Positions 1 to 64,000 are shown, counted from the first letter of the stretch. The stretch: DNA of 64,000 nucleotides from Asterias rubens (GCF_902459465.1 NC_047064.1:16120001-16184000), one strand, 5' to 3'. The notes: a model not told the origin generated them from the sequence alone. Numbers and translations: made by a program.

Positions 1-255
1 TGGGTTGTCGCTCGGTACTACTTAGGGCATGTTCCTGCACCCCTAGTTTGACCGAGAGAGGCCGCGAAAATTGAACTTTAGAATATAGAGAGTCTTATCA
101 TCAACGCACGTCAGGTTTTTGTTGAAGCTCTGACATTATCTTTGGTAGTTTGCGTACGACTACAATCGACGGATGGTGTTGTGGACTTTCGTACCCTTCA
201 TATAACTTATAAACTATCTCAACACCGAGAGGGAATTGTTTTTAACCTAACCACA

Positions 256-338
256 ATGGAGTTAAAAGGAATGAGACCCGGACAATTAGCGTTGATATTT
301 CTTGCCTGTGTTGTGTTGGATTTTGTTTATGCAAATGA
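256..338 (+). CDS. CPAMD8: CPAMD8 exon 1, signal peptide [26 protein letters not shown]|N
   Basis: ATG at 256 in good Kozak context (acaATGg; second in-frame ATG at 271); hydrophobic core; donor GA|gtaagt, phase 2. Confidence 0.88.
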
Positions 339-3300
339 GTAAGTATGCCGTCAGTATTTTCTTATTTTTAATTACAAAGTGTGAATAGACTGTTTTGTGT
401 TCTGGGTGTATGTTATAATTGTTGTGTTCCAGCAGATAGTTGGTCACTGATTTTGGAACCAGGCCACAGCAGAATTGATTTTCAAACATTTCATAATAAA
501 CTAACACAAACGACATTATTCCATTATATATTTTTTTCATTATCGAAAAACAAGTTCTGAAAATGGTTGCCATGTTTTGCTCATCAAAAAAGACATTAAG
601 ACGCAACCTGGCAAATAGTTTTGCTAACTAAAAATAGCTGTGTATTTTTAAGCGTTAACAATTAATCCACATGTTCCAAGGAGAAGCAGTTGTTGCTGCA
701 CTTTGCATTTCCATTCCGAATGCAATGCAGAATCATGATCTGTGCATAAAATGACAGGATGCTGGGAAGTCCAGTTTCCTCTCTCGGTCTGACATATCCA
801 TTATTTGGTTCAGTTCTTGAATTGAAGGTAAACCATTTTGTCAACTTACATTATCATTGCCAGGGCAGACATGACAGATAAGATAAGTCTTGAAAATTGT
901 TTTCCCTCCCCATTTACAAAATGTAACGTTACATCATCATAGGTTGGTTGTTGTTGATAATTAACTTAGTTCCAATCTTCTAAGTTGCAATAGACACAAC
1001 TGCACCCAACCTGAAAAGCTTTTTAAATGCTTGATTTCGAGACCTCAAATTCTAAACTTGAGCTCTCGAATTCAAATTCGTGTAAAATTACTTCTTTTTC
1101 AAACAATACGTCACTTCAGAGGGAGCCGTTTCTCAAAATGTTTTTTTTTACTATCAACCTCTCCCCATTACTCGTTACCAAGTGAGGTTTTATGACAATA
1201 ATTATTTTGAGTAATTACCAAGGATAGTGTCCACTTCCTTTACGTAAGTGTCCACTACCTTTAAACTTAGGGCCTATACGTTTTGTTTTATTATTATAAC
1301 TTGGTTCCATAAACCTAAATTTTTACTTTTCACACATGCTCCAGTATTTCCTTTTTAGCCTCAGCTCAGCCAAACTTCCACACGAACCGAAATAACAGCC
1401 CAGATTGCCCTTTTCTGTCACAAATCACCGGCAAATATTCCCGGCTTTTTAAATTATTTCCCGGAAATTCCGTTTTAAATCCGGCCCTGATAAGAAAAAG
1501 AACATAAACATTTGCTTTACGTGAGTGTGTGTTTTGGCAAATGAACCATAGAGACTTCCTATTGCATTTAACATCACTTCATCAAACATTGAAGGCTGAT
1601 ACCCGTAAGTTGCAGTATAGCACATTGTACTATTTTGTAGCCATCCCATTTTCTTCCCATTTTAATGATGCTACCAAGGTGAAACCATGAAGCTATGGTT
1701 TAGACTGACAGTCAACACAATCTCTGGTGTTGCAAAACAGTTTTCATAAAAGGCACTGGACACGTTCTGTAATTGCCAAAAAGACCAGTATTCTCACTTT
1801 GTGTAATAACAAACCTGAGAAAGTGTGGGCTCAGTTGGTCATCGAATATGCGAGAGAATAATGAAAGAAAAGACACCGTTGTTGCATTACTTTGTGTGCT
1901 TTTAGATGCATACTACTTCAGCTGAACTCTGAAGGAATTACCTCTTTCTCAAAAACTATACTTCAGAGGGAACAGTTTCTCTCACTGTTTTAACTATCAA
2001 CAGCTCGAAATTGCTCGTTACCAAGTACGTTTTTATGCTAACAATTATTCTGAGAATGTACCAATGTTGCTATAGAATGCCTTTAATGCAGGGAACAACA
2101 TGACACTATTGCATGCAGAGCAGTTTGATTTGAGGTCAATATTGTATAATAAGTTCTGAATTCATAATCATTGGGTTTTTGCATAATACGTTACCACCGA
2201 AATATCAGGTGACAGATCGAACAATGCCTACCCATCACTCTCGGGCATGACAATCTACATGACGAAAAAGTCCGCTGTCCACAGTACAAAGCCTATATTA
2301 TACAAAACGTCACCGCCACCACCACACTGATTATTACGAAAGAGTCCCATCTAAAAGGCATATACATAAAATAACAAACCTGTGAACAATTTTGGCTCAA
2401 TTTGTTCATCAAAGTTGCACGAGAATAATGAAAGAAAAGACACTTGTTGCATTACTTTGTGTGCTTTCAGATGCACAATAAAAGGCTTCAGTTGAAAGCT
2501 TTTATTATTTGAGTGAGAAATTACCTCTTTCTCAAAAAACACCTTACTTCAGAGGGAACCTTTTCTCACAATGTTTTGAACTATCAACAGCTCTCAATTG
2601 CACAAAGTATGTTTTTATGATAATAATTGTTTTGAGTATTTACCAATAGTGTCCAGTGCCTTTAAGTTAAAAAAAAAATCTCTTATTTGTGTATATATTT
2701 TGTTCTTCCCACAACAGGGGTTACCTCGTCGCACACCCGGAGTTTTTCCGGCCCAGTATGGCGGAACAAATCAGTGTCACCATCTTTGAACCCAGTGAGC
2801 CCATGGCGGTTCGCGCCACATTAGTCTTCAAAAACAAGACGGTGGCCTCGGACGAACGAGTCATCATGGGTAAGGACATCTTGTATATTATCTTGGACAA
2901 CTTTAACATCTTGGAAATATCTTCGTTTTCCAATCCTTATTACACTGAATTTGATTTGAGCAGAGGTTTATAAATGAGTCCATTGCAAACGACCGTGGGG
3001 TTTCCTGCTCTCTGATAACAGGGACAAATTTCACTCTGCTAAGCAAAAAACGAGCAGGATATCACTAATCAGTCATAAATTGTACTTGTGATAATATGGT
3101 AGTTTGGCTGGACGCCTTATTTTGGTGAGCATTTTTTTGTGTGCTTAGCAGCTGTATGAAAGTTGAGCCCATAGTTACAGGCGAACGTCGCACGTTTTGC
3201 TATTTTATCTAAAACATATCGAGGCTCCCATCTTTTTCAATAGATAGAAAGATACTACAATTAATGTTTTTGAAAGAGCATAATTTTTTCGGTCATTTCA

Positions 3301-6300
3301 GGTTTTGTTTGGCACCGTTCTTTCGACGATTTTCCTTGTTTATAGTGGAGCAAAATGATATACAAAATGTTTCAATTGCTACTCAAAAATCAAGATTTGC
3401 TACTCAAAGATATAAGCATTCAGTGTGCACTAATTAAGTTCAGTCTAATATTCTTGCTATGTAACATTGGTGGACGAAACTTATTACATGAAGGGACGAA
3501 ACCTCAGGCCACTAGGTTCGTTATATATTTTGTGTGTGAAAGTAAAGATACAAGACATTGTCAAACAGTGTTAAAGTGTAGCAAAGGGAGGACAATGGTT
3601 ATGCAACGTCATGGAGGTAGAAATGTTCCCATCACTTTGAATTGGGACCCCATCACCAACAACACACTTGGTAATCGGCTTTGCCTGTTACTACTACAGC
3701 CAGGCACGGTGCACCTTTTCAAGCCTTTTCAAGAGGGGGTCTGAAACCTTTTTTTGTGGCTACTTTGTAAATCAGGAAACGGGGAACAGTAGGATTTGAG
3801 CTTATGTAATTCCCCCAGATTAGGCCGTGATTGTGATGTGGGGTTTCTCTTTTTATCGTGAATGATCAAAGTGTCCATAATAAAAGAACCATAACAGACC
3901 CACCACAGCTTGGAAACACCATGGTGGTAGAGAAACAAACGTGTTAAAAAGACGTGTCCAAACTGATCATAATAATACTTAAATTCTAGCAGCGGAAGCC
4001 CTTATCCATTGTTGCGTGTGGATAAATCCAAACAACGAATACACTTTCAGTATTTATACACACACAAGAATGAAGAATTAATCCGACCACTTCGTGTGGA
4101 TAAATAAATAAACTGAGTCGGTGGTCAGGGGGGATGATGATGCGATACTTTCTCCGGTCCTACCGGAGCATGGAGAGGTAGCCTCCACGAGCAAGGTTGC
4201 TGCTATGTTCCTGTACGTCGTACCATGGTCGTACTAAATACCCCCATGGGCCGTGTCTTTTTTTTGTCAAGGGTATCGGCTCGTTTCTGTGGAAATAATC
4301 GTATTAAAGTCGGGTTCTTGGCAGCTGTGGGGTCTATCACTCTGTACACCATGAGGTAAAATTACATGTACATGTGCATGTGCATTGAAGACCTACTCAA
4401 GAATCCAAGGACGATACCCAACGTTACACGTTGCGTATGATCTTGTTTGGTCTTTTTTTTACGGATCTTTTACAGTGAACGATTTCCCTTGTAAAATGCT
4501 ACACACAATATCTAATTCGGTCGCTAATTAAAACAAATCATTACTACTCGAAATTAGTATTAAGCTAGCATAAATATGTTTGGTATATATATATTTTGCT
4601 GTGCAAATTTGCGGGATGAAATCGTTCCCTGCTTTTGACATAATGGGAGTTTGAGGCATTGCATGGTGATGTGTATCAATGTATATTTGGTTTGCGATAA
4701 ACACCATGTGCGTGTATCTACTTGCCAGGTAGATTTCGAGAACTGTCTCATGACGATGACTAGAGCATGGAGCAATGTCGAACCGTTAAGAACAATGCAG
4801 AACCATGGAGGTAGAAATGGTAGAACTCACTCCACTGAAGTGAAGATTCACTAAAAATAGTAGTCCCGGCCGATTTTCTACCTTCCGCCCTGGTAGTAGT
4901 TAAAAAGCAGGACAGTTCTTTAGTCAGAGCTGAGAAGTCTCCCGAATTCCCAAAATCTACTCCGCGGTAGTACTAGTATAAGCAAGGTTTTTTGTATCCT
5001 CATAAAGGTTTTCCTCCCCCACCAGCGAGCTCGATACATCTTGGGCTATGATTAGTAATAGTCTCTTATTTTCCCGCGATCAACGCACCAAGACCCAAGA
5101 CCCCGACTCTCTCTGCGCGCAAAGTTCAAGAAGTGTTCGTAATATTGCCGTGGCAACTCAGCAGTCTATTTATTTTTTCTGGGGTGGTTTTTTTTTTACC
5201 TTGGGATAAAGGGCCTGTATTCTGTTACATGTAGCGGGTACTGGGAGTTCAGAGAGCCTCTCAGCTGTCGGTTCATGTCAGATCGCTGGAGAGAATGACT
5301 GGGCCTCCCCTTGCCCCGTGACATTGACCTTTTGGATGGTACGATGCCTCGTGGAGCGGATCAGTCTATATCCTTAAACTATTAGATCCCTCGTCGCACA
5401 ATATTTAAGAATGGACGAGAATGTTGGACTGTGTGAGTGTACGAATTGAGATGATTATTATTTTCGTGAATTGAACTATTTCTCCAAAAACCTATATCCT
5501 AAATCTAAACCTGTATTATTACCTGTTGACATGCATTTTGTGAAATGAGTGTCACTGTCAAACAAAATGTTTTATAACGTGTTGTACCTAATCTTCTTCA
5601 CTTCCTGTTGATGTTTTGTTAAATGAGTGTCACTGTCTACGATTTTTTTTTTAGAATGTACCTTACTGTAATGTGAAATATTTGTATACTCACGGAATTA
5701 TCTTTTATAGCAGTCAACCATCGCTAAAACAAGAGAAAAATTTACATAGTTCTGTTTATAAAGAGTACATTCTGAAGTCCTGAATCTCATTTCTGCTTTG
5801 TGTTTCTTGGTTTTGCTGTCCTCTTAAAACAATGTTCATGACAGAGATAATTTGCCCGACCCAGCAACCTTGCTTAAAAGAGAGCAGACTAATTAGTCAT
5901 TACTTGTTTTGTTTCGTGTGCTCATACGCGACTCGTGCACGCGAAATACGTAATCATTATTTCGAGCGCGCAAAATAAAGAACTCAAAAAGTATTGCTTG
6001 GCACGTGGCTTCTCATTTAGTACTACACACAACCGAATCCTTGCCTAAAGAATGTTTTGGAATAGTTAATCTGTCCTTTTTTTAGATGCTTCATTTCCTT
6101 CCATGAGAAAGAACAATCAAGCTGGAACGAGTTCTATACTTTTTTTTCAGAGAATGCAACTTGCCTGTCTTGCGATCACTTTTATTTGGAAAAGGAAATC
6201 ATTACGATGGAATACAGTTTGACATTACATGCAAATGAAACAAGATATCTTGGGAAATAACCGACGCAGTTGCATCGTGGCCTCATATCCAGTATAGCTA

Positions 6301-9300
6301 CTGTAATAATATGCGAGAAAAAAATGTTCGTTAGCAATCGATTGCTATATTTGATTTGACAATCGAGATAAGCACAGATGATTTAAGTTTTTGATGGACA
6401 CTCCCGACGAAGCTATTATTATTTGCGTTGCCAAGTACGTCTTTTTATTTACAAGATAATCAAACTGTGTGATAATTTGCTTTTTTGTTCTAAGTAAAAT
6501 TCCTTTCCGTATGACTTATTCATTAACTATATTTTGTTTGTATAATATTGTTACCCTCCCCAGGGTTACGGGGTGTGTTCCAGTTAGGAATAAAACATAA
6601 TACAATAGAATTACAAATCGCTAACTTTTTCTAATAAAATACTCTTGACTATTTTGTTTATTGTCTTGGCTGATGTAACACTAATACCAAATAATTTGTA
6701 TCTTTATATGTATACACAGGTAAAGGGAAGCTCACTCTTCAGGTAAGCAAAATGATTAACTTAAGCAAGTTAGCAAAATTGTTAACTCAAGTTAGTAAAA
6801 TTGTTTACTCAAGTTAGCAAAATAATCAACTCATGTTAGCAAAACAAACAAACAAACAAACAAACAAACCAACAAACCAAGTTATCAAATTATTTTAACC
6901 CAAGTTAGCAAAGTTTATAACTCAAGTTTTAGAAGAAAAAAAAGGATAATTCAAAAGGCCATAACCAAGAGCAAAACATCTTGTTCAATTTTTTGTTTGG
7001 TCTTATTTCAAGTCCACCACATAGAGCAAGGCTAACTGAAGTTGCCTTCATTCGTTTAATTTACTTGTGAGAGCCTGTTTTAAGAAAGCCCTGCTGATGA
7101 CGTCGTTGTAAAGTTTCCGAAAACACTTCATTGTCAAAATGGAGTCCCATTGAAGGGTCACCTCTTCCCCGGACAAAGAGCCCCCTTTTCAATTCTTCCT
7201 TTCGTTTCCTGGTCACGTCTCAAGAGAGAGATTTTTTTCCCCCACACTCACCCGAATCTCTTCCCAACAAAACACCACCACCCTGGGCCGTTGGCTTGAA
7301 AGGCCATTCTTTTGTGACACCCCCTGCAAGTCAAACAGGACGATGTTTGCTGGCAATCAGCGGCGCTTAAACGGTTCTTCAGTAAAAATTATGTGGAAGA
7401 GAGAGTTTTTAAATGAGGTATAATTCTTGGCCATTTCCCACTACTTTCGGGGTGTTTAGTGATCATCAGAGCGATCGGTCAAACATGACGATGTTTGCTG
7501 ACAGTCAGCGGCGCTTAAACTATTGAGAGAGTAAAACTATTGAGTTTTTTAAATGACCATCCTTGGCACATTTCCCACTACCTGCGGGGTGTTTTGCGAT
7601 CATCAAAGGATGGCGATGTTTTTACCCCTACAAACGCTGCTGTCACACCACCCCCGGGCCACGTTTTAGTGGAGTGGTGTCAACGTCCCTTAAACTTTTG
7701 TTTTTCTTATTTGGGTCGAAGCTATAAGAATCTAAATGGTCCGGGCTTTTGTTATAAACATTTTGTGAGTATCTTATACGTGCCCTCCGTTAGTCAATGC
7801 GTCACTGGAACCATAGAGCAATGTTCGTTGTCCTTCTCTATACTGGATGGACCAAGGACTATTTAAACCAAGTTTCATTGTATAAATGCAAACCAATATT
7901 TCTCCACGCCCCCCCCCCCTTCCCAACAAAAAGGGTAATTGGAACAAGAGGTTAGTGGGAATCGAAAGCGTTTTCCATGGGCTCACCGCAGGTAGCCACT
8001 GTAATGAGTATTCCTTGTTTGTGTTGTTTAAAGTTGGCCCGGTTGGTGCCGTGATGAGTATAAAAAGAAGCTTCCAAAAATAGCCAAGAATGAAAAGTGA
8101 TGGCGGACTAAAAATGACGTGAATCGTTTGTTTTTGTGAAGGTTGCAAAGAAAACAGAATAACAAATCAACGCGTCAGTGTTTTTTTGCTTGATGAAACA
8201 TCAGCTCGCGGTGATGGGCCCCTTGCTAGCTACCCTTATCACTAGCAAAGTTGCCCTCGATGAGTATAAAACCATTCGCATCTTCCGAGACCCCATTTCG
8301 TTCCGAACCAAACGGATACAGAGAAGGTCCCCCAATTCGAGGTTTGCTGTGACTCAAAAGCTCTTTAATTCGAGGGGAAAATACGTGTATAGATTTTCGC
8401 ATGTAGTTCAACCATTTTGACCTACACATCCCCTACAAGAATCACAACGCAGATAGACTTTTTGATGTGACTGAAGGCACTGGACACGTTTGGTAATCAC
8501 TCAAAATATATAATATATCAGCCTAAAAACTAACAGCAACGGAGAGCTGTTGATAGTGTAAATCATTGGGTGCGTTCGTCCTGGAGAAAAAAAACCGCCA
8601 CACACCGGGGTCGACCCAGGGAAGCTAAACGAACGCACCCATAATGAGAAATGACTCACTCTAAAGTAGCGTAGTTTTTGAAAAAGGGAATTTTTTTCTC
8701 ACTATTATATTTGAATCCATGAAGGATTTTAGGCCTGAAGCTCTACTCAGGCATCTTAAAATTTGTGCGCAACAAGGGTGTTATGAGATCATTATTTTTC
8801 TGCATTTTCGCTGTTCAATTGAGTCCAAGTTTACACAGACTTGTATATGTTGGGATACGCCAAGTGTGGGCATACCTGTCTTTGGAAATAACCAAAGGTA
8901 TGTCCAGTGTCTTTAAATAATTAACCAAGCTTCATGAGAACGGTAAACTGGTGTAGGCCAGAAACTTGAACTTGCATTGTCATCATTTACAGGCATGGAC
9001 CCATCCTTCTCTGATACAATCACGGAGGAATACATTTATTTTTTCTTCCTCCACGATTCAAATCAAGTAGAGAAACAAAACACATTTCAGTGTTCAGTGC
9101 CTTTTAAAGGCAGTGGACACTATTGGTAATTACTCAAAATATTTATTAGCATAAAACCTTACTTGGTGAGGAGAGGTTGATAGTACAAAACATTGTGAGA
9201 AACGGCTCCCTCTGAAGTGAAGTAGTTTTCGAGAAAGAAGACATTTTTTCAATGAATTTGATTTCGAGACCTTAAATTTAGAATTTGAGGTCTCGAAATC

Positions 9301-12300
9301 AAGCATATGAAAGCACACAACTTCGTGTGACAAGGGTGTTTTTTCTTTCATTATTATCTCGCAACTTCGACAACCATTTGAATTCAAATTTTCACAGGTT
9401 TGTTATTTTATGCATATGTTGAGATACATCAAGTGAGAAGACTGGTCTTTGACAATTACCAATAGTGTCCAGAGTCTTTAAGAAAATGTTTGACGCTGTG
9501 CGTCTTTGGAAAACAATAACGGTGGGGTAAAGAATACACAAGTCAGCTTTGTTATGTACAGGCCTTTGTTATAAAATGCACTTTCCAGTTACCTTTTCCT
9601 CTACACACAGACGGATTAAAAAAAACGATGTGTGGTGCAGAGTATTGTTTATTTGCGCTCGATTGAACAAAAAAAAGATGACCGCAATTTGGATGGGTTG
9701 AATTGTTTCAGGTACCCCGTGACGTAAGAGGGAAAGTAACACTTGAAGTTTGCGGTAACTGCGAGAGTGGTTCCACCGGCTACCACTTCAAAAACTCCAC
9801 AGAATTGGACGTCGTGGACAAGGGCACTTCGGTGTTTATTCAAACAGATAAGCCAGTATATAAACCATCTCAACGAGGTAGGTGTACCCATAGGATCCTC
9901 TTTCCTACAGGAGTTTTAAGGGCACAGTGGGGGTTTAGAAGAGTTTCTAGAAGGGTACCTCGGTTTCTTAAAAATTGAAACATTTTGTTTCTTTAAGAGG
10001 TGTAGAATTTTGCATTGGGGATAAAGAATATTGATTTTGATTACCCATATATTATTATACACAGATGTGTGCTATTACTGGTTACTGTATATTTTCACAA
10101 GTTCTGTGCTGAAAAAAATCACAGGCTCGAATGGGATTATTCACGGAACTCGAGAGAGTACTGGGAGAGTAATATACAGTGCTGAGTATGCAGTACTGAG
10201 TATACAGTGCTAAAACACATCGGTGTAAGGGAGGGTAAAACAAAAATTTGATATAATTTTGTGTTGTTAAAATCAGTTCGGAATTAATACCTTTACCAGA
10301 TATCTACAAAATTAATTTGCAGTTTAATGTCGAAGTCAGTGATTCTGTGCTATGTGCGTTTGTCATAAATTAGATCCAGACGAGTTAGCTGTTTGCAAGA
10401 CACTCAAGTTTATTGAGATTGGAGATAAAAAAAAATCTACCTAAGGGTGTACCATTATAGATACCAAATTTCCCTCATTTACTTTAGCTTCAATTATGTC
10501 AATTTCAATGATTCTGTGTTTGGAGTCCGTTTTCCTAAGTAATAAATTACCTTCAGCTGAGTCAGTTGCTTGCAATAAGGGACCCAGTTTGTTACAACAC
10601 TTTCATGTGTATGCCTATTTAGTCAACTTCAGTGAAGAGTTATCTTTGCTATCTTCAGAAGATAGCAGATATCCCTTATTTTACAAAGTTATACATCGAT
10701 TATGTGTCAATTCCAGTGATTTGATACTTTGAGTCTTCATACTTTGGTCGTAAATTACGTTCAACTGAGTCAGTTGCTTGCTTATAAGGCTCCCCCCCAG
10801 TTTGTTGAGACCGTTAACAACTTGTTGCTATCTTCAGTAGATAGTAAGCAGATATCCCTCATTTCACTGGTGCTCATTTACACTGTTTAACTGCGATAGG
10901 TTGTCAATGTCAGTGAATAATATGTGATTTAAGTCTCGTTCCTTGGCCATAACCATGAACAACATTCAGCCAAATTGTTTGTTTGCTTTAGAAAACAATC
11001 ACATTATGAATGTATTTTATTTATTAGGGCCTATGTAATGTACAAACACTTTTTTTGTTTTTATGTGTTACATATAACAAGTAATCCCAACACATGGAAA
11101 TTAATCCGATTGTGATGTCAAAATTTTTGTGGACTTATTAGCATTTCCTCTAAGATATTTCTTAATATGAATCACTTTTATAACACAAAACACTAGCAAG
11201 ACTTTAACTTAATTAGCTAAATTAATAGCTTCCAAGTTGTTGGTTCTTCTCTGTGAACGATTAAATTATCCAATGACATCTATGTGTAATTTTTTCTCCT
11301 TTAGTTTTAATCAACTTTATCCTGACTGGGCCAGATCTCAGACCCAAGAATGAACCGGTAAGACAACTCATTTTTAAGCTAGCTAAACACCTCAGCCTGT
11401 TTAGATATAAACCTTTAGCTGATTTTTCGGATACCTTGCAGAAATACTAATTAAATTGACTTCCATATTAATGGCCGACCGTGTTTGTCGACGAGGTAAA
11501 AGGAAAACCACGCAATTTCGAGTGATACTTGTGTGGATCATTATATTCTACTTTTAAAATATCTTTCTAATCATATGTATTTTATAACAAATGGTTACAA
11601 ATGCTTTTCAAAGACCAACTCGACCGATCCAAGGCAACGTGTTCCTTAAATGTCTACTCTCTTGTCAGTATCTCTTTATGTTTCTCTCTCCTTTCTAAGA
11701 TGCTGGCCTATGTTGTAGATCCTCAAGGTTCAAGAATGATACAGTGGAGGAAACTGCAACCGTTGTGTTGTGGTGAGTATATTTTTCCCAAGGATTATGT
11801 CAAAAGTGCTACTCACACGACAGCAATTTAACTGGGGTCCCTTGCTAAGTTTCAAAATGTTTGACAATATTTTGCAAGAGAACTTGGACAGTAGAAAACA
11901 TTGTTGTTCTTGCATACGAGGTAAATTTTGTAACAAAATTCAACCACGCTACAATTTAGCAAGAGACCCGCATAAATTGCTCTCATGTGAAAGGGGCTAA
12001 AAACTCATGACAGAAACTAGGGTTGAAAATTTTATATTTCAGTCTGCAGTTACTGTGTTCCAGGCATCTGATGACAATCTCTGGCAGGGCTTGTTTTATA
12101 AAAACTTCTAGAGCACAGAAATCTCTTGCTTAGCGAAAATTTGTTACTAGCCAAAATGCACTCTCCATCACTGTGACAGGTATACCCCAATCGTTTTTTG
12201 CTTAAAATGTATAAACCAGTATGCAAAGTTTTAAGTATTACAGCTCATTTTAGAGCTTTTATAAAGTGTTCCTATGCCACTGCAAACCTCCATGGATGAA

Positions 12301-15300
12301 CAATAAAATAATGCTTGCACTGTATTTTGAGGCGCCAGAATGTTTTCGTAATGGACTTCCTTAATTACTTTTGGTTATTGATGACTATGTTTGAAAAGGC
12401 AAGTTTGCCGGATGTTCTTGGCTGTAAAGAGACAGGTCCTGTACTTTTCTGATGAGGTCGTTGGTGGGGGACATTCTGTTGTCCAGAGCCTAGGGGTCGT
12501 GTTGAAGCATAGTAATCTAGGTCAATGTAAACATGACCTTTTTCTGTTCAGGGGTTATGGTTAATTTGCTCAGGAGATTGTTTTTCTACTCCATCCTGAC
12601 TTTGTTTGCATGGAGGAGGTGTTTACGATTTTCCATTAAACTCAGAAGAGTTTAATGCAAAGGTCGCACACCAAGAATATCTCTTTGGCAGAGGTGAGGA
12701 AGATTTAGTCCCTAAAACACTGGGCCTCTTTGAGATGTAAAGAGTCAGCGGAAAGAAAGAGGATAACCCTCTCTTGTACTACAGTATACGGGGGCACCAA
12801 GGTATTGACCAGGTTAAGTATCCGGCCTGAATCGTTTACCCCGGTCTCTCTGCCGCCCCTTTCTCTTGTACTACAGTTGATGGGGGCACCAAGGCATTGA
12901 CCAGATAAGTATCCGGCCTGAATCGTTTACCCCCAGTCTGCCCCCCCCCCCCCCCCCCAGGTAAGTGCTCCAGCAAATTGGCATATACCAGGGAATAGCC
13001 GACACTGCTCTGGAGAAGGTGTAAGAAGTGGTTTTGAAAACGAAGTGGTTTTGAAAACAGTGTGAAAGTGTGCATGGATATCCATGGGGTAAAAACGTCC
13101 CGGGGCCTCCCCCAGGGCTGTATTTCACGGGGGTAAGAGATGTGATCGGTTTTTAGAGCAAAAATTGTACTATGAAGGGCTCAATTCGAATTTGATTTTG
13201 TCTGAAGTTGGTCTTTGAAGCCTTGTTGGTCATTGGAGCTTACCTCTTAGAAAATACATTAAAAGAAGAATTCAAGTGTAACAGGATATGTAAGTAAGAA
13301 TCATAAGATGGGAAGCTTTGCACTGTCAGGGAGAAAGGAATTTAATGACTTATATGAGGAATTTTTATTAAAAAGAGGAAGAAAGTCAATGGGGTAAGAG
13401 CATGCCGACCATGATGCTTGAAGGTAAAATTTCAAGCACAGTACTTTCAAATGGCATAACAATTCTTGAAACACTTCCGAAGGAGCTTCTCCTCTCCTTT
13501 CTGAAATCCAAATTCCACCATTATCCACTTGACTCAAACAACGCTACAAATCCTCTTGAAGTGTATATTGCATAAACACAATGGGTTCTTTGTTTACACA
13601 TAGCTTCATGGTTTACATGACCTGTTCGAAAACAATACGGGACACAAATCACTGGGGACGTTTATTTTGTTTTTGTGGCAAGGGTAGATACTCGACCTGT
13701 GGGGCTGCCATAAGCGTCCATCTTGTGCCCTCTTCTGCAGTTATGACGTCTTCACTTCCTGGAGGGGTTTTAAGAATGTTATAAGATCCGCTCAAGGGGG
13801 AAATAAAAGACCTACCACTCATATTGTTTACATAATTGTTTATATACAAAAGTGAGCTCTTGCCTGACCTACGACCCTTTCAGCCCTTTACAGATGTTGT
13901 TTGCCTAGATATGCTTCTGTAGGTATGTGAGTTGAGTTCATGTTTAGGCCTTGGTTGGATCATAGAGTATTTGGATGGTCCTTTTTCTATGGTTGGAAGT
14001 ATCAACTCTTCCTGATTAAGATTGTTCATTTTTTTCAGTCCTAATGGAGTATTTGCAGATTCTTTATAAGAAGGATTTCAGAAGAAGAGGAGAAGTTCCT
14101 TCAAAAGCATCTCAGAATTTTTACTCCATGTACCGTGCTTGATGAGATTTTTCCTTCAAGCATCATGGTTGTCATGCTTACCTCATTGACTTTTCTTTCC
14201 TTTTTTTATACAAACTTCTCATAATGTCATAAAATCCCTTTCCTCGGAAGACCAAGTTTTTGGGGGGTTTGAAAAGAAATTGCGTAGTGTTGTTACTGAG
14301 AACCAACACTCCTTTCATAAAAGAGCTCACATTGTCAAGATGCATAAAAATTGTTGTATCCACTCTGATTTACGACCCAGACTTAAAATTGTTTACCACA
14401 TTTTGCAAAGCTTCAAAGTCACTTAATTCATCAGCTTCTAACACCTGCACAGAGTAAACATGCTTTGTATAAAGGCATGTTATTATGGCTTTCATTTTCT
14501 TTTGCTTCAAGGCAAACTAAATTCCCAGGCATTGGAAAAGCACTGGCTATATTTAAAGACACATGGACACTGTAGTGTTGGTAATTACTCAAAATAGTTG
14601 TAAAAACTTACTTGTTAACGAGCAAAGGAGAGCTCTTGATAGTATAAAACATTGTGAGAAATGACTCCCTCTGAAGTAATGTAGTTTTTGAGAAAGAGGT
14701 AACAGGACTTCAGGCCTGAAGCCTTTTTTGGGCAATCTGAAAGCACACACATTTTTGAGCAACAATGGTGTATTTTTCTGTCATTATTCTCTTGCAACTT
14801 CGATGACCAAATGAGTCAAATTTTCACAGATTTCTTATTTTATGCATAATATGTTGGAATATACACCAAGTGAGAATACTGGTCTTTGACAATCACAAAA
14901 GGTGTCCAGTGTCTTTAAACTATAACTCTTCGAGAACTTGACAATGTATAATCTTGTTTTTTTCACAGGTATTATCAACTCCAGCTTTCCACTGTCAGAT
15001 CAGCCAATGCTTGGAGAGTGGTCTATTTATGCAGAAGTTCAAGGCCACACTTATAATAAAACATTTGAGGTCAACAAATATGGTAAGTTCCTTGGGTTGT
15101 TTAGTACCAGGAAACGTATAAAATGTTACAGGGAAATCTCTGCTGGTATTGAGTAAACCTAGTGAAGCATATGTTGCAGGTTTGAAAGAGGGTATCTGGT
15201 GAGAATGGAACCAAAACAACAACTAACAGTCAGTTCTCGTACACAAAACACAATGTCCACATATTTACATAAAACTTACACCATTTGAAGATAATGATAA

Positions 15301-18300
15301 TAGAAAGCTTACCTTAAAAATAATACTAGCTGAGGTGCTGGAGTCTATGAGAAATGAGTAAAACAATGTCGCGAAAATACATTTTACATAAAATAATGTT
15401 CGTCTTTAGAGGCGAAACTTATTTCTGTGAGATGTTTTACTCATTTCTCAGCAAATATTTGTTTTAATCTACCATCAATATTTTCAAACTGTGTGAGTTT
15501 GATGTAAATTGGTGGACATTGTATTGTGCTCTACAAAAAGTACCAATCACAGACCCTTTAAGAAAAGGTTCTGCTTATAAAGAGCCCATTCTGAAGTCCC
15601 GAATTTCATTTCTGCTTTGTGCTTCTTTGGTTTTGCTGTCCTCTTATAACAATGTTCCAGTTATAAAGAGGTCTTTGGCAAGTCCCAGTGACCTTGTTAT
15701 AGCGAGAGTTGACTCCAGTGAAATGAGAACAAACAACATTGTACGCTAACTTTGTAGACAACATTGTTTGGCACCAAATTGAATTTTGTAGATTTGATTT
15801 TCGTTTTGTGGTTTGAAACAGCAGGAAATCTTGTATCATGTTGCAGAACAGTATGTGTTTGTGTAGCAACTTGTGTTGTCGAAATGAAACATGATAATGT
15901 TGATTTTAAGGTAACAACACATTTTCTGAACCCTTTTTCTCCTTTATTATTGTGAAACAACTTTTTCGGAAAAAAAAACAAGAAAAAAAACTTTACCCTG
16001 CAGAGAAAATGTTATCAACAATATAATAAAAAATGAAACATAAGCTGTATTTTCAAAACTAATTTGTTTTGATCTGAACACTTCAAAATGGTGTTGAGCT
16101 TATTTTCCTGGGAAAACAGGGAAAAAACAAGTCTTTAAACGAATCGGTCTCCATTATCCAAAATTGGGATAGACGGGGAATGAGACTCGCTGACACACCA
16201 AAGCGACGCCCAAACAAGGACTATGTGCAATAAATTCTCCCTCGTTCTAACACAACTATTACAAACATCCAATGAATCCCTTAGTTGCCTGTGCTGCTCG
16301 TCAATTTTCTAGTGGATGCAGTTCATTTCCTTTGTTAATTTTCAAGGAAACCCTTTTTCTGTTACCCCCCTCTAAAAGTGTTTGTGTTATTAGAAACAAA
16401 CAATGTGTCACTAGGTTGAATGTACATTGAGGGCATATTGGTCTAAAGTCTTGTTGTGGGGGGGGGGGGGTTGTGGGACATATATTGCCCTGGTGTTTTG
16501 ACTTAGGAATGGTCCGTGCCCCCCCCCCCCCCAACACCACTGGAATATGACCAGTGTCTTTAAAAAGATGAGCACATATCACACATCACTCAAACACCTT
16601 GTACTCTCCTACTGTTAAAGCAGGAAAACCACTCATTTTGTAGACTGCCATAGCGCTCTTTTGCAAAGAAATAAACACAATGTTTCAACCACATGTCAAT
16701 TTCCTTCTTGGGAATACCATGCCCATGGACTCTCTTCTCTAATCTTTTAGTTTGCATTGAACACAAATCTTAGCTCCCTTCCAACAGACTTCCCCACTGC
16801 TCCGAAATGAATGGTTTCTGACAACCTTGTGCGGCCATGTAGGTGGTTTATTGTCACTGGCAGTATCGGTATGACCTTAAATATCAAGAATTAATGTAAC
16901 ATCTGGGTTCCCGATTTAGAAAAGACTGTGAGCAAAAAAGAATTCTCTCCAAACTTAGAAACAGTTTCCTTAGAAAAGGTTTGGTGCAGACCCCTAAGAC
17001 CCCCCCCCTTTCTGAGAAGTACACACAGATGATACATCAACACTTTATCCACAGAAAAACCAATAAATGGTGTTGCCTCGTTCAAGGTGTCTACAAGACT
17101 CAGTGATGTGTGGCCATATTGGAGATGATGTACCTCACACATTGGGTCATCTATTTCAGGCAGTACTTTCAAAGTTAATCGCAGTAGACGACTGTTACTG
17201 CAATCACAAACTGCTTCTGACATTTGCAACCACAAACATGTCCTTGATGTTGACATGTGTTGCTGTCAGTTTTTCTGTTTCTTTGTTGCTGAGAGTGAAA
17301 AGTCACCCTAAGAATTAAGGGAGGGTGTGTTACATTAGCTTTTAGGAACTTTTTCTTTCCTTCAAAACTTAAAGACACTGGACACTATTGGTATTGTCAA
17401 AGACCAGTATTCTCACTTGGTGTATCTCAACATATGTAAACAAATAACAAACCTGTGAAAATTTGAGCTCAATTGGTCGTCGAAGTTGCGAGATAATAAT
17501 GAAAGAAAAAACACCCCTGTCACACGAAGTTGTGCGCTTTTAGATGCTTGATTTCAAGACCTCAAAATCTAATTCTGAGGTCCCAAAATCAAATGCCTGG
17601 AAAATTTCTTCTTTCTTGAAAACTATGTTACTTTAGACTAGAGGGAGCTGTTTCTCACAACGTTTTGTACTATCAACAGCTCCCCATAACTCGTTACCAA
17701 GTAAGTTTTTATGCTAATAATTATTTTGAGTAATTACCAATAGTGTCCACTGCCTTTAATAATAATCGGTTTGTGTATAACGCTTTACAATACCCGAAGG
17801 GCGTCTCAAAGCACTTCCAACAGTATTACCCCTGGTCATTGGGCTATTTTATTTATTCCTTAAACCATCTGAGCTCCTTGGGGAGTATAAAGTTGATTGA
17901 ATTGTTACCTTTGACCTTTGTGAATCTTTTGAATTTTGGCCTTTTGTCCTTGTTTCAGTTGACAATGTATGACAAAATTACAAGAACAAGTAACTGTTTT
18001 GTGCACAGTCTGATAATATGATAACCTTTGGACTAATTTCTTTTCAGTTTTACCCAGATTTGAGGTACTAATTGACCCACCCAGCTACATAGCAGATGTA
18101 ACCAAGTGTACAACAGCCGTAGTTAAAGCAAGGTAAGAAATAAAGGTGCCTTTCGCATTTTTTTTCTATAACTTTTTCCCCTCTTGGTTGTTATTATAAT
18201 GCTTAAATATCTCTTACATGTTTACAATAATATTTCAAAAATATTTGTCTTATTGAGATTATTGGAGAAGATCATATATTTTTTAGGATTGTCACTGATT

Positions 18301-21300
18301 TTTTGTTCACTAAAAGTGAGGTTTTAAGCAAATTTGTTGCTGTTTTTAAGGCTTTAGTGGCCTTTAAGTTGATTTGTAACTGATATTACTTTATTCTACC
18401 TAAAGTGTGCAAAGGTCACTGAGCAGTGAAGTCCATAAAAGATGATTTATACAAAACAGGTTTGACCAGTTCGTTTTTTGTTGGTATACAACAAGACTCC
18501 TGTAAAGTTGAAGGAGAAAGCATGCCTGATACTTCACACTGAGCCAACGAAGATCATTGCAGTGGTGCCCTTGAAACACTTCAGTAGAAATTGACAATTT
18601 CCTCATAGGGTGCCCTTTCAAGGATAAAATTCCTTGGTGCCCTTGCCCTTTCAGGAACGAAGCATACTGGCCTGAAAAATGCTTATAAAGTTTGCTTATA
18701 GTTGAAACTTACACAGCTTTTTATCTTTTGAAAAAATACCCCTATTATATAAAAGCGACATTACCCCAAATGGTGTTGTTCTAACAATGATTTATAATAT
18801 CAACAACTCTCGACCAGTGCTCTTTTACCAAGTAATTACAAAAATCTTTACCATCCATTTAAAATGGGAAAACCAAACCCAAGATGAGTTGCCAGTGATG
18901 TGGCGATGGGTATAAACTAATGATGGATATATCACATACATAATCCCATCCTGATGTCTTTATCAGTTTGCACTTTGGTTCTAAATCTCTCCTATCATAT
19001 CATCCAGTGTATATGGATTTGTAATTTATCTCTAATCATACAAAAACCTGGGATGCATCTGTCAACGACTGCATTCAAAGACATAAAAGGGAATAAAAGA
19101 AGGTCTCTTAGTGATCCGAGACAGACGTTGAACATTGATCTTGAAAAGGTCTCGCAAAGTTCAAAGCTGTTTGGTTGCCCCTGGTTGAGTTCATTGTGTT
19201 GGACCCAATGGGACTCTCAGTTGTTGTCCCCCACCCATAACCCTGTGTTGTCTTTGTCTCTTGCGTGGATTGCTCCAGGGACAGGCAACATTTATGTAAT
19301 TGTTTGTACATCTTGAAAGAGGGTTTTCAGACGTGTCCAGTTTTATTGGCTAAGCAATTGATTTTTTTTGTGCAAGTTGGTGTCCCTCCCCTCCCACTTA
19401 TAATGCTTGGTCAAATCACTGCGGTCACCTGATTAAGAACAAACAGACTTTTAAAAAAACAGACATTATTTAGTGACAAGTTATTTTTAATCAAATTGCA
19501 AATCTTAATTCAATGTCGCTTGTTCTAGCATCCACCTAAAACATGGTAGTACCTGAGTGGTCTTTTATTTTTATGGAAGTAATTCCTGATGATCCACAGC
19601 TCCATGGTTGATCAGAGCAGGAACAGTGTTGGGTATGAATAGGGTCTGGCTCTGGCAAGGCTGTTGCTCTTTGCTCGTGTTATCGTGGAGTGAGAAATGC
19701 CAACAAAAAAATGTATAGTTAGCAACAAGGCATATTTGAGACCAACTTAAGAACTGACTCTGCGATCCTACAAGCTGAAGTAGTAGTCCCAGCCTATTTT
19801 CTAGACCATCTTCCCGAATCCCGGGTAATAGTTAAAAAGCAGGACAGTTCTTTTTAGAACTGAGAAGTGTCCTGAACACCCGATAAATCTACTCCGCGGC
19901 AGTAGTTGAAAAAAGGACAGTTCTACCTGGCAAGAAGATACACACATGGTGTTACCGCAAACCAAACATATATAAGGCATATTTCAAGGCACCCAATGTT
20001 TGTAGATTGTGGCTTCGGTTCTGGCTTTGGCTGAAGCTTCCAGTATGGCTTTGGCTTTGGCTCTCTGTCATCTAGAAGCCCTTTCAAATACACACAAATA
20101 TAACTTCAAATTGTCTTGCTGATGGTGTAAGGGGCGAGGGGGGGGGGGGGGGCAGAGCTGCTATTTCATTGGCTATGGCTACACAGTTGTTCATTGCCAA
20201 CAGCTCTATATACAGCCCATTATAGGGTCTTCCTAGTTTATGCTCTGTTTTAGTACTTTTGATACTTAAGTAGACCACATCCTTTTGGGGGTTTAAAATG
20301 ATGGGCCAATATGCCCCATCCGAGCGCACCTGTCCCAAGCATCTTGGAAAGCATCAATTATTCTGAGATGACAGCCAGGGGCATGTGGAGTTCCTTGGAA
20401 CAGTTCCCTCAAGGACAGAGGGGGGGGGGGGGGGGGGACTCCTATTCCCTTCATCATGTTTTTTTATACATGGTTCTTTTATTAGTTTCTGTGTATTCAA
20501 TGTGGGTCATTAGACTATTATTGGATTTAATCAAGGTGACCTTTATGGAGGTGCACACAGCTTGAAATGGTGCCCCAGTTTATTATATGTACTTTTTTTG
20601 TCGAAACAGAAGAAGTAACTGTTTATCTTTTTCGCTCTTGTTGCAGATTGGTCACCCTTTTTAAGGCAAATGTACTTCATGTGATAACAAGAAAAGGAAG
20701 ATTTGTTTTCTTTGTAAATGTTGATCACAACAACTGGAGATGTATTGTGTGTTTGAAATAATAAATCAGAGTCCAATCTTGTGTTGCTAAATATTTTGTT
20801 GCATATAGGAATGTGACGCCCAATGCCAACTTCAAAACTGGGTTTATTTGCGGTGAATTCTTAAACATGCTGTTTTTTTACATTTTCAAGAAAACTGATA
20901 TTGTGGTATTTGTTTGCTTTTTTTCCAGATACGTATTTGGAAAGCCAGTGAGGGGGAAAGTTTCCATCAATATGAACCTGCATGGCCTCGGTTACTACAG
21001 CGAATACATTGGACAAAATAACTACATGTTCATGGATGTAAGTAACAATGTTCTCAGTTAGTTTCCCTTCTGGTTTATTTCTTGATATTTGAAAAAAAAA
21101 GTTGCAATGTGCTTAAAGGGGCATGTTGCTTTGCATTGGGCGCTTTTCGCCATTAAAAGCCTTTTTATTAATTGAGTATGGTTAGAAGATGTTTTAAAAA
21201 TATGATCCATACAAATGGCCCCAAATTGTGTGGTTTTCCTGTTACTTCATGAACTGAAATGGGCCGCCATTTTTTTGAGTTAAAAATTTGGTTCAACAAT

Positions 21301-24300
21301 ATGGTAGACCTTGTTCTTAGTTTAATAAATAAAAAAGAAAAACACACAGTTTCAAGGCATAATATTAAAGTGGATCATTATTTTCTACGTTTCATGTCTT
21401 CCCACCCATAACAAGAAACAAATTTTAAGAGCCCAAGTCGTCCAATCCAAGGCAACGTGTTCCTTGAAGGTGATCCCTCTACTGCCGCTTCAATTACAAA
21501 AGACTCGGCAGCTCCATACAAAATTGACAATATATAGGGGAGACGGCCAATATAGTTTGTCTCAGAATTAGGGGCTCGATTTATATTCTTTCTCTGAAAA
21601 CTGTGTAAACTTTAAAAAGTTTTGTCGTTCATAATTTGGGAATTATTTTTGATAACACACTGTCCATGGATAAACATGTCAGCAGAATCTGTCAATCGAC
21701 ATATCATTACTTAAGAACTGTAAATACCATTCGGAAAACCTTATCACATAAAACTGCTGCTACTATCATCCATTCTTTGGTCACTTCTCGCCTTGACAAT
21801 GGTAATTCACTATTATACGGAGTTACATAACACCAGCTTCACAAACTACAACTTTTACAAAATGCTGCGGCTCGTGTTTTAACAAAATCTAAAAAACATG
21901 ATCATATTACACCTATATTGCAGGAACTTCACTGGCTTTCCATTCGACAACGGATTCAATTCAAATTTCTACTTTTTGCATTTAAATCTCAGATCGGCTT
22001 GACTCCGTCCTATATTGCAAATCTCCTTGTACCTTATGCCCCCTCTCGCACTCTTCGTTCTTCTGCTAAGTCCTTTTTAAATATACCTAGAACTTCCTCA
22101 TCGTATGGCGATCGTGCCTTTTCGGCTTGTGCTTCTTAACTTTGGAACGCTTTACCTAATAACATCAGGTGCTGTAGTTCTCTTCCATTGTTTAAAAACT
22201 TGCTGAAAACTCATTTATTTAAATCCTTTTACACTTAGCTCATTACATGTCTTGACAGTAGATTATTCATTGTATAATTTTTTATTATGTTCTACATTTC
22301 TTTTTTGTTGTATGTATTGTTTTTTGTTCTGCGCCTCGGAATAGGGTCTTGTACACTAGATAGATGGCGCATTATAAATGCATTATTATTATTATTATTA
22401 TTATAATTTTTTTCTTTTTTTCTTAGATTGATGGCATTGCCAGATTCAACATCTGTATAAGTGACCTGATCACCTCACCTTTGGGCGACCATTTCCGTGG
22501 TGTGGTACGCATCGAGGCGAGTGTTACAAGTGATGATGGCAACGTCTTCGTGGCCTTGGACGAGTCTTGCCTCGTCAAGAAGCAGCTTATCTCTCTGGAG
22601 TTCTCCAAAGACTCCAGGAAACACTACAAGCCTGGGCTTCCCTATTATGGAAAGGTGAGTTTGTTTCCCAGCCAGCTTTACGCCCCCATCCAGCATTACG
22701 CCCCCTGGCAAGACCTGGCAAACAGGACTGGCCCAGGCCTGGCATGATACAACTTGCCCACCCTTGGCCAGCCCAGGTGCCCCTTAGTCAGCCCGGGTGC
22801 CCCTTAGCCAGCCCTGGACCAGCCCTGTTAATTCTCACTCGGGCCAGGGGTGGGCCAGGGCTGGCTTGATTTGTCTGTGTAGGGATGGTTCACAGCTGGC
22901 AGCAGGTTGGTCCAAGACTGGTAGCTGGTTGTTTGTTTGTTTGTTTGTTTCATTTCCATTAATACAATCATACATACAGATACGTAATGAATAAATGGTC
23001 AGTACAAAATGTATGAGAGAGGGTGACATCCAGAGAAGGACTGGCCTTCTGTAGTGGAGCACCCGAGACTGCGGTCAGATAAGTCAATTTTGAATAATAC
23101 AAGCAATGAGTTTCCAGAATTATAAAAGTATTAGTTCGAAAATAAAGTTAGCACATTGTACATTGTTAAAATAAACATGTAAAAAAGAAAGATACTTAAT
23201 GTCCTGCTGAATGTAGGCATGAGTAGCAGTTGAGATTAGTGCAAACATAATCATTGTAATATTTTAGAGTTCCTTGAGGTGTTTAAAGGCAGTGGACACT
23301 ATTGGTATTTACTCAAAATAATTATTAGCATAAAACCTTACTTGTAACGAGTAATATGGAGAGGTTGATAGTATAAAACATTGTGAGGAACGGTACCATC
23401 TGAAGTGAGTTAGTTTTCGAGAAAGAAGTAATTTTCCACGAATTTGATTTCGAGACCTCAAATTTAGAACTTGAGGTCTCGAAATCAAGCATCTGAAAGC
23501 ACACAACTTCGTATGACAAGGGTGTTTTTTTCTTTCATTGTTATCTCGCAACTTTGATGACCAATTGAGCTCAAATTTTCACAGGTTTGTTATTTTATGC
23601 ATATGTTGAGACACACCAAGTGAGAAGACTTGTCTTTGACAATTACCAATAGTGTCCAGTGTCTTTAACAAAGATCTGTGTGTATGAACTAACCAGGATG
23701 AACTAACCAGAAGAAGTCTAAGGTGATTTTCTACTCCATGAGTGGGGCCTATAATGCCAAGCTTTCCTGTTCCCCAAACCTCAGTCAACCTGGCAATCAT
23801 ATTAATATAAATAGAATAATCCAGTCAGTAAATAATCTCTATCAGATAATAAACCACTAATAATCTCTACTTATTAGTTATGGGCTTTTTTTGTAACAAC
23901 TCAATGTTTGGCTATAGTATTAAGTCGGCTCTTCATTGATGGTTGTGCAAACCTGTGTTTTGACCCCTTGCTCAAAAGTCACACGCGACTTCTGTCTGGC
24001 TGCCTCGGTTCGCCTATAGTCAAACTTAATGCTGTGTCACCTAAAATGCACACTACACTAAGTAACACACAGGCAGGCCTGTATGCTTCGTTTTTTAAAG
24101 GGCAAGGACACCAAGGCATTTTCTCCTTGTAAAGGGCACCCTATGAGAAAATTGTAAAATTCTACTGGAGCATTTCAAGGGCACCAAGGCAATGACCATG
24201 AGGCATGGAGGCAAACGCCTTCATTGCCCGCATGAAGTTTCAGGACTTCCACAGGGGCATTGGCTCCCAAAATGACACTACCCAGATTTTTTTCTAGATG

Positions 24301-27300
24301 TTAAAGATGTCAGGTGAATTGGTTCAAAATTGTTAGTTATAAAAATAACTATTTGATGGTGTGAATATATTTGCATACTTCGTCCACAGGTTAATGCAAA
24401 CGGTGTAAACTTAACAATACAAAATAATGCAAATAATAATGCAATAATGCAAAATGACAGTTACTTGCCCTCTCAAAACTCAAATTCCAGGCCTTAAAGG
24501 CATTGGACACTATTGGTATTAAAATGGCTCAAAGTGATTGTTAGCATAAAAAGTTACTTGGTAACAAGCAATGGAGAGCTGCTGATAGTATAAAACATTG
24601 AGAGAAACGGTTCCCTCTGAAGTAACGTAGTTTTCGAGAAGGAAGTAATTTTCCGCGAGTTTGATTGCGAGACCACAGAATTAGATATTGAGGTCCTGAC
24701 ATCAAGCATCTCAAATTAAGCACACACCACTTTGTGTGACAAGGGTGTTTTTTCTTCACTTACTATTATCTCGCAACTTCGATGACAGGTTAGTTATTTT
24801 GTGCATTATGTTGAGATACACCAAGTGAGAAGACTGGTCTTTGACAGTTACCAAACATGTCCAGTGTCTTTAATCTTTTAACCTTATCTTGTGTTTAGGT
24901 TCTACTCTCCTACCCGGATGGAAGTCCAGCAGACAACATCACTGTGGAGATCAAAGCTGAAGTTCGACAAGATCCAGTGTTTACCCAGACCCTTGTCTCT
25001 AAGATGGGTGTGGGAGACTTCATCATTCCATCACTCCCACCAGTCTCTGGACACATCTGGATCAATGTGAGTAAACACTGTATCCGTTATCCCCGTGGCA
25101 TACAGCCCCGGGAGCCCCTGGGAGTTAGTTGTTACCCCATTACTCCGTCTCGCACCCTCACACTGTCCCCGCCTATAGGTCCCTATTCCACTCCAGAGCA
25201 GAGGTTGCTATTCCCTGAACTGACATTAGATCAGGGGTAAAGCCCCCTCGGGAACAGAGTATGAAAAGGGCTTGTTCAGAAGATGCTTGAAATCTACCTG
25301 TAAAGTGATTTTATACTTCACAATATTATCTTTGTGGGTAAGGGGAATCCTTGTACACCCCTGTGTGCTGAGAAGCAATTGGAACATTCAGTGCAGAACG
25401 GCTGTGCTTGAAATCTACCTGTAAAGTGATTAATTGCACACTATCTTTGGGGTTAAGGTGTGTTCTTTTTAAACACCTGCATGGAGAGGAGAAGCAAAAG
25501 TCACTTGCTCAAAGACAAAAAGTGTCACAACTGGGATTTGAACCTATACATGGTGTACTGGACTGCTTGGCCCTGCCTAACACTTCATTTTACTTTCTTT
25601 ATATTTGTTTCCCACCAGGCAAAGGTTAAAGCCATTGACGGTGAAGATGCTGCAGACACTTATTTCTCAAGCTATCTGTCTCTAGGAAGCTGGTACTCTC
25701 CAAGTAAATGTCATCTTCTACTTCATACCCTTCAAGACAATCTGAAGGTAAGGGTCTTTCAAACTTTATGCAACTGTCGTCATGTTTGAAATCCAGAAGC
25801 TCTGCAGATCTGTAGAGCTGTGTTTAGAGACCAGCTGCAGTCCATTTTACAATACTCTAGGATTAATCCTATCATATTAGTTTTCGTTATTATTATTATT
25901 ATTATTACTATTATATCGAGTTAGGGTGTACTCGTCTTAATACTTAGGATGGGTTCAATGCGTCCTAACGTCTATGGATACAAATTGAACTCATCCTAAG
26001 TCATAAGATTAATCCTAAGTTAGGAAGAGTTTGGTGAAATCGACGGCATTTATGGCCCAATTTTATAATGCCTGTGTATTAAGCATGCAAACTTGCTTAT
26101 CACAAAAGCAACTTTTGCTTAGCAAAAATAGTTTACCATGTAGAACACCAGACAGATACCATTGCCACGACTGGTACCTTGGTCATTTCTTGCTAAGCCA
26201 AGAAATTTGCTAAGCAGAGTTTTCTGCCTGTTACAAGATGATGAGGTGCAATCTGCAGCCAACCATGTAAGGAACATTTGAGAAAACCTTTTTTCTTAAT
26301 GATAAGTGTACCAGGTTCTTTAATAAGGGAATCAATGTGTGGTGTGAGGTTTTCAACTAGTGGTTTAATCCCAACGAGACGAAGTCAAGGTAAATTATCA
26401 AGAACCAGGCCTCGACGGGTTTAAACCACTAGACTAGTTGAAAACCGATTCAACACACTTTGATTCCCATTCATAAATACCTTTTCGGTCAAAAACATCA
26501 ACACTTTTTGGTCAAAAAGTAAAATAAATGCAAAAATTATAATTGTTCAATGATTTCTTTCAACACAACACCCCTCCAGCTATGAAATGGTGAAGCCCTC
26601 CGCCACCCTCGGGTAAATAACTCCTTATAAGGGAATACTGTGCGCAGTGATGTGGCATACGTAACTGTTTCAGCCGTTGCTCTCGACCAATAGGAATGAA
26701 GAAACTGTCTTATAATCACAGGTGCAAGCTCGCGTGTCACGCCCATGTTTCAACACTTTTTACTGGTCATAAACAAAGGTTTATACACACCCACGTGACG
26801 CGCTCTCCACCAATATGTAGGAATAGCGAAACTGTCTGAGGTATTTATGAATGTGCTTTACTCAACACATATGGGACAACAGCTTTACACCTCATGCGGA
26901 TGCAAGAGCAAGTGTGCTGCTTGACGACACAAATGCGATAAGTGTGTGACCTTAACCCACACTTTGACACTGAACTCGACTGGTCTTAAAATCTCCTGTT
27001 TTTAATAAGCTATAGATTTAATGAATGGTTAACTTTGTTTCAAGCTAAAAATGTTGCTGATGCCAATCGTTTTGTATCTGGTAGGTTGGAGACAACGCCA
27101 TTATTGGGGTACACTCAACGTGTCCGTGTAACTTCACCATGCATTATGAAGTGATGGCAAGGGGTAATATAGTCACGTCTGGTCTGCACGATGCCATGCT
27201 CCGCAGCAGCAGCGGCCGTAATGACGGAAGCCGAAGGAGACGTTTTAGTACTCACCAAATCATCGATCGGTTCATGGCAAAACAAGGTAATCAATGAGCC

Positions 27301-30300
27301 ATACAAAACTTGCTTTCTGAACATACATTATAGAGCAGTTTAAGCAAGCAAAAATTAGATAAACACAACAAAGTTTTTCTTATGAGTATAAGGTTACCCG
27401 CCACGGTACCACGTCACATGTTTAATCTGTGACTTGTATTCTGCATATTTCCTGCTTAGAAGAACATGTTTAAGCAATTTTTTTTAAGCAGCTCTATGAA
27501 ATAAGGACATGATCAAGAGCTTAATCAATGCTTTAAATCTGTTAAAACCCCAAGTTTGTTACCATCTTTGGTTCAAAACTTAGGATTACTAAAAGTAGAA
27601 ACACTAAGAAATATACGAGAGATTTTAAGAGAGAACAAACAAATAGTTTCTTTCAATGATAAATTTAAACTTTTTTGATGTTGTTTAATCAGTAAGGAAG
27701 TGGCCAATATAAAATAAGATTATGTTTTAAATAAAACAAAAATGCTTTTGAAAATTTCACCCTGTTTTTGGCTTTTTGTTTCTCACATACTGATAATTTC
27801 GACAACCGACCCATTTAGCTTGATCACATCAGATATTTTAAAACCATTTTTATGCTATTTATCAGTAAGGAAGTTCCTAATATAAAAAAGATATGTTTTG
27901 GTATTTAAATTGTATAAAATTCTGTTGAAAATTTCACCCATGATGGCAATTTTTTTTGACAAACGAGTCATAGCCTGATCACATAAAAACTATGTCTTTC
28001 CTTCTATGTTCTTAGCGGATAGTGAAACGGACAGCCAAAGTTGCCGAACCACCTTTCAGTTTGAGGTGACCCATGCCATGGCTCCACTGAGCCACCTGTT
28101 GGTCTTCTACGTCAGAGACAGTACTGAGGGTGTGGCTGACACTATGGTCATCCCTGTGGAGCCAAAGTTTGAAAATGAGGTGAGAAACCATAATTTTTTT
28201 ATGAGAGTCCAAAGTTTTTCATTACTACATTCTTATTTCTTTTTAGTTTCTTTTTTATTATTTTTTATTTGATGATACCTGTTAGTTATAGTGGCCGTTA
28301 ACCGCTGTTGGTTATCAATAAATAATAATAAAAATAAAATAAAAAAGGTGCTTAATCAGTAACTATTGCTTTTACTGCATAGCAAACAAAATCAGGATAC
28401 CAGTCACATATGGTATGTGGCATTCTATTTTGGCTGCTAACCTTTGTCTGCTAAGCATACTTTTGATATGCTTAGTTACATGTTGTGCTTCTGATAGCTT
28501 CTTTAGCACAAAAAGTAACTATACGCATAACTTTCAACAAGTAATAATTTAAGGGGAGCTTTCTACCACCATTTTCTTTAAACAAAGTCAGTTTAATGTC
28601 AATCTGTGGACGTTTGTGTTTTGTGTCATGCAAAAAGTACCAAAACCTTTTAAATTATTGACTTTGTAAAAATTCAAAAACAATCTTTCCAAAATGTCTA
28701 GGCCTTTTTATATTTATGTTTTTGAAGCTTTACTTGGTATGGACCATAAGCAAAACTAAAGTGGTGACGTTGCAGGCAGGTATAGTTAAATAGAAGAGCA
28801 AAGTATACTTTTCGAAAAAACAAGAACACACACTGGTTTTTCTTAGAACTAACACTTCTCCCCTACAAAGGTTTTTAGTATGTGAGTGTTTACCTCCTGA
28901 AACATGTGCCGTCAGTTACATGCACTTCGTCAAAAGACACATTGAAGAAGAGGCTCATGGTTTTTTGAGTAAATCAGAGGAAATCTTCACCTAGAAAAAG
29001 TTTAGCCTTATCTTAATAAGTCAGAAACCACATTGATGATACCCTGGTGTTTCTTGGAAGTCTGTGTGTGGAACGGATTGGGGGCCAATTTCCTGCTTAC
29101 ACCGAGCTGTTCTCTGGGGTATTGAGGTTTTACTCTTTTATGACTTGAGGAGGTTTTTAACAACATTTTGAGATCTTGTAAGTTTAGAGTTGTGGTGAAA
29201 GAACCAGATAAAAATGGGGTGAGAAAGTCTAAAATCTGTACTCCCAGGTCAAAATTCCAGTGGAACCTAGTTAACTGGGGTCAACTGGTTCAACTGGATA
29301 GTGACCAAACTCGTCCATTTTCCATATGAACCAACTGGTTTGGACTAGGTTTATCTGTGTTCAACTAGGTTGAAATTATAAACCAGTTGGTTTCTGTCCA
29401 TTTTCCATATTAAACCAACTGGTTTTAACTGTGTTTAACTAGTTTATCAACTGGTTTTCAACTAGTTCCAGTTAAACCCAGTTTAACTAGGTTCAACTGG
29501 AATTTTGACCTGGGCTAAAAGCATGAATATTGGGTATATATTAGGGCCAGTTCTTGTACTCAACAGAACAGATATTCCTGAATATCAAGGGTTTTAATTT
29601 TTTGTTTTACGCTAGCAGGGACAGTTAGGCTACAATTGTTCTTTCAGAAATTTGTCAGCTTTTTCACTGGTTCATAATTCATTTTAAATTTGGGATGATT
29701 TGCAACATTGAACTAGCCAGCTGGACCGCTTGAAGAGATTTTAACTGGTTCTGAGGTTTAACTGATGTTAAATTTGCATCGGGATAAAAAATATATTTCA
29801 TTTTGGTTGTACCCTTGTGTACTAAGTACTTTCCCGAGTTCCGTGAACAAATCACAGGCATATTACTAGGGTTGGATTTGAACCAATGACCTTTGTAATT
29901 CGAGAGCAGTGTCTTACCAAGTTGGGTCCTGGCTTGTTTTAACTAGCATTTGTTCAAAATATAGTTGGTATTTTGTGAAGCTTCAATTGCTAAGAAAATT
30001 CAGAATCTAATTGTCTTTATCTCGATAGATATTTTATATCCTTCAATTCAGCCTAGTACTCTGATTGTCAAAATGAAGCATTTAAGTATTAACCAGGCCT
30101 ACATAATTTAGTTCTAAGAGGTAAATTGCACTGGCAATGTGTAATTACGCACGTGACATAGTTCCAGTCTTTACAAGTACTCATCTAGTTAAGCTGCTTC
30201 ATATACTAAAGGATGAACTATAACCAAAGCTACAAACTATTGATGTTGTTCTGTTTTCCTGTGGAAACCCAGGTCAAAATTCCAGTTGAACCTAGTTAAC

Positions 30301-33300
30301 TGGGGTCAACTGGTTCAACTGGATAGTGACCAAACTCGTCCATTTTCCATATTAACCAACTGGTTTGGACTAGGTTTAACTGTGTTCAACTAGGTTGAAA
30401 TTATAAACCAGTTGGTTTCTGTCCATTTTCCATATTAAACCAACTAGTTTTAACTGTGTTTAACTAGTTTATCAACTGGTTTTCAACTAGTTCCAGTTAA
30501 ACCCAGTTTAACTAGGTTCAACTGGAATTTTGACCAGGGATACTAAAGGATGAACTATAACCAAAGCTACTGATGTTGTTCTGTTTTGCTGTGGAAACTC
30601 AAAGGGATGGGGTTGAACAGGGAATGACCCCTGTAACGCCTCAAGACAAGTGTGCCTTTCAGAAGTTGACACTTGACCTTCAAAGAGTTGGAGTCCTAGT
30701 TCTGTCATCTTCTACATCTGTCAGTTCTAGTTTAACCAAATGGCTTCCTAGTTTGTCGGCAGTTACCAGGGGCCACACTCGGGCAGCTGTTACCTTATCC
30801 ATCAAAGGAAGAAAAGAAATTCTTTACAAACAGGGCTGATAGAAATGCTTAAAAGGGACATTTTGCTTTAAAACTTTCTGCTAAGAAAATATGAACCTAG
30901 GACATGATTACACCAGTTAGGGGAGATGCGGGAGAGTTGAGCCATACGAAGAGTTGATCCACCCCTCAAAACACCACTATAGAGTGGTTGAGTCCATAAT
31001 TGTATGCCCACTGTTGGTAGTGTCTAACCAAACATTCGTTTTGGCTACAGCACAGAATGTGAGAGATACGTGCTTTAAAACTTTGTGCTAAGAAATTATT
31101 AACCTAGGATACCAATTACAATAGTTAGCCTTACGGTGTGGTGTACATAACACATGGTATTTTGGCTGGTAAGCATCAATACTTTTTGCTGAACTACTTT
31201 TTGTACTTTTGCAGCTCTATGAAATTGGGCCCAGAAACCAGAGCTTAGCAAGCAAAAACAAACTTATGGGATGCAATTTGTGCCTATTTGTATCTGAATT
31301 CCAGCTTAATTTGGCTTATAATTCTCAATAAATTGGATTATGTTGCCAAGCAGGCTGATTTCATGAAAGTGGTATGCAGTGATAAATGTGTTGTTGTAAA
31401 TTGACTTTCTAAGTGTTAAATGGTATGGCACTAATTATAGCAGTTGTAAGATACTCAACATTTTGACAAATAACCCTCTACAAGATAATTCTATGCTTTT
31501 AACATGTTTTTGTTGTTGCAATTTTAAGGAATATGAACACCAGCCCAGATCATACTTCCTACGAATGCGAAGTGAACTTTTACAACACAGGGCTGTTTTT
31601 GCAGCGAATGTTTCGCAGGAGTTGAGCACATTTCAACTGTTGCAAATTATTTGCCGCTAATTTGTGACTTTAAAATTTGTAATCGCATTCGCATTTGCAG
31701 GAAATATGAGCGGGGCTTTACTTAACGGAACACGTTGCTGGTGATTGGTCGAGTTGGTCTTTTTAAAGCGTTTCTAACCGTTTTTAATAAAATGCAGGGG
31801 TAGAAAGGCATTGTAAAAGTAGAATACAATGATCCACACAAACATGTCTTGAAATTGCACTGTTTTCCTTTTACCTCGTCGACTAACACGGTCGGCATAA
31901 TTGGTCAACCATGTTAGTTCGCAAAGTAAAAGGAAAACCACGAAAGTTCAAGTCTAATTTGTGTGGATCATTGAATTCTACTTTTAAAACATTTTTCCAA
32001 CCGTATGCATTTTATAGCAATTGGTTATAAACGCTTTTTAAAGAATACGTCCGATCCAAGGCAAGGTGTTCCTTTAATTCAGCCACGCCTCATTTATAAC
32101 AATGGTGTCTTTGTTTTAGGTCCGAGTGGAGATGTCCAAGAATGAGACCCTGCCAGGCTCCAAGATGAAAATGATGGTCAGCGCTAAACCAGGATCCTGC
32201 ATCTGTGTGGCATCTGTTGACCAGAGTGTCCAGTTACTGCGACCTGGTTATCAAGTCACTTCAGAGAAAGTATGTGGATTTGTTCCTGAAACAAAGCTGA
32301 TACTTAAAACATTTGATCCTTTGGTTTTAACTTGCAGGGTTGTGATTTCTCAGTTTTTTTTAACTGGAAATCAATTTTTTAAACCCCCACCCCCAACAAA
32401 TAATAATGAAAAAAAAAATTAACAAATGAAAAAACATATTTACTTCATGTTGAGCCAGAGGATGTCTTCAGCCTATGCCTTCTCGGGAAACTCTGATGGT
32501 TAGATAATGAGTTAAATCAAATTCATAAGAAAGATGAAGATAAAACCACATGGAACACCCCACATTGCAGAGTAGGTCTTTTAAAACCAAAGATAAATTT
32601 ATGCAACCAAGCCTCGTCTCTGCAAGCTTTCGCGCTCGCAAGCTTTAACGCTTTGCGCTCATAATTTAGTTTTTGTTTAAACAGGCTACTGCTGGGAGGA
32701 GGATATCATGATAACTAATCGTCGCCCGAACTAGTTTTAATCAAACAATGTATAATTCAGAGTTCAACAAAGACAAATTGACTAGAGTCTTAGACACCCA
32801 GCAGGGTGGATATGTGCGCATTACAAGTCTTATTATTATTATTATTAGAGTGGGACTCAAACCTGTTACTTTCGGATTTAATGTGCCACGACTGCAACAA
32901 CTGAGCTATCTATCCCCAACCTAGTGTTGGCGGTATCCTTATTGTGTCTTATCTTTGTTCGGGGTTGCCTTCCTAATTTAATTTTAAGATGTACCAGCTG
33001 CCCTATTTTGAAAATCAGTTACTGTCGAGGAACAATTCTGTCTTCTCTAGATATTTAAAGATGAAGACTTTTTTTTATATTTTGTTTATGATTTCAGATC
33101 TTTGCAGAGTTGGAAAATTATGACATCACCAACACTGTATCAGCAGAGACAGCCTGGTGGGGTGGATCCTTCCGCCGGCGTAAACGCTCTCAGCTCTGGA
33201 TGCGCTCCAGAGACGCCAACTTTGCTTTTAGGGTCAGTTAAGAAAAAAAATTAAAATGTAATCAATCCAAATTTGACTTCCATTTTTGCAGAAATAAAAA

Positions 33301-36300
33301 GATTCACTGAACAGTATAGGAAGTTTTTCTACTCTCCATTAATAATGAACCCTTCTTAAATAGTGCGTATCACCGTGAGGTCCATAAGGACTGGTAGACA
33401 GAAAAGCAACAATTTGTACAAAGTTAATAGATATGTTTTCAGCCGGGTTTTGAATTGTTCTGATGTTTCTGCCTGTTTAGCAACCTCTGGAAGACTGTTC
33501 CATAACTGGAACCAGAACCGTACCACTTGGTTTTGCTGGGGGAGTCGGAAGGAATTGATATATAGATAAAAGGTTTCTATACACACGTCAAAATGAACAA
33601 AACGCTTGTTTTTTCTCAGATTGTTTGCCATTGATAGAACAAGTTTTATTTAAATATATACTCCTGTACTGTATCCAATTTAATGTCTGATCATTTTAAG
33701 AACTTCAACAACTTCGAAAGGTCTGTGTTTTCCAGCAAATCTTGTTATTCTTAAATCCCACTCAGGGAGGTGGATTACCATCAGCAGGAAAAAACAAAAA
33801 CTTGTTATTGAGAAAAGAAAAAGGAAAGTTGGAACAAATAAAACAGCTGTTAAAAAGGAGGAAGGAAAGGATCTACACAAAGTGTTGAAAACTTTCTCAC
33901 TCTCATTTTACCCTCTGAAAAATCAGGTCTATTAAATAATCCCAAGGAAATCATCCGTACCTAACTGCCAATCAGGAGAGCAGATGTTCACTGCAAAAGA
34001 CCCAAGATCCACATGATTGTTTTTAGTGACTAAATGTTCCATTTAAGATGCCTCGCTAACCAATTTAAAAGTGTCACTGTTTTTCCCTTTCTTGTCAACT
34101 GTATTCGAAGAGTCGAAGACAGCCTAATTAGCTGTTTTTCAGTTGTCTTCGGGGCAGCCTGTCAAACTCAATCAAGCTTTGCCGTTAAACCGTGTAACTG
34201 TTTTGGTTGTTCTTATTGCTATAAACAGGAGGCTGGCTTGAAAGTGATGACTGATGGTGTGCAGCTTAACTTCCACGATAGTGACTCAGCAATTCTGGGT
34301 AAGGTTTTTTTTTCTTTTTTTCCGTGAGGGCAAAACACAGCTGGTTGATTTGTCAGGATTTGATCAGCTGATTATAAAAGATAGGAAAGTCCATGTGGGG
34401 AGCAAGTCTTGTTATAGTAAGATATTTTTTTATGTATTTCTTTCCCTCAAATTGGTTTTCCCAATTCATTTAGGTTTATTTTTCAGTAAACAGTTGACAA
34501 CATTTTGTCAAAACAATGAAACTTAGCATAAAAGGCATTGTACAAAAAAATGCTGATACTTTTTATGTATTTCCTCTTTCAAATCAATGTCTGGCTCTGT
34601 TGTGTACATTGGGAATCAGTATTCATGATTTATGTTGGTCTTTGTGAACTTGACAAACATGGCTGCATGAGTTTGGTTTTTGGGAAAGACAGTTCACTAT
34701 GAATGTCTATACACTGGGGTCGCTGCCTCATAAGCCGTGTTCGCATTGGACTTAATTTGGGCAAACTAACCGAGCCAATGGGTAACTTACCCATTTTAAG
34801 TCCAGTGCGAACAGCCTTGGTAGTTTTCCTGACAGGTAACTTACCCACGCCGCGCGGTTAGTTTAACCGAGCCAAAGGTGCCCAGGAAGATTGACAGAGT
34901 GCCCAGGAAGATTGACCGAGTCAGTTTAACCGAGCCAGAAAGTCCAGTGCGGACGCGACGTCTCGGTTAAATCTTCCTGACCCGAGGAAGCTGACATGTT
35001 TTGTCATGGAAGAATAAGATTTTCCTGATTATCGAACTATTCAATGTAGCACAAATCAGGAATGCAACTCGTAAGCTGAAAAACGCGGAATAATTTTCCC
35101 GTACACGGATTTATAAGTTCGAGCAATGACCCGTTCAGAAGTTGCGATCAAAAGTTTCAATATGACGATGATTTGTACAGCAGTAATAGGCAAATGCAGC
35201 CAACAACCGCTAGAACGCGTGTACTAAAGCTAGCCGAGTATTGGTCCCTATATGTCTCTATGCACAACACAAACACAACGGAGCCAGGCCGTGCCGAAAA
35301 TAGTGTAGAAGGTATTCCTAGCCGCGTAATGGGGCCCTTTGTGCTGGAGCATGCCTCATTGGCAGGCGGCGTTGTGCATGCTCTTTTGCCTAGCAAGTCT
35401 TTCGTCTTTCCAAGTTGTAAAAACAAAAGAGGAGCGGTGAATTTGATATCGAATTGTTTAGATTAACAATATTTGCGCAAGATTGAGCCGAAAACCAAAA
35501 AGTGCGGTCAAAGGTTACGCAGGGAGCCAGTTCGGTTAGTTTACCCACGGTCTCGGTAAGTTTACCCGAGTCAAATAAATCCAAGTGCGGACGGTGGGAA
35601 AAGTAACCCGTCGGAATGTTACCCATCGTCAGGGTTAAGTTACCCAAAATATTAATCCAGTGCGAACACGGCTATAGCCATTTTTTCTACTTGTTGATTA
35701 AGACTTTACTCCACTGCCCTTGTTTTTAAGTCCCTTGTTTAGAGATAATAATAATAATAAACTGTTCTTATAAAGCGCATATACACACAGAGTCCCGATT
35801 CGCTGTACAAACTCAAAATAGAAAAGCAAACAAAATTTAGACTTAAACAAGTGATTTTTGAGAAGGTGCTTGAATAAATCCAGAGTTTGTGCATCTTTGA
35901 TGTTACGGGGGAGATTCCCATTATTACAGAGTTATTTTTCTGTAGTAAACAGCAATGAATAAAGACCACTGTGTTGTTGTTGTTGTTGTTGTTTTTGTTT
36001 ATTTTTTTCCATGGCAGATTTGGTATCTCCATTAATTTTGTCTTTAGTATAATATTATAATTTTTTTTGTATCTTCAAACTATTTTTGTCCTTCTTTCTT
36101 ACATTGGCCTCATTAGGGACTGTCCCTCGCTCTCCACCTATGGACCCTATGTCCTTCAGCTCTTCCTGTTTAGCAAGTATACTGGGAGGCAACCCAGGAA
36201 CCATCTGGGGGGGGGGTACACGGAAACCACAGATTATCTCATTGTCAATGCAGGGGGATTTCCCTCCAGCGGTTGTTTTTCAGTCTTGTGTGAAAAACAA

Positions 36301-39300
36301 CACCTGCTGTGTCATCTTGAAGGTTGAGATTGTAGAAATTAGTGCCAAATGGTGTTTGGCTTGAAATCTATTATAGACGACTCTGGACACTATTGACAAT
36401 TGTTAAAGACCAGTCCTCTCACTTGGTGTATCTAAACATACATGTATGCATAAAATAACAAACATGTGAAAATTTGAGCTCAATTGGTCGTCGAAGTTGC
36501 GAGATAATAATGAAAGAAAAAACACCCTGGTCACACAAAGTTGTGTGCATGCTTTCAGATGCTTGATTTTGAGACCTCAAAATCTAATTCTGAGGTCTGG
36601 AAATCAAATTCATGGAAAATTTACTTCTTTCTTGAAAACTACGTTACTTCAGAGGGCGCCGTTTCTCACAATGTTTTATAATATCAATCTCTCCCCATTA
36701 GGACTCGTTACCAAGTAAGGTTTTATACTAATAATTATTTTGAGTAATTACCAATAGTGTCCACTGCCTTAAAGTGGCCTATAAGGTCACCCGTAAACAG
36801 CAACTATTGAAGGACAGTTTTCTCTAAGCTGAAAATGAAAACAAATTGGCACAGAATTATCATATCAGCACAGTTTTCATGAAGGCAATGCACTTTTTTG
36901 GAAAAACACATATTTTTGGCAAATCAGTGTTTTTGCGCTATTTGAATGTTGTTCGTGAAAACAACATTTTCCCAATTTTCCCAGGTGCTAAATCGTTGTA
37001 TTTTTTCTAGTTCCACTAGTAAGTAAAAGCACCATTTAATCAAACTCCAACTTTTGCGTTTTCACGAACAGACATTTTTTATGAATAGATGGCAAACAAT
37101 GTCCGAAACAATGATTTCAAAAAAAGCTTTTAACTTCAAATGCAGTTTTTTTCTGAACATGAAAAATTTGCTGCAGGGGCAAAATTGCCTATGTGAAAAC
37201 ATTGACGATACCTTGTATGTGTCCAAAAGCCATACTTGAATGTATTATGTTTACAAAAAAATATCTATGACCCTATTTCAAATTGAATTTTATAAAATTT
37301 CATGAATAAAAAACACACGTTTTGACAGCTCCTGTCCAAGAATAGCTGTCAATCAAGGATTATTATTATTATTATTATTAATTTTTTTTTTCAACCACAG
37401 AACAATACAAAATACAATCTAAAAAAAACACGGTGCTAACGATCTAGAAAAACATCTACACTAAAAGCATTTCTAAAAACCTTCATTGAGGCAAAGGTAT
37501 TAACCGGTTTCTTGTTGTTACTCTTTGTTATGCAGATGATCATGACTCTTGGGTTGAACTGAGTGCAAAGAGGGCCAGCTTACTGGATCAAGATTCCAGC
37601 CATGATCGCAACGCTAAGCGTAAACGAGCATTCTTCCCCGAAACCTGGATGTGGCAATGCTTCAATCTCAGGTAAAAAGAAAACAAACATTTAGGCCAAG
37701 TAAAACAAAACATGTTTAGTGTCTGCCTTAAGGAGGAAGGCTTTTTTATTTATCTATTTATTTACTTTTTTAAATGGCTGCCCACACATTTTTAAAGACA
37801 ACCAGTTTTTCTATAGTTGGTAAGACATTGCTTTAGATTTGCAAAGGTTGTGGGTTCGAATCCACCCGAGTAATATGACTGATTTTTTGACAGAACTCGG
37901 GGAAAGTACTGAGTATACAACTAACACACATCAATGTAAAAATTAATATTCTTTCCTACCCTGGTGCAAATTTAACATCTATTAAATTCTTAACTTGTGT
38001 TCATTTCAAAATTTGTCCCAGCAGTTCGTCAAGATCAGAAGAGCAGATTAATATGAGAGTTCCAGACACCATCACAACATGGATGACCGATGTGATTGCC
38101 ATGTCCTCCACTCACGGTCTGGGAGTGGCCAAGACGGTCCCTCTGACCACCTTCAAGAACTTCTTTGTTGAGTTCACGCTGCCGTACTCCGTCATCAGAG
38201 GAGAGCAACTTAGGATTCCGGTGACTGTCTACAACTACCTTGACAACTGTGTGCAGGTTTGTAGATGGAAAAAAACACTGTTTTAACTCTTTTGAACAAG
38301 ATTTTTGAGGTTTTTTAAAGTTCTGGAAAAAAGGTCTTTCTCACCAAACAAATTGTATCATGCTGATTAATTGTGTTGCTTTCTACTGTGTTCAGGTTTG
38401 TTGATGGAAATAAAATGTATATGTATATTTTAAAATCTTTTTTGAATCAGCTATTTGGGGTTTTCCGAAATTCTGTAAAAAAAAATTCTTTCTTGACAAA
38501 GAAAATGTATTTTGCTGATTTGCGTGGCATTCTGCTGTGTTCAGATTTGTTAATGGAAATTTTATTTTCAATTTTCAAACGTTCAATTAATTTATTGTTT
38601 TTTTGTCCTTATCTGTCCATTTCAGGTGGATCTGAATGTCCATCTTCAGGAAGATGTCCGCTTTCTGATGCACACCGAACGCCACCAATCCTTCAAACTC
38701 TGTCTGCAGGCGCAGGATACACAAACAGTCTACCTCACTCTTGTGTTCAACGAGCTCGGCAGAAAGAAAATCCATGGTAACTTTATACTTGATTTAGGTA
38801 TCAGTGCTTAGAGCCATTATACACTTTCGGTGCAGAAAAGAAAGAAACAATTCACAGATTTACAAATAACTTACAGGGTTTACAGAAGGTAATGGTGAAA
38901 GACTTCTCTTGAAATATTATTCCATGAAATGCTTTACTTTTTGAGAAAAAGTTAAAACAATATCAATTCTCGATAGCGAGAATTCTGGATTTATTTTAAA
39001 CACATGTCATGACACGGCAAAACGTGCAGAAACAATGAGTGGTTTTTCCCGTTATTTTCTCCAGACTCCGATGACCGATTGAGCCTAAATGTTCACAGGT
39101 TTGTTGTTTTATATATAAGTTGTGATACACGAAGTGTGGGACTTGGACAATACTGTTTACCGAAAGTGTATAATGGCTTTAAAGAGAGTTTGGGAAATGG
39201 TTAAACACTCGACCACAACTCGTTTTTTGTGACTAGCAAGCCAGTTAGCTTGTCATTTCAGTAGGCCACAAGCTTTTTCAGTAGTTCATTTTATAAAATG

Positions 39301-42300
39301 CTTCTCTGCACCAAACTGTAACAGTCAAAACACTGGGTGAGAGTTTTGACTGATTCTGAGGTGTTGTAAACCAGGTTTTGGCCAACAGTTTACTGTTTTT
39401 ATCTAGGGAGAATGGTGTTGTGAACTTTTTAAAGAAAGGTAGTAGGCCTATGCATCGAACAAAATTTGACATGGAATTAGATATTGAAGATATGGGAGAG
39501 GGGTTGTATAGTTAAAACAATTGTTTGCTAAGTATGGAAACCACCCCAATTCATTAGAGATAGTCATTACATGGAGGTACCGCAAACCTTTGTATATCAG
39601 ATTGGTATATATACAAGTGCTATATAAGACTAATTATTATAAATATTTGGGGTAATATCATGTAATGGTAAAGTCTAATTGAGTTGGGGGGTTCTGAAAA
39701 GAACCGTTGGTTTTTTAAAGGCAGTGGACACTATTGGTAATTACTCAAAATAATTATTAGCTTAAAAACTTACAGCAAGTGAGATACAGCAAGTGAGAAG
39801 ACTGGTCTTTGACAATTACCAATAGTGTCCAGGGGTTGATTTCACAAAGAGTTAGGACTCGTCTTATTTTAGGATTAATCTTAAGGTCTGCATGCTACAG
39901 TGCAGTGTTGCGACTCGTCCTAAGTCATAAGATTAGTCTTAAGTCAGGAAGAGTTTTGTGAAATCGACGGCAGTGTCTTTAACTCTTAGAGATAATCATT
40001 AAAGGGTGTTTCTGCAAGCCTTACTATACTGTATTTCATCCATACAAAGTTAACACTGTTTATTATCCACTCTTTTTCTTGCCCATGAAGCTAGTGCAGA
40101 GGCCATGATTTCTCCAGACTGTTGTGTTGGACCAGTGGCTAACGATGGCGTAGTTGGAACAGATAAAATCACCAAAATCATACTTGTTGAGGTGAGGAAA
40201 TAAATCTGAAATAATGAATTGGACAGTCATAAAAAGATATCTGTCAAATGACACCAGCTTAGCTCTTCGCTAATTAGATTTGGCAATTCTCAACCAAATT
40301 TTCTCTTTCGAGTAGAAAAACAAAACAAACTTTATTTAAACTCCATTTTGCTCAAACATAATCTTTTCTTGAAAAGAAAAACAGAAAAGAAAAACAAAAA
40401 AACTTAATTCAAACTCTATTTGGCTCTATGGTTACAGATTCTCTCATTATATCCTTACATATTGTCAAATACATATAGTTATTTGTTAACCCACTTGCCA
40501 GTGGAAATCGAATTTCCTCATTTAAAAAAATATGGACAATAGGCCCTAAAAAATGCTATCTTATCTATTTTAATCAAATCTAATCTTTAAAAAATAAAAC
40601 ACAAAAAGCACTTTGAATGATTTAGTCAAGCGATCACTCAATTAACAAATATTTCCCCTTTGTAAATGTTATAATGTTGTTTTGCAGCCTGAAGGTATAC
40701 CCAGGGGATACGCCTACAGTGTCTTCTTCTGTCCAAATGGTAAGACAGTCTGCTTTGTCCCTTTTCAACTAAACAACTGTGGATTGTGTTAAAGGAACAT
40801 AACAGAATTGGTTTTTGCTAACAAAACAGTTGCTGGCAGTGTAAACACTTTATGTAATTCACCATATACAAAGACTGACAAACCTGTAGAAGTTTGAGAT
40901 CGATCGGCCATCTGGGTCTTGAGAGAAGAGTCTAAAACCGGTTACAAGTTATGCATTGCATTGATTCCAAAATAAAAATGAACAAAACGCTCCACGAGGG
41001 ATAAACTCAAAACGCGAAGTTTTATACAGCTTTAATTATTTATTTCTCATCAAATATAACATTTCAGACAGAAATATTTAAAGGGATGTTTTCAACTATC
41101 TTCATCGTTAGACTGTGTAAGTTTTATGTAAATCTGTAATCGTCACGATTTTTGTTTCTTACCAATTCTGTAACCTACCTTTAAAGCCATTATACACTTT
41201 CGGTACAGAAAAAAATAAAAAAATTCACAGATTTACAAATAATTTACAGGGTTTACAGAAGGTAATGGTGAAAGACTTCTCTTGAAATATTGTTCCATGA
41301 AATGCTTTACTTTTCGAGAAAACATCAATTCTCGATAGCGAGAATTACGGATTTATTGAAAACACATGTCATGACCCGGCAAAACGTGGGGAAACAAGAG
41401 TGGGTTTTCCCGTTATTTTCTCCCAACTCCGATGACCGATGTAGCCTAAATTTTCACAGGTTTGTTATTTTATATATAAGTTGTGATACACAAAGTGTGG
41501 GACTTGGACAACACTGTTTACCAAAAGTGTATAATGGCTTTAACTTGTGGAAAAAATTAAACATCTTACAGATAAATTACTTGAGTGAATCGTGTTAAAG
41601 GCAGGAGTAATTTGGAGAATCTTTGTGCTGTAGTTTTTTTTTGGTAAATATGTTTTTAGGATGCTTAACTTATTTGGGCTGTTGACCCAAATCAACTTTA
41701 ACCAGGGGCAAATTGCCACCAACTCCTGGGGCTGAACAGGGTTAGACCCTTTACATCTGTGACGATGTAAGCATGCTGATAAATGCAGAGTTCACTGCTT
41801 TACCCACTTTTCACAAAGCAATTATGGTTAAGTGCCTTGCCCAAGGGCACAAGTTTTATGAAGAGGTATTGAACAAAAATTCTGCTGCTGACAACACCAG
41901 AGTTTGCTCAGTAAACTAGTTCTGTAAACCACTGAAACAAACACATTCACATTTCATCCACAGAGCGAACTCACATCTCCACACCCAACCGTTACAGCTA
42001 TCAGTTTGTGGAGCGGGAGGAGGGCATGGAGTTCTTCACCTTCATGTGCAAGGCAAAGAACGACGCCCACATTGCCTTGGCCGCGACTCAAGACTCTCAC
42101 CAGCTTTATGAGATCGTCCTTGGGGGTTGGGATAACACAAGGTCGTGGATCGCTCGCACCAAGATGGGTCAGTGAGATATTGAATTTTTGTAGTTGCTTG
42201 ATATGCCCCACAAAAAACTTGTAGTATCAACTGAGCCTTCAAGTTGACTAAGACATTTAAATTCATTTTTTTAGGTGACGCATTAGTGACTGACTTAACT

Positions 42301-45300
42301 ACTGGTATTGTCAGCTGGGATGAGTTTAGAGCTTTCTGGATAAGTTGGACAGGAGGCAATATACAGGTATGGTATTTTTGCATCATTTCTTATTTTTTTA
42401 ATTTTTTTATTGACACATATTTCACTCATTTTTACAAAGTGGCGCAACCAGAAACAATCTTTGGTGGGGGCTGGGAAATGGATGCTTCCTTTAAGGGATG
42501 GGGAATGGGGGAGGGAGGGGTTTAACTTTGGCATGATTGGGGTGGGAGGCTCATATTCAAAATAAACTAAAACAGTACTACATCAGCAGATTCTTAAGTT
42601 TTGTCATCCCTCTTCCCCTTTTGATGCTCAGAAATGCTAGTTAGTAACAATATCCCTTCCCTTTTGTTAAATATTGTCCCCCATGAAAATTAAAAATTAT
42701 TGTTTTTAAATCGGCAGATCGTTTGATTCCACACGCCTCATTTTGGTTTCCCTGGTTATTTCACTGAAGTGTTGTTTCCCACACTGTTGTTCAAATTTCA
42801 ATACAAACATTGTTTGAAAGTTTCCAGTAAACACACTTGACCTTTCAATCGTACATTGGTTCACAACATTTCATTTTAACAAATCTTTCTTCCTAATGTT
42901 AGGTTGGTCACGGTGAGGTACCGAGCAACGAGTCAGTCATCATGAGTTGGCATGACGCCAACCCGATGCCTATCCAATATATCGGCTTCACCACGGGGCT
43001 AGGATCACTCGGAGAGTTTAGAATCTGGAAGAAGAAAGGTAGGTCTTGAGGCTTTTGACCTCTAGCTGAGGGTGCCCTACTTAAATGACATCATGTGCCG
43101 ATAAGATCCATTCCTTAAAATACCTTTGTTTCAATGGTATAATTTGTTGTTTGTTTTTGTTGATGATATTGTAATAGGTAGCAATGAGATGTACATCGAA
43201 GCATTCAGACTGACACTGCCACTTAATCACGTACCAGGATCAGAAAGAGCAAATGCTGTTGTAATTGGTGAGAAAATTTGATTCAGGCTGTTTTGCCACT
43301 TCACCTACAGTGACATGATTATCTCTGTTGTTACATTTGTGATGGGATAAAGCTAAATGAGTCGTTTGTTGGGAAAAGTCACTGAAAAGGTGAAATTTTT
43401 ATAATTTTTTTTTTTTTGGGGTCAATTTAAATGCCACAACTTCCTTCCCGATAACATCAAAAAGGGGTTAAAATAGCATTGTAAGAAAATATGCCTATGG
43501 ATGTTCAAAAAACAACTTGACTTTTAGCCCCTTTTTCTCAGGTTTATTCTCTTGGTGTTTCTACTTTCACAACTTTTTCACCAAAGGTATTAACACAGGT
43601 TTTAACAGCATTAAAGCATAGATTTAATTATGCTCTTTTCAAATGTATTAAAAAATTACCTCAGTAGACAATTGACTCATTTTGCTTGATCGCATTACAT
43701 TTTTGCCGTGTCAGTTGAGAAATGTTGATCTCATAATATCGCCACTGCTTCTTCAAGACTTGTTTGATCCATTTCAAAAGGTGGTCGCATTTTTTTGATT
43801 TGCCGAAAATCGAGAGTGAAAATGCCACACAGAAAGTATAATCCCTAATATAATACGAATATCCCACCTTAGAAGCGTAACAACAAATTTTATGGCATAA
43901 ACATTGATATACTTTTACCTCGCCACATTTCTTCTAAGTGAAATGTTTTTCAAAATGCTTAACATAAAATAAGATATATTTTGGCATTCCAATTTACCAA
44001 AGAAATATATCTGTGAAAATTTCACCCCTGTTGTCCCGTTTTTACTCAATCCGCCACATTTTTCGACAAACGACTCATTAACCTTTATCGTATTATAATT
44101 ATTTTCCCTTTCAGGCGATGTGATGGGACCAACCTTAAACAACCTTCACAATCTGATTCGACTGCCGTTTGGCTGCGGAGAGCAGAACATGATTCACTTT
44201 GCTCCCATCGTGTACGTGATGCACTACCTTCAGCACACCAACCAGTTGGATAAAGAGACTGAGATCGAAGCCAATACATTCCTTGTACAAGGTATGCTTA
44301 TTCATTTTGTAACCCTGTAGGACCTGCAGCCGATTTCACGAAATGCTAGGATTAATCCTATCTCGAGTTAGGATGAGTAACTCGTCGTAACATAGGATGG
44401 GTTCGATGTGTCCTAACGTCAACGGATATGGAACTTAACCCGTCCTTAGTCCTAAGATCAATACTAAGTTAGGAAGAGTTTGGTGAAATTTATTCACAAA
44501 AACTTGCTAAGCAGAGAATAGCTTTTAGCAGAAACAGGTTACCTGCCAACATTCGACAATGTTTGCATTGATGCGACTGATGAGCATTGATGCGACTGTA
44601 TTCTCTGCTGAACAGATTTATGAAATTCGGCACTGGGGCCAGTGCAGTTCAACAGGTGGTTTTGTGCTAACTGCTAACTGTGTGATTTCTATTTCAAGTG
44701 GCATGCTAACCTTCAAGCACTTACTGTAAGCAAACAATTGACAAAGGAAGATAATAGCAAGAAAAGTAGCGAGCCAGCTTGTATAAAAATGTTCTGCTAA
44801 CCGTTAGGCAGTGCCATGAAATTTGTCCAAGTTGATAAGTCCGTACATTACACAGGCGCACAAATGCTGAATTCACAAAGTGTTTGCTACTTCAATAATA
44901 ATAACTTTTTGTTTATTGATGGTATTTATATTAACGAAAAATCACTCACTTTGTCGCTCAAAGGCATTTTTTTTTATGACAGAAAACAAAATCATGAACG
45001 GCAAATCCCAAACCATTTTGTTTATACATACATCCTTAAAACCTAAATCGTAAACCTAAAATTTTCCCTCTTTGTGAAAGGATGCTGCTTTCAAATTTAA
45101 GAGCACCTAGAATGAAATGTTCACAATGTTTGTATCTTTTTCTTATTTCTCAGGATATCAGCGTCAGTTGACCTACAGACGGCACTCTGGCTCTTACAGC
45201 GCCTTCGGTGAGAGCGACACCTCAGGCAGCATGTGGTTGACTGCCTTCGTCTTAAAATCCTTCGCCCAGTCGCACCGCTTCATCTACATCGATCCTAAGG

Positions 45301-48300
45301 AGCTTCAGATGAGCAAGCAATGGATCATCTCCCACCAACAGGAAGACGGGTCGTTCCCTCCGGTGGGACGAGTGCTCAACAAAGATATCCAGGTAGAGGA
45401 TTAGGGATTAGTTTAAAGGTAGTAAACACTATTGGTAAATACTCAAAATAATTATTAGCACAAAACCTTACTTTGTAATGAGTAATTGGTAGAGGCTGAT
45501 AGTATAAACCATTGTGAGAAACGGCTCTCTCTGAAGTAACGTAGTTTTTTAGAAAGAAGTTATTTTCCACGAATTTGATTTGGAGACCTCAGAATTAGAA
45601 TTTAAAGCCAGTGGACACTATTGGTAATTGTCAAAGACCAGTCTTCTTACTTGCTGTATCTCAACATATGCATAAAATAACAAACCTGTAAAAATTTGAT
45701 CTCGATTGGTCAGCGGAGTTGCGAGATAACTATGAAAGAAAAAATCACCCTCGTCACACGAAGTTGTGTGCTTTCAGATGCTTGATTTCGAGACCTCAAA
45801 TTCTAAACTTGAGGTCTCGAAATCAATTTTGTGGAAAATTACTTCTTTCTCGAAAACTACTCCAAAACACAGGGAGCTGTTTCTCACAATGTTTTATACC
45901 ATCAACCTCTCCCCATTACTCGTTACAAAGTAAGGTTTTCTGCTAATAATTATTTTGAGTAATTACCAATAGTGTCCACTGCCTTTAAGGTCTCGAAAGC
46001 ATCTGAAAGCACACAACTTCATGTGACAAGGGTGTTTTTTCTTTCATTATTATCTCGCAACCTCGAGGACCAATTGAGCTCAAATTTTAACATGTTTGTT
46101 ATTTTATGCATATTTTGAGATACACCAAGTGAGAAGACTGGTCTTTGATAATTATTAATAGTGTCCAGTGTCTTTAACAGGATGAGAAATTTCAGACTTT
46201 TATCTGAATTCAGACATTTTATCTCTTTCATATCTATAATAAACCTTGAAATGTACTTTCTTTTCTGTTGACTTTGAGCTGCTGACTGTGGCATGCTGGA
46301 GGCCTGGTATAATCTACCAAATCGCTGGTGGCAGTGACGTAGTGAAAGAGTTAAGGAATTCCCTTAGTTATGTTTATTTTCTGATGGTTGTAAGAGTACC
46401 CAGCAAAGATGGCCCAGTCACAAGCTAGATGATGTGTGTCTTCAATCGTCTTCAATTGCCATAAAAGTAATTATCACAGATATTCAGTTAAACACTAAAT
46501 ATCTATTTCATGTTTTAGTTAGCAGAATGGTAATTGCTTAAAAAAATAAATAATAATATCTAAACACAACATCATTTGTTTTCTTATAGGGAGGTATCCA
46601 GGGCAATTCCCGCATTCCCCTTACAGCCTACGTCCTAGTAGCTCTCAGGGAGGCAGGTGTCGAGACAGATGAAGAGAAGAAGGCAGTCAGCACGGCTCAG
46701 AAGTTCCTTGAAGACAACGTCGGCGCTATCGTAGATCCCTACACAGCGGCGCTGACGGCGTATGCCTTGACTCTGCAGAACAGTCAGTATGCCTCTATTG
46801 CCGTCAAGGTGCTGTCGTCCAAAGCTATCAGAAGAGGTGAGACTATTGCTGATGCATTCAGGACTGGTTGATTAAGGGTCAACAAGTTTAATAGTGGAAA
46901 GTATTGAAAGAAAACTGTGTTACAAGTTTCTGACACAATGTTTAGAAAAATGAAGTTTTTCCATTCTTTCCCCCCCCCCCCCCCCGCCTCCCTCTCCAAC
47001 AAACAAAACACGCAAAAATTAATGTCCTTTGTCTGTGCCAACACAAAAATACTCTTCCCTTTTCATGTGTTCCCTCTTCAAAGCTCGTTCCTCATGTGTT
47101 TATACCACCTTCATTTTAGTTTTATTAAAAAATTTTGTTTTTTGTTCAACATACCTGTTTTAGTTAATATGTTTGTTTGTTGTTTTGTTTTTGCTGTTAT
47201 TTCTCTCATTTTGTATTTGTTGGCATTTCAAAACAAGCCATTCTGGCTTCTGTAAATGCCCCAATATTACATTGAATTATTTTAATTTTCACTGTTTTTC
47301 TTTACCAGTTCTTGACTGTCTTTGACTTGAACAATTCGACTTAATTTGTTTTTAATGCTCTGTTTTTCCCCAATATGGAAATAAGTGTTGATTGATTGAA
47401 GAAAAATATATCGTTAAAAGAAATAGTAAGGGCAAGGCTGCAATTTTTTAGGAAAAGACCACTTTGGATTTTAATCGAAGAACTTAATCATAAAATAATT
47501 TATGATCTATAAAGTCCTTCATGATAAGCCAAGAATATTTCAAACACAACACTCTCTTGGTTTCTGATGATTACAGACAGCCTGACCTACTGGCGGCTGA
47601 GCGGTGAAGCCCTGGAATCCCTGCCGTTCTTCTCTCACGTTGGAGACCTGGAGCAGACCGTCACATCGGCCGAGGTCGAGATGACCGCCTACGCTCTCTT
47701 GACTTATACTGCCCTTGGGGATATCGCTTACTCTCTGCCAATTGTTAAGTGGCTAACCCAACAGAGAAATGCACATGGTGGTTTCTCCTCAACACAGGTA
47801 AGTTTTAAAGGCACTGGACACTATTGGTAATTACTCAAATTAATTGTTACTAATACAGCATGCCAGGTTTTTAACATAAGTATACATATTATATACTTCT
47901 TTCTTTTTATACATATCTAGATATATTTTGTAAGTGATTCTAGAACTTCCCCCTCCCCCAGAATGGACTTATCCTAAGAGTGGGAAAAGCTATTTGAATA
48001 TCTATTAAAGGTAGTTGACACTATTGGTAATTACTAAAAATTATTATGGCATTAAACCTTACTTGGTAACGAGTAATGGGAAGCTGTTGATTGTGAGAAA
48101 CTGCTCCCTCTGAAGTGACGTAGTTTTCGAGTAAGAAGTAATTTTCCACGAATTTGATTTCGAGACCTCAGAGTTAAGACTTTGAGGTCTTGAAATCAAG
48201 CATCTGAAAGCACACAACTTCGTGTTACAAGGGTTGTTTTTTCTTTCATTATTATCCCGCAACTTCGATGACCAATTGAGCTCAAACTTTAACATGTTTG

Positions 48301-51300
48301 TTATTTTATGCATATATGTTGAGGTACATCAAGTGAGAAGACTGGTCTTTGACAATAATCAATAGTGTCCAGTGTCTTGAAAGGCACTGGGTAGACACAC
48401 TTGGTAACTACTCAAAATAATTGTCAGCATAAAAACTTTTGGTAATTAACGAAGAGCTGTTGATAGTAGAAAACATTGTGAGAAATGGCTCCCTCAAAAG
48501 TAATGCAGTCTTTGAGGTGCTGTTACAAAATGGCTGTCTCCATAATTCGCCAATATCTTTGTTGCTGGTCAGTCAAAATTTGAAATTAAAGAAATGTAAA
48601 AACCAGGGTTTTTAATAACTAATAACAGTTACCGAGGTTTTCAACTGTTTTGTCGTTGTTTTTTCTCCCTCGTAGGATACGTGTGTTGCTCTTCAGGCCC
48701 TTGCAGAGTATGCAACTCTGGCCTACGTTGGACGGGTCAATCTCAATATCTCTCTTGGCTACACAGACTCTGGTCTACTGGTAGAGGACTACTACCGTCT
48801 GAATAATGATAACAGCAAGGTCTTACAAACAAACAAGGTAAGTCGATCATGGTTTAGAACCAGGAGAGTTTTTTCAATTTTGATGAAGGCAATCAAAGAG
48901 TTCTTGGCTAATTGAACAAAATAATCTGCAGCTTGCCACTTCAACAACTATAAACATTATTTGTGATATTTTCAAGTACGTTCTTCATCCAACAGAAAAA
49001 TCATATGAGCTTGTTTTTTTAAAATAATATAACAACAATATATAGTCTTATATATCTCCCTGAACAGACACAAACATTTTAAGACAGGTTTTGGAAGTTT
49101 CTGAATTATGAGACCGATTTTTAGTTTGATCAACTGCCTTTTTTCATTGTGCGCAAGATAGTAATTTGTTTTAGAAAGCCATGATTGATTAATATGCTAA
49201 AGTGGTGTAAGTCGCACCACTTTATTTACAGCTTTTCCCAACAAAAGTAAGTGGGAGATACAGCGTTGTCTTTGCATTTTACAGGCCACAATAGGCCTAC
49301 AGAGCGTATCCTTCCAAACCATTCAATGGCTGACGTTGAGATTTTCAGAATCGGAAAGAGCACCCTCATTTTACTTGGAAATTGCTTTAACTAAATAAAA
49401 TACAAAAACACATTAATTTTATCGTTTTACCAAGAACTGGTTCACATTGTTATAGGCAAACAGAGTGAGCCAGAGAGTGGTCTTTAGTATGGCTTAAGTA
49501 ATACCGTTTGTATTTATCTTGACTGTAGATTCCAGTATTGACAGAGAATTTGTTTCTTGGTGCATCAGGAGAAGGATGTGGTTTACTACAGGTAAGAGTG
49601 TTCAATAAAGATAATCTATAAATCAAATCATTGATTCTCTACCAGTACAAATGAGCATTTGTGAGGCTACTCTAAAAAAAAACTGCTCTTCTCTGTTTTA
49701 ACAAAATGACAATCGATCTTTCAGTGCCCGCTTTTAATTTGCAGTTTTTGAGGGTTTTTAAAAATTCTGTATAAAAAGAGTAAATAAGTCTGTTGTTTTC
49801 TATATCAATGGCCAAACAGATAATAATAACAATAAAAACAAAGGATGAAAAACTATGTTTTACTTATAAATTTTTGCATCACGTACATGTAGGTTACAGT
49901 GCCTTACACACACTTATTAAAAATAACTTTACAATACAAATTTTTTCAATTGCATTTCTACAGAATAAAAAAAAGTTTGTTTGAAGTATCAGATTGTACA
50001 GTAAAACTAAGTGAAACTAACCCAATTCAAAACTGGAACACAACTTTTCTTGAATCAACAGATCAACATGGAATACAACATCCCAGATCCCACAGGGAAA
50101 CCAGCTTTTAAACTCAACGTGAATATGATCGAGTCTGTGCCCAACCAGACACGCCGTCGCAAACGCTACGTCGACAGCACAACGACGGAGAACCTAGTGC
50201 CGTCTAGCGATGATTATATGGTCACTTTAGAGGTCTGTGCGAGGTGAGTGAGACATACAACTTGTTTTTTTTGAAAAGTCAAGTAAAATAAAATAAAATA
50301 AGAATGAGAAACTGCAATTAACGCTAACTGCAACTTATGCTGATTTGTTTTGAATAATAGTCATAATAATAAAAGTGACCAATTTCTTATGACCCATATA
50401 TCTATTGAGAAATGCAGAAAAAATAACATCGTCTAAAATAGAGATAACTTGAAAAATACTATAGGTTTTCTCGGCCAATTTCGGAAAAAGAGCAGCCAAT
50501 TTAACCATCAGCCTATTCTGTTTCGCACGAAATCGAATGCTACTGAAAAGGGTCATTCGATTTCGTTTTATGATTATTCAAATGTAATGTTGCGTCACTC
50601 GATTTAACAAACTAATCATTCAATTTAACAATTCATCAAAGCAGCATTCAAATTCGCAGACGCTTCTTGAGGCATGTGTGTCACGAAAAAGAATGACGAC
50701 AAGCTAAATTGAACAGAGTGCTAAAGGAATTTGACTCGACTCAAAACGAAATTGAATGGCTGAATTCTGAATTTGAAACGCAGTAACAACCAGAGAGGCA
50801 AAACAGCTTTAATTTGAACGCATGAAAATGAAACTGACTGCTCATTTGCCGAATTCGACCAAGAAAACCTATAATAAGTTTCAACTGAGTTATGAAGCTG
50901 GTTTTAGTGACTTGTAGGAGATATATGTAGTGGTTTCAGTCCATTCACATTTTAATTTGGTATTTTATTAGTACTTTCAATAGTACTATTATCTCCAAGC
51001 ATATAGCTTCCCCTCCCAAGTATTTTATTCACATCACTTCTCAATCCTGTAACATATTTATTTTGTACCGCTTCTGCTTGAACTGTTCTGCCATCTTGTT
51101 CGCTAACTATGAATTTATTGTTGATATATAAATGTATTTTGTGTCAGTGTAGCTGTCATGTCTTAGGTTTGCATGTCCTTTTGTTTGTGTGTTTGTCTGT
51201 TTGTCTGTTTGTTTTGTTAGTCTGGCTGTTTTTTTACAAGCTTCTGCTCATCAAACAGCCCCATGTCAAAACAGCCCCATTTATTTATTACATTTTACAG

Positions 51301-54300
51301 CTTACTGTTATTTGTTGCTTTACTCCATACATGTAGTTAAATGTACTTCTAGATGTTTTTCATTGAAGTGAGGAAAATCTGAATTGAATTGAATTAAACA
51401 GTTTTTTAAATTTATTATGATCAGATGGTTGTATGACGGCTCATCCAACATGGCCGTGATTGAGGTGTCTCTGATCACAGGATTCACAGCTGATATTGAG
51501 AGCTTGGATTTGGTAAGTCTTAACATTTTGCTTTGTTTTTGCATTTAAAGGGTTTGGGTACTTTTTGTGCCACACCAAACACTCACTTTAAACTATGGTT
51601 TAAAGATTGTAGAAAGCTTCCCTTAACATGTTACTTGCTGTGGTGCTGTAATTTTTCTGAAATGAGTAAATCAATTTCACAAAAATAATCTTGTTCTCAA
51701 TGAGTTTTGATCTACAAAGGAAACTAGTCCAACCAGTTCCTCTTTCATTTTGAATACACATTTGAGTAAAAACATTTATTTGTTCCATGTACTCATTTTA
51801 TGCGTATTATTTTCTTGATTGTCTTGTCTTGATTTATTTTTTTGAGACAAATTATAAAAAATTGTATGTGTCTTGAAACCAAATTCCATTGTTATTTTCT
51901 AAGAGCTGTGTATTTATAATATTGTGTGAAAAAGTGTGTCATTTTTTGTCACTGCTTTATTTTATATTGATTGTAATGTTTTCTATATTTTGGATTAAAT
52001 TCAACAATTTGGTTTGCCTCATTGTACTACATTGTCATTTCTAAGAACTGTGTATTTTTAAAAATGTGTGAAAACATTTATTTGTTCCACTGCGCTTTAC
52101 TTTATGTGTTTTGTTTTCTGGTTTTGTTTATTGAGAAAACTTATCATGTTCAAATGCCTCTTGAAACCATATTTTTCCATTTATATTTCTAAGAACTGTG
52201 TATTTTAATAATAACATGTGAAAACATTTATTGATGCTATTGTGCTGTATTTATTATGTATTGTTTTCATTTTTAACTCTTAGATTTCTTTGTTGTTTTG
52301 TGTATGTGCAACGGTGCGCAGCACTTTATTTCATTTGTATTGCTTTCTGTATTTTATTTACAAGTACACCAAAGCTTTAAAAAGCGTTCATAAAGACGTT
52401 TGTACAACTTGTCTCCCTAAAACAACCCTCTCTTTATTCTCCATGTTGTAGCTTCTTCGAGACAAGTACACCAAGGTCAAACGCTACGAGATCGAAGGTC
52501 GTAAGGTCATCCTGTACTTTGATGAGATACCCAGCCAGTGTATGACCTGCGTCAGTTTCGATGCGTACCAAGACTTCTTGGTAGGGAAAACCCATGCTGT
52601 CCCAGTCAAGGTGTATGACTACTATGAGCCTCGTGAGTAGACCTCGTGATTTCATTCTCTCATACATTCATACAAAACATTGTTTTAAGTTTTAAACCTA
52701 GAATTGCCCATTTTTTTTTTTTTAGCTTTTTTAAATTTTTATATTAGAAAAAGCAAATAAGTTTTTCTCACCAAACAGAATGTATCTTGCTGATTTGTGT
52801 TCCTTGGGTACATCCCAAAGTCTATAATATTTCTGTAGTTATAATGCCCTCTCATAATAACAAATGTAACGATTTATGACACTTTTTTAATACATAAAAT
52901 ATCATAGATGGTAGGCCTACATGTATGACAATGGAATTTTTTGGTCCTTTTTAATTATTTTGAAATGGTTATTTAGCTTGCACAATGTGTTTTTTGGTAT
53001 TGCTTGCAATATTACTTCTTCAAATGTTTGCTCCTTTGAAAAAAAAAAAAAAATCCAACTATATTATTATTTAGTTTGCAATTTTATTTTTTCAGTTGAA
53101 CAGTTTTCTGCAGACTCGGAATGAATCTTGGAACAAATCTACAGTGAACTGTAGATTGAGTCAGAATGTAGATGTAAAATCAACCTACCGTTACATTGTA
53201 GATTTGTTAATAATAATCTCAAGGTTTCTCAATAGTGTGACATTGTATAAATGATGTTATTATTATAACATGGTTTTTAGTGATGTGAGTTTTTACTTCT
53301 TCATAATGTGCGTTTTTCACTCATTGCATTTGGATCATCGTTATACATTATCATTTTCCATGTGTCCATTTGTTGTATTTTGTAAGTTGTTGTGTTGTAT
53401 TGTTGATGGCGCCTAGCCTCAACACTCTGTCGTTGGATATGTGTGACCTATACATTTTGCTGTTATTTTTGTATTATTATTACTAATAAACAATTAATTA
53501 CATATTTGTTAACTGATTTTTTTTTTTAAATGTGTATTTTCTTGTAATTTCCTGAATGTAAAGCATTTTGAGACCTTATTAGAAATGCTATATCAAGAAT
53601 AAACTATTATTTAGGCCTTTTATTGTTAACTGAGTATTCCGCTAAATAGCTTCATATTTATATATAAACCAGAAGAAACCTTACATTCATAGCTAAATGC
53701 CAAAGTTCTCACCATTTACATTTTTAGTAATTTATTCTCACGATCAGACTTTGAAGCCTCCAAGTTCTACAATGTGAGTTGGGATAGTCCCCTAGCGAGG
53801 GAGCTGTGTGAGGATGACCACTGTAATCAAGTCCATGAGACCCAAGATAGTGACCACAGCGCTGGTAAGTTGAAACAAAGAAGCCACATAATGTTTGTGT
53901 GTGTGTGATAATTTCCCTTGTTGGTCTGCCTTTTTGTCCTTGGGTGTTGAGGGGGGATGGGTGAATAATGTAAATGCAGAAACACATATGATGCGATCAC
54001 CCATGAGTTGTTTGTTGACCTAGGTCATTCCCTATGTTTGAATTTGTTTGAAATGAGCATAATCTATACTTTAATACTTTCAAAACCCCGTGTTGATATC
54101 ACCTTCAAAAATTGTGAAAGTATAATTAGCAACACCAAGAGATCGGAGATTGAAACTGAGGTAAAAGGGTTTTAAAATGGAGTTGTCTATTGAACTTACA
54201 TCTGCACATTTCAATGCTCATTTGATGTTATTTATCAGGAAGGGACTTGCCAAAAAAATTCACCCCTGTTGGCCCGTTTTGTTATGTTTCCCCATAGGCC

Positions 54301-57300
54301 TACTGTTATTTCAAACTAACAACCCACTTAGCTTGATCACGTCGCAAACATTTCAAAAGGAACGAATAAGGGAGAAATATCTACATTTTCCTTTTTCTCA
54401 CAATTTTTTTTCGCCTCTCAGCCGATCAGCCCATCGAGAACTACAACCCGGAAAATTGTAACTCCATCTTCGGGGACTGTCAATCGTCGTTCGATCTGAT
54501 CCAGTGCAAGTGTGAGCGTACCTGCGACACCTCCGGCCCCAAGGTGTGCGCCAGCAATAACATCACCTACCTCAGTTACTGTCACATGGAGGTCGCCTCA
54601 TGTCAGTTGAATGTAGACCTGGTGGCAAGACCGCTCACTGAATGTCCAGGTAAAAATAAATAATCCACAGAACTCGGGAAAGTACGGAGTATACAGAACC
54701 AGTACTACGCAACAGAGATTTACAAATGGTTCTACCACAAACCTCATCTAATTAAACTCCCACCATGCAAGGAATCCAAATTATTTTCTATAATCCTCAT
54801 GCAAAAAGTAACATCTATTGAATCTTTGCGTTACTCGCTGCTAAAACCTGGGTTTGGAACTGCTCTAGCAGTGAGGGTTCTAGTTCCATCCAAGAATTTT
54901 GTCAGTGGATTTTTTTTTTCTTCATAGAACTCAGGAAAGTACTAAATACACATCAGTGTTTGGGGTAAAAACCAAATTATATAAAACTAGCCCTATGAAG
55001 TACAGGGACACTTAGCTGTAAAAGTGGGTGCTCGTTCAAGAGATTCCATCACTCCCCTTCTAAAGAAACTTCATTGGTTGCCCGTAGAAAAACGTGTTGT
55101 ATTTAAGAATCTTATCATGTGTTTTAAAGCCCAGAATAATCTTGCTCCATCTTATATGTCAGATCTCATTCATAAGCACAATCCAGTACGTACACTTCGA
55201 TCATCGTCACAACACCTCCTTGCAGTACACCCTGTTAATATGCATACCTATGGAGACCGTTCCTTTGTGGCATCGGCTCCAACTCTGTGGAATTCTCTGC
55301 CCCTGACGATCAGGAATACATCTTCCCTTGTTGATTTCAAGAGTGCCTTAAAGACACACCTTTTCTTACAATAGTTTACCATTCTTGTATTGTTGTGTCG
55401 TTTTGCTTGTAGTGGTGTTATTTGTCCCCTTATATTTATGTTGTTGTAAATTGTATAGTGTACTTCTTTGTAAAGCGCTTAGAGAATTAAGTGTTAATTA
55501 TTAGGCGCTATATAAATCAAAAGTTATTATTATTATAAAAGTGTAGGGTTTAAGCATCCTGTCTTAAATGGTTGGTTGAATATAAGTATGTGTTCCAGGG
55601 AAGAATTGTTTATTTATTTTTTAACGGTGTGATATTTGAGTTTGATGAATTTTATTTTTACTCTTTTTTTTTGGGCTTCCTTTTTCAGTTATAGAAAAGG
55701 CTACAAAGGCCCCTATACCAGCAAGTTCTGGCTCGCCTTGGCGTAACCATGGCAACACAGACAAAGGCACTAAATCCTACGCAGAAGCGTCGGACAACGA
55801 TCAGAGCAACTACTCATCGTACGGCGATCAAGAGCCGAGTGCGATAGGAGACGATCCGACATCGTTTAATTACGACAGCCTGTACCATCTGCCGAAGAGA
55901 TTCTTTCTAGACGGAGAGAAAGCAAAGGAGTGGGGGACTGAGGACACGGAAGTACCGGAGGTTGTGCATAGACCATTTGCTTGGTGGGATGAGGACCCCA
56001 CTCCCTCTCTTGATAAGCCCCTCCCTGAGCCTCTCCCACAAGTGGGAGGCCTAGAGGTGACAAAAGGCGAGGAAGAGGTCCCAACTGCCATGGAGCATCC
56101 TCAAATCATGACGCAACAAGTCGAAGAGGTGCTTGACGGTGAGGCAGACAGGTTGACAAAATCACAGAGCGATGAAGGCACTGATACTGTACTGTTAGAG
56201 AAAAACCTAGATGGTACAGGTCTTGGAGTGCAGGAAGAAACTCCTTCTCAGTACCCTCGACATGAAGATGAAAGAGTTGAGATCGACGAAGACGTGGAGA
56301 AGGTTCAAAAGGACGTAGAAGAGATAGGAGAGCTAAAGGAAGAATGGCTTGAAGATGGTGGATTCAGAGATGAAGAACCTACAGATGGAGACAACAGGGA
56401 AGCGGTTGAGCCTCCTTCAGAAACTGGATACTTGACTCCCCAAGAATTACCCAAGTACTACTCCCTGGAGACTGAGGGTAGGTCCTTAAAAGTTTACAAA
56501 TCAAACTTTTCTGAAATCTCACTGATGTCCATGTTGACGCCAACTGTGGTTGTGTGTTCCAGAAGGGATTGGGCTATGATTAGCTATACTCAAGAAAGAT
56601 GGTTTTAAATGTAGAAATTAATTAATTTGAATGAGTACCTCCTTTGTTGTATCAGAGCAGAAAGGACTTTATAAGTCCTTCAGCTTTAAGCCAACTGGGT
56701 CTTTCTAGTTCTTATTAGTCCTTTCTGCTCTGAGTCGACTTAGGTTTTATAAGTAATTTTTCCTCCGAGTCGACAGTCTTTTGGGGTCTTAAAAGTCCTT
56801 TCTTCTCTGAGCCGACTTTGTAATGTTGGGTCGTTTGAACTCCTTTCTGCTCTGAGCCGACTGGGTATTGTTACATAGGTCGTTTAAACTCCTTTCTGCT
56901 CTGAGCCGACTTGGTCGTTCCTCGTCTTATAAGTCCTTTCTGCTCTGAGCAAACCAATAGTTCCTCAGTTACCCATGCAGATGGATAATTTGCTGTAAAT
57001 TGTTGTTCACTTTATAGGTGCCAGGGGAAGAGTTTCTCCACAGGAAAATGTGAGTAAATGCAATTTAAGTTCACACTTTACCACCAGTTGGTTCAGCACT
57101 GGTTATATTGTTTTCCTGTACTACCTGTTATTTCATTTTAGATAGCCCTGTTCACAAGACAGAGTCGATTGCCAGGATGTAAACCCCCCTGAAACAATTT
57201 TTAATTTGAATGTGGGGTAGCACAAATTTTGGTTCACTCGTACGTCCGGCTGGCGGGTGAAAAAAGGAAAGCCCCTGTTTGCATGTGTTCATCTTTGACT

Positions 57301-57982
57301 TACAGACAAATTCAGACTTTTTTTCAGAATATCATCCCTGTATAGCCATCTTGGGCAGATTTTTTGGTCTGTTTTGCATGTTTGATGTAATTTTTACTGA
57401 TTGTTATGTGCTGTAATTTTTTATTGATTTTTTTTTTTTTTTTGCATTTGCTTATTTTTGGATGGATTAATTTTCATAATTTTAATTTTCTTACTGGAAT
57501 TGTTTTTGTTATGCTCTCTCCAACAGGCTGGTCCTGGAGAGAGCGCAATATTAGTTCAATAAATTATCAATAAATTATCATAATTAAATCCAAGACATTC
57601 TGCATTCTAGAGCAGAATTCTTCACCACTAGACTACTGGGCTCTCCCAGCGGTGAGAGAACAGGATTCAGAAATTTTCTCTCCTCATGTTTTTTTTTTCG
57701 TTACTAATTTTTTCCCCACTTTTTGTTAAAACCCAGGTGCAAGATGATATTGATCAACCAACTCCCAATGAGGAAACGCCAACACAGTGGATGGCGGAAA
57801 CGGACGTACTCCGTAGTCCCCGGGTTGTTGGGCTAGACACCATGGTAAACGACGAAGCGGCAGTGCCTGCTGCCACCGTTGACGAGGCTGCGCATATTGA
57901 TGGTGAGACGACGCATGAGCGAACAAAACACCACCACAAGGCAGCAACAGAGAGACGGCGAAGAGGGATGAGAAAGGCTTAA
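256..57982 (+). CDS. CPAMD8: CPAMD8-like thioester-containing protein (C3/A2M family with Kazal domain); spliced CDS of 40 exons, 6273 nt, ~2090 aa (2102 aa with optional exon 57616-57651)
   Basis: Manually joined GT-AG exons keep one open frame with matching phases. Motifs [81 protein letters not shown], a FAMeT-like insert and a C-terminal Kazal domain match the CPAMD8 architecture as recalled. Confidence 0.95.
1025..1262 (-). mobile_element. MITE family A, partial copy
   Basis: Internal hairpin plus one TIR, reverse orientation. Confidence 0.75.
1751..2082 (-). mobile_element. MITE family A, diverged copy
   Basis: aggcactggacac start, ...gcct|ttaa end. Confidence 0.72.
2356..2661 (-). 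mobile_element. MITE family A, deleted copy ~50 bp upstream of exon 2
   Basis: Family A body; end gtgtccagtgcct|ttaa. Confidence 0.75.
2718..2869 (+). CDS. CPAMD8: CPAMD8 exon 2 (MG1: [14 protein letters not shown]...ERVIM)
   Basis: acaacag acceptor, G|gtaagg donor; phase 2 in, phase 1 out. Confidence 0.93.
6720..6742 (+). CDS. CPAMD8: CPAMD8 exon 3, 23-nt micro-exon (GKGKLTLQ)
   Basis: tacacag acceptor, CAG|gtaagc donor; supplies the phase 1 to 0 change needed between exons 2 and 4 and aligns to the KGTIKLK-type strand. Confidence 0.85.
6748..6925. repeat. Degenerate ~22-bp minisatellite (aagttagcaaaattgttaactc) with embedded (AAAC)n
   Basis: About 7 units directly after the exon 3 donor. 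Confidence 0.75.
7336..7620. repeat. Two diverged ~148-bp tandem units (gacgatgtttgctg...cagcggcgcttaaac)
   Basis: Direct comparison of 7336-7480 with 7485-7620. Confidence 0.65.
8475..8912 (+). mobile_element. MITE family A variant carrying a 73-bp nested element
   Basis: Both TIRs present; interrupted at 8568-8640. Confidence 0.7.
8568..8640. mobile_element. 73-bp mini-MITE with 12-bp perfect TIRs (GGGTGCGTTCGT), Harbinger-like ends
   Basis: Perfect inverted ends; splits the family A motif cattgtgagaaa. Confidence 0.65.
9108..9477 (+). mobile_element. Kolobok-type non-autonomous DNA transposon (MITE family A), intact 370-bp copy
   Basis: TTAA on both sides; ~24-bp TIRs AGGCAGTGGACACTATTGGTAATT / AATTACCAATAGTGTCCAGAGTCT (AG...CT ends); internal hairpin. 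Confidence 0.85.
9712..9877 (+). CDS. CPAMD8: CPAMD8 exon 4 (VPRDVRG...[18 protein letters not shown]1/MG2)
   Basis: tttcag acceptor, G|gtaggt donor; diagnostic A2M-family IQTDKPVY motif. Confidence 0.96.
11305..11357 (+). CDS. CPAMD8: CPAMD8 exon 5 ([18 protein letters not shown])
   Basis: ctttag acceptor, CCG|gtaaga donor; phase 1 to 0. Confidence 0.9.
11700..11772 (+). CDS. CPAMD8: CPAMD8 exon 6 ([24 protein letters not shown])
   Basis: Long pyrimidine tract plus aag acceptor, G|gtgagt donor; DPxGSRMIxW motif. Confidence 0.93.
12768..12940. repeat. ~90-bp tandem duplication followed by a poly-C run
   Basis: tctcttgtactacagt...gtatccggcctgaatcgtttaccc occurs twice. Confidence 0.8.
14557..14914 (+). 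mobile_element. MITE family A variant
   Basis: TTAA on both sides, TIRs, family body. Confidence 0.8.
14969..15082 (+). CDS. CPAMD8: CPAMD8 exon 7 ([18 protein letters not shown]...FEVNKY)
   Basis: ttcacag acceptor, G|gtaagt donor; FPLSDQPxLGEW motif. Confidence 0.96.
17373..17755 (-). mobile_element. MITE family A, full copy
   Basis: TTAA on both sides, TIRs. Confidence 0.85.
18048..18132 (+). CDS. CPAMD8: CPAMD8 exon 8 ([15 protein letters not shown]...VKAR, MG3)
   Basis: ttttcag acceptor, AG|gtaaga donor; VLPxFEV motif. Confidence 0.95.
20929..21037 (+). CDS. CPAMD8: CPAMD8 exon 9 ([14 protein letters not shown]...YMFMD)
   Basis: ttccag acceptor, GAT|gtaagt donor; YxFGKPV motif. Confidence 0.96.
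21117..21464. mobile_element. Second TTAA/Kolobok-type MITE family (D; TIR aggaacacgttgcc-type)
   Basis: ttaa|agggg...caacgtgttcct|tgaa. Other copies at 31726-32073 and ~11470-11646 (partial). Confidence 0.72.
21630..22403 (+). mobile_element. 5'-truncated L2-clade LINE (ORF2 C-terminal relic plus 3' UTR and (ATT)n tail)
   Basis: [11 protein letters not shown]...[10 protein letters not shown]...LQNAAARVL...[12 protein letters not shown]...RAFS...LWN.LP...KTHLF with two in-frame stops; gcgcattataaatgc(att)n end. Confidence 0.88.
22427..22654 (+). CDS. CPAMD8: CPAMD8 exon 10 ([10 protein letters not shown]...[10 protein letters not shown])
   Basis: tcttag acceptor, AAG|gtgagt donor; 76 codons, phase 0-0. 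Confidence 0.95.
23287..23664 (+). mobile_element. MITE family A, full copy
   Basis: TTAA on both sides, TIRs, internal hairpin. Confidence 0.85.
24063..24245 (+). mobile_element. caggcctg-ended small repeat (gggcacc-rich); reverse partial copy at ~18560-18674
   Basis: Two homologous copies in opposite orientation. Confidence 0.6.
24498..24869 (+). mobile_element. MITE family A, full copy ending 25 nt before the exon 11 acceptor
   Basis: TTAA on both sides, TIRs. Confidence 0.82.
24899..25066 (+). CDS. CPAMD8: CPAMD8 exon 11 ([11 protein letters not shown]...HIWIN, MG4)
   Basis: gtttag acceptor, AAT|gtgagt donor; YPDGSPA motif. Confidence 0.95.
25619..25747 (+). CDS. CPAMD8: CPAMD8 exon 12 (AKVKAIDG...[13 protein letters not shown]...NLK)
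   Basis: caccag acceptor, AAG|gtaagg donor; SLGSWYSPS motif. Confidence 0.95.
26326..26852. mobile_element. Palindrome-headed repeat family H, copy 1
   Basis: Homologous over ~500 bp to 59651-60180. Confidence 0.8.
27085..27286 (+). CDS. CPAMD8: CPAMD8 exon 13 (VGDNAII...[20 protein letters not shown]...SRRRRF...KQ)
   Basis: ggtag acceptor, G|gtaatc donor; STCPCNF and RGNIV motifs. Missed by the + strand ORF track. Confidence 0.94.
28016..28179 (+). CDS. CPAMD8: CPAMD8 exon 14 ([14 protein letters not shown]...LLVFYVR...EGVAD...FENE)
   Basis: tcttag acceptor, GAG|gtgaga donor; LLVFYV/VAD motif. Confidence 0.95.
29243..29514. mobile_element. 272-bp MITE with ~32-bp TIRs (CCCAGGTCAAAATTCCAG...), copy 1
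   Basis: Long TIRs; internal aactgg/aactag motifs; about 5 differences from copy 2. Confidence 0.85.
30268..30539. mobile_element. 272-bp MITE, copy 2, flanked by a ~60-bp direct duplication
   Basis: Near-identical to 29243-29514; flanks 30203-30267 and 30540-30597 are repeats of each other. Confidence 0.85.
31726..32073. mobile_element. MITE family D copy ending 42 nt before exon 15
   Basis: TTAA on both sides; TIR cggaacacgttgc / gcaaggtgttcct. Confidence 0.75.
32120..32269 (+). CDS. CPAMD8: CPAMD8 exon 15 ([13 protein letters not shown]...[11 protein letters not shown]...EK)
   Basis: ttttag acceptor, AAA|gtatgt donor; VDxSVxLL motif. Confidence 0.95.
33098..33232 (+). CDS. CPAMD8: CPAMD8 exon 16 with the RRRKR beta/alpha processing site (33173-33187)
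   Basis: tttcag acceptor, AGG|gtcagt donor; IFAELENYD...[12 protein letters not shown]...DANFAF. Confidence 0.94.
33356..33570 (-). mobile_element. LINE 3'-end relic (L2/CR1 type)
   Basis: ...[26 protein letters not shown] on the minus strand; a similar relic lies at ~35746-35925. Confidence 0.65.
34229..34298 (+). CDS. CPAMD8: CPAMD8 exon 17 ([23 protein letters not shown])
   Basis: aaacag acceptor, G|gtaagg donor; GLxVMTD motif. Confidence 0.92.
34733..35673. mobile_element. ~940-bp non-autonomous DNA element, Harbinger-like (TIR AGCCGTGTTCGCA.TGGA)
   Basis: Inverted ends agccgtgttcgcattggac / atccagtgcgaacacggct; subterminal aaccgag/ttacc repeats; no transposase ORF. Confidence 0.72.
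36375..36769 (-). mobile_element. MITE family A copy
   Basis: Family body, reverse orientation, left end degenerate. Confidence 0.8.
37536..37671 (+). CDS. CPAMD8: CPAMD8 exon 18 (bait-like region, [13 protein letters not shown])
   Basis: atgcag acceptor, AG|gtaaaa donor; FPETW motif. Confidence 0.95.
37810..37985 (+). mobile_element. tRNA-derived SINE family (cagaactcgggaaagtactgagtatac core); other copies at ~29763-29920 (-), ~10000-10310, ~54665-54990
   Basis: tagttggtaag A-box-like and gggttcgaatcc B box, followed by a shared body. Confidence 0.7.
38022..38256 (+). CDS. CPAMD8: CPAMD8 exon 19 (VPDTITTW...[15 protein letters not shown]...VYNYL); alternative start 38025 (NAGNAG)
   Basis: ccagCAG tandem acceptor, CAG|gtttgt donor; PDTITxW and LPYSVxRGE motifs. 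Confidence 0.95.
38626..38776 (+). CDS. CPAMD8: CPAMD8 exon 20 (MG7)
   Basis: tttcag acceptor, G|gtaact donor; phase 0 to 1. Confidence 0.9.
38812..39178 (+). mobile_element. Third TTAA/Kolobok-type MITE family (E; TIR agccattatacactttcgg)
   Basis: TIRs agccattatacactttcg / cgaaagtgtataatggct then TTAA; near-identical copy at 41185-41539. Confidence 0.83.
39719..39978 (+). mobile_element. Internally deleted MITE family A copy with a family B element inside its right TIR
   Basis: TTAA on both sides; right TIR split as gtgtc-cag[insert]cag-tgtct. Confidence 0.8.
39833..39970. mobile_element. Harbinger-like MITE family B (taggact/agtccta-rich), CAG target duplication
   Basis: TIR gggttgatttcacaaa / tttgtgaaatcgacgg; CAG duplicated. 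Relatives at ~25838-26046 and ~44327-44489. Confidence 0.7.
40091..40191 (+). CDS. CPAMD8: CPAMD8 exon 21 ([12 protein letters not shown]...[12 protein letters not shown])
   Basis: Pyrimidine tract plus gaag acceptor, GAG|gtgagg donor; CC and DxIxxxxLVE pattern. Confidence 0.88.
40688..40739 (+). CDS. CPAMD8: CPAMD8 exon 22 ([17 protein letters not shown])
   Basis: ttgcag acceptor, G|gtaaga donor; PEG and FFCP motifs. Confidence 0.94.
40793..41539 (+). mobile_element. Tandem TTAA MITEs: family F (40793-41180) and family E (41185-41539) sharing one TTAA
   Basis: ttaa|aggaacataacagaattggt...accaattctgtaacctacct|ttaa|agccattatacac...taatggct|ttaa. Confidence 0.8.
41964..42167 (+). CDS. CPAMD8: CPAMD8 exon 23, FAMeT-like domain part 1 ([10 protein letters not shown]...[15 protein letters not shown])
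   Basis: ccacag acceptor, G|gtcagt donor; motifs typical of the Methyltransf_FA domain. Confidence 0.95.
42275..42366 (+). CDS. CPAMD8: CPAMD8 exon 24, FAMeT-like domain part 2 ([20 protein letters not shown])
   Basis: ttttag acceptor, CAG|gtatgg donor. Confidence 0.95.
42903..43038 (+). CDS. CPAMD8: CPAMD8 exon 25, FAMeT-like domain part 3 ([16 protein letters not shown]...YIGFTTG...GEFRIWKK)
   Basis: tgttag acceptor, G|gtaggt donor. Confidence 0.94.
43178..43267 (+). CDS. CPAMD8: CPAMD8 exon 26 ([14 protein letters not shown]...[12 protein letters not shown])
   Basis: aatag acceptor, G|gtgaga donor; VPGSER motif. Confidence 0.93.
44115..44291 (+). CDS. CPAMD8: CPAMD8 exon 27, thioester exon (GDVMGPTL...[15 protein letters not shown]); GCGEQ at 44171-44185
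   Basis: tttcag acceptor, G|gtatgc donor; canonical thioester motif. Confidence 0.98.
45154..45392 (+). CDS. CPAMD8: CPAMD8 exon 28 (GYQRQLTY...[13 protein letters not shown]...GRVLNKDIQ)
   Basis: tctcag acceptor, CAG|gtagag donor; thioester-domain motifs. Confidence 0.97.
45417..46173 (+). mobile_element. MITE family A copy interrupted by an inverted family A copy
   Basis: Outer TTAA...TTAA with TIRs; inner element at 45606-45984. Confidence 0.85.
45606..45984 (-). mobile_element. MITE family A nested in its own family
   Basis: TTAA duplicated at 45602-45605 and 45985-45988; the host sequence resumes seamlessly (agaatttaa...ggtctcg). Confidence 0.87.
46590..46836 (+). CDS. CPAMD8: CPAMD8 exon 29 (GGIQG...LTAYVLVAL...[14 protein letters not shown]...AIRR)
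   Basis: ttatag acceptor, G|gtgaga donor. Confidence 0.97.
47577..47797 (+). CDS. CPAMD8: CPAMD8 exon 30 (DSLTYW...[10 protein letters not shown]...[15 protein letters not shown])
   Basis: ttacag acceptor, CAG|gtaagt donor. Confidence 0.97.
47809..48520 (+). mobile_element. Cluster: truncated family A (47809), unrelated ~155-bp repeat (47850-48003), full family A (48009-48377), tandem partial copy (from 48382)
   Basis: Repeated TIR aggcactggacac/aggtagttgacac. The 47850-48003 segment recurs at ~58635-58795. Confidence 0.75.
48676..48837 (+). CDS. CPAMD8: CPAMD8 exon 31 ([13 protein letters not shown]...KVLQTNK)
   Basis: cgtag acceptor, AAG|gtaagt donor. Confidence 0.96.
49529..49591 (+). 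CDS. CPAMD8: CPAMD8 exon 32 ([21 protein letters not shown])
   Basis: ctgtag acceptor, CAG|gtaaga donor; GxGCxLxQ motif. Confidence 0.93.
50062..50243 (+). CDS. CPAMD8: CPAMD8 exon 33 ([10 protein letters not shown]...AFKLNV...RRRKR...LEVCAR)
   Basis: caacag acceptor, AG|gtgagt donor; YNxPDP and LEVCxR motifs. Confidence 0.95.
51425..51512 (+). CDS. CPAMD8: CPAMD8 exon 34 ([27 protein letters not shown])
   Basis: gatcag acceptor, TTG|gtaagt donor; SNMAVxEVxLxxGF receptor-binding-domain motif. Confidence 0.96.
51760..52270. repeat. Degenerate ~145-bp period AT-rich tandem repeat
   Basis: tctaaga[ag]ctgtgtattt...gtgaaaa recurs at ~51899, ~52040 and ~52188. Confidence 0.6.
52452..52632 (+). 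CDS. CPAMD8: CPAMD8 exon 35 ([18 protein letters not shown]...VKVYDYYEP)
   Basis: ttgtag acceptor, C|gtgagt donor; VYDYYEP motif. Confidence 0.96.
53748..53864 (+). CDS. CPAMD8: CPAMD8 exon 36 ([26 protein letters not shown])
   Basis: gatcag acceptor, G|gtaagt donor; FYNVS and SPLARELC motifs. Confidence 0.94.
54422..54649 (+). CDS. CPAMD8: CPAMD8 exon 37, Kazal domain ([33 protein letters not shown]...C)
   Basis: ctctcag acceptor, G|gtaaaa donor; Kazal cysteine spacing C-x3-C-x7-C-x10-C-x6-C. Confidence 0.93.
55024..55537 (+). mobile_element. 5'-truncated L2-clade LINE
   Basis: [12 protein letters not shown]...RTLRSS...GDRSF...LWNSLP...[10 protein letters not shown]; 3' gcgcttagag...ggcgctatataaat(tta)n. 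Confidence 0.88.
55689..56477 (+). CDS. CPAMD8: CPAMD8 exon 38, 789-nt exon encoding an acidic low-complexity tail
   Basis: Strong tttttcag acceptor in phase 1; open for 263 codons; G|gtaggt donor at 56477. Without splicing the frame stops at 56608. Confidence 0.82.
56652..56948. mobile_element. Foldback-like MITE with 17-bp TIR (TCAGAGCAGAAAGGACT) reiterated internally
   Basis: Ends are reverse complements; tcctttctgctctgag-type units recur about 6 times inside. Confidence 0.65.
57018..57049 (+). CDS. CPAMD8: CPAMD8 exon 39, 32-nt mini-exon ([11 protein letters not shown])
   Basis: tttatag acceptor, AAT|gtgagt donor; provides the phase 1 to 0 bridge to the terminal exon. Confidence 0.7.
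57616..57651 (+). CDS. CPAMD8: Optional 36-nt exon ([12 protein letters not shown])
   Basis: agcag acceptor with a weak pyrimidine tract, GCG|gtgaga donor; phase 0-0, in frame; leaves an 85-nt intron. Confidence 0.35.
57737..57982 (+). CDS. CPAMD8: CPAMD8 terminal coding exon (VQDDIDQP...[17 protein letters not shown])
   Basis: Long pyrimidine tract plus acccag acceptor, phase 0; GC-richer coding-like composition; TAA at 57980-57982. Confidence 0.75.
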   Translation: MQDDIDQPTPNEETPTQWMAETDVLRSPRVVGLDTMVNDEAAVPAATVDEAAHIDGETTHERTKHHHKAATERRRRGMRKA

Positions 57983-59241
57983 GAAGAGGCTCAGGTACCA
58001 GCTTATCAATAAGAAGAAATTTAAACAAAATTGCTTAGCTCACTCTGTCGAGTGATTTATTTTGATGGCCAGCATTAAGGGTCAGTTTCGTCATTTCACA
58101 CAAGGGAAGCTTGAAAATATGGCACCAAGATTTTTGTGCGCATGCAAATAATGCTAATCCCTGAAAAAGAGGAAAAAAGAGATAGGTTCACACAAGGGAA
58201 GTTCACACGAGGGAAGCTTATAATATACGTGTCACCAACTTTGTTTTGTGCATTCATAAAATGCTTGCCCCTTCTGATTTTCTGCTGCAAACTACAGGGA
58301 AATAACTCTGTTTATGAGACTGCAAAAAGGCTGACTAAAATTGTAACTATAAGCTACTTGTGGTATGTGGGTTTCAGTGTCTTTTTAGGGCATTACTCAC
58401 TAAGTTAAAGCATAGACGTGCCTTCTGCTACATATGGTCACAAACAAATGAGCAAAATTTTATCATTGTGGAGGACTTGAGCCAGTTTAAATTTTTGTGA
58501 AAACTGTAGATTGTTTTAAAATGATTATAGATCTAGGCTGTATTGGGCTTGTTTGTCAGAGAGCAGTTAAAAAAATAATCGTGAATTTGTTTTAATATTC
58601 AACTGTATTATTCAAACAGTTTGAATAATTTATAAATACAGCATGCCAGGTTTTTAACATTTAAGTATACATAATATATATACTTCTTTCTGTATATACA
58701 TATCTAGATATATTTTGTAAGTGATTCTAGAACTTCCCCCCCTGTCCCCATAATGGACTGGTCCTAAGAGCGGGGCTAACTATTTGGATATCTTCCTAAA
58801 GACCCAATCGGTGTTCCTATTGGACTTTTTTTAATTATAGTACTGCAACCTTTCTAAGAATGACAAACTTAAATCCAGTGGGGACGGATGGTAAACGGAC
58901 CTACCTGTCAACTTCTTGCGACCCTGATGTTAAACCAACATGGACAACTTCCGCGCAGCCACGGAAGCTAAGTAGGGCTGCTAAACTGTCCAATGGGAAA
59001 AACTCTGTGCTGTTAACCCACCACGACCACGCAGTAAAATGCTATGCAAACTTCAGAGGAATACAGTCCAGGTGGAAACGCACGGTAGAGTTACACCAAA
59101 GCCAGTCACGGTATTGCATGGCAGCAGAAGAAAAAGTCTGATGGGAACATGGCTTGAATTACTTCAAGTAAACTGAGACTGTTTAATCTCCTTTTACAAT
59201 TCAATTATAAAAAGACTGAAAAAAACACACTAAAAAAACTC

Positions 59242-59481
59242 TTTGTTCACATCTAGGAGAAACTCATGATAACAATTTGTTTTTCGCATATTTTATGTAC
59301 AAATGTATCAAAATTTGACCATGATGTACAGTAACTAAGAAAGGGTTTTCCTATCAATTTTGTTCACATCTAGGAGAAACTCATGATAACAATTTGTTTT
59401 TCGCATATTTTATGCACAAATGTATCAAAATTTGACCATGATGTACAGTAACTAAGATAGGGTTTTCCTATCAATTTTGTT
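59242..59481. repeat. Recent 117-bp tandem duplication
   Basis: Two units starting at 59242 and 59359; only two substitutions seen. Confidence 0.88.
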
Positions 59482-59650
59482 TTGAAAATTTTATGCAGAA
59501 CTGTTAGTTAAATTCATTCCGAAACTGTTTCATAGCAATGATGCTTATTTTTATCAGCAAACCTTTCATTATTGTTGTCAATATTGTTGTTATCTTGTTT
59601 TCAACTTCTTGTCATGTACTTGATAGAGGAACCCAACGTATAACATCATT

Positions 59651-60180
59651 ATGGGAATCAATGTGTGGTGAAGAGGGATTCAACTAGTGGTTCAATCCCA
59701 ACGAGGCCTGGTTCTTGATAATTTTACCGAGACGAAGTCAAGGTAAATTATCAAGAACCAGGCCTTAGCGGGTTCAAACCACTAGTTGAAAATCGATTCA
59801 ACACACTTTGATTCCCATTCATAAATACCTTTTCGGTCAAAAAAACATCAACACTTTTGGGTCAAAAAGTAAAATAAATGCAAAAAATATAATTGTTCAA
59901 TGATTTCTATCAACACAACACCCCTCCAGCTATGAAATGGTAAGGACGCAGGTAAACAACTCCTTATAAGGAGAATGCTGTGTGCATAGTGTGATTGTGG
60001 CACAACGGTTCCAGCCGTTGCTCTCGACCAATAGGAATGAAGAAACTGTCTTATCAGCACAGGTGCAAGCTTGCGTGTCACGCCCATGTTTCAATACTTT
60101 TTACTCGTGTTATATCATCCGCTCAAACACCCCCACGTGATGCCCTCTCGACTAATCAGAATGGATAAACTCATTATGAA
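59651..60180. mobile_element. Palindrome-headed repeat family H, copy 2 (168-bp imperfect palindrome at 59651-59818)
   Basis: Arms ggcctggttcttgataatt/aattatcaagaaccaggcc, ttcaactagtggtt/aaccactagttgaa, atgggaatca/tgattcccat. Confidence 0.8.
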
Positions 60181-61681
60181 CTATAATTCAAAGCAGTTTT
60201 GAAATTTGTAAGATACAATTTTTTTTTTTACTTTTTTTTTAAATGGGCCAACAATACCCCGTTTTATTTAAATTTAAAAATACAACAATGTAGGTTACTC
60301 AAAATATTTAGTAATATTTTGTGCTTGTAAAAAAAACTTGTGTAAACATTTAAGGACCTTTACTACATCGTTTAGTAATAATACGGGTTGAAACATGTTT
60401 TAAATAGGGGAAAGATTAATTTTTAAGAATTACTTTTTTAATTCTGAAAAAAATAAAAAATAAATGTAATTCCTTTTTTTCAAAAAGAATAGATTTAAAA
60501 AGTATTGTATGAAAACCTTATTGTTATTAATCAAATTGTGTTTTCCCTTTGTATAAAGTTAAGTAGAGGACTCGTATCACTGTAGCATTTGTAGCTCTTG
60601 ATTTTACACTTATATTTTAAATAATTCTTTAACTATCTGCTTGTATGTTGCTGCTGTTAGAAGTTTACAAACAGTATTACTTTTACGGGAAGAAACAAAG
60701 CAAACTTTTGTTTTGCTTGACTAGAACTTGCCCAGGTTTGTGCTTGTTATGTATTAAAAAAAACACTTGTAACACAATTACAAATTTGGCGGGGAAAACA
60801 AAATCATAATATACATTTGATGACAATTTAAAAATATTTCTTTGAGCCCAAGTCATTCGGCTATTGCATATTTACAACCATACACTTCTACTGACATATG
60901 CAGGCAGTGTTTTATATTAAAGTAAAGTACAGTAAACACTTTTGAAGGATGACATTTCATGGGTTCGTCATAAGTAGTGGTACAAGTTTTACAATATGGG
61001 GACAGACTTGGGGTATAGTGACTGATTGTCATAAACCCTGTATCCACACAAACTTGCTAAGCGCAAATAAATCTTGCTTAGCCGAAACAGATTACCTGCC
61101 GAAATTTCACATAGAGTTAACATTGGTGTCAATGGTTCTTAAATAATTTTCGTTTTGTCTAGCAAAGAAATTTGCTAAGCACTATTTTCTGCTTAACAGC
61201 TTTATAAAGTTGGGCTGTGTACACGGAGACTTGGCTACAGCTCTGGCTCCATCAGCCATCTTGAAAATAAGTGAATTTTACACAAGATTTCATATTGGAT
61301 GAATCAGCAGCTGTAGCAATAGCCATAGCCATAGCCATGGGAAAAAACACCTGTGTCCAACCGACAGCACCATTCCTTTGGGCAAGAAACCACCCCAACT
61401 CGATTTATGTATTATATAAATAGTGTACTTATAAATTAATTTGTAACGTTATAAATTTGTGAGCTGTAAGACTAACCACCATGCATCTGTGTGTATCACT
61501 TGATAAAGATGTGGAAGCTACGAAGCGAGTGTCTTACTGAGTGTATTCTTGTTGGTCTAAAAAATAATGTGAAAACGTAAGCCCATGTTTCTTTGTACGA
61601 TGGTTAACACCTAGATGATTATGAATTGCACAAATCAAGAAAATGTCACAGGTGACATGGCATATGGTTTTTGTATTTATG

Positions 61682-61819
61682 TCACCTTTCAGGGTAGTTT
61701 GGGGATGGGTATTTACCCTCTGACCTTCGACCTGGTTGTTCACATCCCATGATGAGGTCATGGCTTAGGAAACTGCCCTGCTTGGAGTCGACCAGTTTAC
61801 TGCACTTCCAATGAGGTGG
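61682..61819 (-). CDS. SAC3D1: SAC3D1-like terminal exon (PPHWKCSKLVDSK...LIMG...YPER*)
   Basis: Poly-T tract plus aaacag acceptor, phase 0, TGA stop; resembles the recalled SAC3D1 C-terminus (PPxxxCxxLVxSK). Confidence 0.82.
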   Translation of the reverse strand, partial: PPHWKCSKLVDSKQGSFLSHDLIMGCEQPGRRSEGKYPSPNYPER

Positions 61820-62010
61820 CTGTTTATTGACAGTGGACAAAAAAAAAAAATGTCAAATTTATTTAGGGTGTCATGGCTAAACGATTGGGAGCATCAAATT
61901 CAAGTTGTGGTGGTTAAGTCATCAGAGTGGGGGGGTCTGATCCCAGAAGCAGGCATGCAACAACATCAACCCATTATGACCAACGAGCACAGCCAAAGAT
62001 CGAGGGTGTT

Positions 62011-62174
62011 TGATTTTTCCCGAGGGAGGAAAACCGGATGGTCTGGAAAACCCTCTTGGCACAGCAGAGAACCAACGCACAACTCAACTCACATAATATG
62101 GCCCTGGCCGAGTATCGAACCGGGGTCACCTTGGTGAGAGGCGAGTGCTTAACGCACGAGCCAACCATGCCACC
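62011..62174 (-). mobile_element. tRNA-derived SINE with V-SINE-like core, in a SAC3D1 intron
   Basis: A-box-like tggctcgtgcg, B box ggttcgatac, then the core gtgagttgagttgtgcgttggttctc...ccggttttcctccc. Confidence 0.7.
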
Positions 62175-62312
62175 ATGCCTAACCGTGCAGAGTTGAACAA
62201 AAACAAAAGTGATGTACCATTCACTTAGGATAAATTTTCTTTTAAACTTGAGGATTGGAACGACTTTACTCTTCTCCAAACCCAACAGTGCACCCGTCAA
62301 GTTGCCACTTAC

Positions 62313-62502
62313 TATAGCTTCTGCTGCAACAGGAGTACTCTTGTGGAAGGCCACGCCTCTGTCATTGACTTCGAGCCCACATAATTCGAGGTACTCTATG
62401 GTGTCATTATCAGAGTCAAACACCAACCATTTGGACAAGACTCTCACTGGAAAGCGCAGATTCTTACTGCTGTAGGCCGTGTTCAGGATTTGAAGAGCTT
62501 GC
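62313..62502 (-). CDS. SAC3D1: SAC3D1-like penultimate exon (QALQILNTAYSSKNLRFPV...LVFDS...CGL...VAF)
   Basis: ttctag acceptor, ATA|gtaagt donor; winged-helix part of the SAC3/GANP domain; phases match both neighbouring exons. Confidence 0.88.
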
Positions 62503-62609
62503 CTAGAATTAGAAAGGCCGAATATCATAGTGTGAGAGTTCTGAGAATTCTTGTTTGTTTTTCTACGGTAATGTTGGTCTTCCATGATTTCCTTGGGATT
62601 TTTTTTATA

Positions 62610-62904
62610 TATTTTGTTGATGCAAGTCTCCAGACACACAAGGCCTAAGGTGTGGGCTACAATTATTTTATTCCAGAGGCCGTAACCACCTACTCCTAGG
62701 GCTGAAACAGGGTTACCCCTTTTACAGTCCACACCAATGTAGGCTTGGGTATCATCAATCCGAAGTCTGGCCGGTAGAGCAGAAAGCACTACCTCCCCAA
62801 TTTTGCGAAGCAAGTGCCACAACCGGGATTTGAACCCTCACTCTGCTGATGAAACACCAGAGCTTAAATCCGATGCTCTTAAAACTGCTCAGCCATGACA
62901 CGCC
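62610..62904 (-). mobile_element. tRNA-derived SINE with A-rich tail, in a SAC3D1 intron
   Basis: Head ggcgtgtcatggctgagcag...gggttcaaatccc (A and B boxes), body, A-rich end. Confidence 0.7.
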
Positions 62905-63251
62905 ACAATATTACAGTTATTTAGTCGTCAGAAGTATTGCTTATTGTCATGCAATATTTTTGTCGCATATTATTTTTAAGTGTTCAGGACTTGAACAGTT
63001 GAGGGGTTATCCGTGATAAAACTAAGGCTTAATTTCTCTGGATCAAAGCCCAATTTCATAGATCTGCTTAATGGCAGATTTTGTGCTTGCTTCTGTAAAT
63101 TTTATATCTCAGCGAACTGTAAGCACACAAAAAGCCATGCTAACCTTCCGGTGCTTACTGTATGAGTATGAATGACTTTGTAAATCCATGGTAAACATGC
63201 AAGCTGGTCGCCTAATTTTCTTGCTTACCTGTGAAGTACATTTACAGTTAA

Positions 63252-63625
63252 AGGCAGTGGACACTATTGGTAATTACTCAAAATAATTATCAGCATAAAA
63301 ACCTCACTTGGTAATTGGGGGAGGTTTTATAGTATAAAACATTGTGAGAAACGGCTCCCTCTGAAGTGACATAGTTTTCGAGAAAAAAAGTCATTTTCCA
63401 TGAATTTGATTTCGAGACCTCAAGTTTAGAATTTGAGGTCTCGAAATCAAGCATCTAAACGCACACAGCTTCGTGTGACAAGGGTGTTTTTTCTTTCATA
63501 GTTATCTCGCAACTCCGACGACCAATTGAGCTCAAATTTTCACAGGTTTGTGTTTTTATGCATATGTTGATACACACCAAGTGAGATGACTGGTCTTTGA
63601 CAATTACCCATAGTGTCCACTGTCT
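63252..63625 (+). mobile_element. MITE family A full copy nested in a ggcccaatttcat-type MITE (63048-63696) inside a SAC3D1 intron
   Basis: TTAA on both sides; host ends gcccaatttcat / atgaaattgaccc. Confidence 0.82.
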
Positions 63626-63801
63626 TTAAGCAAATGTTTTTGCTTTAGTTAGCTCAAAAATTTGCTTATCGTTAAACAGCCGCATGAAATTGACCCTTGG
63701 TGTCCACATTTATAATGTCAGTAATCACAGTGATTCAGAAATTAGGACATTTGTTTGTTTGATGAGATTACACTTGGGGGTTTAGTGTCCTGACTCCTTA
63801 C

Positions 63802-63942
63802 CATCTAGCCAGCCTGAGATGACGATGAAGGGCGCAGCTTTGTATGTAATCACATTGGGAGCCTAGTCTCCAGACTCGTATGAAGTTACCTTGAAGGTGT
63901 GCACTGTGGATACGGAGGGCAAGCCGGACGCTGGGGCACTGC
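63802..63942 (-). CDS. SAC3D1: SAC3 domain-containing protein 1-like, internal exon (QCPSVRLALRIHSAHLQGNFIRVWRL...CALHRHLRLAR)
   Basis: Minus-strand gaatag acceptor and TG|gtaagg donor; the GNxxRxxRL...YxxxC PCI-fold pattern of the SAC3/GANP family. Confidence 0.85.
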
Positions 63943-64000
63943 CTATTCAAAAACACAACAAACAATCAAATAAAATGAAATAAAACATTGCAAAAATTGA

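What the first reader, a model, noticed from the sequence alone, without database searches (positions are those of the whole stretch)
50152..50166. CPAMD8 with a complement-C4-like alpha/gamma furin site in the MG8 loop
Seen: exon 33 encodes [12 protein letters not shown] (about residues 1501-1505), a full R-X-K/R-R furin consensus, between AFKLNV and [10 protein letters not shown]...[14 protein letters not shown]. Established: pro-C4 is cut at a tetra-basic site in this same loop (between LQIEVTV and YTVCIW...SGMAIADVTLLSGF) to give the gamma chain. As I recall, human CPAMD8 has an acidic/proline loop with no tetra-basic site here and is described as two-chain. Inference: this invertebrate CPAMD8 may mature into beta/alpha/gamma chains, with a ~585-aa gamma-like chain carrying most of MG8, the Kazal domain and the acidic tail. 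That would be convergence on, or retention of, C4-style processing in the A2M branch.
Basis: partly seen in the sequence, partly recalled or inferred. Interest (0 to 1): 0.72.

Follow-up and report, generated by a model that had tools for sequence, protein, structure and literature searches.

The report
Conserved furin-type site in starfish CPAMD8
The starfish CPAMD8 gene does encode a textbook furin-type cutting site in a floppy loop at the spot where complement C4 is cut into its gamma chain; the site is old and shared with sea urchins, amphioxus and fishes, and was lost in birds and mammals, but nobody has shown that it is cut.

Summary
Observation confirmed. Window 50152-50166 encodes RRRKR, residues 1500-1504 of Asterias rubens CPAMD8 (XP_033624111.1, 2089 aa). 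It lies in exon 50062-50243, whose splice junctions appear in RNA contigs of four runs.

The motif sits in a 27-residue loop between the first two strands of the MG8 domain. AlphaFold gives that loop pLDDT below 50. It is the loop that holds the C4 alpha/gamma junction.

The site is not an invertebrate peculiarity. An R-X-K/R-R motif stands at the aligned position in sea stars, sea urchins, a sea cucumber, an acorn worm, amphioxus, sharks, ray-finned fishes and lungfish. It is shifted upstream in frogs, a salamander and squamates. It is absent in a caecilian, turtle, birds and mammals, including a primate. Human two-chain CPAMD8 therefore looks derived.

CPAMD8 also carries other conserved multibasic motifs: one in the MG5 insert, the known beta/alpha site, and one just before FFPETW.

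Within the A2M branch a closer precedent than C4 exists: CD109 is furin-cut just before MG8. No paper in the searched library describes this CPAMD8 site, and no cleavage evidence exists. I rate it a probable, unproven proprotein-convertase site: a new member of a known kind, of moderate interest. The scan had not noted this gene before.

The parts
256..57982 (+). CPAMD8 gene, coding part from ATG (256) to stop (57980-57982), about 37 coding exons
   Evidence: tblastn of P0152 and P0001 on the window; start and end translated; Pfam architecture
50062..50243 (+). Exon encoding the end of CUB, MG8 strand 1, the loop and most of strand 2 (residues 1470-1530)
   Evidence: Splice sites read; junctions 49591|50062 and 50243|51425 in RNA contigs of 4 runs
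50104..50136 (+). MG8 strand 1 ([11 protein letters not shown], residues 1484-1494), which would stay with the alpha-like chain
   Evidence: AlphaFold strand 581-590 of the model, offset 904; translation
50137..50217 (+). Flexible loop, residues 1495-1521
   Evidence: pLDDT below 50 for model residues 592-615, no secondary structure
50152..50166 (+). RRRKR, residues 1500-1504; predicted scissile bond after 50166 (R1504|Y1505)
   Evidence: conserved column in orthologues
50143..50151 (+). N-Q-T sequon at P8-P6 of the site, a possible N-glycan that could modulate cutting
   Evidence: Acanthaster and Patiria have Y-Q-T instead, and fishes have N-R-S a few residues upstream
33173..33187 (+). RRRKR 659-663, the canonical beta/alpha processing site
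   Evidence: Aligned with the RRRR of all CPAMD8 orthologues; the human RRRR 715-718 gives 70 + 130 kDa chains (PMC5142107); low-confidence region in the model
44171..44185 (+). GCGEQ thioester motif
54418..54648 (+). Kazal-domain exon, part of the would-be gamma-like chain
   Evidence: Pfam Kazal_2
55688..57979 (+). Two exons encoding the long acidic C-terminal tail
   Evidence: tblastn

Best explanation
RRRKR1504|Y1505 is most likely a proprotein-convertase (furin-type) processing site. It has been kept by selection in an exposed loop of MG8 since at least the common ancestor of deuterostome CPAMD8.

In the secretory pathway the precursor would be cut at the known beta/alpha site (RRRKR663) and at this site. 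That gives a beta-like chain, an alpha-like chain (664-1504) and a 585-residue gamma-like chain. The gamma-like chain would carry MG8 strands 2 onward, the C3/C4-type anchor stretch, the Kazal domain and the acidic tail. Strand 1 of MG8 stays on the alpha-like chain, as in C4, so the pieces should stay together through the shared beta-sandwich, and possibly through a disulfide.

Shown: the motif, its splicing and expression, its position in the fold, the flexibility of the loop in a model, and its conservation and turnover across orthologues.

Inferred: that it is cut, by which enzyme, and what the cut does. One plausible consequence, by analogy with CD109, is that the C-terminal module becomes separable when the bait region is cleaved.
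For: - Full R-X-K/R-R consensus. P1' Tyr and P2' Val match the RRKR|Y furin site of MT1-MMP (my own knowledge).
- Same column in 3 sea stars, 3 sea urchins, a sea cucumber, Glandiceps, 3 amphioxus proteins, sharks and a chimaera, sturgeon, bichir, bowfin, teleosts and lungfish. 82 of 102 distinct loop sequences hold R-X-K/R-R followed by a non-basic residue.
- P3 varies freely (K, R, H, S, G, T, E, D), and the rest of the loop varies in length (23-58 residues) and sequence.
- The motif has moved within the loop in rays, frogs, a salamander and squamates. This fits selection for a cut somewhere in the loop rather than for a fixed binding surface.
- The four nucleotide differences in a sister species' transcripts in this exon are all at third codon positions, and none falls in the motif.
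- The loop has pLDDT 30-40 between two confident strands. The experimentally cut beta/alpha site shows the same signature.
- Same loop as the C4 alpha/gamma junction.
- Furin cuts beside MG8 are tolerated in this fold: natural in CD109 (PMC12927315) and engineered in A2ML1 (PMC9156758).
Against: - There is no protein-level evidence from any species.
- Trypsin-based proteomics cannot show it, because the neo-N-terminal peptide is also fully tryptic.
- A conserved multibasic motif need not be cut. The RSKR motif in the MG5 insert is kept in mammals (no human sequence was read here), yet only two human chains (70 and 130 kDa) were reported (PMC5142107).
- The Asterias N-Q-T sequon at P8-P6 could shield the site.
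- Three lineages have only weak versions: brittle star GRKR, Ptychodera QHKR, gar RHQR.
- The model covers only residues 905-1740 at pTM 0.48, so burial by MG1-7 is not excluded.
Confidence: 0.6

Rival explanations
1. The basic cluster is not cut. It is a glycosaminoglycan-, membrane- or matrix-binding patch, or an internal partner for the acidic tail, on an exposed loop of a matrix-associated protein.
For: The cluster is highly basic, next to acidic stretches and a long acidic tail. Human CPAMD8 is reported as membrane-associated (PMC5142107). Hemichordate loops are lysine-rich (KKKK) with only a weak convertase motif.
Against: Amphioxus (RSKR), sea cucumber (RGKR) and several frogs (RDRR, RERR) keep the exact R-x-K/R-R spacing with few other basic residues. 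A charge patch would not require that. Lys rarely replaces Arg at P1 or P4.
Confidence: 0.2
2. It is a regulated extracellular cleavage site, a second bait, for trypsin-like or other Arg-specific proteases rather than for constitutive furin processing. A cut would release the Kazal/tail module only on protease exposure.
For: The family works through protease-sensitive exposed loops. The loop is flexible. The downstream module is a protease-inhibitor domain (Kazal). CD109 releases its MG8 after protease attack.
Against: The conserved pattern is the specific convertase consensus (P4 Arg, P2 Lys/Arg). A single Arg would be enough for trypsin-like enzymes.
Confidence: 0.12
3. It is a chance or neutral basic run in a variable loop with no function.
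For: R-X-K/R-R is short. About 0.5 such motifs are expected per protein of this size. Birds and mammals do without it.
Against: It is column-conserved across lineages separated by more than 500 million years inside an otherwise unalignable loop. Given each loop's composition, shuffles form the motif in only 2-30% of cases per species.
Confidence: 0.03

Closest known systems
Complement C4 alpha/gamma processing site (RRRR 1450-1453, gamma chain from 1454)
   Same: A tetrabasic convertase motif in the loop between MG8 strands 1 and 2. Strand 1 stays on the upstream chain. The neo-N-terminus lies 23 (C4) versus 29 (CPAMD8) residues before the SGMA/SNMA core. An acidic, Tyr-containing stretch lies in the same loop.
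   Different: In C4 the acidic sulfotyrosine stretch precedes the site, which lies late in a 50-residue loop. Here the site is 5 residues after strand 1 and the acidic stretch follows. The downstream module is Kazal plus an acidic tail, not C345C/NTR, and there is no anaphylatoxin domain. Common descent of the two sites is not shown.
CD109 furin site (RRRR, R1273)
   Same: A thioester protein of the A2M branch that furin cuts next to MG8. The MG8 piece stays bound non-covalently and is released after bait cleavage (PMC12927315).
   Different: In CD109-like proteins the site lies one strand earlier, in the CUB-MG8 linker (P0080 is named CD109-like and lacks ANATO/NTR). The CD109 C-terminal piece carries a GPI anchor, not Kazal plus a tail.
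Human CPAMD8 beta/alpha site (RRRR 715-718)
   Same: Same protein family. The sea-star RRRKR 659-663 is its orthologous site. The site studied here has the same motif type and the same low-confidence loop signature.
   Different: Different place in the protein. The human protein is reported as two chains (PMC5142107), and mammals lack the MG8 site.
Three-chain C3-like proteins of cyclostomes and invertebrates
   Same: Predicted or shown beta/alpha/gamma maturation, said to be the older state of the C3 family and lost repeatedly (PMC8960428). This parallels the loss seen here in amniote lineages.
   Different: Those are complement-type proteins with ANATO and C345C domains. CPAMD8 has neither.

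Membership tests
CPAMD8 orthologue | Thioester-protein core: MG domains, A2M, TED with GCGEQ, A2M_recep (MG8) | tested here: met
   Pfam on P0152 and on window exons; GCGEQ at 44171-44185
CPAMD8 orthologue | Farnesoic-acid-methyltransferase-like insert before TED and a C-terminal Kazal domain | tested here: met
   PF12248 at 936-1068 and PF07648 at 1688-1724
CPAMD8 orthologue | Tetrabasic beta/alpha site after the LNK region | tested here: met
   RRRKR 659-663 aligned with the RRRR of vertebrate CPAMD8
CPAMD8 orthologue | Closest named relatives are CPAMD8 | tested here: met
   Nearly all of the 120 best hits carry the name CPAMD8 or are unnamed look-alikes with the same Pfam domains, from echinoderms to mammals
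Proprotein-convertase (furin) substrate site | R-X-K/R-R with a permissive P1' | tested here: met
   RRKR|YV
Proprotein-convertase (furin) substrate site | Accessible, unstructured context in a secretory protein | tested here: inconclusive
   The loop has pLDDT below 50 in a partial model at pTM 0.48. The N-terminus [26 protein letters not shown] looks like a signal peptide, but no predictor was run. MG1-7 are not in the model.
Proprotein-convertase (furin) substrate site | Cleavage observed and sensitive to furin inhibition | not testable with these tools
   No proteomic or biochemical data found
Three-chain (C4-type) thioester proteins | Second convertase site in the MG8 strand1-strand2 loop | tested here: met
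Three-chain (C4-type) thioester proteins | Gamma chain held by interchain disulfides | not testable with these tools
   Invariant Cys at 1465 (before the site) and at 1528, 1589, 1592, 1640 and 1645 (after it). The pairing is unknown because model coordinates are not exposed.
Complement components C3/C4/C5 | Anaphylatoxin domain and C345C/NTR domain | tested here: not met
   Neither appears in the Pfam scan. Only the short anchor stretch after MG8 resembles C4.
CD109-type furin-processed MG8 | Site in the CUB-MG8 linker, before strand 1 | tested here: not met
   The site lies after strand 1

The most novel reading that the evidence does not exclude
Ancestral CPAMD8 was a multi-chain thioester protein. 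A convertase cut inside MG8 made the MG8-Kazal-acidic-tail module a separable piece, so that bait-region cleavage releases or re-positions a Kazal inhibitor or matrix anchor (a CD109-like switch). Turtles, birds and mammals, with human two-chain CPAMD8, lost this layer. The conserved RSKR motif in the MG5 insert may be a further, unrecognised processing site that mammals still carry (no human sequence was read here).
Probability: 0.2. Interest if true: 0.6.

Novelty: new member of a known kind. Interest (0 to 1): 0.42.

Why it matters
CPAMD8 is a poorly understood thioester protein. Its loss causes human anterior-segment dysgenesis and glaucoma, and its biochemistry rests on one 2004 study that reported two chains.

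A second convertase motif kept from echinoderms to lungfish and dropped in amniote lineages would mean that the human form is a simplified derivative. Zebrafish, the disease model, would then make a differently processed protein. That matters for reading fish phenotypes and for antibody or tag design.

It also adds a third lineage, besides C4/C3-like proteins and CD109, in which a thioester protein is severed at MG8. This suggests that cutting at this hinge is a recurrent solution in the superfamily. The test is simple: a tagged C-terminal half with and without a furin inhibitor.

Tried and rejected
- The exon peptide alone gave no hit against PDB sequences or Pfam, so the loop has no homologue recognisable by sequence. 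Neighbouring exons had to anchor it.
- Five paper searches on CPAMD8 with furin, processing, Kazal, zebrafish or convertase terms found nothing on an MG8-loop site. A search on CPAMD8 plus echinoderm terms was swamped by papers without CPAMD8.
- The Asterias footprint proteome has an A2M-like protein, Sfp9 (PMC9382459). I could not link it to this gene, and tryptic data could not prove the cut anyway.
- I considered that the site might be specific to sea stars or to invertebrates. reject this.
- I considered alternative splicing that removes the motif. No RNA contig skips it, and isoforms X1 and X2 differ by one Ser at residue 750 only.
- Retention versus convergence with C4 is not resolved, and I built no deep tree. 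The nearest non-CPAMD8 relatives sampled lack the site: an amphioxus A2M-like protein with NTR, insect and horseshoe-crab TEPs, and Hydra. So does the nearest Ciona relative (P0010, 1410 aa, uncharacterised), which lacks the loop. A nemertean PZP-like protein has its own RRRKR there, so independent gain is possible.
- Protostome or cnidarian CPAMD8 proper (with the methyltransferase-like insert and Kazal) was not found among the 150 representatives, so the age of the site beyond deuterostomes is unknown.
- No human CPAMD8 sequence was retrieved. Tarsier and other mammals stand in for it.

Full report
**What is in the sequence.** Window 50152-50166 is CGC CGT CGC AAA CGC, which is RRRKR, in a frame reading ...[46 protein letters not shown]. 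The exon runs from 50062 (after an ag) to 50243 (AG|gtgagt). Neighbouring exons encode A2M_recep, Kazal and a farnesoic-acid-methyltransferase-like domain.

A phmmer search with a TED exon found a 2105-aa sea-star protein. A word-index search with that protein returned named CPAMD8 orthologues from echinoderms to mammals. The Asterias rubens protein XP_033624111.1 (P0152, 2089 aa) matches the window's exons at about 100%. The window is therefore the A. rubens CPAMD8 gene, from 256 to 57982 on the + strand. The motif is R1500-R1504, followed by Y1505. A C-terminal fragment would be 585 residues.

**Expression and splicing.** Contigs of four RNA runs were laid on the window: two of the same species and two of a close relative. 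All show the junctions 49591|50062, 50243|51425 and 51512|52452, each GT..AG, and the exon is intact. The relative differs at four positions in the exon. All four are third codon positions and none lies in the motif. Isoforms X1 and X2 differ only by one Ser at residue 750.

**More than chance.** The composition of the protein predicts 0.47 R-X-K/R-R motifs, and four are present (0.14% of shuffles reach four). A run of five basic residues appears in 1.6% of shuffles, and the protein has two such runs.

**Where it sits in the fold.** An AlphaFold model of residues 905-1740, built on 33 orthologues, has mean pLDDT 68.5 and pTM 0.48.
- It gives a strand at 1485-1494, an unstructured stretch with pLDDT below 50 at 1496-1519, and a strand at 1522-1531.
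- The model matches native CD109, A2ML1, C3 and C5.
- C4 gamma-chain residue 25 aligns with residue 1534. The C4 gamma N-terminus therefore corresponds to about residue 1510, five residues from the predicted cut.
- The C4 alpha chain aligns structurally up to just before strand 1.

The site is thus in the same strand1-strand2 loop as the C4 alpha/gamma junction, and strand 1 would stay on the upstream chain as in C4. The order inside the loop differs. C4 has the acidic sulfotyrosine stretch first and the basic site late (C4 sequence from my own knowledge, consistent with the PDB chain lengths). CPAMD8 has the basic site first and an acidic, Tyr-containing stretch after it.

**Conservation.** In a full-length alignment of 33 orthologues and in 102 distinct loop sequences:

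| Lineage | State of the motif |
|---|---|
| Sea stars | RRRKR\|Y, RRRR\|Y, RRKR\|Y at the aligned column |
| Sea urchins | RRRRRR\|S, RKRRRR\|S |
| Sea cucumber | RGKR\|N |
| Glandiceps (acorn worm) | RRRR\|A |
| Amphioxus | RSKR\|S, RSRR\|S |
| Chimaera and sharks | RRRR\|A, RRKR\|A |
| Sturgeon, bichir, bowfin, teleosts | present; teleosts are almost uniformly NRSELNRKRR\|AP |
| Lungfish | RSRR\|A |
| Brittle star, Saccoglossus, Ptychodera, gar | weak versions: GRKR, RMNR, QHKR, RHQR |
| Rays | site moved by a few residues (RSKR\|S) |
| Frogs, a salamander, squamates | aligned site decayed to H-R-D/E-R; a new R-X-K/R-R lies about 25 residues upstream (KPKRHRR\|AP, RDRR\|Q, RKRR\|H) |
| Caecilian, turtle, birds, platypus, marsupial, ruminants, carnivores, tarsier | none |

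Elsewhere the loop varies from 23 to 58 residues and is barely alignable. P3 is free (K, R, H, S, G, T, E, D). This is the pattern expected of a short cleavage motif under selection, with turnover inside the loop, and it fits a fixed binding surface less well. The motif is ancestral at least for deuterostome CPAMD8, and the mammalian state is derived.

**Other multibasic motifs.**
- RRRKR 659-663 is the orthologue of the human RRRR 715-718 beta/alpha site, the only processing reported for human CPAMD8 (70 + 130 kDa; PMC5142107).
- RRRR 511-514 lies in an insert of the MG5/bait-region domain. It aligns with an R-S-K-R|A motif kept in almost all vertebrates sampled, mammals included.
- KRKR 729-732 directly precedes FFPETW in every orthologue. 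Its last Arg is the Arg of the R-x-x-F motif that threads a narrow channel in native A2M-family structures (PMC9156758), so it may be inaccessible.

A second model (residues 425-835) puts 501-517 and 644-736 at pLDDT below 50. The proven beta/alpha site and the MG8 site therefore share the same signature. The MG5 motif also warns that a conserved motif need not be cut.

**Comparison with what is known.** An alpha/gamma site is described as the older state of C3-like proteins from cnidarians to cyclostomes, with many independent losses (PMC8960428). Within the A2M branch, human CD109 is furin-cut at R1273. Its MG8 piece stays bound non-covalently and is released when the bait region is cleaved (PMC12927315). 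An engineered furin site between CUB and MG8 of A2ML1 behaves likewise (PMC9156758).

In CD109-like proteins the site lies one strand earlier, in the CUB-MG8 linker. A nemertean PZP-like protein has its own RRRKR in the CPAMD8/C4 loop. The nearest non-CPAMD8 relatives sampled, and the nearest Ciona relative (P0010), lack it. Independent gain is therefore possible, and I cannot decide between retention and convergence with C4. I found no paper describing this site in any CPAMD8.

**Verdict.** The reading as a furin-type site at the C4-like position is reasonable, and I hold it at about 0.6. It is unproven. It is a family-wide ancestral feature and not a sea-star or invertebrate novelty, and CD109 is a nearer functional precedent than C4. 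The gene itself is already annotated. What may be new is the recognition of a second or further processing motif in CPAMD8 and its loss in turtles, birds and mammals.

Noticed in passing
window 27232-27243 (RRRR, residues 511-514): A multibasic motif in an insert of the MG5/bait-region domain. It aligns with R-S-K-R|A, which is kept in almost all vertebrate CPAMD8 sampled, mammals included, and with RRKR, RQKR or ERKR in sea urchins and amphioxus. It lies in a low-confidence loop. It could be an unrecognised processing site that mammals still carry (no human sequence was read).
   Followed up: partly
window 37616-37627 (KRKR, residues 729-732): A basic quartet directly before FFPETW in every CPAMD8 orthologue. 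Its last Arg is the conserved Arg of the R-x-x-F channel-threading motif of A2M-family proteins, so it is probably structural and not a cut site.
   Followed up: partly
window 57953-57964 (RRRR, residues 2081-2084): Another tetrabasic motif five residues from the C-terminus. Asterias has RRRR, Patiria RKR and the sea urchins RRRKR or RRKR, while Acanthaster has only R-T-R. It is absent elsewhere.
   Followed up: no
window 50203-50217 (S-S-D-D-Y, before MG8 strand 2): An acidic stretch ending in Tyr (Phe in some teleosts) precedes strand 2 in nearly all sampled CPAMD8 orthologues (DDY, DNY, QEY, LDY). It resembles a tyrosine-sulfation context and recalls the sulfotyrosines in the same loop of C4, but on the other side of the basic site.
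   Followed up: no
window 53750-53863: The stretch after MG8 ([20 protein letters not shown]) aligns with the C4 anchor region ([20 protein letters not shown]), which in complement proteins leads to C345C. CPAMD8 puts a Kazal domain after it instead.
   Followed up: partly
window 50400-50950 and 51510-51730 (introns): Summed contig depth in the RNA runs is in the hundreds to tens of thousands, with many variants and strand-switch joints. This looks like a dispersed, transcribed repeat family and not part of the gene.
   Followed up: no
window 61977-62837, minus strand: A 287-codon open frame with a SAC3/GANP family match (E 4.7e-07), probably an exon of the downstream neighbouring gene.
   Followed up: no
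P0136 (Tubulanus polymorphus PZP-like, 1508 aa); P0080 and P0075 (P0080 is named CD109-like): A nemertean A2M-type protein has RRRKR in the same MG8 loop. P0080 and P0075 have RHRR or RRRR one strand earlier, in the CUB-MG8 linker. Convertase motifs around the first MG8 strand recur across thioester proteins.
   Followed up: partly
window about 38023 (residue 750): Annotated isoforms X1 and X2 differ by a single Ser at an exon start, which suggests a NAGNAG-type alternative acceptor.
   Followed up: no
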